Notes under the pieces: generated by a model
Told to the model about the DNA's origin: nothing
Database searches by the model: none
Seen by the model: the letters and a program-made list of their open reading frames with translations, nothing else
Part shown: positions 1 to 64,000 of the stretch, in pieces
Numbering within the stretch: position 1 is the stretch's first letter
Layout of the letters: each line of letters begins with the position of its first letter
Assembly (NCBI GenBank): GCA_019057375.1
Contig: DXJF01000148.1
Coordinates: 1-64,000, forward strand
Length of the DNA: 64,000 nt
Direction: 5' to 3'
Origin: Candidatus Heimdallarchaeota archaeon
Lineage (GTDB): Archaea; Asgardarchaeota; Heimdallarchaeia; Heimdallarchaeales; Heimdallarchaeaceae
Program-made: the position numbers and the translations under genes

Positions 1-597
1 GTCAGATTTGAAAATGGCATCAAATAAAATTAATGCTTGTGAGTATGAAATTGGAGCCACTAGATATAAAACCGTATCAACGAGAGAGGGATTTTGAATA
101 TTGAAAACACCCAAACTTATATTATAGAATTGTTGAACAACACTATTCACAAATTGATATATTGCCTTAATACGCTCGTAGTTTTGTGTTCTCAGTGTAA
201 GTTTGATCACTAAACCATCGGGGTACTTCCAAAGAGGATTAGTCCAGATTTTTGAAAATGAGGATTGATTTGCTACAATGAAATCAATTTGATTGACATA
301 TGTGAGTTCAGATCTAGAAAGGTCAAGAGGTGTTCGAAGTAAACCTCCATCTAGCTCTAGTGAAGCTATGACAGAGTCGGCTTTTCCAACAATAATATCA
401 AATTTTTCTTGAAAAAGAAGTAATTGTTCTTCAGCCATTACAAAGGATGGGGTTGTGTTAGAACTAGCAGAATAAGCACCCCCAATAAGAATAGGTGTTG
501 ATACTATAGAAGAGAGGAATAAAATGAGTACCACAAGAATTTTATGAAATGGTGGGGCTATTCTATTCTTTAAATGTTGGAGTTTTTTGGTACTCAT
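1..597 (-). CDS. Hypothetical secreted or membrane-anchored protein (partial, runs off the left edge)
   Basis: Hand translation: ATG at 597 gives MSTKKLQHLKNRIAPPFHKILVVLILFLSSIVSTPILIGG... (basic N-terminus then a hydrophobic stretch), open to position 1. Not in the ORF track because it lacks a stop. Confidence 0.75.
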   Translation of the reverse strand, partial: MSTKKLQHLKNRIAPPFHKILVVLILFLSSIVSTPILIGGAYSASSNTTPSFVMAEEQLLLFQEKFDIIVGKADSVIASLELDGGLLRTPLDLSRSELTYVNQIDFIVANQSSFSKIWTNPLWKYPDGLVIKLTLRTQNYERIKAIYQFVNSVVQQFYNISLGVFNIQNPSLVDTVLYLVAPISYSQALILFDAIFKSD

Positions 598-694
598 CAA
601 ACATTCCCCTCAATATTTCTTATGTTCACGTTTATTGATAAGCATTTATTTCTATAAATTTTAAAGTATTCAGTTCTAATTTTCTCGAACTTCG

Positions 695-1564
695 TCATAT
701 CGAGACCTCCAACAAGTTCATTATAATGAACGATAAGGCATTAATCATAAAAACTACAAATAGAGCAGTCACTCCTGCCTTTTCAAATCTTATTTCTTTA
801 ATAACTACTATGGCTTCTAAAAGAAAACCAACGAAAAATAATTGAAAAATAAAAATCAAAATGATAAACCAGACATCAAGCTCAAAAAGTGATGTAGGGT
901 ACGTAAAATCAAAAACAAACGATAGAATCACAGTTAGTAAAATCATTGGAATTTGCACTATAATAACGCTTTGTAGCAGAGCCAATTTTCTAGAAGTTCT
1001 ACGAAATAGTAGAGAAAGTAAAGTCTCACAAATCAAATAAGTAACAACTGTGGTAATCATGAAGATAAAAGGGGCAACAAAATCTGGTGTTATGAATGAG
1101 GGGAATAAAAATATAGGAACAGCTGATATGAAATATGTTGAAACGAGCAATCCTATGAACATAAGGAGTGTAAAACCAAGTGATCTAATTGGATCATTTT
1201 TTATAAATTTAAAAACTGGACGAAGGAAAATATAGTGTAAAAAGGCAAACTTTCCATAAGCTACTTGGCTCGGGGCTGAAACGTCCAATTCATCCTCAAT
1301 CAATGCATAAGAGCGTTTTCCTTTTTCTGTTAAGAAATATCGTTTTGTAGAATCCTGTGAAATCAGAAATCCTAGAGTATCAAGATGGTGATAAAGTGTT
1401 CCCACTTTCATTTGAAAGCGATCTTGAATCTCTGTAAAGGAAACAATCTTCCCTTCTCCAATAAAGCATAGCAAATCTCTTCTAATTTGATTGGAGAGAG
1501 CTTTCCAAATTTCAGGAGAAGATTGTTTCTTAGAATTCATATAACTAATAAGTAAAATGGACAA
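695..1564 (-). CDS. ArsR-like winged-HTH protein fused to a multi-pass membrane domain
   Basis: N-terminus 'IWKALSNQIRRDLL...GTLYHHLDTL...YFLTEKG' fits ArsR-type wHTH. The C-terminal ~170 aa has about five hydrophobic segments. Confidence 0.7.
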   Translation of the reverse strand: MSILLISYMNSKKQSSPEIWKALSNQIRRDLLCFIGEGKIVSFTEIQDRFQMKVGTLYHHLDTLGFLISQDSTKRYFLTEKGKRSYALIEDELDVSAPSQVAYGKFAFLHYIFLRPVFKFIKNDPIRSLGFTLLMFIGLLVSTYFISAVPIFLFPSFITPDFVAPFIFMITTVVTYLICETLLSLLFRRTSRKLALLQSVIIVQIPMILLTVILSFVFDFTYPTSLFELDVWFIILIFIFQLFFVGFLLEAIVVIKEIRFEKAGVTALFVVFMINALSFIIMNLLEVSI

Positions 1565-1590
1565 TCTGTAATTTAAAACTTGGCTTATTA

Positions 1591-2715
1591 TTAATGTCTC
1601 TTAATTATGTTGTATAGAGTATTTCGCTGTACAGGAATCCTATTCGCATCACGTATGAGTTCAACAAATTCTTCAATACTTTTTTCTTCTCCAAAAGTAC
1701 CTCCTGCACTTTTAGTGATTTCTTCTGTGAAAATGGTTCCACCTAGATCATTCACTCCAGAACCTAATATTACTTGGGAAAACTTTGGACCCAACTTCAC
1801 CCATGAGACTTGAAGATTAGGGATTATCTCTCCTAAATACAGTCTTGCAGTACTGAATAATGCTAAGTCGTGCATTCCCGTACTACTTGGACGTGCTCCA
1901 AAGTATTTGTAGAGGACAGTATTTGTATGTACAAATGGAAGAGGAACAAATTCAGTAAACCCTTTTGAAATTGATTGTATGTGTTTTATTATTGCTAAAT
2001 GTTCAGCTTCATCAGCAAGAGATTCTATGTGACCATACATTATTGTAGAAGTTGATTTTAAACCACTTGAATGGCCTGTAATTACAATGTTTACCCATTG
2101 TTCTGTTGATATTTTATCGGGACAGATAATCTTTCTAACATCATCTACAAGAATTTCCGCTGCTGTTCCTGGAAAGGAATCAAGTCCATGATTCGCTAAA
2201 TCTTTGAATACATCCTCAACACTTTCCTCAGATATTTGAGACAAATAAGCTATTTCTGAAGGTGAAAAACCATGGATGTGAATATCATAGGATATTGATT
2301 TAATTGCTTTAAGAAGTCCAACATAATAATCATAATTCAGCTTAGGATCTAGTCCACCCTGTATGCAAATTTCTGAACACCCACGAGCTACTGCTTTCTC
2401 AGCTTCTATTTTGATATCTTCAAGAGACATTCTAGAGTTAGCAAGGTCCTCTGTTTCACCTTTTAAACTATAAGAACAGAATCTACAAGTCCCCAAACAA
2501 TAACGAGAAAAATTGATATTTTGATTAACAACAAATGAAACATTATCTCCAACTTGTTGAGACCGCAAATCATCAGCTAAGGAGGTTTGAATCCATAGTT
2601 CTTTTCCTCTCTTTTTTAGCATTTTTGTGAGATTATTAATTTCTTTTTGATGTGATTCTTTGAATGTAGCTAAATCACATACAAGATCAATTTTCGGAGG
2701 TGCTAAATTTTTCAT
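1591..2715 (-). CDS. cofH: FO synthase subunit CofH (radical SAM)
   Basis: NxNINFS...CLGTCRFC radical-SAM motif, EICIQGG, FPGTAAEIL, TSTIMYGHIE, NLQVSWVKLG, NDLGGT; adjacent to cofG. Confidence 0.9.
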   Translation of the reverse strand: MKNLAPPKIDLVCDLATFKESHQKEINNLTKMLKKRGKELWIQTSLADDLRSQQVGDNVSFVVNQNINFSRYCLGTCRFCSYSLKGETEDLANSRMSLEDIKIEAEKAVARGCSEICIQGGLDPKLNYDYYVGLLKAIKSISYDIHIHGFSPSEIAYLSQISEESVEDVFKDLANHGLDSFPGTAAEILVDDVRKIICPDKISTEQWVNIVITGHSSGLKSTSTIMYGHIESLADEAEHLAIIKHIQSISKGFTEFVPLPFVHTNTVLYKYFGARPSSTGMHDLALFSTARLYLGEIIPNLQVSWVKLGPKFSQVILGSGVNDLGGTIFTEEITKSAGGTFGEEKSIEEFVELIRDANRIPVQRNTLYNIIKRH

Positions 2716-3787
2716 CTACCTTGAATTCCTCAATTATTCCGCGCATTCTAGTGTTTAAATACTTTTCATATTGAGGATAAACCGGGAGTCTCTCTTCTAG
2801 CGAAAATCCTGCTAAATTAAGTTCTTTAATCAAGTATTGTTCTTCTTGCCATATCATGTTTGGATTAATATAATCGATAGTGATTGGAGAGATTCCCCCC
2901 ACATCGTTTGCTCCATGATTGATAGCAGTAATAATTCTCTCTCGATTAAGATTGGGTGGGACTTGAATACTTACTTCAGCTGGAAGAATTTCACGTGCCA
3001 AAGCAATGGTTATTAGAACATCTTCTTCCCTAGGGGCAGGATGGTCTGACATAGGAGTATTTTCTTGAGGGTTGAAATTTTGAACAATTACTTCTTGAAT
3101 ATGATTATATTTCCTACTTAAATCTGCAATTAGTATGAGAGATTCTATCCGCTCTTGCCATGTTTCTCCAATTCCGACAAGAATTCCTGTTGTAAATGGA
3201 ATCTTTAGTTTTCCCGCATTTTCTATTGTATTAATTCGTAAGGTCGGATTCTTACCTGGGGAATTTTGGTGAGGTTTCCCCTCTTCCATCAATCTTAAGC
3301 TGTGTGTTTCCAGCATCAAACCCATGCTCGCGTTTGTTTGTTTTAATAAGTTTAAATCTGAAGAAGTCAATACGCCCAAATTAGAGTGAGGTAAAAGATG
3401 TTGTTCCAAAGCTACTCCACACAAATAATTAACATATTCTACAGTAGTTTGAAATTTTAATGCTTTAAGAAATTTCAATGCTGATTGATATTTTTCCTCT
3501 GGTTTCTCACCTAGGGTGATTAGAACTTCTTTACATTCCTCAGCTTTTGCTTTCATTATTATTTTCATGTAATCTTTAGGAAGAATCCAAGTATTAGGAT
3601 CATCTGAAACAAAACTACAATAACCGCAACGATTACGACATTGATGAGTTACTGGGACAAAGACATTTCGGGAAAATGTAATATGTTTGCCATATTTTTT
3701 TTCTCTCTTGGCTTCAGCTTTGCTTATTAATTCATCTCGATCATCTTTAAGCAAATGTAAAAACTCATCAAAGCTCATCTTACTCAT
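2687..3787 (-). CDS. cofG: FO synthase subunit CofG (radical SAM)
   Basis: ITFSRNVFVPVTHQCRNRCGYC, SMGLMLE, PFTTGILVGIGE, EVIVQNF, IQVPPNL, NDVGGISP, LEERLPVYP are CofG motifs. Confidence 0.92.
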   Translation of the reverse strand: MSKMSFDEFLHLLKDDRDELISKAEAKREKKYGKHITFSRNVFVPVTHQCRNRCGYCSFVSDDPNTWILPKDYMKIIMKAKAEECKEVLITLGEKPEEKYQSALKFLKALKFQTTVEYVNYLCGVALEQHLLPHSNLGVLTSSDLNLLKQTNASMGLMLETHSLRLMEEGKPHQNSPGKNPTLRINTIENAGKLKIPFTTGILVGIGETWQERIESLILIADLSRKYNHIQEVIVQNFNPQENTPMSDHPAPREEDVLITIALAREILPAEVSIQVPPNLNRERIITAINHGANDVGGISPITIDYINPNMIWQEEQYLIKELNLAGFSLEERLPVYPQYEKYLNTRMRGIIEEFKVDEKFSTSEN

Positions 3788-4460
3788 CTTTTTTTAGTTT
3801 TAGAGTAACTAGATAGCCCTCATGTAATTTATTCACCGTCTGTATTTCACAGTTAATTGCGTCTCCAATATTGTGAATAGCTTCTTGTTCGAACAAAAGT
3901 TTTGCATTTTTTCCTCCAACAAAAACTGGGGCATAAAAAATGTGCATGATGTCCACCAATCTATTAGTTAAGAACTGTGTAATCACTGTTGAACCCCCTT
4001 CTACCAGCAACTTATTAATTCTAAATTGAGTTTTCAAGATTTTCAATACTTCAGTCAAATTCAGATATCTTTTATTTTCTTCAAATTCTACAGAAGTTAC
4101 TTTTGCTCCGAGTTTTCTAATTTCATCTTGTTTATTTACTGAACATTCCTTGGATGTAATAATAATTGAGGGCAATCTTTCTTGGTCTTGAAGAACTTTC
4201 GCTGTCAAAGGAATTTTGCATTTAGTATCCAAAATTACCCTTAATGGAGCAGGTACTTTAGGTTTGATATATCTAACAGATAACAAAGGGTCATCCTTGA
4301 GAATTGTATTTACACCAACAAGAATTGCATCAACAGAGTTTCTTAATTCATGTACTCTTACCCAATCTTCAGTTGTTGATAAAATCAGGGCCCCTTCACT
4401 AGAAGCGATTGCACCATCTAAAGAACTAGCAACATTTACAATTACTTCAGGTTTTTCCAC
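3780..4460 (-). CDS. arfC: 2,5-diamino-6-(ribosylamino)-4(3H)-pyrimidinone 5'-phosphate reductase (stand-alone RibD C-terminal reductase)
   Basis: ASSLDGAIA, VHELRNSVDAILVGVNTILKDDPLL, LRVILD and LLVEGG motifs; no deaminase domain; in an operon with cofGH. Confidence 0.85.
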   Translation of the reverse strand: MEKPEVIVNVASSLDGAIASSEGALILSTTEDWVRVHELRNSVDAILVGVNTILKDDPLLSVRYIKPKVPAPLRVILDTKCKIPLTAKVLQDQERLPSIIITSKECSVNKQDEIRKLGAKVTSVEFEENKRYLNLTEVLKILKTQFRINKLLVEGGSTVITQFLTNRLVDIMHIFYAPVFVGGKNAKLLFEQEAIHNIGDAINCEIQTVNKLHEGYLVTLKLKKDE

Positions 4461-5599
4461 TTTATCACCTTTCCTTTATACATTTGAAGACGTATATCTG
4501 ATTGGTCTGCTCGCATAGTAATTGCAGAATAAACATCTTTAGAGAATTTTAGATTGTTACTTTCTAAATCTAATGCTAGAAGGTCTCCACTAAAACCAAC
4601 TTCAAGTTGACCAATTTTCTTTTTACTTATTAAACCAGGATTAACGGTTACTGATTTTAAAACTTCCTTTGGTGAAAGATTTTGTTTATTACTTTTGGCA
4701 ATATAAAGTGTGAAAGCCATAAGTCTAAATGGATCGGGATTACAGAAAAGTACATTATCAGTTCCAAGACCAAGCATAATTTTACTTTTTGATATAAGTT
4801 CCAAAGGTGGAAACTTCAATCCATTATACATGCTTGATATAGGACAACAAATAACGTTAATTTTGTTTTTACTTAAAAGTTTGAGTTCTTCTTCTTTTGA
4901 ATAAGTTGCATGAACAATATAGTCAAAGGAATTGCAGTTTCCAATGATTTCTAGATCGCGTTTTCCATATTTTGAGTTTGATTCTGCAATAATCTCTTCT
5001 GATTCAGAAGCATGTATTGCAACTAGTTTAGATGGATTATTCTCTTTTAACTTTGCAATGAGTTTCAAATCATCTTGAGTAACAGAAAAAATATCTCGGA
5101 TACCTAAACCGTCACTTACCTCAATAATTTCTTCCAACGTATCTTCATCTGTCTGACGACCTAAGATTATTCCTCGAATGGAGTATCGTTTTAGTTCATC
5201 TTTTAATAACTCTATTCCCTCAATTCCTTCTTCTCGGAAATCTATGAAAGAAGTATAACCGTTTTGTATAAGAAGGTCTAAAGAATTCTTTATACTTTCA
5301 ATTTTCTCCTCTTTAGAGCTAGTTCTGAATTTAGTATGCTTAACTCCATTTTGACTTACAGCATCTTCTAGATTTAATCCATAAGTTTGATCCTTGAGGA
5401 AAGCATCTCCAACATGTGTATGACCATTGATGAATCCTGGAATAATAACATAAGAAGAAGGTAAAAAATATTTAGTAGGTTTCCGTTCCTTGGAAATATT
5501 GATTATTGTTCCTTCGCCATCTATATGGATACTGACATCTTGAACAAATGTCAAATCAGAGCCGATTAATGCATTTCCACGTACTGTAACCATTTTCAA
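4442..5599 (-). CDS. Metal-dependent amidohydrolase, deaminase class
   Basis: PGFINGHTH (HxH), IHASE (HxxE), VHA, LGTDN and GDLLALD are amidohydrolase TIM-barrel motifs; first gene of the FO operon. Confidence 0.85.
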   Translation of the reverse strand: MKMVTVRGNALIGSDLTFVQDVSIHIDGEGTIINISKERKPTKYFLPSSYVIIPGFINGHTHVGDAFLKDQTYGLNLEDAVSQNGVKHTKFRTSSKEEKIESIKNSLDLLIQNGYTSFIDFREEGIEGIELLKDELKRYSIRGIILGRQTDEDTLEEIIEVSDGLGIRDIFSVTQDDLKLIAKLKENNPSKLVAIHASESEEIIAESNSKYGKRDLEIIGNCNSFDYIVHATYSKEEELKLLSKNKINVICCPISSMYNGLKFPPLELISKSKIMLGLGTDNVLFCNPDPFRLMAFTLYIAKSNKQNLSPKEVLKSVTVNPGLISKKKIGQLEVGFSGDLLALDLESNNLKFSKDVYSAITMRADQSDIRLQMYKGKVIKWKNLK

Positions 5600-5718
5600 G
5601 GGAGCAAGTGTATTTTAAGCTAATAAAGTCTTTGTAGAATTTATAAAAAACATAAGAATCACTAAACTTATAATTCAACCATTTGAAATTAGCCTCAAGG
5701 CACAATTATGTGATAAAA

Positions 5719-7935
5719 ATGGTTCGAGTTAAGAATCCAGACGAAATTAGAGATATGATTAAAAATCATCCTATGGAATTAAGAAGAGTCTTTTCCATAG
5801 CAGCACATATTGATCACGGAAAAACAACTACAAGTGATTATCTTCTTCGCAAAGCAGGTCTGATGTCCGATGCTGATGCAGGAAAAAAAGTAATGATGGA
5901 CTCAGACGAAGAAGAACAGGAAAGAGGTATTACAATCTTTACAAGTGTTGTTCTTCTATCTTATGAATTTGAAGGTCAAACCTATCTTTGTGAAATTAAT
6001 GATACACCCGGTCACATCTCATTTACAGGTGAGGTTAGCAGAGCTCTTCGAGGTAGTGATGGAGTTATTTTACTCGTAGATGCACTTGAAGGTGTAATGA
6101 CTCAAACTGAAACAAATATCAGATTAAGCTTGAATGAACAATGCAAACCAGTTCTGTTCATTAACAAGGTAGACAGACTAATATCAGAGTTAAGATTAGC
6201 ACCTGGAGATGTCTTTCAGAAAATTGACAACATCCTCAATGGTGTGAATAAATTAATCAGGGATAATGCTCCTGAGGGAACAGGAAAAGATTGGCAAGTA
6301 TCCTTTAAAGATGGTTCTGTTGCCGTAGGAAGTGCAAAAGATGGCTGGGCATTCAACATGGCAACCCTACAAAGATTGAAGATAAAACCCCAAGATGTTT
6401 TCGCAAAATACGATGAAGATGATAAAGATTGGTTAAGGGAAAACCTCCCTCTAGAAGAACCATTACTAGAAATGGTTATCAAACATTTACCAAATCCAGT
6501 TGACGGACAAAAAATGAAAATACCAGCGATTTGGGGTGGAGACATAACCAGTCCAGAAGGCCAAGCACTAATAAATTGTGATCGTGATGGTCCATTAATG
6601 GGGATGATCACAAAAATCTTCATTGAACCAAAATCTAAAAGACCAACACTAATTGGAAGAGTTTTCTCTGGTACTTTAAAAAGTTCAGATAGTCTATATC
6701 TTGTTGGTAAAAAAACATCAGCTAGAATTAAACGTCTTGGCGTGATGGAGATTACGGACATTCTAGATGTTGATGAAGTTCCAGCGGGAAATCTATTTGC
6801 GATTTACGGTTTTATAACACCAGCTGGTGAAACCTTTATCCGCGAAGAAGACAAAGGCAAATTTGTTCCATTCGAAGAAATCTCTTATGTAGCTGAACCT
6901 GTTGTTAGTAGAACCATAAAACCAAAAGATCCACAAGACATTGCTAAACTTGGTGAAGTTGTTTCCAAATGGATTATGGCTGATCCAACTGCAGCATTTA
7001 GACACGATCAAGAATCTAAAACATATGTTCTATCTGGAATTGATCCTCTTCAGATTGAAATTTTAGTAACCAGAATTCGAGAACAAGTAGCAATAGAAGT
7101 AAGTGATCCTATCATCGTCTATAGAGAAGTACCAACTAAAGCAGGAGTGTCTGTCCATGCTAAATCACCAAACGGACATAATAGGCTAATGATTCATATT
7201 CAACCTTTGAACCAAGCTACTATTGATCTAATCAAATCAGGAAAAGTAAACAACGATCAAGAAAGAAGAGATAGAGCAATGATTCTTCAACAGGAAGGTG
7301 GTTGGGAAGCTAAAAGAGCTAGAAGAATTTGGTACATTAAAGATTCAAATATGATTATTGATGCAACCACAGGTGTTCAAAGGCTTGATAATATTAAAGC
7401 CTACATTATTCAGGTCTTCGAAGATTTCTGTGAAGGAGCTACTTTGGCTAAAGAGCCATTAATGGGTTCATTATTTACCATTACAGATGCAACTGTTCAC
7501 GTTGATCCAGCTCATACAGGTTTTACTGAAATATTCCAAATGTGTTTAGCAGCATATCATACAACATTTCTAACCAGTGATCCTCAAATACTTGAACCAA
7601 TGCTAATAATCGATATCAAAGTTCCTTCAGATTATGTAGGAAATATGTCTAAGGTAATAACACAGCATAGAGGTATTATTCTAGATATGATACAAGAAGG
7701 AGAAAACACTAGAATACGAGGAAAAGTACCAACAGCAGAAACTATTGATCTTGCAGATGAAATACGTGGAAGCAGTTCAGGTCGAGCTTTCTTTGGTTAT
7801 GAATTTACAGGATTCGAACGTGTTCCAGTAAATCTTGAAACAGAAATTATTGAATCAATTCGTACTCGTAAAGAATTAGCTCCTCAAATTCCAGATGTTT
7901 CAAATTGGGAACGTTTCATGTATAAACGAACCTAA
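5719..7935 (+). CDS. fusA: Elongation factor EF-2, probably the divergent Asgard paralogue (aEF-2p)
   Basis: AHIDHGKTT, ERGITI, DTPGH, NKVD and EF-2 domain II-V similarity. ATG at 5719 follows GTGAT (the track begins at a TTG at 5683). Diphthamide loop reads VHVDPAHTG; not in an S12-S7 operon. Confidence 0.85.
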   Translation: MVRVKNPDEIRDMIKNHPMELRRVFSIAAHIDHGKTTTSDYLLRKAGLMSDADAGKKVMMDSDEEEQERGITIFTSVVLLSYEFEGQTYLCEINDTPGHISFTGEVSRALRGSDGVILLVDALEGVMTQTETNIRLSLNEQCKPVLFINKVDRLISELRLAPGDVFQKIDNILNGVNKLIRDNAPEGTGKDWQVSFKDGSVAVGSAKDGWAFNMATLQRLKIKPQDVFAKYDEDDKDWLRENLPLEEPLLEMVIKHLPNPVDGQKMKIPAIWGGDITSPEGQALINCDRDGPLMGMITKIFIEPKSKRPTLIGRVFSGTLKSSDSLYLVGKKTSARIKRLGVMEITDILDVDEVPAGNLFAIYGFITPAGETFIREEDKGKFVPFEEISYVAEPVVSRTIKPKDPQDIAKLGEVVSKWIMADPTAAFRHDQESKTYVLSGIDPLQIEILVTRIREQVAIEVSDPIIVYREVPTKAGVSVHAKSPNGHNRLMIHIQPLNQATIDLIKSGKVNNDQERRDRAMILQQEGGWEAKRARRIWYIKDSNMIIDATTGVQRLDNIKAYIIQVFEDFCEGATLAKEPLMGSLFTITDATVHVDPAHTGFTEIFQMCLAAYHTTFLTSDPQILEPMLIIDIKVPSDYVGNMSKVITQHRGIILDMIQEGENTRIRGKVPTAETIDLADEIRGSSSGRAFFGYEFTGFERVPVNLETEIIESIRTRKELAPQIPDVSNWERFMYKRT

Positions 7936-7990
7936 AATTTCTTTTTCTAAATTTTCTTTCTTTTTATTTACTTTGGTAAGTATTTTTTGT
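7936..7990 (+). terminator. Oligo-T tracts after EF-2 (archaeal-type terminator, convergent intergenic region)
   Basis: Several T4-T6 runs directly after the stop codon. Confidence 0.4.
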
Positions 7991-8047
7991 AAATATAGTA
8001 AAAAAAGAAATTGAAAAGAGTAAAAAGGAAGAATTGAGTGAAGATCT

Positions 8048-9586
8048 TTATTCTTCTTCCCCTTCACCAAATTCTGTAGTTAATTGTTCATAGAAAGTAT
8101 CTTCTTCAGATATTGGCTCAAGTTCACCTTCTGTTATAACTCCAGGTAGCTCTTCTTCCATAAACTCTTGATCTTCTAGCATTGGATCAAGTGCATCCTC
8201 AAATCTTGATGAGAATCTTTCTTGAATATACCCAATTAGAGAGGTCAGAAGTAATATAAAGACAACTATTGGAATAAGTAATAAAACTACACCTTCTGGT
8301 TGAAGCATTTCTAGAGAATTGTATATCGAAGGCGGATATCGGAGAACGAACAATAATACATCTGGATTTAAAATGACATACAATCCACCTAACATAATTA
8401 GTACTCTAAAAAATACTGATGTAAGAACATAAACTATAGTCATCAAAGGCTTAATAGTAACTGCAGCACCAACTAACTTTTCGTCAACTCTTGAATCACT
8501 GTGAACAAGTCCATCATGATATCTCTGCAGTCGAGCAGTAAGTTTATCTTGTTGACCACCTGGTCTTGCAAACAGAGAATCTGAAGCTTTCTCCAAGAAA
8601 TAAGTCATACCGGAAACACCAAATTTTCTTGCGATCGAACTACCTGTTGCCCCTATGGATTGACCAGCTTTTTTGTCTTCTTCAGTTTCTTCAGCTTCTG
8701 CAGTAAGTATTGGACTCGGAGTCGGAGTCGGAGCTCCTGTAATACCTAATCTGAACTCGCTTAACCTATCAAGTGCTCTTAAAACTCTTTGTTGCCTGCT
8801 TTGCGCCGGGTTCAATATATGAGAGATATATGAGATTTGCAACGATATTTCTAAGAATAAATATGATGATAAGGCAATCAATACTACATCATTCGTGAAT
8901 AGTTCTCCTATATTCTTTGTAGGTGAAAATCTGAAATTACTTTTGAATAGATGTTTTGCACTACCGTAGAAGACTATAAATTGAATACTAACAAAGGCTG
9001 TAGCTGCTGAACGCATATCAGCTCTGAGAAGGAATGCAAATAATGAGATCCCTAATAATATTATAAAAAACATCAGAATTGCTGCTCTAAATATTGCTTT
9101 AAGTGGAAAGATAACATCCATTGAAAAGATATAAACAAATGAAGAGAACATATCCGTTGGATCTGTTCCAAAGAGTATATCGTTATCTATTCCAACAGGA
9201 GGTTGTACATTATTGAATAAATCACCTGTTAGAAAAGCTCGTGCCCCATATAGTATAGCCGCTGCATCAGTAGTTGAAAATGCTAGAAATATCATCAAAG
9301 GTGCCGTGAAGATAATCAAAGCTATCAGTTCGATGAGTATAAACAGGAATTTTAAAGCATCTAGCATATATTTAAGACCACCACCAGGGAATAAATCGGG
9401 ATTACCAAAATCGATTAGAGTAAACAGTTCTACACCGACCCAAACTATAGCACCGATGGCGATTAATCTGCCAATTAGATGAGTTAAAAGAGTCTGGGTT
9501 CTTGCACCTCTTATTCTACTTTGTACTCCTCTTATTCCCAAGTCAATTATTCTTGTATCTGATAAAGATTCCATACTTTTTGTCAC
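8048..9586 (-). CDS. Multi-pass membrane protein, last gene of MoxR operon 1
   Basis: About 8 hydrophobic segments, a Pro/Thr linker and an acidic C-tail; start overlaps the stop of the DUF58 gene. Confidence 0.75.
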   Translation of the reverse strand: MTKSMESLSDTRIIDLGIRGVQSRIRGARTQTLLTHLIGRLIAIGAIVWVGVELFTLIDFGNPDLFPGGGLKYMLDALKFLFILIELIALIIFTAPLMIFLAFSTTDAAAILYGARAFLTGDLFNNVQPPVGIDNDILFGTDPTDMFSSFVYIFSMDVIFPLKAIFRAAILMFFIILLGISLFAFLLRADMRSAATAFVSIQFIVFYGSAKHLFKSNFRFSPTKNIGELFTNDVVLIALSSYLFLEISLQISYISHILNPAQSRQQRVLRALDRLSEFRLGITGAPTPTPSPILTAEAEETEEDKKAGQSIGATGSSIARKFGVSGMTYFLEKASDSLFARPGGQQDKLTARLQRYHDGLVHSDSRVDEKLVGAAVTIKPLMTIVYVLTSVFFRVLIMLGGLYVILNPDVLLFVLRYPPSIYNSLEMLQPEGVVLLLIPIVVFILLLTSLIGYIQERFSSRFEDALDPMLEDQEFMEEELPGVITEGELEPISEEDTFYEQLTTEFGEGEEE

Positions 9587-11031
9587 CCTTGTCTTTGCAT
9601 CCTGTTAAACTGAGCCATTATTGTTGGTAGAAAATCATCTGGTCCTACTGAAATAGAAACAGAATCGTACCTTCTCAGTAATTTAAACATGTTCTGTCTT
9701 TCTCCTAACTGCTTTTCGACCATTGCATGACCGATCATCTGTTCCACTGGAGATAACTGTTGAGAAACAATCTCAAACCAGGGACCAAATGGTGAAATAA
9801 CAGTTATATTGTGTTTCTGTGCTCTAGCACGCCTAACAGCTTTCACCAAACGATCGGGATGTGACTCAAGATCTGTTAGAATTACTATATAGGAGGATCT
9901 TTTTACTCTTTGAAGTAGGTAGCTTATAGCAACTTCAAGATCTGCTTCTCCTTCAGGTTTGGCATAAGCTAAAGCTTCTAGAAATTGGAATAATCTAGAT
10001 CGTGTTGAAGTTACATCAACCCAATTCCGAACTTTATCGTTATATATACACATCCCCACTAAGTCTTTCTTCTCGAAAGCAAGATGTATTAATAAAACTG
10101 CACTGCGGATTGCATATTCTAGTTTTGTGTTCCTTGGTAAACCTGCACCCATACTAGCGGAGGAATCTATCAAAACCAGCACACGGATATTTTCTTCAGA
10201 TTCAAACTCACGAACCATCATTTTACCAGAACGTGAAAAAGCTTTCCAGTCGATGAATTTGAAAGGATCACCAGTTTGATATTTGCGAATACCCCAGAAA
10301 TCAGAGCCCATTCCTTTGAGTTTGGTTCTATGGAACCCAAATAGCAATCCTAGTTGCCTCTTCTTGCCCACCATATCTAGTTTCTTAATATCCTCATAAC
10401 TTGGATAAACTAGAATTTCTGTTTTAGATTTAATTTCACCTTCTGTTGCATAGAAACCCATTCTATCTCTGATTATTACTTTTGTAGGACCGATTTCGAA
10501 AAGTCCTCTAATAGGAATTCGAACTACATATCCATACGAGATGGTTTGTCTTGGATTAAGTTGCGTTACAATGAAATTTTCTCCAAGAATCAAATCGAAA
10601 ACTTCTGGTATAGCATCATAGATTTCAATAGCTGGCAGTTGATTAACTGATTTGTTTCTGGCAGTTACTTCGATATAGACATAATCACCAGCGAAAGCTT
10701 TTGGTTTGGACACTCGTCTCTTAATTTCTATTGATTTAGGATTAGAGCCCAACCTGTAGAAAGGCAAACCCAATAGAACTGAAAAGATCAGCATCACTCC
10801 ACCGATAATGAAGAACCAGATGAGAGTTCCTTGACTATCTACATAAAAATGAAGGAAATCCATAACTCCAAAACCCTCTGGGTCAGGTGTTCCTCCAGGG
10901 CCCTCTATTTGTGGATTAACACCGAAAGAGTCAAGCATCACATTGAGTGACAAATACCCTGCTAGTGCAAAGCCTGCACTAATCATGATGATTCCAGCAA
11001 ATATTAGCCAGCCACCTCGGCGAGTAAACAA
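9583..11031 (-). CDS. DUF58/vWA domain protein with two N-terminal TM helices
   Basis: GSDFWGIRKYQTGD..IDWKAFSR...VREFESE, LIDSSASM (DxSxS MIDAS), VILTDLE; adjacent to MoxR. Confidence 0.88.
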   Translation of the reverse strand: MFTRRGGWLIFAGIIMISAGFALAGYLSLNVMLDSFGVNPQIEGPGGTPDPEGFGVMDFLHFYVDSQGTLIWFFIIGGVMLIFSVLLGLPFYRLGSNPKSIEIKRRVSKPKAFAGDYVYIEVTARNKSVNQLPAIEIYDAIPEVFDLILGENFIVTQLNPRQTISYGYVVRIPIRGLFEIGPTKVIIRDRMGFYATEGEIKSKTEILVYPSYEDIKKLDMVGKKRQLGLLFGFHRTKLKGMGSDFWGIRKYQTGDPFKFIDWKAFSRSGKMMVREFESEENIRVLVLIDSSASMGAGLPRNTKLEYAIRSAVLLIHLAFEKKDLVGMCIYNDKVRNWVDVTSTRSRLFQFLEALAYAKPEGEADLEVAISYLLQRVKRSSYIVILTDLESHPDRLVKAVRRARAQKHNITVISPFGPWFEIVSQQLSPVEQMIGHAMVEKQLGERQNMFKLLRRYDSVSISVGPDDFLPTIMAQFNRMQRQG

Positions 11032-11054
11032 TATTTTCCACCTAGTTTTTGATT

Positions 11055-12071
11055 CTAGACAGGTACTGGTAGATTTCTCAATATTTCATTGACAACCATT
11101 GTACCAGTTGTTCCTTCTAATTCTGCTTCGGGCTTCATTTGTAATCTGTGTGCGGAAGCTACTCGAGCAATACGTTTGATATCGTCAGGAATAACATAAT
11201 CTCTACCACGCATTGCAGCAACGGATTTAGCAGCATTTAACAAAGCGATACTACAGCGAGGACTACCTCCAAGAGAAAGTCTGGGATCAGTTCGGGTTGA
11301 GACGGTCAGGTCTTTGATGTACTCCATAAGATCATCATGGATGTAAATTCTAGACTCAACGGTTTCTTTCATCTTGACTATAGTCATGGGAGTGGTAACT
11401 CTTCTGACGGTTTGTCGGACCTGGCTATGTTTCAACTTAATGATATCCATCTCTTCTTCAGGGGAAGGCAAATCAACTAGCAGTTTGAACATAAAACGGT
11501 CCACCTGAGCCTCTGGTAAAGGATAAGTTCCTTCCTGCTCAATTGGGTTTTGTGTTGCTATAACCAGAAACGGATCTTCCAGTTTGAATGTTGTTCCTTC
11601 CACTGTCACTTGTTTTTCTGCCATTGCTTCCAATAGAGCTGCTTGTGTCTTTGGTGGACTTCTGTTTATTTCGTCTGCTAAAAGTATGTTTGTAAATATT
11701 GGTCCTTTTCTCATCTTGAAAGTCCCTGCTTTTGGATCATATATTGTCGTTCCTACCACATCTGATGGTAGTAAATCTGGAGTAAATTGCACTCTTTTAA
11801 ACTCACATCCTAGTGTTTGAGCAAACGATTTAGCCATCACCGTTTTAGCTATTCCTGGAACACCTTCTAACAAAGCGTGTCCTCCTCCAAGTAGTGAGAT
11901 GAACATATCTTCTAGAACATCCAGTTTTCCAATGATCACTCTAGATAGTTCATTGTATATTTCATCCCATACTCTCTTAACGTCTTTCGGAGTTACAACT
12001 GCTTCAGTAGCTGCTTTAGCTTTCGCTTTTCCTTTTACTTCTTCATTTTTTTCTTCACTCATTTTTTTCAC
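11055..12071 (-). CDS. moxR: MoxR family AAA+ ATPase (copy 1)
   Basis: LLEGVPGIAKT, RVQFTPDLLPSD, LLADEINRSPPKTQAALLEAM, ATQNPIEQEGTYPLPEAQVDRF. Confidence 0.95.
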   Translation of the reverse strand: MKKMSEEKNEEVKGKAKAKAATEAVVTPKDVKRVWDEIYNELSRVIIGKLDVLEDMFISLLGGGHALLEGVPGIAKTVMAKSFAQTLGCEFKRVQFTPDLLPSDVVGTTIYDPKAGTFKMRKGPIFTNILLADEINRSPPKTQAALLEAMAEKQVTVEGTTFKLEDPFLVIATQNPIEQEGTYPLPEAQVDRFMFKLLVDLPSPEEEMDIIKLKHSQVRQTVRRVTTPMTIVKMKETVESRIYIHDDLMEYIKDLTVSTRTDPRLSLGGSPRCSIALLNAAKSVAAMRGRDYVIPDDIKRIARVASAHRLQMKPEAELEGTTGTMVVNEILRNLPVPV

Positions 12072-12084
12072 TTTTCCTTTTTAA

Positions 12085-13749
12085 TTAACTTCCAGGCAAT
12101 CTATCGATTAAACCCTTTATGAATGTCATATACTTCATAAACACATGTTCTGGTAGAACGCGTGGTTTTGCCAAATAGGCATCAATTCTAATTAACATAT
12201 CAAGTAGATCTTTTTGCCTTAGTGATGGATCTCTTTCACTGAAGTACTCTGCTATTTCTTCAGGTGTTGACATTGATTGTTTTGTCACCTTTCTCAACCC
12301 TCTCACCATTGTTCTGTGAAGTAGACCTACTGCTTCGCTATATGCCCCCGTGTCAACTATTCTCCTTATCTCTCTTTCAAACCTTGACTTTCCTTTTTCT
12401 CCTCGATACTTTGTCCAAAGTATTGGAGTCAGACGGGTTTTCTTTGGTATCAAACGATAGCCCAATATAGCAAAAATAATAGGTATAAATGGTGCATAGA
12501 GAGGAAACATGGACATCTCTGTAATAAATCTCATCAAAACCATGGAGTAGACTGTTGCACTATAGAACTTCTGATGTGCGTGCCCTTCATCAAAAATTAT
12601 TGGTACGGCTTTTGGATCAGTTGTATTCATATCTGCTGTAAGATAATTGAATAAATTGATTGAGAATTGTGCATTATCATTCTCTGTTGTTTCGTCAATC
12701 CATTTATTGATGAATATGTCTGGATCTCCAATCATAACTATTTTTCCTCGGCCTATAGGTAAGGTCAAAATAGGTGCAAACATGGCATTTCCCCATTCAC
12801 CAGCATCAGGTGTTGCTGTTCCATCTTTTGCAGATTGGAAATCTGATTCTAACCAAGATGATTCGGTTGTGTAGAAAGGTAGGAATGGCAAGAAGAAATA
12901 ACCCGCATCAATACCTAGATGTTCAAGCAAATTAATAGCTTGCAGAGGCATCCAATCCGTTCTGGAAGTTTTGACTGTTTCAGCCTCATCTAGATAGACC
13001 GTATGTTTCATAGCAATACTTAATGCTGTTCCAAATTCCATCTGAAGTCTATCAACACCAGTTGTTAATGGAGTTGACACAGCTGGAGTTAGAATTGGCT
13101 GGGCAGGATTAACAGTATAACTTTCGGCATCCATCAATACAGATCCATTAAAAGCAAAACCTTTCATCATACCTAGCAGTTCGAAGAAAATGGTTTCTTC
13201 TGTTACTTCACCATCCTCACCACCAAATCCGAACAGTTCGGCTAAGGTTGGTATGCCGCCTTGCATCATGGCAATTTGATCCCAAGTATTAATTATATTG
13301 AATAATGGTTCAAATATTTCGGCCCCCGTTCCATAATCGTCAGCAACTAGTAAACTTCCTCCTCTAGCTAGGAAAGTTATTAGTGAGATTGTGTCAGTTG
13401 TACTATACTGTGTAGCAGGTCCGATTATTGCAAAAACACCGGGTTCACATACTCTATTCAACAAAGATAAAGAAGACATTCCATTGGTAATGTTAGTAAA
13501 ACCATCATTTTCAAGCACTTGACGCATACTTGATAAACCATCCCAGCTGTCACTATAAATACTGAATTTTGTTCCATATCCACCTAGTCCTACAAGACCT
13601 AGAAAGATAGGTACAACTACGATCATGAACAGAATAGACATCACAATTGTGTATTTAGTGAAACTAAATTTTGGTCTAAATCTAGTTCTTCTTCTTGATT
13701 GTCTTTCTTGTTCTGCCTTTACTCTTGGTTGGTTTTCTTGTTGGCTCAA
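12085..13749 (-). CDS. DUF4350-like extracellular domain membrane protein with C-terminal DUF4129-like tail
   Basis: N-terminal TM, 'WDGLSSMRQVLE', 'FLARGGSLLVADD', 'GRGKIVMIGDPDIFIN', 'IIFDEGH', TM, then 'STPEEIA'. Confidence 0.7.
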   Translation of the reverse strand: MSQQENQPRVKAEQERQSRRRTRFRPKFSFTKYTIVMSILFMIVVVPIFLGLVGLGGYGTKFSIYSDSWDGLSSMRQVLENDGFTNITNGMSSLSLLNRVCEPGVFAIIGPATQYSTTDTISLITFLARGGSLLVADDYGTGAEIFEPLFNIINTWDQIAMMQGGIPTLAELFGFGGEDGEVTEETIFFELLGMMKGFAFNGSVLMDAESYTVNPAQPILTPAVSTPLTTGVDRLQMEFGTALSIAMKHTVYLDEAETVKTSRTDWMPLQAINLLEHLGIDAGYFFLPFLPFYTTESSWLESDFQSAKDGTATPDAGEWGNAMFAPILTLPIGRGKIVMIGDPDIFINKWIDETTENDNAQFSINLFNYLTADMNTTDPKAVPIIFDEGHAHQKFYSATVYSMVLMRFITEMSMFPLYAPFIPIIFAILGYRLIPKKTRLTPILWTKYRGEKGKSRFEREIRRIVDTGAYSEAVGLLHRTMVRGLRKVTKQSMSTPEEIAEYFSERDPSLRQKDLLDMLIRIDAYLAKPRVLPEHVFMKYMTFIKGLIDRLPGS

Positions 13750-14137
13750 CTACTTCTACACCCTGTTCTCTTATTCCTCTGAAACAGATATCTAGTCTCT
13801 GGATTGCTTCTTGATAATCATCATAAGATATGTCGGCATCAGTATAACGAGCAATCTCAAATGATGTCAGGTATTCATCCATAACTTCATGTGAAATATT
13901 TGCAGTGTTTGCTACATTAATACCAAATTCTCGTCCTGTTTCGTAAGGAGCACGAGCCATGCTAAGAAGACCATCAGCGATGTTTGTTAAACCTCCAAAA
14001 GAGGCTATTACAGCACCTCTATAGTCTTGTCGTTGCTCGAAAATTCTAACATCTGCCATTACAGATGTAAACATTTGGTTTAAAGCTTTGACTTGTTTTC
14101 TTCTTTTAAAGAATCCAGATGATTTACTACGACTCAA
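13682..14137 (-). CDS. Small DUF4129-like protein
   Basis: 'YRGAVIASF...PYETGREF...LTSFEIARY' pattern. Confidence 0.7.
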   Translation of the reverse strand: MSRSKSSGFFKRRKQVKALNQMFTSVMADVRIFEQRQDYRGAVIASFGGLTNIADGLLSMARAPYETGREFGINVANTANISHEVMDEYLTSFEIARYTDADISYDDYQEAIQRLDICFRGIREQGVEVVEPTRKPTKSKGRTRKTIKKKN

Positions 14138-17100
14138 TTTTCATTTCACCTACTTCAATTTTATCTACTATTTTTAATAAAGCACGCACTCCAGCATTGA
14201 AATCTTTTTCAGTGATTTCTTCAAAGCCATATCGTGCTTTTTCGAAATACTCTAAGAGAGTACCAATGAGCTCTCGCTCAATTTTACCTTGATAAGCTAA
14301 TAATCGTGCAAATTCGGTAGGAGTTTGACTCCTATATCTTGGGAGATCAAAGAATTCTCTACCAATACCCTCCACAACACTCCATGTCTTTAACAAACCT
14401 TGTTTATATCTTCCCTCTAACCCATCTTTCTTAATGTCATCAATTATCTCTCGCAGATAATCTCTCAATCTTCTTCTGAATGTTTGTTTCTTAGCATAAG
14501 TTTGAATTGTATGTCTATTGAACCAGAGGAATAAACCTGCTAGAATAAGAACAACTGCACCAGCTGCTCCACCTATAATTGCTCCTAGATTATTGATTCG
14601 TAATCCAGTGCTTTCATAGACTACTGATAAACTTCTTAATGCAGTACCCGTGTTTTCAACGGCATCAGTAGCCGCTATTGTATAAAGGAGAGCATATGTT
14701 CCCGAAGTTCTGAATATAAATTGTGACAAATCTACTGTTGCCGTGAAGATATCACTAGTGCCTATCCTAGTCATTTCTACAGAATAATCTTGAACAATAA
14801 ATGTCGATCCAAGTGAGATGGTAATATTAAGAGTAACAGCAGAAACATTGGTTAATGTATCTATTACTGATGCATTAAAAGTTAAAACAGAATCAGGATC
14901 AGCTGTACCATTAATTGCATTTACAGTTATTCCGAAGATGTTGGGACTATCGGAATCATCCGTAATGAGAAACATAGTATCAAAAATTTCAAAATTAAAC
15001 AAAGGTAGAGCTAGATCTGTTGCAACATAATTCCAAGTATAATTGTAATTATAATCCAAATCTAAGTGATAAATCCATTCATTTGTTGCCGGTACTTGTG
15101 TCATCAATCCTTCAGTGATGTTTGCTTCAAAGACATCTGTTACAAGATTGGTTCTACTCACAAAAATATAAACATACCACATACCACTATAAACAACTGA
15201 ATCATTAATAAATACAGAAATATCAACATAAGGGTTAGGAACATTGCCAGAATAAATTGCTACAGGAGAAGCAAGTTCAACTGGTTCATGAACATCTCCT
15301 ACTCTATAATAACCATTCTCGTTATCAGTATAACCAAAATTAGCATCATACCACTGTGCTGGAAGAAGTTGTCTACTTCCAGTAGCATCTAATCCATGTC
15401 CTGCATAGTCCTTGACCTCCACTAAATATACAACATACCATTGATTCTGAGAAACGAACATTGTTATATTATCTTCATAAGTATCAGGCGCAATATTTGT
15501 AAGAGTCACACTTGCAGAGGAGTCATAAATGGCATTATGGTCATAAAAATCGTAATAAACTATAACAGACCTAACTCCTGAATGAGCATCAGTAGCAACA
15601 ACTGTGAAAGTGATATTGAAATAAGGATCATGTGTGGCTGTGCTGTTTGGATCAGGTGTCAAATTCACACTCACCAAAGTAGGAACTTCGGTATCAGGAC
15701 CATAGATGTTGATAGTCTGTGTGATAGTTGTTGCTGGTGCATAATCTCCACCTGTTGCTATTAAATCTCCTGTAAAAGCAAGATTGTGATCCCAACCAGC
15801 ACCCAAATGAGTCTCATCATATCTTACCCAGTTTTGACCAGCTGTAACAACAAAGGAAGCTACTTGTCCTGCAAAGGTTATTGAAATTTCAGCACCTACA
15901 GGATTTCTTGCCCATTGATCCGCTGCACTTAGTTGATAATAATCATTATTTGTTTCAAAGTCATTCCAGAAAGTTCTATTCCAAACATCTCTTGTAGTTC
16001 CATCTAGAGCTGCTCCGCCATCATTATCTGTTAGAGTTAGTGAAAGAGCATAATATATATTAAAATTATCAAATGCAGTTGGGGAACTTGGAGCATAATA
16101 TTTGTATGCTCCTCCATCATAATCTAATCCTGTAACAGTTATAGGCTCTATTGAAGCTTGAACTGCGTAACTGGGAACTAGAGAGATTATATCTCTATCT
16201 CCACTAGCTGCTGTAAAGTAGAAATCAGATGGCTCACCTGTGAAATCTATTTGAAATTGTGAGAACGGACATAAATTACCATTGGTATCTTCAATTTCTA
16301 CATTGAAATCAATAGGTAATCCTACTGTATAGAAATTTGTTGTATCAACAATCGTTATACGAACTGTCGTTATATTTACGGTGAGTATTGATTGCAAATC
16401 ATCCCCGATCATTCTTGCTCCAGGAAATTCTGAGCTTACAGGTTGCAGATAAATGATAAGACCTTGAGTTATATCAGAAACATTAACTGAAGGATTCAAG
16501 TAGGTGCTAAATTTGATTCCACCTGTAGAATTGGTTGTATGAATCCATGGAGAAGTGTGATTAGTCCCATCATAATAATAAATTACAGTAATATTTTCTC
16601 CATTTGCTAAACCTGAACTAGAGGATAGATTCGCTTGGATTTCTATTGTGTCTCCGATTTGAATATCTATAGCTGTTTTAGTTAAGCCTGTTCCTGTAAC
16701 ATAGTAAGCATCAACTATAGCAGATTCTTCTGTATTTCTAGACAATGAAGCAGTCAATGGTTCAGAAGAAAGAAATGTCAATGAGCCTAATTTTACAAAG
16801 AAACTAAAAGGCAATTGAGTTATATCATAATCGATAGAATAAATTACCGTATCTGTTCCTGCTGAAGGAGATATTCCACTATAGATATACTGATTGGAAG
16901 CGAACACTGCAGTACCACTATCATCAGAAGCACTGTAAGTTATCCAATTAACATCATAATCAAGATTTGTTCCTGTAACATCAACAACTGTACCATTATC
17001 ATAAAGTATCTGAGATGTGAATGAATACGGAGCATTAGGATTACTAACTACTGCATCAACATCAAATTCTAGTTGTCCATAGAACTCAACAGTTACATTT

Positions 17101-17777
17101 CCAGGACTTCCTTCTGCCCAATCAGGACTTGTTCCTCCCCTATACCAAGTTAGTAGGGTAACATCTCCTACTTTAGAGAATGGGTCAATAGTTGAGTTTG
17201 AAGTAACTAAATCAATATTAAATACTCCTCCAGCACCACTTACTCCTGAACCCACCTCATATTGAGGATTACCATCATAAAGTGCTTTGTTTGATTCATA
17301 TGTAGCTCTTGTTATATTATAGTAAAGATATACAGTTTCACCTACCCAAAAATCACCAGGTAGGGCTGTTCCGAGTACTCCAGTAACAGTGATTGTATCT
17401 CCTCTGAAAAATTGATCACTAGGATTAGGAAGTGTAATTGACTTTATAGTACCCAAATCAGGATCAAATAGATTGGATTCCTTTAGTTTTACTTCTAAAA
17501 TTTGTGTATGGGGTTGTCTTGCACTAATAGAAGTTTTAGGGGATTCAGTTTCAGAATCAGATATATCAGAACGGATGGGTGGAGTAAACTTGAATTCATT
17601 CCTTGCTAGTTCAAAAGGAAATTCAGAATGAAGAGCTGAAGAACCATGAGTAATGGAAGTATTTTCTTCATTCTGTTTACTTATCATTACTTCACTATAG
17701 ACTGGAATAATCAAACTACTAGTTATTGCAACTAGAAAAATGACAGTTAGTATTTGATATGTCCTTCTTCTATTCAT
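14127..17777 (-). CDS. Large surface glycoprotein (signal peptide, Ig-like beta repeats, TM anchor, cytoplasmic DUF4129-like domain)
   Basis: Hydrophobic N-terminal leader, Thr/Ser/Asn-rich beta segments with many NxS/T sequons, TM near aa 1070-1095, then 'SQTPTEFAR...FEKARYG'. Confidence 0.75.
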   Translation of the reverse strand: MNRRRTYQILTVIFLVAITSSLIIPVYSEVMISKQNEENTSITHGSSALHSEFPFELARNEFKFTPPIRSDISDSETESPKTSISARQPHTQILEVKLKESNLFDPDLGTIKSITLPNPSDQFFRGDTITVTGVLGTALPGDFWVGETVYLYYNITRATYESNKALYDGNPQYEVGSGVSGAGGVFNIDLVTSNSTIDPFSKVGDVTLLTWYRGGTSPDWAEGSPGNVTVEFYGQLEFDVDAVVSNPNAPYSFTSQILYDNGTVVDVTGTNLDYDVNWITYSASDDSGTAVFASNQYIYSGISPSAGTDTVIYSIDYDITQLPFSFFVKLGSLTFLSSEPLTASLSRNTEESAIVDAYYVTGTGLTKTAIDIQIGDTIEIQANLSSSSGLANGENITVIYYYDGTNHTSPWIHTTNSTGGIKFSTYLNPSVNVSDITQGLIIYLQPVSSEFPGARMIGDDLQSILTVNITTVRITIVDTTNFYTVGLPIDFNVEIEDTNGNLCPFSQFQIDFTGEPSDFYFTAASGDRDIISLVPSYAVQASIEPITVTGLDYDGGAYKYYAPSSPTAFDNFNIYYALSLTLTDNDGGAALDGTTRDVWNRTFWNDFETNNDYYQLSAADQWARNPVGAEISITFAGQVASFVVTAGQNWVRYDETHLGAGWDHNLAFTGDLIATGGDYAPATTITQTINIYGPDTEVPTLVSVNLTPDPNSTATHDPYFNITFTVVATDAHSGVRSVIVYYDFYDHNAIYDSSASVTLTNIAPDTYEDNITMFVSQNQWYVVYLVEVKDYAGHGLDATGSRQLLPAQWYDANFGYTDNENGYYRVGDVHEPVELASPVAIYSGNVPNPYVDISVFINDSVVYSGMWYVYIFVSRTNLVTDVFEANITEGLMTQVPATNEWIYHLDLDYNYNYTWNYVATDLALPLFNFEIFDTMFLITDDSDSPNIFGITVNAINGTADPDSVLTFNASVIDTLTNVSAVTLNITISLGSTFIVQDYSVEMTRIGTSDIFTATVDLSQFIFRTSGTYALLYTIAATDAVENTGTALRSLSVVYESTGLRINNLGAIIGGAAGAVVLILAGLFLWFNRHTIQTYAKKQTFRRRLRDYLREIIDDIKKDGLEGRYKQGLLKTWSVVEGIGREFFDLPRYRSQTPTEFARLLAYQGKIERELIGTLLEYFEKARYGFEEITEKDFNAGVRALLKIVDKIEVGEMKIES

Positions 17778-17778
17778 T

Positions 17779-20700
17779 TCAGTGTTTCACATCCTTGGTA
17801 AACAACATGATTAAGCAGTTGATTTCTGTTAGATATTCATTATTTGTACCACTAAGCATACCCGATATACCAATGTCGGTAATACTGTATGCCATTAAGA
17901 CTTGAGAGGATATTGAAGATTTTACGTTCGTCAAAGCATAACTCATTTGAGCTGGTGGAAAAGCGATAGTTATTGATGCAGATATATTCCACGTGTCTAG
18001 ATAGAATACTACCAATCTATAGAAACCTGGCCCGTATTGTGTAACATCCACACTAAGAGTTGTGTTATAGAAACCATTTACATCGCTTGTTCCTGAACTT
18101 ACATCATAAGCACCATATAGTATTCCAGCAGCTTTAACAACATCTAAATCAGCTTTCAATGTTGTTGCATCAGTTTTATCCGCTGCATCATAGACTGATT
18201 GTTTTACAAGCCATATTTCGACTTCTTCACCGACTATTGGACTTGGTGATCCACCTGGAGGTTCTTGATACAGATAAATATCTACATCAGGAGCAAAGAT
18301 GTCTCCATCAACTCCTTGGTTATGGTAATAATCACTTGAATCTACAGTTGAATATTTTCCATCGAAGTAAAGCATAATTGTGTAAGTATAATTCTGTCCA
18401 AATAAGGCAGCAATATAGTACGCAGCACCAACTGTTACAGTAGGAGTTAAGGTTGATAAAACATTGGTTGTTCCTTGCATAGTATAAACACTCGAATTAC
18501 CATTTGAATCTGTAGAAGCAGTTCCTATCACTCTTAATGTAGCTGGATCCAATGTTCCGAGAAGTAAATCATTTTTCTCATTTTCATCTAAAATATAGTA
18601 GGTAACTAAGCGACCTTCTAAAGGCGATGTCAGATCAGCGAATTCAAATAGCTCAGTTGAGATCTGATATTGAACTCCTTTTTGCATTAAGAATAAATCA
18701 AACGTTCCCACAGGAGGTGGACTTGGATTTGGAAGTGTATCTTTTGTAGCGTTTATACTTATACCTGTTAGATATCCAGTAGGTATAATTACAAATCCCG
18801 TGTAATTCGTTGAAAGTAACGTCACGTAAGCTAATAAAACATAAGCCGTTCCTCCAGGATTGCTCGGATTGTAAACACTATACGACAGGGGATTCCATTC
18901 CGTGTAAAGTTCTGCTACTCCTCCTACCACTGATATAGCTGTACCTAGATTGTTTGCTACAGATAATAAAACTGCAGGATTTGTTGAATATGTTTGTAAT
19001 TGAGCTACTGTTACTGTTGCAAAATTGACTGTAGCCCCTTCTACAGAGCCAGTTTCATCACTGACTGTTGCTCTAAGAGTATAATTATTAGTATAATCGG
19101 TAAGATAAACGTCTTCTCCATCTATGTTTTGTTTGGTAACTGGAAGATACGAAATCGGTTCTCCAAATATTTCTATGCTTACATTGAATGAAGAGTACAG
19201 AGTGTTTTCACAATAATACATTGAACTTGTATCTAGATCAACATAAGGTCCCATTTGGAACTGACCCCATCTGAAGGTAGGTCCGCCCCCTCCTTCGTCT
19301 ACTGGGAGAAGAGCTTCAACCCAAGCGTAGAGATTTTCAGTTAGTGATAGGGTTCTAATTGTAGAAGTTCCATCTCCAATTGCAAAACCAATTACAGGAC
19401 GACAAGGTATGTTATTTAATCTTAAAGTCATAATGGCCAAAGCTATATATGCGGAAGCGGAAGTATCTGAACCTTCCAAAAGAAGTTGAGCTCTATCTCG
19501 ATCATTGTTATCATCACTATCAGCTGTTGGCATTCCAAAATCGGATAATATCTTCTCCAAAATGTATGTTGTTTGCTGATATATTGAATGACCATTTGTT
19601 ATTCCATAATTTGCAGCATCTGCTGCATATGCAGCTACCAAAGGAGAGATAGTCTCATAATTCAATGGTTTCTGAAGGAAACGAGCGAATGTTGAATTAT
19701 ACCAGCTCGTATGAAGATATGTATAATTGTCATAATCTGTTGAATCAGAAATAATGGAGGAAATATTGTCATCTCTGACAAAATAAGGTTGATAATTAAA
19801 ATCTCCAAAGAATCCTACTTGATTGGTTGTAGCTTTCAAAGATAACATGTCATTTAGATTATATTTGACATCAGTTGTTCCTTCTACAGCACTCACAGTA
19901 CCATTTTCATCAACTAGGTTATCTGTCCAATTTAGATCATTTGTCAGGAATGGTTCATTGTAATTATTACTCCAAGTGGATATTAATTGTGTAAGTAGAG
20001 CAGTTTGAACACTATAAACCAATTGAGTTACACTTAATTGTTGATAACTACTTGGAGGGTCAGAATGAGTCGCCGGGTCATGATTTTCAGCCGTCAAATC
20101 AAATCTAGTTTCGCCACTCGTCTCAACGAAATCCCAAGAGCTCGCTTGATAATAATCCTTAATGTCCCACCGATAAAGATAGTTCCCTAATGTACCAGAA
20201 AGAGCTTCTACTTGTGCTATTTCATTTATATCAAGATCAGGATCCAAATCCATGTTATCTAAAAGATCTAGAATACCATCTATGTAAAATGGTGCATCTC
20301 CTGTAAAAAGTGAATCAAACCATGAGGGATTGGTGTCCATTGGTGTGATTTCACCAGGAGGTAAATCACGATATTTTCCAATCAAATTGAAATAAGGAGT
20401 AAAGAAAGAAACCAATAATGAACCTATGATAAAGCCTACAACCATTATCCTTTTCACACTATGTCTCGTGCGTATTTTTGGGAAAGAAAATGATTTTGCT
20501 TCAAAAGCAATCAGAACTAAAAATACCTCTAGTATTAAAACAACGGGTACGATGTACTTCAGAAACAAATCGGGTAATGGAATAGGAATAAATGTAATGA
20601 AATAAGAATTAATAATTGTTACAACTAAAAGCCCAAGAAATAGAGTAGAAAAAACTATGTTCCAAGCGGTTATACCTCTGGGCATCATTGCAGCTATAGG

Positions 20701-20820
20701 GAACTTGTCGCTTCCTGTTTTTATTTTTCTATATTTAGGAACTACAGCAGGTTTTGTCTTTAGTTTAGTTCCCTCTTTAAATCGACTAATGCTTTTAGCC
20801 GAATCTTTGCTTTCTGACAT
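17779..20820 (-). CDS. Transglutaminase-like domain membrane/surface protein (catalytic residues substituted)
   Basis: Three N-terminal TMs; core 'AYIALAIMTLRLNNIPCRPVIGF...YAWVE' matches the transglutaminase-core spacing; followed by Ig-like segments. Confidence 0.72.
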   Translation of the reverse strand: MSESKDSAKSISRFKEGTKLKTKPAVVPKYRKIKTGSDKFPIAAMMPRGITAWNIVFSTLFLGLLVVTIINSYFITFIPIPLPDLFLKYIVPVVLILEVFLVLIAFEAKSFSFPKIRTRHSVKRIMVVGFIIGSLLVSFFTPYFNLIGKYRDLPPGEITPMDTNPSWFDSLFTGDAPFYIDGILDLLDNMDLDPDLDINEIAQVEALSGTLGNYLYRWDIKDYYQASSWDFVETSGETRFDLTAENHDPATHSDPPSSYQQLSVTQLVYSVQTALLTQLISTWSNNYNEPFLTNDLNWTDNLVDENGTVSAVEGTTDVKYNLNDMLSLKATTNQVGFFGDFNYQPYFVRDDNISSIISDSTDYDNYTYLHTSWYNSTFARFLQKPLNYETISPLVAAYAADAANYGITNGHSIYQQTTYILEKILSDFGMPTADSDDNNDRDRAQLLLEGSDTSASAYIALAIMTLRLNNIPCRPVIGFAIGDGTSTIRTLSLTENLYAWVEALLPVDEGGGGPTFRWGQFQMGPYVDLDTSSMYYCENTLYSSFNVSIEIFGEPISYLPVTKQNIDGEDVYLTDYTNNYTLRATVSDETGSVEGATVNFATVTVAQLQTYSTNPAVLLSVANNLGTAISVVGGVAELYTEWNPLSYSVYNPSNPGGTAYVLLAYVTLLSTNYTGFVIIPTGYLTGISINATKDTLPNPSPPPVGTFDLFLMQKGVQYQISTELFEFADLTSPLEGRLVTYYILDENEKNDLLLGTLDPATLRVIGTASTDSNGNSSVYTMQGTTNVLSTLTPTVTVGAAYYIAALFGQNYTYTIMLYFDGKYSTVDSSDYYHNQGVDGDIFAPDVDIYLYQEPPGGSPSPIVGEEVEIWLVKQSVYDAADKTDATTLKADLDVVKAAGILYGAYDVSSGTSDVNGFYNTTLSVDVTQYGPGFYRLVVFYLDTWNISASITIAFPPAQMSYALTNVKSSISSQVLMAYSITDIGISGMLSGTNNEYLTEINCLIMLFTKDVKH

Positions 20821-21219
20821 CTTCTTTCCTCGTGATTATAAACTATCAAGAGTACCGATGGTTACCCTAATGATTCTATACTCCTACTTTATTCAAAAAC
20901 TTTTTGCGATATAAATACTTGCAAATTGGCCATCAGCTTCGAGAAAAATAGAAGTGGTAAAATTCTTGTTTTTAGACTTTGGGAAAGAAATTTACATATT
21001 TAGTTTAAATATATACATGACCCAAATAGGTTTTTTGTGTTAATATATGATTTTGTATATAATATTAATGAAGTAAGATATTCCTAAAAGTTTGAAATAA
21101 ATCTGAAAAAAAACAATCTAATGTTAATGAATAAGCTATAAATTCAATCAATGAAGATGAAGCAAAATCAACAAAACAAATTGTGAAGGAATGTCATACA
21201 TTCATTCAAATACAACTCA

Positions 21220-21257
21220 CATTTATCGATAAATGGTGAACATTTCTCAATTGAGAA
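21220..21257. promoter_or_regulatory. Two perfect palindromes upstream of thyX (candidate operators)
   Basis: CATTTATCGATAAATG (21220-21235) and TTCTCAATTGAGAA (21244-21257). Confidence 0.35.
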
Positions 21258-21272
21258 TATTGTTATTCGGAC

Positions 21273-21971
21273 GTGATATCAATTCAAGTAAAACTGATCT
21301 CCTACCCAAAGGAAACTGATTTAATCGCTAAAATGGCTGCGGCAATATGCTATTCAGGTGGTCATGATTATGAGGAAATAAGAAAAGATGCTGAGAGTAA
21401 ACCTGCAGAATATCTTAGTACAATAGTTAAGAATGGTCATTTATCTATTCTCGAGCATAATGTCTATGTTTTCTATATTTCCGGTTTAAGTAGAGTAGCA
21501 AGTCATCAACTAGTCAGAAAGCGTATTGCCAGTTATTCCCAGCAATCACAAAGATATGTTGATGCAAAAAATTTCAGAGCTGTTATTCCTGATACAATTA
21601 AAGAATCACAATTCCTAGAACTGTACAACAAGAAACTTGAAGATTGTAGCAATTTGTATCAACAGATGGTAGATGGGGGTATTCCGAAAGAAGACGCAAG
21701 ATTCATCTTACCAGGTGCAACAACAACTCAGTTGATGGTTTCCATGAATGCACATGCTTTAGTCGACTTTTTTGTTCAGAGATTATGTGTACGTAGCCAG
21801 TGGGAGATCAGACAACTAGCTGTTGCAATGTTGGAAGAAGCTCAGAAAGTTTCTCCTTTAATATTCAAGGATTTAGGTGCATACTGTGATTTTTACGGCT
21901 ATTGTCCAGAAAATGATAAATCATGTGGAAGAATTAAAACTCTGAAAGAACTACTAAATAACGATAAGTGA
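21273..21971 (+). CDS. thyX: Flavin-dependent thymidylate synthase
   Basis: GHLSILEH, ISGLSRVASHQLVRKRIASYSQQSQRY, GIPKEDARFILP, RLCVRSQWEIR. Confidence 0.93.
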   Translation: MISIQVKLISYPKETDLIAKMAAAICYSGGHDYEEIRKDAESKPAEYLSTIVKNGHLSILEHNVYVFYISGLSRVASHQLVRKRIASYSQQSQRYVDAKNFRAVIPDTIKESQFLELYNKKLEDCSNLYQQMVDGGIPKEDARFILPGATTTQLMVSMNAHALVDFFVQRLCVRSQWEIRQLAVAMLEEAQKVSPLIFKDLGAYCDFYGYCPENDKSCGRIKTLKELLNNDK

Positions 21972-22029
21972 GCATTCATATTTTACTCCCTTAACTTATG
22001 ATTATTTAATATACAATAATACGAAGCAG

Positions 22030-22836
22030 CTATTCAATAAATTCAGATATTTCATCGTCGTTTTTTATTGATACTGGAGTTTCATCCTTAATTTTTGGCA
22101 AAATTGCATTCATTCTTGTGAGTATGATCGTGTAGAGGATTGTTACAACAATAAGTGAAGGACGAATTATGAATTCAGCTATAGTATTTGGGGGGATTAT
22201 GAAATAAATTATCATTGAATATAAAACTGCAAACAGAACTAGTATCAGTATTGAAATTAGTGGCCAGAACATCTTTTTGATAAGTATCCACCACTTCTGA
22301 AGCACATCAAGCTCTTTAACTGGTTCGCGTTCAAAATCAGTTAAGATCAAATTATCTTCATAGTGTTTCACTTGATCCTTTGCGTAATCTCCAGTTGGTA
22401 AAATGTAAAATCTTTCTTGAGAATAGAATTCCAGAAAGAACATAGATAGGAGCAATCTCAAGGCTATGCAGATCCCTGCAGATACTTGGTAAAGTATGAT
22501 GTCAATTCTGCCAAGTGTATCTGGGAAAAACATGGAGTTTACATTTGCAAGTAATAGAGACAATGCTGTACCCAAAATAAAGAAAATTCCGAAACTTAAT
22601 TCATTTTTGAGATTCAAATCTCCACCTCTAAATAAATCAATCATCAGGTTGATAATGCCTATTATTAGCCAGATTGTAAAAACATATACATTCAAACTTA
22701 TAGCTGACTGTAAAATTATTATTGCTATTGCTATCACCCCCAATAGATGATGACAAAAAACCATAATCTGAGAACCAGTAGCTGTTTTCTTGGTTTTTTT
22801 CCAATCAGCCTCAAAGACTTTATCTCTTATTCTCAT
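22030..22836 (-). CDS. Membrane protein, last gene of MoxR operon 2
   Basis: About 6 hydrophobic segments; starts 1 bp after the DUF58 stop. Confidence 0.75.
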   Translation of the reverse strand: MRIRDKVFEADWKKTKKTATGSQIMVFCHHLLGVIAIAIIILQSAISLNVYVFTIWLIIGIINLMIDLFRGGDLNLKNELSFGIFFILGTALSLLLANVNSMFFPDTLGRIDIILYQVSAGICIALRLLLSMFFLEFYSQERFYILPTGDYAKDQVKHYEDNLILTDFEREPVKELDVLQKWWILIKKMFWPLISILILVLFAVLYSMIIYFIIPPNTIAEFIIRPSLIVVTILYTIILTRMNAILPKIKDETPVSIKNDDEISEFIE

Positions 22837-22837
22837 T

Positions 22838-24229
22838 TTATCGCCCTAATGCTTCTTGTACTAATCTATGTGATGGGGAATATTTATTCATCAACCTGTA
22901 AAGTGACAAAATTATGTTATCTTCATATCCATTAATCTCCACATAATCACCACCAACTGAATATAGAATTCTTCTAATTTCAGCTTCTCTATTCATATAT
23001 TCATCTCTCACTAAACTAGGAAAGACATTATCAATGATTTCTCTATATTCAATATTCTGAGCTTCATTAGCTATCCATTCAGATGAGGCAAGGATATTGA
23101 AATCCATAGTAGAAAAATTAACGAATATTACTCTGCTCCCCATAGAATTAAGCAAATGTAACCCTTGAAGCTTCTTTTTTAAATCACCTTCCAAATCAGA
23201 AAATATTATAGCTATTGAATGATTCAATTGATTGTTTCTGGTAAATTTCACAGCATTGATGAAGTTACTTTCAACCCCAAGAGGCTCAATGTCAAATAAA
23301 TTCAACATTAATCTCAATTCATTTTTCCCAACTTGGGGAACAATGAATCTACTAACATTGTCCCCATATGCAATCACTGCCAAATCATGACTTGTCCCTC
23401 TGATGAGTGAGGAAACTTCAACAGAAGAAGATAAAGAGTGTTCAAATTTAGGACCAAACATAGTACTTCCTAAATCAAGGTATATTAGGAAGTGAAGATT
23501 TCTTTCATCTTCATATTCTCTGGTAATCAATTTGTCATGTCTTGCAGTAGCAAACCAGTCTATGTGTTTTACTTCATCCCCTGGGAGGTAATCACGAAGT
23601 GAAAAGAATTCATCGCCACGACCCCTAACCCTTTGAGCAAATTCATGAACCATTTTAAGAAGAAGTTCTTTCTTGGTTTTCCATGGAATATTGATACGTG
23701 GTCTTTGGGGAAGCACCTTTATTGTTGTAATTTCTCTCAGAATTCTTAGATTTTTGAACAGCTGTTGATGAGGTCCCACAGCTATTTCTATTGGTCCAAT
23801 TTCTGCATTTCCTCTTCGAACTGCTAATAATATCCACACGATTTTCTGTGTTTGATCGGATTCTAATTTTAGATATAATTGATCTGGTAGGTTGATACTT
23901 TGGAGGTGATATGAAAATCGTAAAGTGGTTTTAATCCTAATTGTTTTTTTCGAACAATTGGTCAGATTCACTGCAACAGCAAGTAAACCCCTACTCCTTA
24001 GATACTCTTTTGATATTCTCATATCAACATCAAAAGAAACATCTTGTGTTGTTAGGTAGTGAACAAATGCAGAAGCTATTACTAACCAGAAAAGAAAACC
24101 TGGAATAATTAAGAGATAGTTATCAATAGATAAACCTAGAACTATAGATAAACTTCCCAAAAGGATGAATATTCGTCCATTCTTTGTTAGTTCAAAGATT
24201 TTTTCCTCTTCCATAGTTAAATTCCTCAT
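22838..24229 (-). CDS. DUF58 domain protein (copy 2)
   Basis: GDEFFSLRDYLPGDEVKHIDWFATARHDKLITREYEDE; MIDAS position reads YLDLGSTM. Confidence 0.88.
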   Translation of the reverse strand: MRNLTMEEEKIFELTKNGRIFILLGSLSIVLGLSIDNYLLIIPGFLFWLVIASAFVHYLTTQDVSFDVDMRISKEYLRSRGLLAVAVNLTNCSKKTIRIKTTLRFSYHLQSINLPDQLYLKLESDQTQKIVWILLAVRRGNAEIGPIEIAVGPHQQLFKNLRILREITTIKVLPQRPRINIPWKTKKELLLKMVHEFAQRVRGRGDEFFSLRDYLPGDEVKHIDWFATARHDKLITREYEDERNLHFLIYLDLGSTMFGPKFEHSLSSSVEVSSLIRGTSHDLAVIAYGDNVSRFIVPQVGKNELRLMLNLFDIEPLGVESNFINAVKFTRNNQLNHSIAIIFSDLEGDLKKKLQGLHLLNSMGSRVIFVNFSTMDFNILASSEWIANEAQNIEYREIIDNVFPSLVRDEYMNREAEIRRILYSVGGDYVEINGYEDNIILSLYRLMNKYSPSHRLVQEALGR

Positions 24230-24236
24230 GCTTAGG

Positions 24237-25181
24237 TTAAATTACAACTTCAACTTCTGACAGAATATTTTGGATAATTTCTGATACCCTGATTTGTTCA
24301 ATTTCAGCCTCAGGAGACAAGATTAATCTATGATTCATGACTGGAAAGAAAATAGATTTGATATCATCTGGTTCTACAAAATCTCTTCCTCTTATTGCAG
24401 CAATTGATCTACTTAATGTTAATAGAGCTATAGAACCTCTAGGGCTTGCGCCCAATGCTAGAGATGGTACAGATCTTGTAGCAACAACAAGTTTTGCTAT
24501 ATATTCGATTATCTGATTGCTCAAAATAACGCTACTTTCTATCTCATTTGATAATTTTTGTAAAGTATCCTTTTTTGTAACAGTGTTTACATCAGCAAAC
24601 ATTTCCTCTTTCTTTTTCAGCAGCATAGATATTTCTCCTTGCAAAGAGGGAGGATAAACGGGTATTTTTACAAGGAATCGGTCTATCTGAGCTTCTGGTA
24701 GAGGATAGACTCCGGTACTTTCAATTGGATTTTGGGTTGCTATCACCATAAAAGGTTCTGGAAGTTTGTAAGTTTTTTTTCCGGAAGAAACTTGCTTCTC
24801 TTGCATAGCTTCCAGAAGCGCAGATTGTGTCTTTGGAGGACTTCTGTTAATTTCATCAGTTAGAAGAATATTGGTAAAAACTGGTCCTTCAATGAAATTG
24901 AAAGAGCTAGTTTCTCTTTCATAAATATTTCCACCAGTAATATCTGCAGGCATCAAATCGCTTGTAAATTGAATTCGTTTAAATTCTACTTTAATTACTT
25001 CTGCTAGAGTGCTTGCCATCAAAGTTTTAGCTATTCCTGGTACACCTTCTAGAAGAACATTTCCTCCACTTAGTAGTGAAGCAAACATAAGTTCAATGAC
25101 ATTTTCATTTCCAACAATCCTTTTCTTCATTTCGTCCATAATTTTACTGAAAATTTCTTTCGTTTCTTGTATTTGTGTCAT
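24237..25181 (-). CDS. moxR: MoxR family AAA+ ATPase (copy 2)
   Basis: LLEGVPGIAKT, RIQFTSDLMPAD, LLTDEINRSPPKTQSALLEAMQE, ATQNPIE..GVYPLPEAQIDRF. Confidence 0.95.
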   Translation of the reverse strand: MTQIQETKEIFSKIMDEMKKRIVGNENVIELMFASLLSGGNVLLEGVPGIAKTLMASTLAEVIKVEFKRIQFTSDLMPADITGGNIYERETSSFNFIEGPVFTNILLTDEINRSPPKTQSALLEAMQEKQVSSGKKTYKLPEPFMVIATQNPIESTGVYPLPEAQIDRFLVKIPVYPPSLQGEISMLLKKKEEMFADVNTVTKKDTLQKLSNEIESSVILSNQIIEYIAKLVVATRSVPSLALGASPRGSIALLTLSRSIAAIRGRDFVEPDDIKSIFFPVMNHRLILSPEAEIEQIRVSEIIQNILSEVEVVI

Positions 25182-26464
25182 TCATATCGCCTTCTTTTTT
25201 GTATAGTTTCCAACTTCTTAAACAGAAATAGGAATGTATCGTGATCTAATTTTTTTGTTAGTGCGAGCTCATAAAGCTCTCTCTCTTCCTCTTCGAATAA
25301 ATGAGAAGGAATAAATTTCATCTTCTCAAGAATAAAATAATTATAAGCCTTACTCGGATAAAGTTCATGTTGAAAATATAAATAGGAAAGAACTTTTTCC
25401 TCAACTGTTGGATTAATGGGGGATCCAAAGGTATCAAATAGCTCTCTCCGTCTACTCCAGATTTTTTTTGAGATAAATTTCTTATAGGATTCCTTTGTTT
25501 TATATACATCTTTAATTCTTGGAGTTAAATAATAAAAAATCAACATCAGAAGAACTGCTATAAAGATGAAATATCTAGTTTTTGACAACAAAATCACAGT
25601 TCCATATGTTTGGTTAACTATACCCTCTGTAGAAGCGAAGGGCCATCTTTTATGGCTTTCTTCAAAACAAACTAAAGATTCCAAACCCCCAGAATATGCT
25701 CCAATAAGATTTATTGCAAGATTAATGTTATCGAATCCTGCGGTGTACAAATCATTAGAAAGGAAACTTACTGCAGAAATTACTACTATCACTCCAGAAC
25801 CTCTACTTATTGCTACAGCTACCTTGTAGCTTCTAGTATCTTCTGAGATTTGATTCCACATCTTGTCTCCATTTCTGTCGATAAAAGTTGTAGGCTCAGT
25901 TGCAATTGATTGAACTTCAACTTGCTGTGAGCTTGTTAAAACATAGAGAATCGCTTTCGCTTGGGCAAAACATAATGTTCCATTAACAGTTGCAGGTGAA
26001 TGAGCAAATAAAAATTCTGGAGTGGGGTAATAATTTTCTGTTTCTAATAGCATAGAAGTAGATATTCCTAAACCTAAATATTTTGCAAGATCATAGGAAG
26101 AACCTGACCCCACGAGAAGAAGAAGTGTTCCCCCTTGTCCAATAAACGAATCTATAACAACTTTTTCTGCAGATCTATAGTTTTTAGCCCCTCCTGCAAT
26201 TACAAGAATTGAGGAATCAGGCAGTGTCTTTACTGGTTCTGTTGACAAGACAGTTCTAGTGGTATTAAATCCTCTTTCCTGAAGAAGTGAATTAAAAATA
26301 GACATTCCACTTGGCGAGGTGTCATACATTGTATAGGGGGGAGGAGAACTAGTGATATTGATGCTTAAGGGGATTGTAACTATAACAAAAATCAGTAGAG
26401 TCTGAATAACCATTTTAAAGAATGGTGAATATTTATTCGAAAAGAAAGCCTTTGAAAACTTCAT
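25178..26464 (-). CDS. DUF4350-like membrane protein (copy 2)
   Basis: 'SPSGMSIFNSLL', 'FIGQGGTLLLL', 'GSGVIVVISAVSFLSN', 'CFEESH'; same position as the operon 1 gene. Confidence 0.7.
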   Translation of the reverse strand: MKFSKAFFSNKYSPFFKMVIQTLLIFVIVTIPLSINITSSPPPYTMYDTSPSGMSIFNSLLQERGFNTTRTVLSTEPVKTLPDSSILVIAGGAKNYRSAEKVVIDSFIGQGGTLLLLVGSGSSYDLAKYLGLGISTSMLLETENYYPTPEFLFAHSPATVNGTLCFAQAKAILYVLTSSQQVEVQSIATEPTTFIDRNGDKMWNQISEDTRSYKVAVAISRGSGVIVVISAVSFLSNDLYTAGFDNINLAINLIGAYSGGLESLVCFEESHKRWPFASTEGIVNQTYGTVILLSKTRYFIFIAVLLMLIFYYLTPRIKDVYKTKESYKKFISKKIWSRRRELFDTFGSPINPTVEEKVLSYLYFQHELYPSKAYNYFILEKMKFIPSHLFEEEERELYELALTKKLDHDTFLFLFKKLETIQKRRRYE

Positions 26465-27258
26465 TCAACCTCACCTAAGTGTTTTATTTGGGATATCTGA
26501 ATATCGACTTCCTTACCACTCAAATCTTTGATAGTTTTCAATTCCAGAATAAATTGTTCAAGGTCATCATATGTCATTTGAGAAACCCTATATCGTGCTA
26601 CATAGAAAATATCTATTATCCATTTGAAATGGGGAAGGATTTCAGGCAAATCTAGAGATAAGGAAAATTCTTTTGGTGTAAGGTAAGTTTCTCTCTTAAT
26701 TCCAAGAACGATTTGCATATTCTTATCCAATTGATGATATCCAAAGATTATTCCCTCAGCATAATTTCCTTTTCTCAAATAATCTTCTAAAACATCAACT
26801 AAGGTAACAATCTGTGTACTGAATTTTTGTCTTCTTGTAGAAATTGTGGAACTTCTTTGTACTGAACTTGCACTTGTTTGACTCACTTCTTTCCTTCTTC
26901 GAAGGTATAACATGAAAACTAGTATTAAAATCGCAACACCTATACTTATAGGAAGTATACGTGAAGAAATGCTAGGCTTTTCAGTTTGTGTGATTCCACC
27001 ATTTGAGGGAGTAGGAGGAGGATCGGTTGGGTAAGTTGGTCCAGAAGTGGTGGATAAGGGATCTGATGTTGTGTTGAAATACCCTATGTTAGTTGTAGTA
27101 AGCGTACTAATTGGAATATCGTTGATACTTTCATAGCTTTCTTGAGAACTATTTAGCAAGATGAATATAATCAAACAAACTACTAGAAGTAGAATTCTAA
27201 GATTGAAGTACTTACTAATATTTTTAGACATTGTTTTCACCTTCCATGGAATCATCAA
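26461..27258 (-). CDS. DUF4129-like protein with TM helices and a Thr/Pro linker
   Basis: 'NYAEGIIFGY...YLTPKEFS...IFYVARY'. Confidence 0.7.
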   Translation of the reverse strand: MMIPWKVKTMSKNISKYFNLRILLLVVCLIIFILLNSSQESYESINDIPISTLTTTNIGYFNTTSDPLSTTSGPTYPTDPPPTPSNGGITQTEKPSISSRILPISIGVAILILVFMLYLRRRKEVSQTSASSVQRSSTISTRRQKFSTQIVTLVDVLEDYLRKGNYAEGIIFGYHQLDKNMQIVLGIKRETYLTPKEFSLSLDLPEILPHFKWIIDIFYVARYRVSQMTYDDLEQFILELKTIKDLSGKEVDIQISQIKHLGEVE

Positions 27259-28210
27259 TAACTAACTTGCTCTCACTTAAGAATGCATAAATCCTACATA
27301 ACGGCCAGTAATCAGTCAAGCAAATCTGATATTTATGCTCAGCAGTAACATAGCCTAAATAAGCACATTTACCATCAACAAAATACTTACAGTGTTTCTT
27401 CTCTGTTGATTTTAATAAGGTCTCTACTTTTCGATTCATGTAAACCATAGATAATGCGTGATATTGTCTATCAGCAGATTTAGGAGGTTTATCCAGATCA
27501 AAAACTGTTTTTACTGACAGAGGCATTTTTGGTTGTATTAGGTTAGAATAAGTAATTTTCGCTCCTTTCTTAGGGAGAAATATATTAATGAACAATTTAC
27601 CAAATCGAACACCTATTGCTCCACCTAGAGAACCAATAATTAGGAAAGACACTGAAAATATAAAAATGAAACCTAGATACCAAAATCCTGCGAAGACTCC
27701 TGAGATACTAGCTGCTAAAGAACTGAATAAAATCACTTGCGAAAGATGTAATGTAATAAACAGTAAAAATGTTATCAGTGCAGAACTAAGAACTAAATCT
27801 CGCGCTTCTTCTCCCCAAAAAAGTGCACAAATGATTCCAGCTAAAAAGAAAGGCAAAAAAATGGTGAGCACATAATTAGTAATCAGAGAATCTAAGTTTT
27901 GTGAAATGAAAGCGGATAGAAATGGGAGATAAAGAATTTCTTCAGGACTCCAAATAAGTCCATAGAATAATGAAAAATCATCTAAATAATACAATATAAT
28001 GCTTAGAGTAATTGATATGGCATAAGTTATAGCAAGATAAGTTGAGGTTCTTCTTATCAAAACTCCTACATACTCCCGTTTTCCCCTATTCTTTAAGGAG
28101 GGGAAGAATAGCTTATAGAGAAGATATTTGAAATCAAGTTTAAAAGGAGCAGGTCCCTTTTTTCCTGTTTTTGGTGGGGGAGGTTTGTAAGAAGCATTTA
28201 GTCTTTCCAT
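27224..28210 (-). CDS. Multi-pass membrane protein with a C-terminal four-Cys cluster
   Basis: About 5 TMs; C-terminus CKYFVDGKC...C....PLC. Confidence 0.7.
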   Translation of the reverse strand: MERLNASYKPPPPKTGKKGPAPFKLDFKYLLYKLFFPSLKNRGKREYVGVLIRRTSTYLAITYAISITLSIILYYLDDFSLFYGLIWSPEEILYLPFLSAFISQNLDSLITNYVLTIFLPFFLAGIICALFWGEEARDLVLSSALITFLLFITLHLSQVILFSSLAASISGVFAGFWYLGFIFIFSVSFLIIGSLGGAIGVRFGKLFINIFLPKKGAKITYSNLIQPKMPLSVKTVFDLDKPPKSADRQYHALSMVYMNRKVETLLKSTEKKHCKYFVDGKCAYLGYVTAEHKYQICLTDYWPLCRIYAFLSESKLVIDDSMEGENNV

Positions 28211-28218
28211 ATTATCAC

Positions 28219-29934
28219 CTAAATTACTATAAGATTCGTCCCCCTTGCAGCTTTTATGATGAATCTTATGAATAGAACATCAAGTAATAGTATCAAACTA
28301 ATACCAATCAATCCAAAGAAGATTTGATAGACAGATATTATCAAGAAAACGGCAAATATTGACAAGTACATTGTTGTTATTAAAAGAGAAAATGCGACTA
28401 TAGCTGTAATGTTAATAGAAGCTAAAATCGATTTAACTCTGTTCTTTGAAGATCTGTACCAAGCAATGCTAACACTTAGAGCAATTATGACACTCAGGAG
28501 AAATATAGTATTACCCAAAAAATGTAAAGAATCCTCAATTGTACTAAAAATGAAAGCAAAAATAATAATTATACCAACTCCTAAAATCCTAGTAAAACCA
28601 ACAGACAAATTCATGTAAAGAGGTGGGGATGAAGAACCCATTTTTTCATACAATGTTGGGACATCTGAACCACATGCCCAACAATTTCTGCTAAAAGCTG
28701 GAACAACTTGATTGCAATTTTCGCATTGAAGTTTAGGAAAAGACCAACAATTACCACAAAACTGTCCATTGTAAAGAGGGTACTGACATTCAGGACATAG
28801 CATCATTCTTGTTGAGTCGTCAATAAGTCTCCTAACACTTTTCTTCTTCCTAATTTTCTTCTCATATATGGTGGTTTTCCCCTCATATTGCTCACAATCA
28901 TTGATTCTATGTTCGCTATAACAAGTAGGACAAATTTTCGGGACTTTAAATAAAATCCAAATCGCAAAGAAACCAAAGATACCATAAGAAACATAACCCA
29001 TTATCTGAAGAAGTGAAAAAATGAATTTCTCGCTAAAAACTTGGAAATTATAATTCCAGTATGCATGAAACCCAACAGAAACTAACAGAAACATAATAAA
29101 AATTATTCTTGAAGCTAATTTCTTCTTGTTTTTTCTTGATAAGAAGAGATAACCTACCCCGAATGCAAGTAACATAGAAGTTACAGAATGTAAGGGAAAT
29201 ACAGTCCTCGTATTAATTAGGGTATCAATTATTTCTTGATTATTTAATGCTGAAGCGAAATATCCTATTGGAGGATTGCTCAAAATTGAGAAGGACAGGA
29301 ACTGTTCAAACAAATCAAACCATGCACCATAAAATGCCCCTAATAAAACAAAAGTACGATGAGTTGGGATTAAATTAGTTACAATGTTCCTTTTTCCAAC
29401 GTTAATTCTTGCATAGTTTCCAAGAAGAATAAGAAGCGGAAATATCTTAGCAAATTCCTCAATAAGAGGAATTATTGACACATACAATACTGAATTAGCT
29501 AATTCATAAGTAGCTCCTGGCACACCTATTGATGTTAAAATACCTTTAAAAGAAAAAATTAGTAAAGAAGCTTTGTTCTCTATCACAGTAGCAAAGTAAG
29601 CTGTCAGTGAGGCTGTAACTAATAGCAGTGGAAATATTTTCATTATTACAGATTTTTCAATATCAGTACTAGTTATGGAGAAAAGAAAATAAAGACTGGA
29701 AATCCAAACTAGAAAGAATAGAATGATTACAAATATCAGTACAATTGAGAAATAATTTGATTTTACATAATAACTCAGTAAAGAATAAGATAGATACAAT
29801 ATACCAATCAAAATGCCTACTAAAACCAGTTTTCCTACGCTTGAAAGACTGAAGATTCTATTGTATAGTACTCTGCTAGGAACCACTATAGAAGAACTAC
29901 TTTTACTAACGTCCTCCTCTGAAGTTCTCATCAT
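28219..29934 (-). CDS. PrsW-family intramembrane metalloprotease fused to double zinc ribbons
   Basis: PLIEEFAK (EExxK), FDLFEQ, LHS and FHAYWN motifs; then several CxxC pairs (CPTC, CPEC, CGNC, CENC, CWAC) and more TMs. Confidence 0.75.
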   Translation of the reverse strand: MMRTSEEDVSKSSSSIVVPSRVLYNRIFSLSSVGKLVLVGILIGILYLSYSLLSYYVKSNYFSIVLIFVIILFFLVWISSLYFLFSITSTDIEKSVIMKIFPLLLVTASLTAYFATVIENKASLLIFSFKGILTSIGVPGATYELANSVLYVSIIPLIEEFAKIFPLLILLGNYARINVGKRNIVTNLIPTHRTFVLLGAFYGAWFDLFEQFLSFSILSNPPIGYFASALNNQEIIDTLINTRTVFPLHSVTSMLLAFGVGYLFLSRKNKKKLASRIIFIMFLLVSVGFHAYWNYNFQVFSEKFIFSLLQIMGYVSYGIFGFFAIWILFKVPKICPTCYSEHRINDCEQYEGKTTIYEKKIRKKKSVRRLIDDSTRMMLCPECQYPLYNGQFCGNCWSFPKLQCENCNQVVPAFSRNCWACGSDVPTLYEKMGSSSPPLYMNLSVGFTRILGVGIIIIFAFIFSTIEDSLHFLGNTIFLLSVIIALSVSIAWYRSSKNRVKSILASINITAIVAFSLLITTMYLSIFAVFLIISVYQIFFGLIGISLILLLDVLFIRFIIKAARGTNLIVI

Positions 29935-30123
29935 TTTTATTCACCTGAAATATTTTAGTAAATATTGGTGCTTCTCTATTGAGAAATATAAAATTAATAC
30001 ACTTAAATCTATTTTGGGAAAATAAAATACTTAAAAACGTAAAACTTACTTTCAAATAGTAAAAAATCTCGAATAGAGATATTTCGAAAGAGAGTGGTGT
30101 TTGGTTCTTGTAGGATTTCTGAA

Positions 30124-30381
30124 TTATTCGATTAAGGCAGATTCTGTAATGTCTCCAATTGCTTTGAACAACCCAATGAAGAAGACAAATAGACCAACGA
30201 CTAAACCAATAAACCACACATAGGATATGGAAGACGCGTCGAGCGCGATAAATCCTAATTCTGCAATTCCTCCATTAAGTAAAGCTCCAAACGAGATCAA
30301 AGCAATAACTAAAGGTATTAAACCAAGAAAGAAAAACAGAATTGAAACCTTCAATGATTGTAATATGCTTACCATATGCAA
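30124..30381 (-). CDS. Small two-TM membrane protein
   Basis: Two hydrophobic segments; intergenic position not overlapping a real gene. Confidence 0.6.
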   Translation of the reverse strand: MHMVSILQSLKVSILFFFLGLIPLVIALISFGALLNGGIAELGFIALDASSISYVWFIGLVVGLFVFFIGLFKAIGDITESALIE

Positions 30382-30483
30382 AACCTCTGGTTTTTATTTT
30401 TAGGAATCTATGCCTTAAGAATCTTTTAAATGTTTGTTTACTGCCCCCTCAATTTCATGTTTAAACAAACTATAATAAAATAA

Positions 30484-31203
30484 TTAAAGCTTTTTCGTAA
30501 GCTTTTCTACTTTTTCTTTTATCTCTTGAATTCTACTCCGAGAACCTGATAATTGATAATTTTGCAAAGCTTCAGCATAATATTTCAACGCCATCTCTGG
30601 TTTTTCGTCTTCTACAAAAAGGGCATTGTAGAACGCCAGATGAGCTTTTATAATCGGTTCTTCAGATCCTCTTTCTTCAATTAACTCTACTGCTTTTTTA
30701 AGATATAATTTTCTACCAGAAATATGCTTTTCTGCTGCAGCTCTAGATATGTATGATTTAGCTTTACAATCCATCTCATCGGCTTTGTTATCCAGTCTCT
30801 GATAGGAGATAGCAGCTTGTTCAAAATATGAGGCGGCATCTACAAACCTTCTTTCTTTCATCTGTTGTATCGCCATAACTCTAAGGATTTTAGCTTGCTG
30901 TTCAAAAACTCTTTGATATTCAGTAATCATACCTAATCTTTGGTAAAAACCACCAGAACGACCTAGATAATTAGCTGCTTCTAATGCTTTGTTATATTTT
31001 ATTGCACTCATTCCCAAGTATTCATTTTGTAGAGCTTTAGCCACGTCCATTTGCTTTCTATTATCTTCTTCTTTTAGAATTTCAATTGCAGACTCTGCAA
31101 ACTTAGCAGCTTCTTTGTAGTTCTTTTGCTGAGCTGCTAATCGTGCTTTTCCCAATTCTTCATTTGCTTTTTCTTTGGAAGATTTTCGAGTTCCTTTAAA
31201 CAA
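30484..31203 (-). CDS. TPR-like helical repeat protein (SNAP-like)
   Basis: Repeated 'AAxyfexA...Y' helices, e.g. AASYFEQAAISY, EAAKFAESAIEI. Confidence 0.7.
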   Translation of the reverse strand: MFKGTRKSSKEKANEELGKARLAAQQKNYKEAAKFAESAIEILKEEDNRKQMDVAKALQNEYLGMSAIKYNKALEAANYLGRSGGFYQRLGMITEYQRVFEQQAKILRVMAIQQMKERRFVDAASYFEQAAISYQRLDNKADEMDCKAKSYISRAAAEKHISGRKLYLKKAVELIEERGSEEPIIKAHLAFYNALFVEDEKPEMALKYYAEALQNYQLSGSRSRIQEIKEKVEKLTKKL

Positions 31204-31289
31204 TAAAGAACACCTCTCTTAGAAAGTTTTCAAGCTAGATTAAAATTATAACGTTTTTAAATTACTGTTGGTGACAATCGACAGCTGTT

Positions 31290-32048
31290 TTATCTAAAAA
31301 GACGTCGTTCATCGTTAAATTGAAGCTCTTCAACACCAGAAACTGGAGATCTGAACTGTATTCCTCTTATAATAACAACAGGAATCATCTCTCCTGCTTG
31401 TCCCATCACAAGTTCTGCAGCTGAACAAACTTCATCAGCTAAAGCCACTATTGTTGATGTAAGTTCATACCCAAAAATATCTTTTCTTCCTCTTGAATCA
31501 TCAATTACTGGAAAATTGTAAGAACCAATAGCCACATTGATAGCTCCACGTCTTAGTGCCCTTCCGTGTGTATCAGATACAATTACAGACACATCTTTCT
31601 TCAGAAAATTATTTAGGGTTTTGTTTATTGCCATTGCTGATTTGTTGGAATCATCGGGAAGAGTAACTGCACAATTAGGGCGGGCATTTGATTGATCAAC
31701 AGCAGAATTCGCACAAATCCAATTATGTTTTGTTTTAGTAATAATAATGTTATTTTTCACTTTAAGAATCTTCGACGCTTCACTAACAATTAACTGGACT
31801 AGAGCAGGATCCTTACCAGTTTTTCTTGCAATGTATTCTGCAAAAGGAGAAGAGGAAAGCTTCGGTAAGAAATATTCTTTACCTTCTGCTCTTGAGATGA
31901 TAGTATGGGCAATTACAAAAACATCTCCTTCATTTATGTCCAGTTTTTCTTTTTTGAGAGAACCAATAATTAGAGCACCTATATTATCGTCCTTAGCTAC
32001 TATTGGTAGTTTTAAAGGTATTAATTCTACTCTCGTTATTGCTCTCAC
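31290..32048 (-). CDS. cofE: Coenzyme F420-0:L-glutamate ligase
   Basis: GDVFVIAHTIISRAEG, ICANSAVDQSN, VIVSDTHGRALRRG, ALADEVCSAAELVMGQ..PVVIIRG. Confidence 0.93.
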   Translation of the reverse strand: MRAITRVELIPLKLPIVAKDDNIGALIIGSLKKEKLDINEGDVFVIAHTIISRAEGKEYFLPKLSSSPFAEYIARKTGKDPALVQLIVSEASKILKVKNNIIITKTKHNWICANSAVDQSNARPNCAVTLPDDSNKSAMAINKTLNNFLKKDVSVIVSDTHGRALRRGAINVAIGSYNFPVIDDSRGRKDIFGYELTSTIVALADEVCSAAELVMGQAGEMIPVVIIRGIQFRSPVSGVEELQFNDERRLFR

Positions 32049-32074
32049 CTATTGAAATAAGAGTAAGTGAAGGA

Positions 32075-33133
32075 TTAATTAGTTTCGATAGGAGGTAATG
32101 GTTTAGCTGTTTTCTTTTTAATTGATGACAATTTAAGAGCCGCAGCTAGAGTTTCAGACCACTTATCTTGTTCTATTTTTTCAACATCTAGAATATTTTC
32201 CTTAAGCGCTAAATCAAACAACTCTTTTCCTGCTTGAGTACGAATAATGATTATATTACTATTATCATCAACACCCACATTCCCTATGGAAATGTCTGCG
32301 AATTCAGCAGAAAAGTCTTTGCAATATTTACATCCTTCAGCTTTTGCTTCAGCACATTCTTTTATTTTTATATCAGTTGTTCCATCCGGACCCACAAAGA
32401 AAAATTTTCCTCGAGCACAATCTGTTTTACTAAGTTCTTCAGCACCTAAGCCAAGATTTTGAGTAATGATATTTCTGAAATTCCTTGGATTATAACTACT
32501 CATGCAAAAGAGACCGATTTTGTATTTTACTCTGTGATCAGCGCCTAAATTCTTCATGTCGATAACATTTGTTAATGTATCATTATGACAGGGTAATCCT
32601 ACAATAGCTACAGCTTCTTTTTGACTAAGTTTTATCGAAGTTAATTTTGTTAAAGCAGGATTTAATGTATACTTTGAACGTGCAGATTTTTTAATATCAA
32701 GCTCATTAAGTGCCAAAACTGGAACAGGGCCCAATAAATCAGCAATATGCCCTGTAACTAACGCACTATCGATATCTCCCTTGCTCATAGCGTTCAAGAG
32801 CAAAGTTGTAACTATACCACCGTTTTGCGCTCTTTCTCTGACATCCTCGAAGACTGAATGTCCTTTGTAAATTTCCATTATCTCCCCCAGACTTGTTTCA
32901 TCATGTTTAGGTTGTTCTTTTCGTTGTTTATATCGCAAACATATATCCACACAAGCACCACACGAAATACAGCCACCAACTAATTTTGGTATAAGTTCTT
33001 CAATTGAGATTACATACACAGGACAAACTGCTTCGCATCCACCACATGATACGCAATAACCTGGTTTGATTACTTCTCTATTCAACATAGTAAAATTGGC
33101 TCTTCTTTTCTTCTTTGGCTTTGATTCACTCAT
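32075..33133 (-). CDS. F420 hydrogenase/dehydrogenase beta-subunit (FrhB/FdhB/FpoF) family protein with N-terminal 2x[4Fe-4S]
   Basis: CVSCGGCEAVCP and CISCGACVDIC; AQNGGIVT, SKY, AIVGLPCH, IGLFCM, GCKYCKDF...ADISIGNVG. Confidence 0.88.
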   Translation of the reverse strand: MSESKPKKKRRANFTMLNREVIKPGYCVSCGGCEAVCPVYVISIEELIPKLVGGCISCGACVDICLRYKQRKEQPKHDETSLGEIMEIYKGHSVFEDVRERAQNGGIVTTLLLNAMSKGDIDSALVTGHIADLLGPVPVLALNELDIKKSARSKYTLNPALTKLTSIKLSQKEAVAIVGLPCHNDTLTNVIDMKNLGADHRVKYKIGLFCMSSYNPRNFRNIITQNLGLGAEELSKTDCARGKFFFVGPDGTTDIKIKECAEAKAEGCKYCKDFSAEFADISIGNVGVDDNSNIIIIRTQAGKELFDLALKENILDVEKIEQDKWSETLAAALKLSSIKKKTAKPLPPIETN

Positions 33134-33217
33134 TTTCAGTCAAAACCAAATTAGTAAATAAAAAAGCTAACGGTAGGGCATTGTCAAAATAATCAAAGTC
33201 GAGAAAGAAGAAATATT

Positions 33218-34378
33218 CTAGAGTTCTTCAATCTCTTCAAGAATATATCTTTCACTTCCAGTTTGTTGACTCTGAATTTCTAATTCTCTTTCGGAAACAA
33301 TTTCTCTTTCTATTCTGTCTAAAGCAACAGCAAATGCTCCAAAAACACCATAACCATCAGAACGAGAAACATAGGTTTTTCCTTTATTTGTAGAAATTCT
33401 CACTCTCAATTGATAAAGAATAGAACCACGAAACTTTCTTTTAGGGATTGCCTTTGCATGGATATACATTTGTCCAGATGTACCAATTATGTCTGAATAT
33501 TTCTTTACTATTTCAATTCCCATTTCAATAACATCTTCCATGTCTGAATCCTCAACATCTCCAAGAACTCTTAAATAATAACCCTCAGTTTCTGGTGGCA
33601 TTGAAACAGTTTCAAGTAAGTCTGTTGTAGTGATTATTCCTACAGGATGATTTTCCTTATCAATAACTATCAATGCTTTATGATCTGCTTTTTCAAGCTT
33701 AACTATAGCTTCTATTAAGAAGTCATTTTCAGTGCAAGTTGCAACTTCTTGAGTCATCAACTCCTCAACAGTTACTGAGAGTACATCTAGCTGTCCTGCT
33801 TTTCTATTTCCTCGTGTTTGTCTTAGAGATTCTGATAAAATTAAATCAGTAGTATCATGTGGACTCATTATACCAACAAGCTCATTCGATTCATTAACAA
33901 CTGGTGTTCTAGAGATGTTGTTAGTTCTGCAAATGGCAATAAATTTAGCAACTGAAGTGTCTTTGGTAACTACAATAGGATTTTGAGTCATCACCTCTTT
34001 CACCTTCTTACTGCCAAAAATATCTTCTGAATTTCTTAACAAATCAATATCACGAATAACTCCAATAATATGTCCATCATCCACTACAGGAACGGAAAAA
34101 ATCTTTTCAGATAAAAGTGCTCTTGCAATCACATCAGGAGTAGAGTCTTTACTAACTGTAGGCACACGTTTAATTAAACTTGATACTTTTGTATTAGGTT
34201 GAACTTTTGATTGATGTGTAACATATCGTTTAGTTAAATAACCAAGAAACACGTCTTTTTCCTCAAAAACCAATATCTCTCTTGTTTTTTCCTTAAACAT
34301 AGAAGCAACATTTGATAACGGTTCAGTACCATCAACTGAAACAAACTCTGTTATAATAGAAGAATCTTTGTTATTCAT
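33218..34378 (-). CDS. 4xCBS domain protein with C-terminal HPF/RaiA-like domain (Hib-type ribosome hibernation factor candidate)
   Basis: Four CBS repeats (VPVVDDGHIIGVI, TPVVNESNELVGIM, LIVIDKENHPVGII); C-terminus 'YQLRVRIST..GKTYVSRSDGYGVFGAFAVALDRIEREI'. Confidence 0.7.
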   Translation of the reverse strand: MNNKDSSIITEFVSVDGTEPLSNVASMFKEKTREILVFEEKDVFLGYLTKRYVTHQSKVQPNTKVSSLIKRVPTVSKDSTPDVIARALLSEKIFSVPVVDDGHIIGVIRDIDLLRNSEDIFGSKKVKEVMTQNPIVVTKDTSVAKFIAICRTNNISRTPVVNESNELVGIMSPHDTTDLILSESLRQTRGNRKAGQLDVLSVTVEELMTQEVATCTENDFLIEAIVKLEKADHKALIVIDKENHPVGIITTTDLLETVSMPPETEGYYLRVLGDVEDSDMEDVIEMGIEIVKKYSDIIGTSGQMYIHAKAIPKRKFRGSILYQLRVRISTNKGKTYVSRSDGYGVFGAFAVALDRIEREIVSERELEIQSQQTGSERYILEEIEEL

Positions 34379-34458
34379 GCTAGCAAGTCATCAATTAATC
34401 TTTATAAAATTATAGTTTTGTGGAGATTCAAAAACAGATTTTATACTGATTCAATAAA

Positions 34459-34826
34459 TTAAAGCGAATATTCCTTTCTGAATTTTAACATACTATCGCC
34501 ATATTGATGAGATAGCCTACTTGCATGATGAAATAACTTGTCTACATTAAAACCAGAAAGAGCCGAAGACTCAACATAATCAAACTTATGTAATTTGGTA
34601 TAATCTAACATTACTTCTTTCTCAATAGATCTAGCTTCATTTAAGTCAAATTTATTTCCACAAACTACAATAGGTATATCAGGACATTTCGAGACAACTT
34701 CATTTACCCAGATTTCTATCTCATCAGAAGAGCTTTGATTGGTGATATCATAGACAATAACGGCACAAGTGGCACCGGAGTAGTATTTAGGACGGAGATA
34801 AGTAAACATCTCTTGTCCACCTGTAT
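34459..34826 (-). pseudogene. 3' fragment of a Rab-like small GTPase gene (lacks G1, G2 and the Asp of G3)
   Basis: Reads TGGQEMF...GNKFD...ESSA...KEYSL and is collinear with the C-terminal 121 aa of 43914..44501; the upstream in-frame sequence is unrelated to GTPases. Confidence 0.85.
34459..34826 (+). repeat. Direct repeat copy 1 (368 bp; GTPase 3' end)
   Basis: Aligns without gaps to 43914..44281; similarity stops abruptly after CCTGTAT. Confidence 0.85.
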
Positions 34827-34885
34827 ATTTCAATACATCTTGAAGTCGAGAAACAGTTAAAGGGGCATATACAAAATATCGATTT

Positions 34886-35794
34886 TCAGTCTGAATTGTA
34901 TTTTTTATTGTTTTTTTCCTTTTTTAATAAATGCAAAACAATCATAACAGAAATAGGAAAGATTATCCATATAATCTCAAAACTATTTATTACTATTTCA
35001 TCTTTCTCATATAGTTCAGTATTCGATGGTTCAGATACATATATTTCTTCATCATAATCAACTATCACGAGTGAATAGTATTGCCCCACAGAAAAGTTTG
35101 TAATGTTGATTTTTCCAGAAGACCAAGTATAGTAAAAACCTATAAATCCTGTTTGTTCTAATACAAGAGTTTTAACAATGTCATTTGTTGAATTAAGAAT
35201 ATTTGCACATACTTCACTATTCAGTAATAAGATATAATCACGAAGATCATGTGGATCAGTAGAAATAGAGCAATAATTAGATAGAGTGTTGTTTTCACTA
35301 TTTATAATTAAACTATTATAGCCAAAGACAATACTGAATGGTACTTTGTAGGAAAAAATAGTGTTATTATAGTAATAATTCTCAGTTGTAACAGTTAGAT
35401 TGACAAAGTATCTTCTAGGGCTGAAATAATAAACATAAATAACCGTTTCCCAACAATGGCTAACATTATTGTATGTAACAGAATAGGATTCAGAAAAATT
35501 AGCATTATTAATAATTTCAATTGTCACATTATCCTCTGCATCACCCTGTGAGATGTCTGTACCATTTGCAAATGTAATAGTTAGATTACTTATTGATAGA
35601 TGCGAAGCATTATAATCGATAAGTGGCTCGTTTATCAATAGTAGAAAGGAATCATAATCTGTTAAAGTCATTTGATTTTTATTATTATCTCTGTCTTTAC
35701 TCACACAGAAACTAGAATTTTCTCTTTCTAGAGTCATCACTAATGCATCATACTGAAGAGAAGTGAAATACGAAAAACTAACTATGAGTACCAC
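34886..35794 (-). CDS. Surface glycoprotein paralogue A1 (two beta domains, C-terminal TM anchor)
   Basis: 'INEPLIDYNASHLSISNLTITFANGT..GDAEDNVT' shared with 36114 and 39951; many NxS/T; C-terminal TM then a basic tail. The frame is open upstream to an ATA at 35839. Confidence 0.75.
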   Translation of the reverse strand: MVLIVSFSYFTSLQYDALVMTLERENSSFCVSKDRDNNKNQMTLTDYDSFLLLINEPLIDYNASHLSISNLTITFANGTDISQGDAEDNVTIEIINNANFSESYSVTYNNVSHCWETVIYVYYFSPRRYFVNLTVTTENYYYNNTIFSYKVPFSIVFGYNSLIINSENNTLSNYCSISTDPHDLRDYILLLNSEVCANILNSTNDIVKTLVLEQTGFIGFYYTWSSGKINITNFSVGQYYSLVIVDYDEEIYVSEPSNTELYEKDEIVINSFEIIWIIFPISVMIVLHLLKKEKNNKKYNSD

Positions 35795-36113
35795 AATTAG
35801 TATGAAGATAGTGAATGTGTATATTATCTTTCTTTCTATAGTATTTCACCTTCTTTCTTTCGATTTTCTTCATGATTTTAACTTGATATTAAAGTGACAA
35901 ACATCACTTCATTATGGTATAAAATTATCGGTAATGTATAAGTATGTTTCATATATCAGTTATTTCCCCTGCAACTCAATAACTAAAATATCTTCAAATT
36001 CCTGTACAAACTGTAGTTTGATTTTAGCAAAGTGTTTTTTTATTTTTTTATACTGTTACATTTCAGAATCTGTTTGATTAATACTCAAATAAAATTCAAA
36101 AAAGTTGTCTAAT

Positions 36114-37091
36114 CTATTGCTTATACTTTTTCTTCCTTAACAGATGCACGAAACTTATAAGACTGACTGAAATGATAATCAACGCTGTCTTATCCCCACT
36201 CGTTGTTGGTGTTTCTGTAGGTTGGTCAGGCATATAAAAGACTCTATTTGAAGGAGGAGATATGAACAATTCTTCCTCATAAACAACAAATCCTACCGCA
36301 TAGTATTGGCCAGTTTCCAAATCATCAACATTGAGATCTGAAGTCCAACGGTACCACCAAAAACTAAATCCTCCCCAAGTTAGTATGACTGTTTTGACAT
36401 TATAATCAAAAGAATTGAAAATACACCCATAGATAGTACTATTAAACAAAACATAATCAAGATAAATAGTTGGATTTATAGTAATAGAAATAGATATGTG
36501 CATTATTTGACTCTCATTACTTAAACCAAGTAGAGGTATTCTAAAATGGATACTGAAACCTATTTCAAATGAGTCAATAGTATTATTATAATAATACAAT
36601 CCTGTTGATACGATTAAACCGATATAATATATCCCTGGATATTCATAATAAAAAATAAATATGTCCTTTCCCCAGCCATTAAATCGATTCAAGTCGTAAT
36701 CCATTGTATAATTGCTTGAAAAACCCTTATCATTGAAAATTACTAATGTTACATTATCTTCTGCACTTGCATCAGTTATCGCTGTATCATTAGAGAAAGT
36801 AATATTCAGATTCATCACTGTTAAATAAGTAGCATTCTGCGATATTACTGGAGTATTTATTATTAATTGAAAATCATCAGTTAGTTCATTTGTCAAAGAT
36901 TTTTCATCTGTTTTGACTTTTCCAGAAGAACTTGAATGGTTCAAAGTTCTCAGTTGGTAGATATTTGAAGCTTCTTGCTTTAAAATAAAGGAAGAAGAAC
37001 AAATCATAAAGATAGTTAACACTATTATTGAAATTGAAATTATTCTGTTTTTTCTTCTCATGTGGATGTTCTCCTTATTTTGTTTTAACAT
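36114..37091 (-). CDS. Surface glycoprotein paralogue A2
   Basis: 'INTPVISQNATYLTVMNLNITFSNDT..ASAEDNVT'; signal MRRKNRIISIS (likely start 37061); PTETPTT linker, TM and RKKK tail. Confidence 0.8.
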   Translation of the reverse strand: MLKQNKENIHMRRKNRIISISIIVLTIFMICSSSFILKQEASNIYQLRTLNHSSSSGKVKTDEKSLTNELTDDFQLIINTPVISQNATYLTVMNLNITFSNDTAITDASAEDNVTLVIFNDKGFSSNYTMDYDLNRFNGWGKDIFIFYYEYPGIYYIGLIVSTGLYYYNNTIDSFEIGFSIHFRIPLLGLSNESQIMHISISITINPTIYLDYVLFNSTIYGCIFNSFDYNVKTVILTWGGFSFWWYRWTSDLNVDDLETGQYYAVGFVVYEEELFISPPSNRVFYMPDQPTETPTTSGDKTALIIISVSLISFVHLLRKKKYKQ

Positions 37092-37129
37092 TCCTTCTTC
37101 TACACAAATTATCTATGAATTTGAATTAA

Positions 37130-38698
37130 TTAGGGCATAATGTTATCTTTTATATATAAATAGGTTTCATAGGAATCGATTATTCCCCAAGCTATTCTAT
37201 AATTGCCAGGATAATAACCAAAGTTAGTAGATTCGTCATAAGGATCCAAGGATTCGTATGCCCCTCCACTTTCTGTACCATAATTCTTGGGAGAATCACC
37301 TTCTGCATCACCAGTATATTTCAATACCTCTTGAAGTTGAGAAATAGTTAAAGGATCATAGTATTGTTTCAAGATAGCAGTAATCCCAGAAACAAAAGTG
37401 GCAGCATTACATGTACCAGCGATTTCATAAATATCTGTATCTGGTTCCCAAGGAATAGTAGTATAATAATCGATACCCGCTATATCAATACCATATCCAT
37501 TGCAAGCTCCATCATCACCTGTTCTTAATTTCCAAGAAGAATCACCATTATCTCTATCATAGACTCCTGTAACTCCTATAACTGTAGATAGAGACGCTGG
37601 AAAACAAGCATTACTTTCTTGAGAAAATGTCTTTGCTTGATTAGTTGAAGGAGCAACAGTGATTACTTTTTGATTCAATCCACCACCGTTGGCGATATCG
37701 TCAAACCAAGTTTCGTAGTCATCAAAATTATATGTAGTACCCCAAAACCAGGAATAAATACTACCTAAGTATCTATCTATGTCACTCTTGAAGTCCCCCC
37801 AAAATAAACTGATTACTTCTATACTATAATCTATGTGAATATCATTTTCAGAAATCCATCTTATTGCAGCTAATTCTTTCAAAGGATTCCCTCGGTGCTC
37901 AACAAACATATACTTTGCATGAGGAGCAATTTGAACTAAAACACTTAAAACTTTTGTACCGTGCATATGATCAATGTTTCCAGCATTTTTAGGTCTATAC
38001 GGATCCTCTTCATTTCTAATCGCATCCCATTTTGCAGATGCACTTAGCTGATCCCAATTGGAAGTAAGTTTCTTAAAACTTGGATTATCTCCTTCCGAGT
38101 CTCTATCAAATATGAAGTAATCTACATCTCTGATAACATTAGAATATTCCTTATAGATGGACGGGTGATAGTTGGAGTTAATGACGTCATTATACCCTAG
38201 ACCATCAACCATCACGCAAATAGTCACTCCTTGTCCAGCTTTACCAAGATCATGCAGTTTATCGATTCTCAGGTCATTTATGTCATCTTGATCAGTTGCT
38301 GAGTAGGTATAAAAGGTTCTGAAGGTGTTGTATTGGTCATAATCAAAAGGACGAGCACGAAAACAATTAACTTCTATTTTTAATGTATGTATTTTCGAAG
38401 CTAAACCATGGATATTGACATTGACAAATGATTGGGAATACATGCCTTTATACAGCCCATCAATAAAAATCCTCGAAGATTCTAGTAACCAACCAGAACG
38501 TACTACTACTCGATAATGAATGTTCACACTTTCCCAATAAGGATATCTTTCATAGGCTGTAGGGGAATAGATAATAACGTACCCACTATCAGCAGCTTCT
38601 GCATGTTGAAGAAATGTTGTTGGATACACAATAATTATTAAACTCACCAGAACAACCACAAGCAGTTTTCTGGTCTTTTTCGACAATGAAATGTTCAT
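37130..38698 (-). CDS. Secreted subtilase (S8)-fold protein with Cys at the catalytic Ser position
   Basis: Signal peptide; GQGVTICVMVDG (Asp), HGTKV (His), IDIAG, AGTCNAATFVSG (GTSxAxPxVxG equivalent), ILKQ. Confidence 0.75.
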   Translation of the reverse strand: MNISLSKKTRKLLVVVLVSLIIIVYPTTFLQHAEAADSGYVIIYSPTAYERYPYWESVNIHYRVVVRSGWLLESSRIFIDGLYKGMYSQSFVNVNIHGLASKIHTLKIEVNCFRARPFDYDQYNTFRTFYTYSATDQDDINDLRIDKLHDLGKAGQGVTICVMVDGLGYNDVINSNYHPSIYKEYSNVIRDVDYFIFDRDSEGDNPSFKKLTSNWDQLSASAKWDAIRNEEDPYRPKNAGNIDHMHGTKVLSVLVQIAPHAKYMFVEHRGNPLKELAAIRWISENDIHIDYSIEVISLFWGDFKSDIDRYLGSIYSWFWGTTYNFDDYETWFDDIANGGGLNQKVITVAPSTNQAKTFSQESNACFPASLSTVIGVTGVYDRDNGDSSWKLRTGDDGACNGYGIDIAGIDYYTTIPWEPDTDIYEIAGTCNAATFVSGITAILKQYYDPLTISQLQEVLKYTGDAEGDSPKNYGTESGGAYESLDPYDESTNFGYYPGNYRIAWGIIDSYETYLYIKDNIMP

Positions 38699-38966
38699 TA
38701 TTTTAACAACCTCCTATCGTTAAATTAATATCAAACAGAAGCTTACTTAAACAGATATAAAAGGATTTCTCAGAATTTTAAAGATGTTAACTAAACCCAA
38801 CTTGGTAACATATTATCAAGAAACTTGCAATGAAATTGTGCAATCTTTTCATGTATGAGATATCTTATACAAAATCTTGAAATCCTTAATGAAAGATCAA
38901 TTTATCTCTACAAAATCAAATATTCGCTTACGATGTATATTAAAACTGAATATACTAAAAAAAAAA

Positions 38967-39338
38967 TTAGTTATTTGCTAGTCTTTCTCGAATTTCTCAA
39001 GGTGTCATTCTCCCCATACTACTTCCTGTTCTAATAGGATAATAGTGATTTGTTCTTTAAGGAGAATAAGCGTATAATCTGCCTTCTTAAACTAGAGCTT
39101 CAATTACGAAAATCTTAAGTTTAAGTTTATCTGCCAAGGGACAAAACTCCTTTGATATCATTCGTAATTTAGGATTATATTTTTCATCCAAATGCTTTTG
39201 GATAGTATCTCTCAGTTCTTCAAGTTTAGTTTTTCTTACTCCTTTTATTTCTAAATCATCGCTGATTCCTAATATTATCATACCAGCTTTCTGATTATTT
39301 TTCATTCCAACTAGTTGTATCGATATTTTTTTCCACAA
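38967..39338 (-). pseudogene. AlbA_2/Schlafen-like domain remnant
   Basis: 'AGMIILGISDDLEIKGV'. Reading through in-frame stops at 39087, 39057 and 38997 gives V*EGRLYAYSP*RTNHYYPIRTGSSMGRMTP*EIRERL, resembling the AlbA_2 C-terminus; N-terminus missing. Confidence 0.6.
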
Positions 39339-39964
39339 TTAGGACAGAATTTAGAATCAGGTTCAGGTTGAAAATCACATTCTTGACAGAGAGGGGGAAG
39401 TTTGGGAAGATTACGTTTTTTGAGATAACGAGTGAAAAGGAAATAAGCGAGAACAGAAGAACTAAGGACAATAACGGGAAGAAAAACATAATTGTAACGA
39501 TTAAAGAGATTGTTAGGACGAACAGTAAAATAATTCATCCAATCAGAGTAGATATGATAACCAGGTTCATTCCACTCGATATAAGCTTCAAGACGAGAAT
39601 TACCCCATTTTTTGTCATAATAAAGTATACTTGGAGTGTTCCAAGAAGACAAACTCACAGTATTAAGATAAACAATAGAAAGAGTGCTATGAGTATCAGG
39701 GCTTTTCGAAAAACGAACTTTGACAACAATATCGGTAATAGAAATAATATGAGGGTTTATGCTAAGAAGCTTAACAGTAATATTCATAGAAATGAAGTTA
39801 GTATTAAGAAGAAGAGAGTTGAGAGAGAGGGAAAGTTCTAGAGAAGTACCACTGGGGTAAGTAATTGTAAAAGAACGCTCATGAAGAGCAGAAGAAGGAG
39901 AAGAGATAAGAGGAAAACAGAAGAAAGTAAGAATCAAAAGAATGATGAGTTTATTGTTTTTCAT
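39311..39964 (-). CDS. Membrane protein with extracellular beta domain and C-terminal zinc ribbon
   Basis: Signal-like N-terminus, TM near aa 160-180, CQECD...FCPNCG. Confidence 0.75.
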   Translation of the reverse strand: MKNNKLIILLILTFFCFPLISSPSSALHERSFTITYPSGTSLELSLSLNSLLLNTNFISMNITVKLLSINPHIISITDIVVKVRFSKSPDTHSTLSIVYLNTVSLSSWNTPSILYYDKKWGNSRLEAYIEWNEPGYHIYSDWMNYFTVRPNNLFNRYNYVFLPVIVLSSSVLAYFLFTRYLKKRNLPKLPPLCQECDFQPEPDSKFCPNCGKKYRYN

Positions 39965-40988
39965 GTATATTCTTCCTAGTAGATTTGTAAGTATAAATAA
40001 ATTTCCTGAAAATAAAGAAGATTACAAGTGGAGAAAAGAAGTAGAAACTAGTTTTAGTAGGTTCACTCGGAGTAATAGCTACCATTTGAGAAGGAAATGA
40101 GTGAAATTCTTGGTTTTGATAATTGAGATAAATGACTGTATAATAGTTGTTCGACTGAAAGTCAGAATAGTCAAACTGAAATGACCAAGTAAAATAATCA
40201 ATAGAGTGAAGTTGTGCTGAAAAACAAAGTTGTTTTGAAGAATTGTAGATGAATGCAGTAACAGAGATTTGATTGAGAACCTCTTGAAGATTACAGGGTA
40301 AAATAGAGATATTAATTGAAATAGAGAGAGAAGATAAAGAAGAATCTACAATCAATAATGGTTGGGAAAATTCGACTTGCAAATTAATAACAAAAGAAGA
40401 GAGAAAAGAAGAGTACCAAAAATCAGAAGTGTTAGCATGTAGAAAAATATCATAGGTACCAGGGAGTAGAGAAGTGATATCAGTGCAAATTCCCCAGCCA
40501 TAAAAAAGTTCAGGACTAAACAGCATCTCTTCTTGGAAGCTAAATGTTTCAGAAACAATTTCCAGAATAACAAAATCTTCTCCCGATGAAAAGAAAATCT
40601 CAGTATTGTTAATGAAAAAAATATTCAAAGCATAAACAGTAAGATGGGTTGAATTCTGCTCAATAAGAGGAGTATTAGTGACTAGATAATAAGGATTGTA
40701 AGTACTGATTGATAAGTATGCGAATGAACTTAAGCCAATACCTGAAGAAACCAAAGGGAAGTTTTGATCTAAAGATGAAAGAACAAGAAGGATATGAGTG
40801 ATATTAACAGAAGGAAGTATATTAAAAGTTAAATTTGAACTAATGGTAACTTCGGTAGCTATTAGTGTTTCTTGAGAATAATAAAACGCTATTAACCCTA
40901 ATCTTTTGTAATTTGGATTGGCAAGAGAGATCTCGAATCTTGTTGTTGTAAAATCAAATAAAATCAGATAATTGCACTTATAGAACAA
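39951..40988 (-). CDS. Surface glycoprotein paralogue A3 (true start uncertain)
   Basis: 'TNTPLIEQNSTHLTVYALNIFF..SGEDFVILEI' homologous to A1/A2; PSEPTKT linker plus TM. Confidence 0.7.
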   Translation of the reverse strand: MFYKCNYLILFDFTTTRFEISLANPNYKRLGLIAFYYSQETLIATEVTISSNLTFNILPSVNITHILLVLSSLDQNFPLVSSGIGLSSFAYLSISTYNPYYLVTNTPLIEQNSTHLTVYALNIFFINNTEIFFSSGEDFVILEIVSETFSFQEEMLFSPELFYGWGICTDITSLLPGTYDIFLHANTSDFWYSSFLSSFVINLQVEFSQPLLIVDSSLSSLSISINISILPCNLQEVLNQISVTAFIYNSSKQLCFSAQLHSIDYFTWSFQFDYSDFQSNNYYTVIYLNYQNQEFHSFPSQMVAITPSEPTKTSFYFFSPLVIFFIFRKFIYTYKSTRKNIHEKQ

Positions 40989-41003
40989 GGTTCAGCTTAT
41001 AAA

Positions 41004-42566
41004 ATGATCATGGATGATGGTTTCTGGACTACTGCTACAAAAACAGCAGATGACATTACAGATAACATAAATCTGAAATATATACCAACTGGGGGAGGAG
41101 AACCAGTAGAAATACTCTTTGACGCTAAGGTGTTTAGAGTTGATTTTGATGTAGTAGATGGAAAGAAGTATCTAAAGAAACCACAGTTTCCAGGACCAGA
41201 CATCTCATGGGAATCTTTGACAGATGCACAAAAACAAGCATACGGAGAACTAAATACTCTAATAGATAATGCTTTAGGGGGATTTGATTCTTGTATTGAT
41301 GATCTAACACCACATCAAGTCGCAGGGAGAATAAATGAAATGCAGACACTAATCTACAATAAAATGATTTCTACAGGAGTTTTTGACGAATTTCAGATTT
41401 TTAGCGGTGGAACAATGGAGTTCTGTCTCGAGACTTTTTCTTCATCTAATCGTGGGTTAGTTATTGATAATTATCTTAAATCTTTCTTTGATCAAAATGG
41501 AATTGTTACTTATAATTATCATCAACAATGGGATGCACCATTTAGTGCAAGACTAGATACGCTATTCGGTGGAACAGTACAAGAATCTGTTAATGCAATA
41601 ACTTTCAAAGAGAACTGGTTCAAAATGCTTTTGGAAGATAGTAATTATGATGTTAGTGGTAAGACTCTTGGGGAGATAGAGGAATTAATACAAAACAATC
41701 CTGATATTGGAGAAACTTTGTTACGTAATTTTCAAGATCCTTACAAACTACCAGATGGGAATTTTTGGAGAGGTAATAGTGATGGTGAGATTAACAAATG
41801 CCTAGTTTTTTACAACAAAAAGACAGGAGAACCATTCCAACTTGTATCAGAAGCAGGAACAAAATTCAATGTATATATGAATTACAATTTACAACATATG
41901 CTAGACAATTTAGGTCTAGATAAGAAATTACTACAAAATCCTATAACCTTTAGTATATCAGATAAGGGAAGATTCATGGTAGATTTCAATCCGGTAGCAG
42001 GTTCTCGAAGAGCTGGATATGGAGAAGAAGTTGCTGAAGCATGGATTACACATCTAAGAAACAGATATGGAATTCCAGAAGACACTTTAGATTTACTTAG
42101 GAGGAGAATTGGTTATGGGACTGGACTTGATCTCTTCCATCCATCTGGGGATGATGAAATGATGAAACTTTTCGCGCTGATATTAGCAGATTACCAAAGA
42201 AACTGTGATGATGCAATGCAGTATCTGAGAAGTAGAATATCACAATATCCAAACGGGATTGGTTTTGGTACTACTTATGCAACTGACCACATATCCAGTA
42301 TTGATATTGATTGGAATGGGAACTTACGTATAAATGATGTAGAAATAAACATAAGATTTGGACAACAGAAAACTTCAGGTAGAGCTATTCCAGGATGGGA
42401 AAGCACTAGAGGTGTGTACTCACTAGGAGATGGTGGGAATTGGTTATCAAAGTTAATCAATGAGATCAAAATTGAAGCGCTAAATTTAGTATTCTCATTC
42501 CCAGAAAAACCAAAAATACAAGATTTCTTTAAATGGATTACTACAAACTGGCACTTCCTAAATTAG
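41004..42566 (+). CDS. Orphan hypothetical protein, possibly the C-terminal part of a larger protein
   Basis: 520-aa ORF with no signal peptide and no recognised motif; the frame is open 14 codons upstream of the ATG. Confidence 0.7.
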   Translation: MIMDDGFWTTATKTADDITDNINLKYIPTGGGEPVEILFDAKVFRVDFDVVDGKKYLKKPQFPGPDISWESLTDAQKQAYGELNTLIDNALGGFDSCIDDLTPHQVAGRINEMQTLIYNKMISTGVFDEFQIFSGGTMEFCLETFSSSNRGLVIDNYLKSFFDQNGIVTYNYHQQWDAPFSARLDTLFGGTVQESVNAITFKENWFKMLLEDSNYDVSGKTLGEIEELIQNNPDIGETLLRNFQDPYKLPDGNFWRGNSDGEINKCLVFYNKKTGEPFQLVSEAGTKFNVYMNYNLQHMLDNLGLDKKLLQNPITFSISDKGRFMVDFNPVAGSRRAGYGEEVAEAWITHLRNRYGIPEDTLDLLRRRIGYGTGLDLFHPSGDDEMMKLFALILADYQRNCDDAMQYLRSRISQYPNGIGFGTTYATDHISSIDIDWNGNLRINDVEINIRFGQQKTSGRAIPGWESTRGVYSLGDGGNWLSKLINEIKIEALNLVFSFPEKPKIQDFFKWITTNWHFLN

Positions 42567-42600
42567 AGGGTAGAAGTGTTATCTTCACTTCTCCACTCTA
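42564..42600 (+). terminator. Hairpin after the 520-aa ORF
   Basis: AGAAGTG/CACTTCT stem (42572-42592) with outer TAGAG/CTCTA pairing, followed by CTTTT. Confidence 0.3.
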
Positions 42601-42621
42601 CTTTTGCCACAGAAAGCTTAA

Positions 42622-43881
42622 ATGTACAGAAACATAATTTTATGTGAGAGTAAGTGTATGATAAAAGATGAAAAAGTTTATCCGGTCAGTACATGTTTTA
42701 ACTGTCAGACTCTCAATTCCTCTAATAACGAATTTTGTCTGAATTGCGGAGTATTTTTACTATTGGATGAACTATTTTGCTCCAAATGCAGTAATCCTTT
42801 TAAAAAGAACGATGTGAAGTGTTATGTTTGTGGATTAGAAATAAAGGAAGGAGAAGCAGAAGAAATCAATTGGGAAACATTCTATCCTGAAGAAAAGCAG
42901 ATATTCACAGATATATTAACAGATAAGAAAGGAAGGGAGTACATTCTACAAGAGTATGGTGAAAAGGGTTTTGACACCTTTACAGGATATTTAGACTGGG
43001 AATTCTTGGATTTGTTTGATATTGTAGAAGAAGAACTGAAATTCTTACCTTCTGTTAAAATTCTTCTTTCTGATGATGCTCCAGAAAGGTTGTTATCAGA
43101 ATACAGTTTAGTTAATAGTTTTAGTATTGAAGAAAAAGTGAAAAAACTAGCAGATAAATTGAATGAAAAGGTTGGTTCAAGTGTATTACTTCAACCTTTT
43201 CATGAGGTAAGAATCATCTTTAGTATAGTAGCGGAAATTTATGAAAGATATTTTAACTTTGAACTGAGAATTTTTAGTAGAACGAAAAAGGAGAAGGAAG
43301 AACTAGTAAGAATCCTACTTAGAACTTTACTGAATTTCTATTCTACACTCATTCAGAAATCTAAGGTAAAGGATGAAGCAAATATAGTTGCTAGGAAATT
43401 GATAATCTTTATTTCATTGTTGGATGAGTTAACATTCTGTCATGATTTAGGAGATACATTAAGTGAGGGGGAATATGATGAATGTAATCACATAATAAAT
43501 GAAAGAATAATAAGAGCAGCAATGTTAGATGAGATATACAAGAAAAAGAGAAAACAACAAGAAGATAAAAAGAAGCTTAGGAATGTATGCAGGGAAATAA
43601 TTGCAGATTTAGGAAGGGCACTATACCTACAGTGGGTATTGAATTATGATGAAGTGGAACCAATATTAAACACACTAATTGAAAAGGTTAGGGCATTTAT
43701 TAAAGAAGAAGTAGATCTACCATACGAAAAAATAATAAAACAAACAAAAGAGAGTTTTCCGTATGTATATCTTAGGGGAGAGGAAGTAGAAGAGGAAAAG
43801 AAGAGAGGATTTCTAGAGAAAATAAGAAAACTAGAAGAATATCTAAAAGAGTATGAAAAGGGAAAAATGGTTTTTGGGTAG
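42622..43881 (+). CDS. Double zinc ribbon protein with an acidic/basic helical C-terminal region
   Basis: CFNC..FCLNCG...FCSKC...CYVCG, followed by an E/K-rich helical region. Confidence 0.8.
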   Translation: MYRNIILCESKCMIKDEKVYPVSTCFNCQTLNSSNNEFCLNCGVFLLLDELFCSKCSNPFKKNDVKCYVCGLEIKEGEAEEINWETFYPEEKQIFTDILTDKKGREYILQEYGEKGFDTFTGYLDWEFLDLFDIVEEELKFLPSVKILLSDDAPERLLSEYSLVNSFSIEEKVKKLADKLNEKVGSSVLLQPFHEVRIIFSIVAEIYERYFNFELRIFSRTKKEKEELVRILLRTLLNFYSTLIQKSKVKDEANIVARKLIIFISLLDELTFCHDLGDTLSEGEYDECNHIINERIIRAAMLDEIYKKKRKQQEDKKKLRNVCREIIADLGRALYLQWVLNYDEVEPILNTLIEKVRAFIKEEVDLPYEKIIKQTKESFPYVYLRGEEVEEEKKRGFLEKIRKLEEYLKEYEKGKMVFG

Positions 43882-43913
43882 TAACAAAGTCAATTGGCAT
43901 TTGTTTAGTAATT

Positions 43914-44281
43914 CTAAAGTATGTATTCCTTTCTGAACTTCAACATTTCTTCACCATACTGGTGTGATAACCTACTTGCATGATGAAAGAGCTTGTCAAC
44001 ATTGAAACCAGAGAGAGCGGAAGTTTCAACATAATCAAACTTCTTAAGATGGATATAATCAAGAATAGTATCCTTATCAATGGAACGAGCTTCATTAAGG
44101 TCAAATTTATTGCCACTGATGATAACAGGAATATCAGGACATTTGGAGAGAACTTCATTGACCCAGACATCTAAATCGTCGAAAGAACTCTGGTTGGTGA
44201 TGTCATAGACAATAATGGCGCAAGTAGCACCAGTGTAGTATTTGGGGCGGAGATAGGTGAACATTTCTTGGCCTCCTGTAT
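43914..44281 (+). repeat. Direct repeat copy 2 (3' end of the intact GTPase gene)
   Basis: Gap-free alignment to 34459..34826. Confidence 0.85.
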
Positions 44282-44501
44282 CCCAGCAAGACATTCTTAT
44301 TTTCATTGGTTCACTATATATTTCCTTAGTTAAATTTTCATTCAGTTGTTCTGGAGTTAAGGTTATAGTTTTTGTTAGCCAGCTAACTCCTAAAGTAGGG
44401 ATATAACTGTGAATAAATGTGTTTAAAGTAAATCTTCTAGCCAATGATGTTTTTCCAACAAAAGCAGAACCAACGCATATAATTTTTTGTAACTGATTCA
44501 T
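43914..44501 (-). CDS. Rab/Ran-like small GTPase (Ras superfamily)
   Basis: G1 GSAFVGKTS, G2 YIPTLGV, G3 WDTGGQE, G4 GNKFD, G5 ETSA; no C-terminal Cys prenylation motif. Confidence 0.92.
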   Translation of the reverse strand: MNQLQKIICVGSAFVGKTSLARRFTLNTFIHSYIPTLGVSWLTKTITLTPEQLNENLTKEIYSEPMKIRMSCWDTGGQEMFTYLRPKYYTGATCAIIVYDITNQSSFDDLDVWVNEVLSKCPDIPVIISGNKFDLNEARSIDKDTILDYIHLKKFDYVETSALSGFNVDKLFHHASRLSHQYGEEMLKFRKEYIL

Positions 44502-44505
44502 TTTC

Positions 44506-45357
44506 TTACCTCCATACTAAATTTAAAACATCTTGTAGGATTCCCAATCCCATCATTCTATCCCATTCTACTCTTATCGTTGAAGGTGATTTTGATGCTA
44601 CAATCTGTCGTAATTCTTTAATTCCTATCTTCTCTTCAACAAAATCCATTATTTTCTTTAATAGAACTAAAAATTCTTCTTTTATTTCTATAGCTGTTCC
44701 TCTTTGAATATCTATGTCACAGAAACTGAAACCTTCTTCCTCTTTCAAAGAAAATTTTTCTTTTATTAAGTAAGTATTCTTATCAAGAAAATCGCTTATA
44801 TCTTCTTTTATTTCTTGAATAGAAACTGTTGTAATCTTCGATTCATTTTCAACAAGAAATAGTCTAATTCCTAACCAGATTGAATTCAAAATGTTCTCAA
44901 AAACTTCAATCATGTTCCTCTTATCAATATCTTCTATGTGTAAATCAAGTACATTCCACAGCATAAATGAATGTGATAATGATTCAGAGATTTCTCTTCT
45001 CTTTATTCCTTCAAGCTCATGTAAAAACTCACTGACGCTTTTCTCATCTTTTATTTCGAAAGCGTTTAAGAATAATTTCATAAAGAAGAACAGTTGCGAT
45101 GAAATCATTTCAGTTGAATAATTTGGAGGACTGAGGAGAATAAATAAGAAAGAGTATTTACTCATGAAAACTACTTTGGATTTGGCAAATTGGAGTACTT
45201 GTAATTCCTCTAATAACGGTTGTTCTTCAGATCTCATATAGAAATCTAATAATGTTTTAACAATAGAATCAACTTCTGTTTCGTCTGCTTTGACAGAAAG
45301 AGGTCTACAGAATAAGATTTCCAACTTTTCTTTGTTAATAATATAGAACCCCATCAA
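44506..45357 (-). CDS. Longin-like domain protein
   Basis: N-terminal beta-beta-alpha-beta-beta-beta-alpha pattern (GFYIINK..EILFCR..helix..KVVFMSKYSFLFILLS..helix); 4 bp upstream of the GTPase gene. Confidence 0.5.
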   Translation of the reverse strand: MMGFYIINKEKLEILFCRPLSVKADETEVDSIVKTLLDFYMRSEEQPLLEELQVLQFAKSKVVFMSKYSFLFILLSPPNYSTEMISSQLFFFMKLFLNAFEIKDEKSVSEFLHELEGIKRREISESLSHSFMLWNVLDLHIEDIDKRNMIEVFENILNSIWLGIRLFLVENESKITTVSIQEIKEDISDFLDKNTYLIKEKFSLKEEEGFSFCDIDIQRGTAIEIKEEFLVLLKKIMDFVEEKIGIKELRQIVASKSPSTIRVEWDRMMGLGILQDVLNLVWR

Positions 45358-45477
45358 TTTATGAACAACCCTTTAATATTCAACATTGCATATTTATACT
45401 TAAAAATTTGTTTAATATCATAGCTAGTCAAAGAAAAGAAAATATAATTAAAAAGAGTTGTAAAAAAGAAGAATGTT

Positions 45478-47685
<2,208 letters not shown>

Positions 47686-47714
47686 TTATGTTTTATAATC
47701 TATTTTTTGATTAA

Positions 47715-47786
47715 ATTGTAACTATATAATGGTTTGTTTTCTTCCCTAGTTACAATAAAATATAGTTAATTAACTATATATAGTTA
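47715..47786. promoter_or_regulatory. Nested inverted-repeat array (TAACTA motif) upstream of cdc48
   Basis: ATTGTAACTA/TAGTTACAAT inverted pair (47715-47724, 47747-47756); perfect palindromes ATATAGTTAATTAACTATAT (47760-47779) and TAACTATATATAGTTA (47771-47786). Confidence 0.5.
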
Positions 47787-47851
47787 TGAAATCTTTTAAT
47801 GAAACAAAAATCAAACAAAAATAGATAAAAAAGGAGATTTGATGGCTAAAA

Positions 47852-48775
47852 CTAGATTCTAAATGTTAGTTTTAATGCCCCTTCTTTACATGCATCAATA
47901 CATTCTCCACAGTTGATGCACATCTTATTCGTAATATCTTTATCATACTCTAGAATAGGGACTTGAACAGGACATGCTTTTTCACAATGATCACAACCAC
48001 TTGTACATCTGTTCTTGTTTATCCTTAGACCAAATATACTAAATCGACTGAAAAGCCCTAGAAGTACACCAGTTGGACACAGCCATCTACAATAAGCTCT
48101 TGGATATACTGTGATTAATCCAAGCACAATGATGAAAATAATTATACGTAAGAAGAATAAGAATTTCCATTGACCTATTTCTGCTCCAAAACTAGCGTTT
48201 TGCATCCCCCAATATAGATAATAATACAGAGTTGCAAAAAGTGTTGAGGAAGGATCGATGGTGCTAAAGGGCATATCCTTACCCGCTCCGAATGTTGTCT
48301 TAACACCGCTATTATTGAATGTGATACCAATTATGAAAGACATTATTAAGATAAAAACAAGAATAGTTGTTCCAATTTTACTTAAATTCTTGTTAGTTGG
48401 ACGGGATACTCGTTTTTTCTTAATAGGAATCAGTCTAAATAAATCTTGAAAGAAACCAAATGGACAAACCCACCCGCAGGTAGTTTTTCCTAAAATTGAA
48501 CCAAATAGCAAGAATATAGAAAGTGCTAGATATGGAAATATCCAATAAGTAAGAAGATATTGTAGAGCTTCAAAAGCATTCCAAACTGTGGAGAAAGGTC
48601 CACCAGTTGGATAAGCTACTGGGAGGAGTATTGGAAGTCTCCCTATTCCGAAGATTAAACCATTAAGAAGTCCAAACATTATAATTTGTACAATTGTTCT
48701 AATAACCCTAATTCTATGATCTTGAATAGGCCTAAATATAGTTGAAAGTATTGGTTTTATTTGCTTTGTAGCCAT
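47852..48775 (-). CDS. Membrane polyferredoxin (NapH/MauN-like 4Fe-4S binding protein)
   Basis: CGWVCPFG and CRWLCPTG in TM context; CTSGCDHCEKACP and CINCGECIDAC clusters. Confidence 0.88.
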   Translation of the reverse strand: MATKQIKPILSTIFRPIQDHRIRVIRTIVQIIMFGLLNGLIFGIGRLPILLPVAYPTGGPFSTVWNAFEALQYLLTYWIFPYLALSIFLLFGSILGKTTCGWVCPFGFFQDLFRLIPIKKKRVSRPTNKNLSKIGTTILVFILIMSFIIGITFNNSGVKTTFGAGKDMPFSTIDPSSTLFATLYYYLYWGMQNASFGAEIGQWKFLFFLRIIIFIIVLGLITVYPRAYCRWLCPTGVLLGLFSRFSIFGLRINKNRCTSGCDHCEKACPVQVPILEYDKDITNKMCINCGECIDACKEGALKLTFRI

Positions 48776-48790
48776 TTCTAATCACTTATC

Positions 48791-48991
48791 CTAGCCCGTT
48801 ATTGGATTTGGAAAACCAGTTACATATGTACTCAAGAAATCTCTCATTACAAAGTCAGTAAATGAACTGATTTCAGTGTAGTTCTGAATTTGACTTTGGA
48901 CTATAGCAATAATAAGGAAGACAATTCCTATAGCCAAAAAGAATATCAGGTATATCCTATCTCTTGCATTCATGATGACTGAAGACGTCAA
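48791..48991 (-). CDS. Small single-TM protein
   Basis: One hydrophobic segment; probably starts at MNARD; 15 bp upstream of the polyferredoxin. Confidence 0.55.
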   Translation of the reverse strand: MTSSVIMNARDRIYLIFFLAIGIVFLIIAIVQSQIQNYTEISSFTDFVMRDFLSTYVTGFPNPITG

Positions 48992-49101
48992 AAATTACAC
49001 CTATTAAAAATTTTGCTTTACGTGAAATCTTTATTTTGGATTACAGAAAACTTCCCTAATAATAAAAAAGAATACTAAGAACAGTTTTTTTCTCAATCAC
49101 A

Positions 49102-49401
49102 ATGCATTTAAACAGATACATGAAAATATATTTCATGAACAAAAACGACTTGTGGAAGGTTACACCACTTAAATCGTGTATTTTAGCAATCCTCGAAAAA
49201 AGAGGAGGGGTAATTCTAGAAAGCGATTTAGAAAATCCATTAAAAGATATGTATGGAGACTTTTCAGATAGTGAACTCAATAAAGCTTTAATGACACTCG
49301 AAAATCAAGGCTTGATTCATGTTGGTTGGATATCAAAAACTAAACGTAGAATTCAAGCAATGACCAAAGACATGCACTTTTTGGCTGTTGGAGAAGACTA
49401 A
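49102..49401 (+). CDS. Small winged-helix protein
   Basis: 'ILAILEKRGG...SELNKALMTLENQGLIHV' wHTH pattern; real start probably downstream. Confidence 0.75.
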   Translation: MHLNRYMKIYFMNKNDLWKVTPLKSCILAILEKRGGVILESDLENPLKDMYGDFSDSELNKALMTLENQGLIHVGWISKTKRRIQAMTKDMHFLAVGED

Positions 49402-49426
49402 ACTAACAAAATAAAATATGAGAATT

Positions 49427-50704
49427 TCATCTTGTTTCGTTTATTTGTTTTGTGAAAATAGTTAAATATCTATTAATGACATTATGTTTTCGTCCTATTT
49501 GTAAAGGGAAAGAAACATGGAAAAATTTACTGGATTCTTGATTGATTAAGGAACACTGACTAACTATTTTTTCTATATCAGGATACACTTCAAGTTTATC
49601 TGAGTAGTGATACACTGGAAGTATGAATACAATTTTCCCAGTATCCTTTAGAAGATTTGATCCTTCTCTCAGCACTCTGATGTATAACTTTTCGAGAGTT
49701 TTCATAGTCTCTCTAGCTTCTTCAATTGAAGGCAATTGCTTCAAGAAAGGTCCAAGATATGGTTCGGTGACAATGGCATCCAAACTTTTCTCTTTCAAAA
49801 TTTTCCCCAAATCTCTAGAATCTTGACTATAAACCACCCATTTGTCCTTCATTTTTGCTTTTGCGGGGTATTGAAGACTGAAAGCATTAAGATTATCCTT
49901 AGAAGCTCTGAAACATTTAGGATCTTTATCCACTCCTATTGTCTGCATTTTTCGTTTAAGTGCTTCAATAAGAATAGTACCTGTTCCACAGAAGGGATCC
50001 AATAATAATCCATCATCGGAAACCTCAGAGAGAAAAACAAGCGTTCTAGCTAGTTTAATCGATGTTCCATGAGTAAAAAGTCTTGTTTGTCGTCTTTCAT
50101 CTTGTTTAATATCTAGTAAAGGATTAGTAACCCATTTAGTTATACCAAAAATAAGTTTGGACTTTACGCTGAAACCTGTTATTTCCAATCCTCTCTTTGG
50201 AAAATTCTCCTTATAAAACTGAAAAGGCGTTAACTCTGAATAGGTTTTTTTCATTCCAATAATCTTTGTCTGAATCTTCACTTCTTTTGAATAATTTAAT
50301 GTAGTTGTTCTGATGAAATTGATAATCCTATTACGTAACTCGATATTTTTTGCTTGAACATCTAAAGCAATTTTTAATAATTTATTTTTCTCAGATGAAA
50401 ATTTTTCTATGTTCATAATTAAATGATCTTTTAGTTTCAGTTTCCAGACGTCTTCCTTATCAATATTCACTTCAGAATTCAAGTATCCCGCTTTTATTAT
50501 GCTTCCCGTTTTGTCGAGAATTTTAAAGAATTTAGTAAAAGTATTTCTGTTTAACTTTAAAATGATATAATCCATCCACTCTGTGAAAGCAACATCTTCT
50601 ACACCTAATTTTTTTAACAATACAGATAACTCCAATTTTGACAAAGCCTTGTTCGAACCAAGTTTAACAAAAATTGTGTATTTAGAAGACATTTGAATCA
50701 TCAA
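49427..50704 (-). CDS. Trm11-like SAM-dependent RNA methyltransferase
   Basis: LARTLV, LLDPFCGTGTILIEA, GVD, DSR, AIVTEPY. Confidence 0.75.
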   Translation of the reverse strand: MMIQMSSKYTIFVKLGSNKALSKLELSVLLKKLGVEDVAFTEWMDYIILKLNRNTFTKFFKILDKTGSIIKAGYLNSEVNIDKEDVWKLKLKDHLIMNIEKFSSEKNKLLKIALDVQAKNIELRNRIINFIRTTTLNYSKEVKIQTKIIGMKKTYSELTPFQFYKENFPKRGLEITGFSVKSKLIFGITKWVTNPLLDIKQDERRQTRLFTHGTSIKLARTLVFLSEVSDDGLLLDPFCGTGTILIEALKRKMQTIGVDKDPKCFRASKDNLNAFSLQYPAKAKMKDKWVVYSQDSRDLGKILKEKSLDAIVTEPYLGPFLKQLPSIEEARETMKTLEKLYIRVLREGSNLLKDTGKIVFILPVYHYSDKLEVYPDIEKIVSQCSLINQESSKFFHVSFPLQIGRKHNVINRYLTIFTKQINETR

Positions 50705-51738
50705 CCAAAAAATGCGTCAAGACTTTTCTGCTTCAAAGCAATTTCTTGTCCTTTCTTTGCTCTTTGGAGCGTATTAATCACTCTTTCTTTTGCAAATCCG
50801 CGCTCTTCACAGAGAAACTCAACTGTTCCTTCAACATCTATCGATTTGAATTTTAGATTAACATCCTCAACTAGTGGAGGATTAAGGAAAATATCTCTTA
50901 TTGCTTCATAATCAGCATCAAACTCTATTTTGGTTTCATTTTCCAGAACAGTTTCCAAGTTTCCATGTTGTTTAATATATTTGTAAGCTGTTTTGGGACC
51001 AACTCCTTTGACACCATCTGGATTGAAGTCTGTACCAATTAAAATGGATAAATCAATAAGCTGTTCTCTTGTGATTTCAAGAGCTTGAAGTAAATCTCTT
51101 TGATTGTAGAGTTCAACATTAATGGTAGTGAACCTATTCGATCGAGGAAGTTTTCTTCTTCCAGATAAAGTTAGGTTCCTTATCAATAGAGGAGAACCGA
51201 AAAGTAAACTGTCATAGTCCTGAGATGCGACAGCATAAACTTTGTTTTTTCTTACTAAATAAGCAGCTTGTGATTCACCTTCTTGAGGTGATTCAACTAC
51301 AGGAATCCCCATCAAGGATAAAAGTTTCTTACTATCCTCAACCATAGGTTTTGTAAGTTTACTAGTTCTTTGAGCCACTGTACGAGCTCTTTCCATATCG
51401 CCTCTTTCCAACGCTTCTTCAAGTTCTTCTCTAGCTTTTTGTTTTACTGCAGCTCTTCTTTGAATTTCCTCTCTCTTTAGTTGGGATGGTTTTCCATCAA
51501 AAACATAAACTAGCTGAATTCCTTTTTCAATCAATCTTGCATTTCTGTATAACAGACCAGATAGATGACTAGTTACCACTCCTTCTGAATCTGTTAATAG
51601 ACCTCCATCATATCCGCGTATAGAAGCTAGAAACTGGTAGATTATATTGAATGCATCCACGGCTAACTTCTTTTGTCTCAGTTGGTCTAAATCGATGGGG
51701 GTTCCTTGAAAAAGATCGCTTATTTTTTTGACGCCCAT
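50701..51738 (-). CDS. fen: Flap endonuclease-1
   Basis: MGV, LAVDAFNIIYQFL, VFDG, EGESQAA, SQDYDSLLFG, GTDF, GVGPK, C-terminal PIP-like QKSLDAFF. Confidence 0.96.
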   Translation of the reverse strand: MGVKKISDLFQGTPIDLDQLRQKKLAVDAFNIIYQFLASIRGYDGGLLTDSEGVVTSHLSGLLYRNARLIEKGIQLVYVFDGKPSQLKREEIQRRAAVKQKAREELEEALERGDMERARTVAQRTSKLTKPMVEDSKKLLSLMGIPVVESPQEGESQAAYLVRKNKVYAVASQDYDSLLFGSPLLIRNLTLSGRRKLPRSNRFTTINVELYNQRDLLQALEITREQLIDLSILIGTDFNPDGVKGVGPKTAYKYIKQHGNLETVLENETKIEFDADYEAIRDIFLNPPLVEDVNLKFKSIDVEGTVEFLCEERGFAKERVINTLQRAKKGQEIALKQKSLDAFFG

Positions 51739-51801
51739 AAGTGTTCACCTAGCATGTTAATTTCTATATTTTAGTTAAAAAACTTGCCTAAAAGAAGAAA
51801 A

Positions 51802-52500
51802 TTAGCCATATTTCCCTGTTAAGGGTACAAATGCAACTCCACCCATTTTTTTCTCTGAGTATTTGTCTTCAGATTCTCTTTTTATAATAACCAGTTCTTG
51901 ATAAAACATTCTTCCTAGAGGTAAAACAAGGATTCCACCTACTTTCAGCTGTTCTAACAAAGGTGGAGGTACTCTTTTACTAGCTGCTGCAACAGAGATA
52001 ATATCATAAGGAGCTTCCTCGGGATAACCCATTCCACCGTCTGATTGAATGATTGTTACGAAATCAGAATAACCTGTTGTAATTATATTCTTTTTAGCAA
52101 ACTCTGCAAGTTCAGGAATTATCTCACTAGCATAAACATGACCTGGATTAGGAGAATTTTTTGGAGCTACCATTTCGGCGAACATAGCAGCATTGTATCC
52201 ACTTCCAGCCCCAACTTCAAGGACTTTATCCCCTACTTTTGGATCAGTACATTTAGGAGAAATGTAAATCATAACCATGTGGATTGCGCTAATTGTTTGT
52301 CCTGAGAGAATAGGTAGGGGTGTGTCCACATAAGCTCTGTCTCTATGTTTTTCTAATACAAATTCTTCCCGGGGAACATTCAGGAAAGCATCAATCATCC
52401 TATTTGAAAAAGAAATATCGTGAAAGCGAAGTTTAGAGAGGACCTTTTTCTTCTCTTCGATTATGTTTTTATCAACTGTCATTAGAAACAACATGAGCAA
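51802..52500 (-). CDS. pcm: Protein-L-isoaspartate O-methyltransferase
   Basis: VPREEFV, AYVDTPL, GQTISAIHM, VLEVGAGSGY, APYDII, LKVGGILVLP, FVPL. Confidence 0.93.
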   Translation of the reverse strand: MLMLFLMTVDKNIIEEKKKVLSKLRFHDISFSNRMIDAFLNVPREEFVLEKHRDRAYVDTPLPILSGQTISAIHMVMIYISPKCTDPKVGDKVLEVGAGSGYNAAMFAEMVAPKNSPNPGHVYASEIIPELAEFAKKNIITTGYSDFVTIIQSDGGMGYPEEAPYDIISVAAASKRVPPPLLEQLKVGGILVLPLGRMFYQELVIIKRESEDKYSEKKMGGVAFVPLTGKYG

Positions 52501-52717
52501 TGATTCGACTAATTTCTAGAAATTTTTAACCTTAATGTATATTTTGGTGAACTGATATTTTTAACATTCAAAAACTATAAGAACTAACTTGAAAAACATT
52601 TTTTGATGTTGAAAACTATCATAAGTTTTTAAAAATGATTTATAATACGTATATAACAGTAATAATATCTTGAAAGAAGATTAATTAAATTGGTACAGAA
52701 TTAAAGGAGAATATCGA

Positions 52718-53017
52718 ATGATATCACAAAAACAATTTGAAGAGACTTTAAAATCCTTAGAGTCGCATCCGGGAGTAAGAGGGGTAATAATTACTAGTAA
52801 TGATGGACTGCCAATTTCCAGCACAGAAAATCTTAGCATGGAAATGAGAGAAAATGTGTCAGCTCTAGTTGCATCACTTGTAGGTAGGGCAAAGGCAGTT
52901 GTTACTGAGCTAAATGAAGGAGAATTGAATTTCTTCACCCTAGATACAAGTCAAGGGGAGATTCTAGTAGCTCCTGAAAATGATTATGTTCTAATTGTAT
53001 TGAGAGAAAAAAGTTAA
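52718..53017 (+). CDS. Roadblock/LC7 (MglB-like) protein
   Basis: [15 protein letters not shown]...VSALVASL...GEILV...YVLIVL roadblock pattern; precedes the MglA-like GTPase. Confidence 0.88.
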
Positions 53018-53065
53018 GAAGGCCATAAAACACGGAGACATTATTGAAAAGTTGATGAGGAAAAT

Positions 53066-53632
53066 ATGAGAAAAGACGCATCAGGAAAAATGCACTTTAA
53101 GTTGGTCTTTGTAGGACCAAGCTTAGCTGGCAAGACTACACTACTGAAGAAACTTCACACCGATGTTACTGGAATAAAGAAGGGGGGATTGAATAGTATA
53201 GAAGATCCTTCCGGAAGAACTATCTATTTTGATTTCAGTCCTTTTATGGCAACATCTTCAGTAATATTAGACATATACACAGTAGCAGGACAAAGAAGAC
53301 ATAGACATCAAAGGTCTCTGGTGTTAAAGGGAGTGGATGGATTACTATTTGTTGCAGACTCATCCCGAGCAATGCTAGCTGATAATGTAGAATCTGCTGA
53401 GGAATTGAAAAACGAACTGGGAGACAAAATTGGAACAGAAACTCCCATTGTTATAGCACTTAACAAGAGAGATGCGCCTGATGCTATGCCAAAAAAGGAA
53501 TTAGTAGATGCTCTTAATTTGGGAGCAAATATACCTGTTTATGAAACAATAGCCATTGAAGGTATTGGAGTAAAAAGGGCATTTCAATCTCTATCTAGAG
53601 AAGTTCTTCTCAAAAAATTATACGCGGTTTAA
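53066..53632 (+). CDS. MglA-like small GTPase
   Basis: KLVFVGPSLAGKTT, GRTIYFDF, YTVAGQ, VLKGVDGLLFVADS, LNKRD, ETIAIEGIGV. Confidence 0.88.
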   Translation: MRKDASGKMHFKLVFVGPSLAGKTTLLKKLHTDVTGIKKGGLNSIEDPSGRTIYFDFSPFMATSSVILDIYTVAGQRRHRHQRSLVLKGVDGLLFVADSSRAMLADNVESAEELKNELGDKIGTETPIVIALNKRDAPDAMPKKELVDALNLGANIPVYETIAIEGIGVKRAFQSLSREVLLKKLYAV

Positions 53633-53658
53633 TCAAAAAAGGGAGAGGATATTTCTAC

Positions 53659-54375
53659 TTATTGTTTACCTGGCAACAAGAGGATATGATCAATATTTGA
53701 GGTTTCATCTTGGTCAATAATGAAACGTACTGCTTTTGCAACATCTTCAACTGCTAACATTTTAGTCCTATCGACTTCTTTTCCATCAAACCAAGGAGTG
53801 TCAACTGAACCAGGGTTAATAGTAGCTGCTTTTACTCCAGTACCTTTTAGTTCATCTCTTAAACACCAAACCATAGCTTGTACAGCATGTTTAGTTCCAG
53901 CATAAAGACTACATCTAGCTCCCGTTTTCATCCCCAAATTGGATGAAGTTACAATTACATGACCACTATTTTGTTTCTTTAATAGGGGTAAAACTTTGTT
54001 AATCCAAAGGAAAACTCCTCGAACATTTGTATTAAACTGAGCATCATATTGCTCAATTGTTAAATCTTCTAGATTCCCAAAATAACCAACACCTGCATTA
54101 GCAAATAGAACATCAACTCCACCCAATTTCTTTTTGACATCTTGAAAATGACTTTCCACATCAGCTTCAATACCCACATCCCCCACACCATAATGAGCAT
54201 CACACCCTAGTGATTTCAATTTGCTACAAATTTGCTGAAGGCCTTCTTCATTACGTCCAGTCAGATAAAAACGATGATCATTTTTTGCCATTTCTAAAGC
54301 AGCCGATTTACCAATTCCACTAGAACCTCCTGTGATGACTATTCTCAAAGGAGGTTTTTCGCTATCAATTTCCAT
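53659..54375 (-). CDS. Short-chain dehydrogenase/reductase
   Basis: ITGGSSGIG, ANAG, YAGTK, NPGSVDT. Confidence 0.92.
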   Translation of the reverse strand: MEIDSEKPPLRIVITGGSSGIGKSAALEMAKNDHRFYLTGRNEEGLQQICSKLKSLGCDAHYGVGDVGIEADVESHFQDVKKKLGGVDVLFANAGVGYFGNLEDLTIEQYDAQFNTNVRGVFLWINKVLPLLKKQNSGHVIVTSSNLGMKTGARCSLYAGTKHAVQAMVWCLRDELKGTGVKAATINPGSVDTPWFDGKEVDRTKMLAVEDVAKAVRFIIDQDETSNIDHILLLPGKQ

Positions 54376-54507
54376 GTTTCTGAATCTGAGAGCTCCTTAA
54401 TATCTTTTTATGTAAATAATCTTGACTAGTTCTTTCCTAGTTCATCCAAGAGAAATATGCTTGTTTTAATTCCATTGAAGAACCCTTCAACCATGACACA
54501 GACATAT

Positions 54508-55281
54508 TCACCTCTTTGTCTCATTGGATTTCAATTCTGTTAAAATTAACTCTCTCTCTGTATATTCGGAAGCATTAGGGTCATGTGAAGCTATTACAAG
54601 GGTTGTATTATAGATTTGACACATATGAGATAAATGTGTATAAACTATTTCTGCTGTCTCTACATCAATATTACCTGTTGGTTCATCAGCCAATACTATG
54701 GGTGGGTTATTTGCTAGAGCTATTGCTATAGCAACTCGTTGTTGCTCTCCCCCACTCAAGAATTCAGGTTTTTGCTCGAGATATCTACTAATTTCCAAAA
54801 AACCTACAAGTTCTTCTATACGTTTTTCTCTCTCTTCTTGTTGTTTATTTGTTAATAACATAGGAAATTCTATGTTCTCTTTAACAGTTAAGAACTGCGC
54901 AAGATTGTAAGATTGATAGATTAAACCTACAGTTTTACATCTGTAATCAGCTAGTTGATTTTCGTTATACTGAAGAATATCTTGATTGTCTACAAGAATC
55001 TTACCTTCAGTAGGTCGAAGTATTCCTGCAATACAGTGTAGTAATGTTGTTTTGCCAATGCCTGATTTTCCTCTAATAACCAAGCGTTCTCCTTTTTTGA
55101 CGGAAAGATTAACACCTGCTAAAGCTGTAGTTTCGATCTTACCCTTGTAGATATGAACTAAGTCAGAAATTTCAATAATAGTACTTTTCCTTCTACTCAT
55201 ACTTCTCTCTCCTGAATTACTATATTTGTTGAGTTTTTTTTCATATAATACCTCCTTCATCCTTGAAAACTGTGAAGACAA
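54508..55281 (-). CDS. ABC transporter ATP-binding protein (LolD/MacB-like)
   Basis: [29 protein letters not shown]. Confidence 0.93.
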
Positions 55282-57943
55282 TTCTATCTATTGTGGGTAT
55301 TTGTTGCTGTAGTTTCTTATAAGAAATTATACCTGCTAGAAACAATGCACAACACAAAAGAGTTATTTGACCTATAAACAAAATAAAAGAATATGGGAAA
55401 ATAGCAACGGGTATTCTCAGATAGTATTCAGGTTGTATAGTTGTAAGTACAATTGACAGTAGAGATACACCTAATACAAATCCAAATATTATGTAGCCTA
55501 AAGTGAATAGAAAAACTGGAAGAACTGAATAAATGATACCTTTCTTTATAGATAAACCTCGGGCTAAGAAAGTTCGAAAATTATGAATTTGAAATTTAAT
55601 GACATCCATATAGAAACCAAAAAAGAAAACAATTAAACTAATCATTAAAACTGTAAAAAGAGATAAAATTAGTGTCTGTAAAACAGAAGGCAACCAATAA
55701 TCATCTGTAAAAAGGATTTTATCATCTAGTTTAAAAACTTCAATTCCCAGATTCAGTTCTCTATTAAGGGTTAGTATTTTCTCCTCAAAAACTTGAATCG
55801 AAATAGTGTCTTTCAACCAAAGAATTTGGTAAATTGAGTATATCTCTAATTCTGTTCGATTTTGAGTAATCTGTTTGTTCAAAAGTGCAAAAGGTTTTTC
55901 TTGTGAAATTCCTGAAAAAAATGGTACAAACTCTACAATATCTAATATTGTAATATTATACAAATCTTCTGGATAAACCCATGGATCAACTATTATTGGC
56001 AGTGGAAGTTCTGTTGTTTCACCAAGTTGAATAGTAGCTTGATCAGCATAAGCACGATTAATTATTGACAGGTTCCAATCCGTATTTAAATCTGTAACCA
56101 ACTGAGTAGGTTCATAAGAGCCTGAGTATTTCTTTTTGACAATATCAGAATTGAAAAGTTGTGCTATCGTGCTACTATTCAGGAGAAAAACTTTCAATCC
56201 ACTAGCAATACTTGTATTAACATCAATTACAAAATCCAGCGGAGATACAACATATTCAATTTCAAGATATTGTTCAACAAAATTAGCTAACTGAGTTTTA
56301 ACCAATTCTGCATTTTCTTCAGGATAATTTATAATTATTTCACCAATTGCATTATTTTGTTGATTGATGTAATTGTAATGGTTGATTGTATCTACACCTA
56401 CTACAAAAAAGGAACATATAAAACCAAATAGGATTAACATCTGAATTACCAGAGAATTAACTCTAATTACTTTCTTTGATACTTTTAGAGTATGTTTGCT
56501 TATAGAAGAGAGATTGTTCAAAAGTAAAATGAATTTTTCTCCTATCCATATAATTGTTCTTTTTGAGATTACAAGAAGCAAGATTAAGACAATAACCAAG
56601 GTATAAATATAGAAAAAAATTGCACTCTTTTCAACTTCCTCTATACTGGTAAAAAGGTAAAGGTATAAGGATACTGCTAAAGCTATGCAAAGAATAATCC
56701 ATTGTAACCCGTTTTTAAATGCAAAGATTATCTTATTAAAAAAATATTTCTCCTTCTTCTCATTCCTTCTGTAAATAATTGATAGTCTATCAGCTGATAC
56801 TACGAATTGTATTGAACAATAAATGATTGCTGTTATACAATTTACCAACAGATTCAATGCATGATTATAAGCAAAAGCTAACAATTTTGGTTGTAAAACG
56901 CCCATAATAAGAGTTGATACTAAAAATCCAACAAACAGGATATAAACTGCTAATTTAGATTCAAGTTTTAAGAAATCATAAAGAAAATCAGATTTTTTGC
57001 TACCTCTCAAATAGTAAAATTCTATTTTTTCTTTCTGAGAACTGAAAAATCCTCGAGAAGTATTAGTGATGACAACAACACTCAAACCAAAGCTAATTAT
57101 ATAAAACACTGCAACACGAGACCAAGTATACTCTTTGAAGTTGTTTTTGAAATTGGAAAGCTGCCATTCCAGAGAACTAGTTCTTAAGTTACTCTCATAT
57201 CTATTAGTGCTATTAAATGTATAATCAAAGTAAGAATCTAGCTCAATCCTTCTCTCAACCAAGAAATCGTCTAGTTTGTGAGGTAAATATGAACTAATAA
57301 TAGCTTCTGAAAATTCGAATAAAAGAAGATACTGAATGGTGAGATTTTCAAAAAAATCTCCAAACAATTCATCAAAAGTTTCTGATGAGAGAAACAAGTA
57401 TTTTTCCCCTTCTGATCTGGACCAACTTCGTGAAACCACTCTACTAGTTAAGACATCTTCAATATCAACAAAATTCCCCACTTGGGTTGATATTGTTATA
57501 TTGTTACTAGCATAACTGAAGTTCAAAGAAAAATCGTGATTTACTTCAATATTCTCCAATATCGAGAGTGATTCATCCATCAGAATTTCATTTTCTTCAA
57601 TAGCTACCTTGCTATGCTCTAAATAATATTCTTCTGGTGCCCAAAAAACCACAGAGTCATAGATACTTGAATTAATCACTAATTCACACCTTAAACGCCC
57701 AATATACACGGCAGATTCTAGTTTGAACTGGTTGAGAAATGTGTTCATATCAAAATCAGGATCAAGTAGGCTTAGTTCATCTTCAATTAAAAAAGAATAA
57801 TCAGGAAAAGTTTCTGACCTAAGAATATTAAAATGTTGATGATAATTATTGAAATGACTTGAATAAACAATATAGATAGTAACGCTTGAAAATAGAAGAG
57901 GTAAGAACAAAAGAACTGATATCTTTAATTTATTCCACTTCAT
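55241..57943 (-). CDS. ABC exporter permease (FtsX/MacB-like, duplicated architecture)
   Basis: Two large extracellular domains each followed by TM bundles; 'YYLRG' and 'FLARG' FtsX-like motifs; overlaps the ATPase gene. Confidence 0.78.
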   Translation of the reverse strand: MKWNKLKISVLLFLPLLFSSVTIYIVYSSHFNNYHQHFNILRSETFPDYSFLIEDELSLLDPDFDMNTFLNQFKLESAVYIGRLRCELVINSSIYDSVVFWAPEEYYLEHSKVAIEENEILMDESLSILENIEVNHDFSLNFSYASNNITISTQVGNFVDIEDVLTSRVVSRSWSRSEGEKYLFLSSETFDELFGDFFENLTIQYLLLFEFSEAIISSYLPHKLDDFLVERRIELDSYFDYTFNSTNRYESNLRTSSLEWQLSNFKNNFKEYTWSRVAVFYIISFGLSVVVITNTSRGFFSSQKEKIEFYYLRGSKKSDFLYDFLKLESKLAVYILFVGFLVSTLIMGVLQPKLLAFAYNHALNLLVNCITAIIYCSIQFVVSADRLSIIYRRNEKKEKYFFNKIIFAFKNGLQWIILCIALAVSLYLYLFTSIEEVEKSAIFFYIYTLVIVLILLLVISKRTIIWIGEKFILLLNNLSSISKHTLKVSKKVIRVNSLVIQMLILFGFICSFFVVGVDTINHYNYINQQNNAIGEIIINYPEENAELVKTQLANFVEQYLEIEYVVSPLDFVIDVNTSIASGLKVFLLNSSTIAQLFNSDIVKKKYSGSYEPTQLVTDLNTDWNLSIINRAYADQATIQLGETTELPLPIIVDPWVYPEDLYNITILDIVEFVPFFSGISQEKPFALLNKQITQNRTELEIYSIYQILWLKDTISIQVFEEKILTLNRELNLGIEVFKLDDKILFTDDYWLPSVLQTLILSLFTVLMISLIVFFFGFYMDVIKFQIHNFRTFLARGLSIKKGIIYSVLPVFLFTLGYIIFGFVLGVSLLSIVLTTIQPEYYLRIPVAIFPYSFILFIGQITLLCCALFLAGIISYKKLQQQIPTIDRIVFTVFKDEGGII

Positions 57944-58071
57944 TATCTCAAATCCTTAATTGTTAAATCAATACTTGAAGTTTTCTCAGTTTAATTAGTT
58001 TTTTTTAAAATTTTATCATATTAAAAAAATAAATTTATGATTTGACTAATCAAACCATAAAGTATTAATTT

Positions 58072-58263
58072 CTAAATTGAGTAGTAGAGTGATATCCACA
58101 ATATTAATCCATTAGATATTTCCAAAGTTGGAGTCTTTTTCTTAGGATCATCATCCCATTGAAAGCGCAGATAATCAGTATTAGTAGTAAATCCCCAAGG
58201 TATAAACTCTTGTACGTACCAACTCCAAATCCACTCATCATATGCGTAGGTTGATGATGTCAA
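58072..58263 (-). pseudogene. Short Trp/Tyr-rich ORF, possible remnant of an extracellular protein gene
   Basis: Non-random sequence (YAYDEWIWSWYVQEFIPWGF) with a TTG start and no leader; lies between the M20 gene and the permease. Confidence 0.3.
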
Positions 58264-58295
58264 AAAATTCTACTAGTACTTTTTGATACTATTCT

Positions 58296-59717
58296 TCAAC
58301 CTCTTTCTCCTCCCTTCCTTCTTTTCCCTAGTTCTTCTAAAAGATATATGCTCGTTTTTATTCCTTTGAAGAACCAATCTACCATCATGTTTTCATTAGG
58401 AGCGTGGTTATCCTCATCTGGTTGAGCATAGGGAATAATATACATTGGTTTCTCGGTTGCTTTGTATAAGGAATATAAAGGTAAGCTTCCACCAGCCAGA
58501 GGAATCAGTAATGGTTTTTCTCCAAATCCTTTCTGAATAGAACACTCAAGAATTTCTGTCCAAGGAAGTTCAATTGGTGTAAACATGGGATAAAAACTTG
58601 TTTCAGATTTGAAGGAACATCTCTCAAGTATCTTCTTGTACTGATCATTTGTTCTCTTCAATTTTTCAATATGGTTAAAGAATAATTGTTTAATCTTATC
58701 AGGTTCTTGATTTGGTACAAGTCTGATGTCTATCTCTACGTAGGCTTCCTTGGGTATAACTGTTCTAGCTTTTTCCTTAACACTTCCAGAACTAAAACCA
58801 CGAATGTTAAATGTAGGTCTAAACATTAAACGATGAACAAGTGGTTGATCTTGTTCTTCTCCGAAATAAGAAATTCCTAACTGATCCAGATATATCTCAG
58901 GATTACGATTGAGATTCTCTACTGCTTCTAAAGCGGCTTCACTAGGAGTAAAAACGTCATTATAAAAACCATCAATCAAACATTTACCTGTGTCATCTTT
59001 CATAGTTTTAAGGATTGTAATTAAATCCCAAACAGGATTTGGTTGGATTCCGCCAAAATTTCCAGAATGTACATCTCCTTTGGCAGTCTGTAAATGAAGC
59101 TGAATAGTCACTATTCCTCTAGCACCGAACTCAAGAGTTGGTTTCCAGGTAGGATCAGCAGGTCCATCAGATACAATAACTAAATCAATATTGCTGAAGA
59201 ATTCCTTTTCTATTGAAATTGCTTCATCTAGATGAACAGAGCCCAATTCTTCTTCACCATCCAAAATGAGTTTAACATGTGTACACAATTGGTTTGATTT
59301 TATCATACACTCAATAGCAGCTATATGTGCAAAAAACTGTCCCTTGTTATCTCCAACACCTCTTGCATAGATTCTACCTTCTCTAATTTCAGGTTCAAAA
59401 GGAGGAGAAAACCATTTGTCTAATGGATCAGGGGGTTGAACATCATAATGTCCATAAAATAGAATAGTTGTTGGTGCCTTCGCAGAGATTTCACTGATTT
59501 GAGGATTCCATTCAGCAATAATAACAGGATTACCTTGAGTAGGAATCTGTTGTACAAGATCTGCAGTTTGTTTTAATCTCTTCTCAAGCCAATTTGCAGC
59601 TTCTTGAACTGATTTGTTATCTCGAGTAACACTTGGGATTCTTATTAAATCGAATAAATCTTCCAAAAAGGAATTCTGAAATTTGTCTAAATATTCTAAC
59701 GATTTCACTTTATTCAC
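58296..59717 (-). CDS. M20/M25/M40 family metallopeptidase (dipeptidase/ArgE-like)
   Basis: YGHYDVQP, YARGVGDNKG, GEEE, VHSG, HAPNE. Confidence 0.92.
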   Translation of the reverse strand: MNKVKSLEYLDKFQNSFLEDLFDLIRIPSVTRDNKSVQEAANWLEKRLKQTADLVQQIPTQGNPVIIAEWNPQISEISAKAPTTILFYGHYDVQPPDPLDKWFSPPFEPEIREGRIYARGVGDNKGQFFAHIAAIECMIKSNQLCTHVKLILDGEEELGSVHLDEAISIEKEFFSNIDLVIVSDGPADPTWKPTLEFGARGIVTIQLHLQTAKGDVHSGNFGGIQPNPVWDLITILKTMKDDTGKCLIDGFYNDVFTPSEAALEAVENLNRNPEIYLDQLGISYFGEEQDQPLVHRLMFRPTFNIRGFSSGSVKEKARTVIPKEAYVEIDIRLVPNQEPDKIKQLFFNHIEKLKRTNDQYKKILERCSFKSETSFYPMFTPIELPWTEILECSIQKGFGEKPLLIPLAGGSLPLYSLYKATEKPMYIIPYAQPDEDNHAPNENMMVDWFFKGIKTSIYLLEELGKRRKGGERG

Positions 59718-59788
59718 TTACTGAAACTATAGTTCTCTTGTATCAATTAAGAGGGAAGTATAAATCTTTCTGTACAGTTCTTATGAGA

Positions 59789-60262
59789 CTATTTAGCTGG
59801 AGTTTCAATTTTCTTTCCTAGCCAGAAGAACAGGGCAGCTAATCCTCCCGCAAAGATTCCAGCATAAAAACCTGAATCAAACCACCATTCGGCATGACTA
59901 ACAGATATAGCGAAAATTATCCCAGATACAACTGTAAGAATTACAATTCCTATAGCTGTCCAAAAGCCTGTTTTTTCAATTTTTACTTCTCTTTCAGCTG
60001 ACATAGTAATTACAGGATAAATTTTTTGTAAAGCTACATATGCAGTAAATAGAAAACCGAGAACAATTGGAACATGTGCAAATTGTCCCCATGGTGCAGC
60101 TACAGAAGTATCAATTGAGAAGTAATAATAATAACCTATCCACCACCCACCTATACCATCTATTGCAACTAAAATAAGACCAACAATACTAGCAATCATT
60201 GTGCCTACATAAAGAGCTGGTCTTGCATATTCTGGGACTTCCTTTTCTGACGACATAATCAA
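59789..60262 (-). CDS. Four-TM membrane protein
   Basis: Four hydrophobic segments with Trp/Tyr-rich loops. Confidence 0.75.
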   Translation of the reverse strand: MIMSSEKEVPEYARPALYVGTMIASIVGLILVAIDGIGGWWIGYYYYFSIDTSVAAPWGQFAHVPIVLGFLFTAYVALQKIYPVITMSAEREVKIEKTGFWTAIGIVILTVVSGIIFAISVSHAEWWFDSGFYAGIFAGGLAALFFWLGKKIETPAK

Positions 60263-60351
60263 ATACTGCTCCAGACTAGTTTAAAAATTTATTTGGAAGA
60301 CAAAAATATCAAACCTTACTAGACTTTAAGGGGAATAATTTGAGAGTAAAC

Positions 60352-60368
60352 GAAAGTTTTATTAAAAA
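60352..60368 (+). promoter_or_regulatory. BRE/TATA-like element of the tRNA gene
   Basis: GAAAGTTTTATTAAAAA about 25-40 bp upstream of the tRNA 5' end. Confidence 0.45.
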
Positions 60369-60391
60369 ACTGATTGAAAGAAAAACGAAAA

Positions 60392-60489
60392 GGGCCTGTG
60401 GCTCAGTTAGGTAGAGCGTCGGACTCTTAGACAAGGTAACTTGTAGAGCAATCCGTTGGTCGCCGGTTCAAATCCGGCCAGGCTCGCCA
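60392..60489 (+). tRNA. tRNA-Lys(CUU) with a 21-nt intron at 37/38 (60430-60450) and encoded CCA
   Basis: Acceptor GGGCCTG/CAGGCTC, D-arm GCTC/GAGC, anticodon CTT at 60426-60428, T-arm GCCGG-TTCAAAT-CCGGC, bulge-helix-bulge CTCT/AGAG. Confidence 0.95.
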
Positions 60490-60661
60490 CACTTTTCTTC
60501 TACACTTTGATGTTCTGATTGTAAGTGAGTTAGATATGAAAGAAGGATTAAACATACTAGGATAAACAAGACAGCCTTCTTATTGACTTTGATAACATTT
60601 CTCTCCTCTCTTTAATAGTAACAACATATTAAGGAGACTACATATTTAACTTTTAAAAAAT

Positions 60662-61594
60662 TCAGTTTTCTATTCTTAATTGTTCAGCATAATCTCTCTC
60701 CCACTCTTTGATAAGATGCTTCTCCCAAGTATCTGTGTCTATTAATATCTTAATTATTTCCTCAAAATGCTTTTTCTCTTCAAAAATCTGAAAAGCTTCA
60801 TCTATTTCGATTCCTTCCTTGTAAAGCCAATCATTACATAGATCGGCTACAAATTCTGCAAACCTTCTATAAACTTCACGATGTTCTTTCTTCTGAGATA
60901 TAACTACAGTGAACGCTTTCTCAATTTTCTGAACATAAATAATTATATTCTCACTCTCAAGGAGTTTTAGTTCCCCTAATCCGATTGATTTTCCTAAATC
61001 TAGAACAGCTGACATAAAGGCAGTTATGAGTGTTGCATCATAGGGTAAAGATAAAGTCAACATAAGAAAAACAGGCTGTCCTGATTCTAAGGTTATTAAC
61101 ATATCTACATCTTGTATAAGCAGGGGTTTTTTTAAATCATCTTCAACTTCAACAATAACAGCTTTATTTTTCTGTGAGTTGATTGTTCGTCTATTGATGA
61201 TCAAATTCAGATTTCGCATGAAATAATAAATTCTTTCTCTTTCCTTCTCTAGAAATTCTTCATCTTCGATCCATGGACTACTTTCTTTGATTATCTCTAA
61301 AGGTTGAAAGTTATCTTGAAAATTCTTTTTTACTCTACTTACTAAGGTTTCGTAAGTTCCTTTCTCCTTAACAATAGTGAGAATATAATCACCTTTTGTT
61401 TCACAAACAATCTCGTTATTACCAAATTCAATTAGTAGGGGAGACTTTTCACCAAACTCACCGATAATTGATGTTACTGCAGTAATGTAGCTGATTACCT
61501 CTACATTCTTCTCTTCAGATGCCCATTGAGAATCATAGATTCTATAGTATCTACATGAACCTGAAGTTTTCAGTACAAGAACCGCTTTAACCAA
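60662..61594 (-). CDS. Tandem longin-like domain protein
   Basis: Two repeats of the pattern (AVLVLKTSGSCRYY..ISYITAV..; MLITLESGQPVF..LITAFMSAVLDLG..LESENIIIYV..). Confidence 0.6.
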   Translation of the reverse strand: MVKAVLVLKTSGSCRYYRIYDSQWASEEKNVEVISYITAVTSIIGEFGEKSPLLIEFGNNEIVCETKGDYILTIVKEKGTYETLVSRVKKNFQDNFQPLEIIKESSPWIEDEEFLEKERERIYYFMRNLNLIINRRTINSQKNKAVIVEVEDDLKKPLLIQDVDMLITLESGQPVFLMLTLSLPYDATLITAFMSAVLDLGKSIGLGELKLLESENIIIYVQKIEKAFTVVISQKKEHREVYRRFAEFVADLCNDWLYKEGIEIDEAFQIFEEKKHFEEIIKILIDTDTWEKHLIKEWERDYAEQLRIEN

Positions 61595-61686
61595 CCTAAA
61601 TCACACTAAACTAATATATCGGTAATCGAGTATACCTTCAACAGATAGAAATAAGTCTTAAAAGCTTTCTTTAAGGGAAAAAGATA

Positions 61687-62760
61687 ATGAAATATACTTC
61701 ACGTGGTATTCAAATACCGTATTCTAAAGCTGAGATTATTTTAACTATTCTTAGGAAACATCGAATCATTAATGTAGATTTAGAGTTTGTCAGAAAGGAA
61801 AAAACCCTAGTAATCCCAGTTAACACAACTGATGATAATCTCAGAAGTTTACTAGAATCAGCAGCTATAGATTTTGATTACAGTGTTGATGTTTTTGCTT
61901 TTATTGAAAAGGAAAAACAGCCCAAGAATTTATTTGAAGCTGTTAATAATTCCATTCCTGAACATCTACAAGAGCATATTCCTAAAGCATATGATATTGT
62001 TGGAGATATTGTTATTATTGATATTCCAGAAGAAATTCTATCTTTTAAATTTAAATTTGGTGAAGCTCTTCTATCTTTATTTCCCTCTATAAAAACTGTT
62101 TATCGAAAAGCTTCAACTGTCTCTGGTGAATTGAGAATAAGAGAGATAGAATATTTATCCGGAGAAAAGAAATGTGTAACGGTTCATACTGAACATGAAA
62201 TAAAAATTGTTGTTAATGTGTGTGAAGCATATTTTAGTCCTCGGCTAGGGCATGAACATAAGAGAGTAGCTGATAAGTGCAAAGAAGGAGAAATCATCAT
62301 AGATCTTTTTACAGGAGTAGGTTCTTTTCCATTACACATAGCCAAGAGTAAGGCTATAACCGTGCATGCAATTGATATTAATAAAGAAGCATTGAAGTGT
62401 TTAGAAAAATCAATTAAAAATAATAATCCCAAAGGAATGATAATACCAACTCATGGTGATAGTAGGCGTGTAATAGATACATTGCCTAAAGCAGACAGAA
62501 TTATAATGAATTTACCTGGTAGAGCTCACGAATATATTGATGTGGCATGTAACATAGCAAGACCTGGTAGTATTATATACTTCTATCAGTTTGTTTCTGA
62601 TTCAGAACCTTTAGAGGAAATGAAGAAGATACTAGAAGAGAAACTAAACGAGCAGAATTGGATTATTGAGGAGATTATAAGTTTCGAAAAGATAAGAGAG
62701 AGTGCTCCAAGAGAGATTCATGCATGCTTAGAAGTATCAGTTATTCCTCAACATAAATAG
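61687..62760 (+). CDS. trm5: tRNA (guanine37-N1)-methyltransferase, Trm5 family
   Basis: YDIVGDIVII, GELRIRE, AYFSPRL..EH, DLFTGVGSF, AIDIN, RIIMNLP. Confidence 0.88.
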   Translation: MKYTSRGIQIPYSKAEIILTILRKHRIINVDLEFVRKEKTLVIPVNTTDDNLRSLLESAAIDFDYSVDVFAFIEKEKQPKNLFEAVNNSIPEHLQEHIPKAYDIVGDIVIIDIPEEILSFKFKFGEALLSLFPSIKTVYRKASTVSGELRIREIEYLSGEKKCVTVHTEHEIKIVVNVCEAYFSPRLGHEHKRVADKCKEGEIIIDLFTGVGSFPLHIAKSKAITVHAIDINKEALKCLEKSIKNNNPKGMIIPTHGDSRRVIDTLPKADRIIMNLPGRAHEYIDVACNIARPGSIIYFYQFVSDSEPLEEMKKILEEKLNEQNWIIEEIISFEKIRESAPREIHACLEVSVIPQHK

Positions 62761-63163
62761 TAACTTTAAGCTGAGAATCAGAATCTTTTAGCTTCTCAAC
62801 AATATCCTTAGAAATATTACAAGCTGCTTTATTAGCTCTAATGGCTAGAGTCCTGGGGCAAGTATACGAGCTTTTTCTTACAATCATTGCCCTAGAATCA
62901 GATAATTGTAAATTTGGATTACCATGTCCTAAAATTTCTTCAATATTCTCCCCTATTTGAAGAACGATTTTAATTTGGCTATTTTCTCTTCTTATTTTTT
63001 CTTTGAATTCTTCTGGCAGATTCTTCAGACTAAGAGAAGAATTTACTCCAACTATGCAATCACCCTTAAGTGATAAAAATGAATCAGTAGTGAATTCCAT
63101 AGTGGATTTGTGAGTAGAAATGATATTCTTGTGACCACGACAAGTAAAAGATACAGGATTCAT
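62741..63163 (-). CDS. DUF371 family protein
   Basis: RGHKNIISTHKSTMEFT...LKGDCIVGV, MIVRKSSY, RTLAIRANKAA. Confidence 0.88.
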   Translation of the reverse strand: MNPVSFTCRGHKNIISTHKSTMEFTTDSFLSLKGDCIVGVNSSLSLKNLPEEFKEKIRRENSQIKIVLQIGENIEEILGHGNPNLQLSDSRAMIVRKSSYTCPRTLAIRANKAACNISKDIVEKLKDSDSQLKVTIYVEE

Positions 63164-63317
63164 TAAGAGAGATTCAGAAGATTACTTAACAAAATTTCGC
63201 TTAAGGTGAGAAATAACTAGAAACAGCATTGTTTCTGCAAACAATTTAAAATACACCATCTTCTAATTAGAAAACATTATAATTATATATGCCCAAATCT
63301 GTCGTAGGTAGACATCT

Positions 63318-64000
63318 ATGTCTCAAGAATTAACTTTAGAGAAAGCCTTTGAATGGTTTAATGGTCGTGTATCTTCAACTTTTTCTAGTTACAGAAATAG
63401 TGCATCAAAACAAATGAGATCTATTAGCGATAAAGTTGAGGAATTAAAAAGTTCTGCACATCGTTTTGATTACTCTGATATAAAAGATCCTGATGTTTAC
63501 CAAAATTATGCTTCAACTATTTATACCAGAACTAATGAAATATTTGATGATATAGAAATTCCAGAAAAAATTACTTATATTAACCTTGAGGCTTTCGCAT
63601 CTGTTCTAAAGAATAAAGTAAATTCATACTTGAGTTTTCTTGCAAAGTACTTATCTTGGTTGAAAAGAGATAGATCTTATAAAGATAAAGTCAAAAGTTT
63701 GGATAGAGCTCTTACGAGACTTAAAGAAGAAATACATAATTTTGAAACAAAAACTATGGTTAACTATTCAGAGATTGTTCCAAAAGAGAAGGTGCTTGAT
63801 GACATTGAAAATCTTACTCATTTAGTACGAAGGAACAATGAACTAGAAGAGGAAATAATCTCACATGCAGATGAAGTAGAGAAGTTAACTAAGGAAATTG
63901 ACAAGCAAAAGGAAAAACTAGATAAATTGAAGAATCATCCGGGTTTCATTCAATTGGAGAATAATAAAAAGGAACTAGAACACATAGAAATTTCGATTTC
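63318..64000 (+). CDS. Coiled-coil hypothetical protein (partial, runs off the right edge)
   Basis: Hand translation from ATG 63318: MSQELTLEKAFEWF... open to the end of the window; heptad-like E/K-rich stretch near the end. Confidence 0.75.
   Translation, partial: MSQELTLEKAFEWFNGRVSSTFSSYRNSASKQMRSISDKVEELKSSAHRFDYSDIKDPDVYQNYASTIYTRTNEIFDDIEIPEKITYINLEAFASVLKNKVNSYLSFLAKYLSWLKRDRSYKDKVKSLDRALTRLKEEIHNFETKTMVNYSEIVPKEKVLDDIENLTHLVRRNNELEEEIISHADEVEKLTKEIDKQKEKLDKLKNHPGFIQLENNKKELEHIEISI

What the first reader, a model, noticed from the sequence alone, without database searches (positions are those of the whole stretch)
34459..44501. 9.5 kb island integrated inside a Rab-like GTPase gene, with 3'-end replacement
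Seen: the 3' 368 bp of the intact GTPase gene (43914-44281) recur 9455 bp away (34459-34826). The copies have no gaps or internal stops and differ at 23 of 121 residues by hand count, mostly conservatively. Homology stops sharply at a shared 7-mer ATACAGG in the D-T-G codons of G3. Joining the two outer arms gives an imperfect dyad around it (ATGTCTTG-N16-CAAGAGAT). Between the copies lie only orphan, paralogous and pseudogenised genes. Known: elements integrating into coding genes can supply a replacement 3' end (e.g. e14 in E. coli icd), and 7-bp overlaps typify tyrosine recombinases. Inference: a mobile system that uses the conserved G3 motif of small GTPase genes as its attachment site. 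Asgard genomes carry many such genes, so this would both spread surface-protein cargo and shuffle GTPase C-terminal halves. No integrase was recognised inside, so mobilisation would be in trans, lost, or by homologous recombination.
Basis: partly seen in the sequence, partly recalled or inferred. Interest (0 to 1): 0.85.

Follow-up and report, generated by a model that had tools for sequence, protein, structure and literature searches.

The report
GTPase 3' half displaced by island
A 9.5 kb block of strain-variable surface-protein genes entered a Rab-like GTPase gene of a Heimdall-group Asgard archaeon together with a foreign copy of the gene's second half; the original second half was left downstream as an orphan, probably by ordinary recombination plus a sloppy end-join, not by an integrase.

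Summary
Window 34459-34826 and 43914-44281 share 289 of 368 nt and differ at 23 of 121 residues, with no gaps or stops.

Supported parts of the interpretation:
- At least 12 species of the genus have the empty site: one GTPase gene 70-90 bp before the CBS gene.
- The fragment beside CBS is the native 3' half (93-99% to the G013/G009 orthologues).
- The 3' half of the intact gene is foreign.
- Five other assemblies carry the same junction.
- A second, 35%-identical GTPase paralogue has the same architecture in G011 and G034.
- All four orphan fragments found start in the G3 box.

The proposed mechanism is not supported:
- The right junction is a patchwork: 16 bp, then 52 bp copied from an S8 peptidase gene, sealed on a 9-bp microhomology.
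- The junctions at the paralogue use other partners and positions.
- No island version encodes a recombinase.
- No tyrosine recombinase was found in the G000 assembly.
- A near-isogenic occupied/empty pair points to allelic exchange by homologous recombination.

Best reading (0.55): C-terminal displacement as in rhs loci. A homologous anchor in the conserved 5' half is combined with a microhomology end-join, followed by spread through flanking recombination, gene conversion and deletion decay.

Main rival (0.25): an unknown system that breaks DNA at the G3 box.

The parts
44506..45357 (-). 283-aa conserved partner gene ending 4 bp before the GTPase; native left flank
   Evidence: 92-96% aa identity to the G009, G013 and G018 orthologues. 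No fixed difference between occupied and empty alleles over its 856 nt.
44295..44501 (-). Native 5' part of the intact Rab-like GTPase gene (gene nt 1-207; G1, switch I and the insertion loop)
   Evidence: 177/180 nt identical to G013. No fixed occupied-versus-empty difference before nt 208.
43914..44294 (-). Imported 3' part of the intact GTPase gene (gene nt 208-588). The 368-bp repeat copy is 43914-44281; the 7-mer ATACAGG is 44275-44281
   Evidence: 78% nt identity to the G013/G009 orthologues against 98% for the 5' part. In the tree it falls outside the native+orphan clade. Pfam Ras 1.6e-41 for the whole gene.
42622..43881 (+). DZR419: double zinc ribbon plus a ~330-aa all-alpha helical-repeat domain, convergent with the GTPase 3' end
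   Evidence: Pfam DZR 2.1e-6. Only 9 relatives in 5.8 billion proteins, all Heimdall-group. AF2 model pLDDT 71, all helices, with no PDB match at E<1e-3. It lies next to a GTPase 3' end in G011, G034, L086, L117 and L119.
41004..42566 (+). p520: stand-alone copy of the C-terminal ~500 aa of a giant-protein family
   Evidence: 37% identity over aa 4-519 to the end of a >=2979-aa open frame in G008:C25. No Pfam, PHROG or PADLOC hit. C-terminal pieces lie beside DZR in G011 and G016.
39951..40988 (-). surf345: membrane-anchored paralogue of surf325 and surf302
   Evidence: Paralogy shown by direct repeats D3, D5 and D8 and by the translations. No Pfam hit.
39311..39964 (-). p217: signal peptide, TM segment and C-terminal zinc ribbon
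   Evidence: Weak zinc-ribbon hits. Homologues follow the GTPase directly in G018:C288 and precede the paralogue orphan in G034:C143.
39087..39338 (-). 83-aa remnant of a Schlafen/AlbA_2 gene
   Evidence: Pfam SLFN_AlbA_2 4.9e-7, covering profile positions 20-78 of 118 only. 99% identical copy in L117.
37130..38698 (-). S8 subtilase-like gene; 37309-37360 is the paralogous source of the junction filler
   Evidence: Pfam Peptidase_S8 3.8e-8. 88% identity of 37309-37360 to 34818-34869.
36114..37091 (-). surf325: membrane-anchored surface-protein paralogue
   Evidence: Replaced by other sequence in contigs of runs X3 and X4.
34886..35794 (-). surf302: last cargo gene, always linked to the right junction
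   Evidence: 92-93% aa identity in G018:C328 and L117; also present in L081 and L083.
34818..34885 (-). Junction patch: 16 bp (34870-34885), then a 52-bp S8-derived piece (34818-34869). Its last 9 bp (34818-34826, ATACAGGTG) overlap the GTPase homology
   Evidence: Alignment of the three sequences. The same patch occurs in G018, L081, L083 and L117.
34459..34826 (-). Orphan: displaced native 3' half of the GTPase gene (G3 to stop)
   Evidence: 98% aa and 93-99% nt identity to the 3' half of the single genes of G013 and G009. Clusters with them in the tree. dN/dS 0.04-0.18.
33218..34378 (-). CBS-domain gene; native right flank, which directly follows the single GTPase gene in empty-site genomes
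   Evidence: Pfam CBS 1.6e-36. Adjacent to the GTPase in G001, G003, G005-G010, G012-G014 and G017.

Best explanation
This is 'C-terminal displacement' at a recombination hot spot, not integration by an integrase.

Proposed sequence of events:
1. Foreign DNA entered from another lineage of the same Heimdallarchaeaceae genus. It carried that lineage's allele of the same Rab-like GTPase followed by a cargo island: DZR, p520, surface-protein paralogues, an S8 subtilase and an AlbA_2 gene.
2. It paired with the resident gene through the highly conserved 5' half (inferred anchor). The homologous exchange was resolved just before G3, where similarity collapses.
3. The far end of the incoming DNA had no homology. 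It was sealed to the resident gene inside the G3 box by microhomology-mediated joining (shown: 9 bp, ATAC(A/T)GGTG), with a 52-bp filler derived from an S8 gene.
4. The result is an intact chimeric GTPase (native nt 1-~207, imported nt ~208-588), the 9.5 kb island, and the resident 3' half stranded as an orphan before the CBS gene.

What happened afterwards:
- The occupied allele spread among strains by ordinary homologous recombination in the flanks (shown for L081 versus G013).
- The two 3' copies exchanged patches by gene conversion (shown in L117 and in the G034 paralogue).
- The island decayed by deletions (shown in G018, L081, L083 and L086).
- The same process acted at a second GTPase paralogue.
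For: Empty site: one full-length GTPase lies 70-90 bp before CBS in 12 or more congeners.

Orphan is native, intact 3' half is foreign:
- Orphan versus G013/G009: 93-99% nt. Intact 3' half versus the same genes: 72-84%. 5' part: 98%.
- In the tree the orphans cluster with the native genes and the imported halves fall outside that clade.

Illegitimate right junction:
- 16 bp plus 52 bp that are 88% identical to 37309-37360 of the S8 gene. The S8 gene's own sequence continues through the 9-bp overlap.
- The identical patch occurs in G018, L081, L083 and L117, so it has a single origin.

Left boundary is not at the 7-mer:
- There are no fixed occupied-versus-empty differences in 1063 nt upstream. 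They start at nt 208, 210 and 216, 5 to 13 nt before the 7-mer at nt 221-227.

Second locus (G011:C20 and G034):
- The full paralogue diverges from about 12 nt before G3.
- A ~19 kb island begins with DZR and a p520 C-terminal piece.
- The native orphan (91-95% to the G000 paralogue) is joined through an 11-bp microhomology, TCAAGAAGTTT, to an unrelated position of an ortholog-type remnant in G011. In G034 it is joined to the 3' flank of a p217-like gene.

Spread by homologous recombination:
- L081 (occupied) and G013 (empty) are 99.3% identical in the flanks (dS 0.00-0.05).
- Yet L081's orphan is 3.4% diverged and the first 800 nt of CBS 1.9% diverged, so the orphan came in with the island.

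Other points:
- Mosaics show gene conversion between copies.
- Shorter versions show deletion decay.
- No recombinase: Pfam, PHROGs and PADLOC are negative for all cargo genes. The DZR419 model is an alpha-solenoid. There is no PF00589 match in the G000 assembly.
- Known precedent for the mechanism: PMC5361080, PMC3240628.
Against: - Four orphan starts at two loci all fall within about 30 nt around the G3 codons. In three comparisons the left boundary lies within 13-35 nt of the orphan start. A purely random illegitimate join would not be expected to cluster this tightly. I explain it by the anchor ending where similarity drops, but that is inference.
- Orphans are intact, with dN/dS 0.04-0.18 at dS up to 0.5. 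This needs either continual refreshment by recombination with functional native alleles or selection on the orphan.
- L117 shows the island end joined at the same 7-mer to an imported-like 3' half followed by DZR. That is the joint a circular element would have.
- The three fixed differences upstream of the 7-mer lie in a loop that is hypervariable across the genus, so they could be host polymorphism.
- The donor lineage was not found.
Confidence: 0.55

Rival explanations
1. A dedicated mobile or homing-like system breaks or recombines DNA at the G3-box sequence of particular Rab-like GTPase genes. The enzyme is an unrecognised recombinase or endonuclease, encoded in cis or in trans. The system carries a replacement 3' half, so the target gene stays functional.
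For: - All four 5'-truncated GTPase fragments found in G000, G018, G034 and G011 start at Pfam Ras positions 49-58, which is G3. No internal orphan starts elsewhere among 125 Ras hits in four genomes (junctions).
- Two different paralogues (35% identical) carry islands of the same family, with DZR always next to the imported 3' end.
- The left boundary is sharp: there are zero mismatches in the 600 nt before gene nt 200 in L081 versus G013.
- An attP-like joint exists in L117/L118.
- Orphans are intact with low dN/dS, as expected if each was functional until recently.
- The p520 C-terminal piece is 89% identical between the two loci, which suggests recent movement.
Against: - No recombinase, transposase or nuclease domain occurs in any version of the ortholog-locus island. 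The only nuclease in the G011 island is an OLD-family defence gene.
- DZR419 folds as a helical repeat.
- PF00589 is absent from the G000, G011, G013 and G009 assemblies and sporadic in the genus.
- Element-side arms differ at every junction, and crossover points differ by up to about 20 nt. The microhomology is to unrelated sequences (S8 gene; ortholog aa ~150), which conservative site-specific recombination does not produce.
- L081's orphan is not the resident allele of its near-isogenic empty relative.
- No orphans were found in four other genomes (114 Ras hits).
- The G016-type break lies at aa ~91, not at G3.
Confidence: 0.25
2. The two-copy arrangement is old. Empty sites within the species complex are secondary, made by deletion or allelic replacement, and there was no recent insertion.
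For: - Occupied and empty alleles coexist at 99.3% flank identity.
- Direct repeats could delete the island. L086 shows a deletion that removed most of the island and the orphan.
Against: - The single-gene arrangement with a native-type 3' half is found across the genus, including distant species with only 60% CBS identity.
- Deletion between the repeats would leave chimeric 3' halves, yet G013 and G009 are native-type throughout.
- The imported halves branch outside the native clade.
Confidence: 0.07
3. A simple in-situ tandem duplication of the GTPase gene took place, followed by 5' deletion of one copy and later insertion of cargo between the copies.
For: Two co-oriented copies exist and one lacks its 5' part.
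Against: - The copies differ by 21.5% of nt and dS is 1.2, while genomes with and without the island differ by under 1% in the flanks.
- One copy is orthologous to the relatives' genes and the other is not.
- No relative has a full-length second copy.
Confidence: 0.03
4. An assembly artefact joined strain variants.
For: The genome is a 159-contig metagenome bin. In the source run, Logan contigs break at about 36940-37059 and 44787-44859.
Against: - Both junctions lie inside long contigs of the source run.
- The same architecture occurs in at least four independent assemblies, in single contigs running from CDC48 to beyond CBS.
Confidence: 0.01

Closest known systems
C-terminal displacement and orphan 3' modules at bacterial rhs, cdiA and T6SS effector-immunity loci (Jackson et al. 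2009, as cited in PMC5361080; Kirchberger et al. 2017, PMC5361080)
   Same: - A conserved 5' region serves as the anchor.
- A new 3' end arrives with linked genes.
- The old 3' end is pushed downstream and kept as a 5'-truncated orphan.
- Arrays and mosaics build up.
- The proposed mechanism is homology-facilitated illegitimate recombination.
- Spread is mostly by ordinary homologous recombination.
   Different: - The host is an Asgard archaeon.
- The gene is a housekeeping-type Rab-like small GTPase, not a toxin.
- The linked cargo is surface proteins and a subtilase, not a cognate immunity gene.
- The break sits in a catalytic motif (G3), not at a toxin-domain demarcation motif.
Homology-facilitated illegitimate recombination in Acinetobacter, S. 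pneumoniae, P. stutzeri and E. coli (PMC3240628; references 41, 42 and 47 of PMC5361080)
   Same: - One-sided homologous anchor.
- Short microhomology at the other end (9-11 bp here).
- A small deletion of recipient DNA at the joint (about 13-35 nt here).
- Capture of kilobases of foreign DNA.
   Different: - It is inferred here from sequence only.
- No DNA-uptake route is known for these archaea.
- The joints cluster at one motif at two loci, which is not a described property of this process.
Integrative elements that supply a replacement 3' end to their target gene (e14 in E. coli icd, tRNA-gene islands; from established knowledge)
   Same: - Insertion inside a conserved gene.
- The gene is kept intact by an element-borne 3' copy.
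- The displaced native 3' fragment sits at the far junction.
- Empty sites occur in relatives.
   Different: - No integrase.
- The far junction is a patchwork with microhomology to an unrelated gene.
- Junction positions and element arms differ between events.
- Imported sequence starts upstream of the shared 7-mer.
Aloposons and other Heimdallarchaeum mobile elements (PMC8813620); mobile-like regions carrying small GTPases in Atabeyarchaeia (PMC11529989)
   Same: - Asgard hosts and strain-variable regions.
- p520 is related to the C-terminus of a giant ORF, and aloposons carry giant genes.
- GTPase genes are associated with variable regions.
   Different: - Aloposons integrate at tRNA genes and carry tandem 3000-6000-aa genes and a ParA-like ATPase.
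- Here there is no tRNA within 22 kb, no giant gene and no ParA.
- In Atabeyarchaeia the GTPases are cargo, not the target.

Membership tests
Tyrosine-recombinase integrative element with 3'-end replacement | An integrase gene within the element, or at least in the genome | tested here: not met
   No Pfam, PHROG or PADLOC recombinase hit in any cargo gene. No PF00589 match in the 89%-complete G000 assembly. The family is sporadic in the genus and absent from G011, G013 and G009.
Tyrosine-recombinase integrative element with 3'-end replacement | The same short core at both junctions, with conservative exchange exactly there | tested here: not met
   The 7-mer is shared, but the element-side arm is an S8 gene piece whose homology runs through the core. 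Imported-type differences begin at least 13 nt upstream in the intact gene. The paralogue junctions use other sequences and positions.
Tyrosine-recombinase integrative element with 3'-end replacement | An empty site (attB) in relatives | tested here: met
   A single GTPase directly before CBS in 12 or more congeners.
Tyrosine-recombinase integrative element with 3'-end replacement | An excised circular form or attP | tested here: inconclusive
   L117/L118 have an attP-like joint. The fragment is a mosaic, however, and the 9 kb contig is not closed, so an array or a recombination product fits equally well. Only contigs, not raw reads, could be laid, and they showed no excision joint.
C-terminal displacement / orphan-module loci (rhs, cdiA, T6SS effector-immunity) | Conserved 5' part, variable imported 3' part, and a 5'-truncated orphan of the former 3' part downstream | tested here: met
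   second locus.
C-terminal displacement / orphan-module loci (rhs, cdiA, T6SS effector-immunity) | The displaced module is a toxin domain with a cognate immunity gene | tested here: not met
   The gene is a Ras-family GTPase and the cargo has no toxin or immunity annotation. It therefore works like this kind of locus but is not a polymorphic toxin locus.
Homology-facilitated illegitimate recombination | A microhomology joint at the non-homologous end, with a small recipient deletion next to a homologous anchor | tested here: met
   Microhomologies of 9 bp and 11 bp. Only about 13-35 nt of the recipient lie between the left boundary and the orphan start.
Homology-facilitated illegitimate recombination | Entry of linear foreign DNA (transformation, conjugation or cell fusion) | not testable with these tools
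   No donor genome or uptake machinery was identified.
Homing endonuclease-type element | An endonuclease gene inside the insert and a precise insertion without duplication | tested here: not met
   No nuclease domain in the ortholog-locus island. The insertion duplicates 368 bp and has a patchwork junction.
Aloposon | Tandem giant genes, a ParA-like ATPase and integration next to a tRNA gene | tested here: not met
   Only a 520-aa relative of a giant ORF's C-terminus is present. No tRNA in 28000-50000.

The most novel reading that the evidence does not exclude
Heimdallarchaeaceae may possess a system, whose enzyme is still unrecognised, that makes breaks or exchanges at the DNA encoding the G3 box (WDxxGQE) of particular Rab-like GTPase genes. 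It would swap whole C-terminal halves of the GTPase together with linked surface-protein and defence cargo. Displaced halves would be kept intact as a reservoir of alternative modules. This would be a cassette mechanism for diversifying eukaryote-like GTPases in the closest archaeal relatives of eukaryotes.
Probability: 0.22. Interest if true: 0.85.

Novelty: new variant of a known kind. Interest (0 to 1): 0.6.

Why it matters
Small GTPases are signature 'eukaryotic' proteins of Asgard archaea, and how their families diversified is an open question.

This locus shows three things:
- In natural Heimdall-group populations, the two halves of a Rab-like GTPase are exchanged as modules between lineages.
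- GTPase genes act as anchors and boundaries of strain-variable islands of surface and defence genes.
- Displaced halves persist intact.

The pattern parallels rhs-type C-terminal displacement, which has so far been described mainly for bacterial toxin loci. It provides concrete junctions, empty sites and near-isogenic occupied/empty pairs. With these, recombination mechanisms in uncultured Asgard archaea can be tested on read data.

If the clustering of breaks at G3 reflects a dedicated enzyme, that would be a new kind of targeted gene-module exchange.

Tried and rejected
- Reads: only Logan contigs were available for runs X1, X3, X4 and X8. No joint restores 44281 to 34826 and none goes back across it. 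This is no evidence against excision, because contigs drop rare forms.
- Integrase hunt: Pfam, PHROGs and PADLOC on all cargo ORFs, on the G011 island ORFs and on L117's 78-aa ORF found nothing recombinase-like. Four serine recombinases exist elsewhere in G000, none in this window.
- DZR419 as a hidden recombinase or as a Rab GAP/GEF: the AF2 model is an alpha-solenoid. The best Foldseek PDB E-value is 0.06, to designed repeats, Nro1 and karyopherins. No assignment was made.
- p520: the AF2 model has pLDDT 56.8, too poor to search. The ESM Atlas gave no usable hit.
- Inverted repeats flanking DZR, which might explain its opposite orientation in G004 and G016: none convincing.
- Donor lineage: not found among 25 genus genomes or in the 5.8-billion-protein search. 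The closest imported-type alleles all belong to occupied sites.
It was redone on 4+4 genomes.
- My own early argument that the identical junction in four assemblies proves a single event: weakened, because a site-specific mechanism would also give identical junctions. It is kept only in combination with the L081/G013 result.

Full report
**Observation.**
- Window 34459-34826 and 43914-44281 (both read on the minus strand) are a direct repeat 9455 bp apart. They share 289/368 nt and differ at 23/121 residues, with no gap and no stop.
- The upper copy is the 3' part of an intact 195-aa Ras-family GTPase (Pfam Ras 1.6e-41). The lower copy is a 5'-truncated fragment (Ras 2.7e-26, profile positions 55-158).
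- The organism belongs to Candidatus Heimdallarchaeaceae, according to the names sources give to near-identical proteins. The genome is a 159-contig bin, 89% complete.

**It is an insertion, and the orphan is the native end.**
- In G001, G003, G005-G010, G012-G014 and G017 a single full-length orthologue lies 70-90 bp (419 bp in G013) before the CBS gene.
- The window's fragment beside CBS is 93-99% identical in nt to the 3' half of the G013/G009 genes.
- The 3' half of the window's intact gene is only 72-84% identical to them, whereas its first 180 nt are 98% identical.
- In a maximum-likelihood tree of the 3' halves, the orphans group with G013/G009 (support 85/88). The imported halves fall outside, at the level of other species.
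- The copies have dS about 1.2. That excludes a recent in-situ duplication.

**The same allele in other assemblies, and its decay.**
- G018, G034:C21, L081 (a 70 kb scaffold) and L083/84/85 carry an imported-type full gene, then cargo, then the same junction, the orphan and CBS.
- Island content varies:
  - 9.5 kb in the window.
  - G018 lacks DZR, p520 and surf345.
  - L081 and L083 keep only two surface-protein genes.
  - L086 keeps only a 119-codon DZR remnant and has lost the orphan.
- Contigs from cold-seep runs show further deletions and replacements.

**The right junction is illegitimate.**
- Between the stop of surf302 and the orphan lie 16 bp and then 52 bp (34818-34869) that are 88% identical to 37309-37360, inside the island's S8 subtilase gene (aa ~446-463, '...LKYTG').
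- The S8 gene's own sequence (ATACTGGTG) and the GTPase sequence (ATACAGGTG) overlap over 9 bp at the joint.
- Short filler from a nearby gene plus a microhomology is the mark of end-joining, not of conservative site-specific exchange.

**The left boundary.**
- Five occupied alleles were compared with two empty ones. There is no fixed difference in 856 nt of the upstream gene plus GTPase nt 1-207.
- Fixed differences start at nt 208, 210 and 216 and continue through the 3' half. The 7-mer is nt 221-227.
- The imported tract therefore seems to start 13-35 nt before the point where the orphan starts.
- Caveat: these codons encode a loop that is hypervariable in the genus.

**A second locus.**
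- In G011:C20 a different GTPase (175 aa, 35% identical) is about 97% identical to its G000:C63 orthologue in the 5' part. It diverges from about 12 nt before G3.
- It is followed by a DZR homologue, a p520 C-terminal piece, surface proteins, an S8-like gene, an OLD-family nuclease and NosD-like proteins, about 19 kb in all. In G000 only 1.27 kb separate this GTPase from the next gene.
- At the far end lies the native orphan of this paralogue (aa 65/67-175, 91% to G000). It is joined through an 11-bp microhomology, TCAAGAAGTTT, to a decayed remnant of the ortholog-type imported GTPase, which itself starts at D-T-G-G-Q.
- G034 has the paralogue orphan too, but it starts 14 nt further upstream (at W-D-I-G-G) behind a p217-like gene.
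- Among 125 Ras-family matches in G011, G034, G018 and G013, the only internal 5'-truncated copies are these. All begin at Pfam positions 49-58, which is G3.
- Four other genomes (114 matches) have none.
- A G016-type rearrangement, seen in three assemblies, breaks the orthologue at aa ~91 instead.

**How the allele spreads.**
- L081 (occupied) and G013 (empty) are 99.3% identical over more than 9 kb of flanks (dS 0.00-0.05).
- There is no mismatch in the 600 nt before GTPase nt 200.
- L081's orphan nevertheless differs from G013's 3' half by 3.4%, and the first 800 nt of CBS by 1.9%. Divergence then falls to about 0.4%.
- The orphan therefore came with the island through allelic exchange by homologous recombination. 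It is not the resident 3' end displaced on the spot.
- Gene conversion is evident. The L117 fragment is imported-like (nt 228-282), native-like (283-384) and imported-like (385-588). The G034 paralogue is a mosaic of G011-like and G000-like segments.
- This traffic can explain why orphans are intact with dN/dS 0.04-0.18 at dS up to 0.5. Selection on the orphan is not excluded.

**No recombinase.**
- All cargo ORFs are negative for recombinase, transposase or nuclease families in Pfam, PHROGs and PADLOC. So are the G011 island ORFs, apart from an OLD-type defence nuclease.
- DZR419 is the gene always next to the imported 3' end. It models as a double zinc ribbon plus an alpha-solenoid (pLDDT 71) with no significant PDB match.
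- p520 is related to the C-terminal 500 aa of a >=2979-aa ORF. Its model is too poor to search.
- PF00589 is not found in the G000 assembly and is sporadic in the genus.
- No tRNA gene lies within 22 kb.

**Weighing the mechanisms.**
- The anatomy matches C-terminal displacement as described for rhs, cdiA and T6SS effector loci. [quoted passage not shown] It is much rarer than plain homologous replacement (PMC5361080; definition in PMC3240628). I rate this 0.55.
- Three observations pull the other way:
  - Four orphan starts cluster within about 30 nt at G3 at two loci.
  - The left boundary is sharp.
  - L117/L118 have the island's end joined at the same 7-mer to an imported-like 3' half followed by DZR.
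- These keep alive a dedicated system directed at G3 (0.25). Its enzyme is missing, however, and its junctions are not those of a conservative recombinase.
- I explain the clustering by the anchor ending where allele similarity collapses, with the joint forming in the adjacent displaced strand. That step is inference.

**Comparison and novelty.**
- Asgard mobile elements described so far integrate at tRNA genes or short motifs by means of integrases (PMC8813620, PMC11529989).
- GTPases have been noted as cargo of a variable region in Atabeyarchaeia (PMC11529989). In the papers I searched and read, I did not find them described as the anchor and target of displacement.
- I class this as a new variant of a known kind.

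Noticed in passing
window 41004-42566; L080 (G008:C25) 43-8940: p520 aligns at 37% identity over aa 4-519 to the extreme C-terminus of a giant open frame of at least 2979 aa. Truncated C-terminal pieces (aa ~357/383-520) sit next to DZR genes in G011 and G016. This resembles orphaned C-terminal tips of giant proteins, and it may link to the giant genes of aloposons. A toxin-tip/immunity reading of the p520-DZR pair is pure speculation.
   Followed up: partly
L049 (G004:C72) 898-1716; L048 (G016:C91) 8777-9778; L079 (G004:C1) 6653-8191: The DZR gene lies in the opposite orientation (tandem with the GTPase) in G004 and G016. A 45%-identical 512-aa paralogue sits in the SecY / adenylate kinase / Cbf5 housekeeping cluster of G004. 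No flanking inverted repeats were found in the window.
   Followed up: partly
L048 9857-10383; L120 9-828: In G016-type genomes (three independent assemblies) the orthologous GTPase is cut at aa ~91 and abuts a p520 piece (aa ~154) head-to-head. All contigs end about 0.2-0.5 kb beyond. No full-length orthologue was found in G016 (89% complete).
   Followed up: partly
L114 (G011:C20:52001-68000) 1-2256: The G011 island carries an OLD-family nuclease (AAA_15 + OLD-like TOPRIM), two NosD/beta-helix surface proteins and a TFIIB-zinc-ribbon protein. GTPase-flanked islands therefore mix surface and defence cargo.
   Followed up: no
L077 (G011:C20:36000-52000) 6149-7405: A TnpB/IS605-OrfB-like 418-aa gene is inserted just upstream of the GTPase paralogue in G011. 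At least six ~55%-identical copies are scattered in G000.
   Followed up: no
L051 (G013:C41:176000-186000) 3249-3666: The empty site of G013 has an extra ~340 bp between the GTPase stop and CBS that the other genomes lack. It could be a small insertion (a MITE?).
   Followed up: no
L112, L113 (G013:C94 and C11, 1-474): G013 holds two further copies of the GTPase paralogue (aa 18-175, 76-77% identical) that start at contig ends. These are probably alternative 3' alleles from co-binned strains that break the assembly in the conserved 5' half.
   Followed up: no
window 39000-44000: GC skew is strongly positive (up to +0.34), even over the minus-strand genes p217 and surf345, unlike all neighbouring minus-strand genes. 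This fits a foreign or compositionally odd (Ser/Thr/Phe-rich) cargo.
   Followed up: no
window 42631-43366: Contigs from three other metagenomes carry a 734-736 bp in-frame-looking deletion inside DZR that removes the zinc-ribbon half. Most database homologues (315-339 aa) also lack the ribbons.
   Followed up: no
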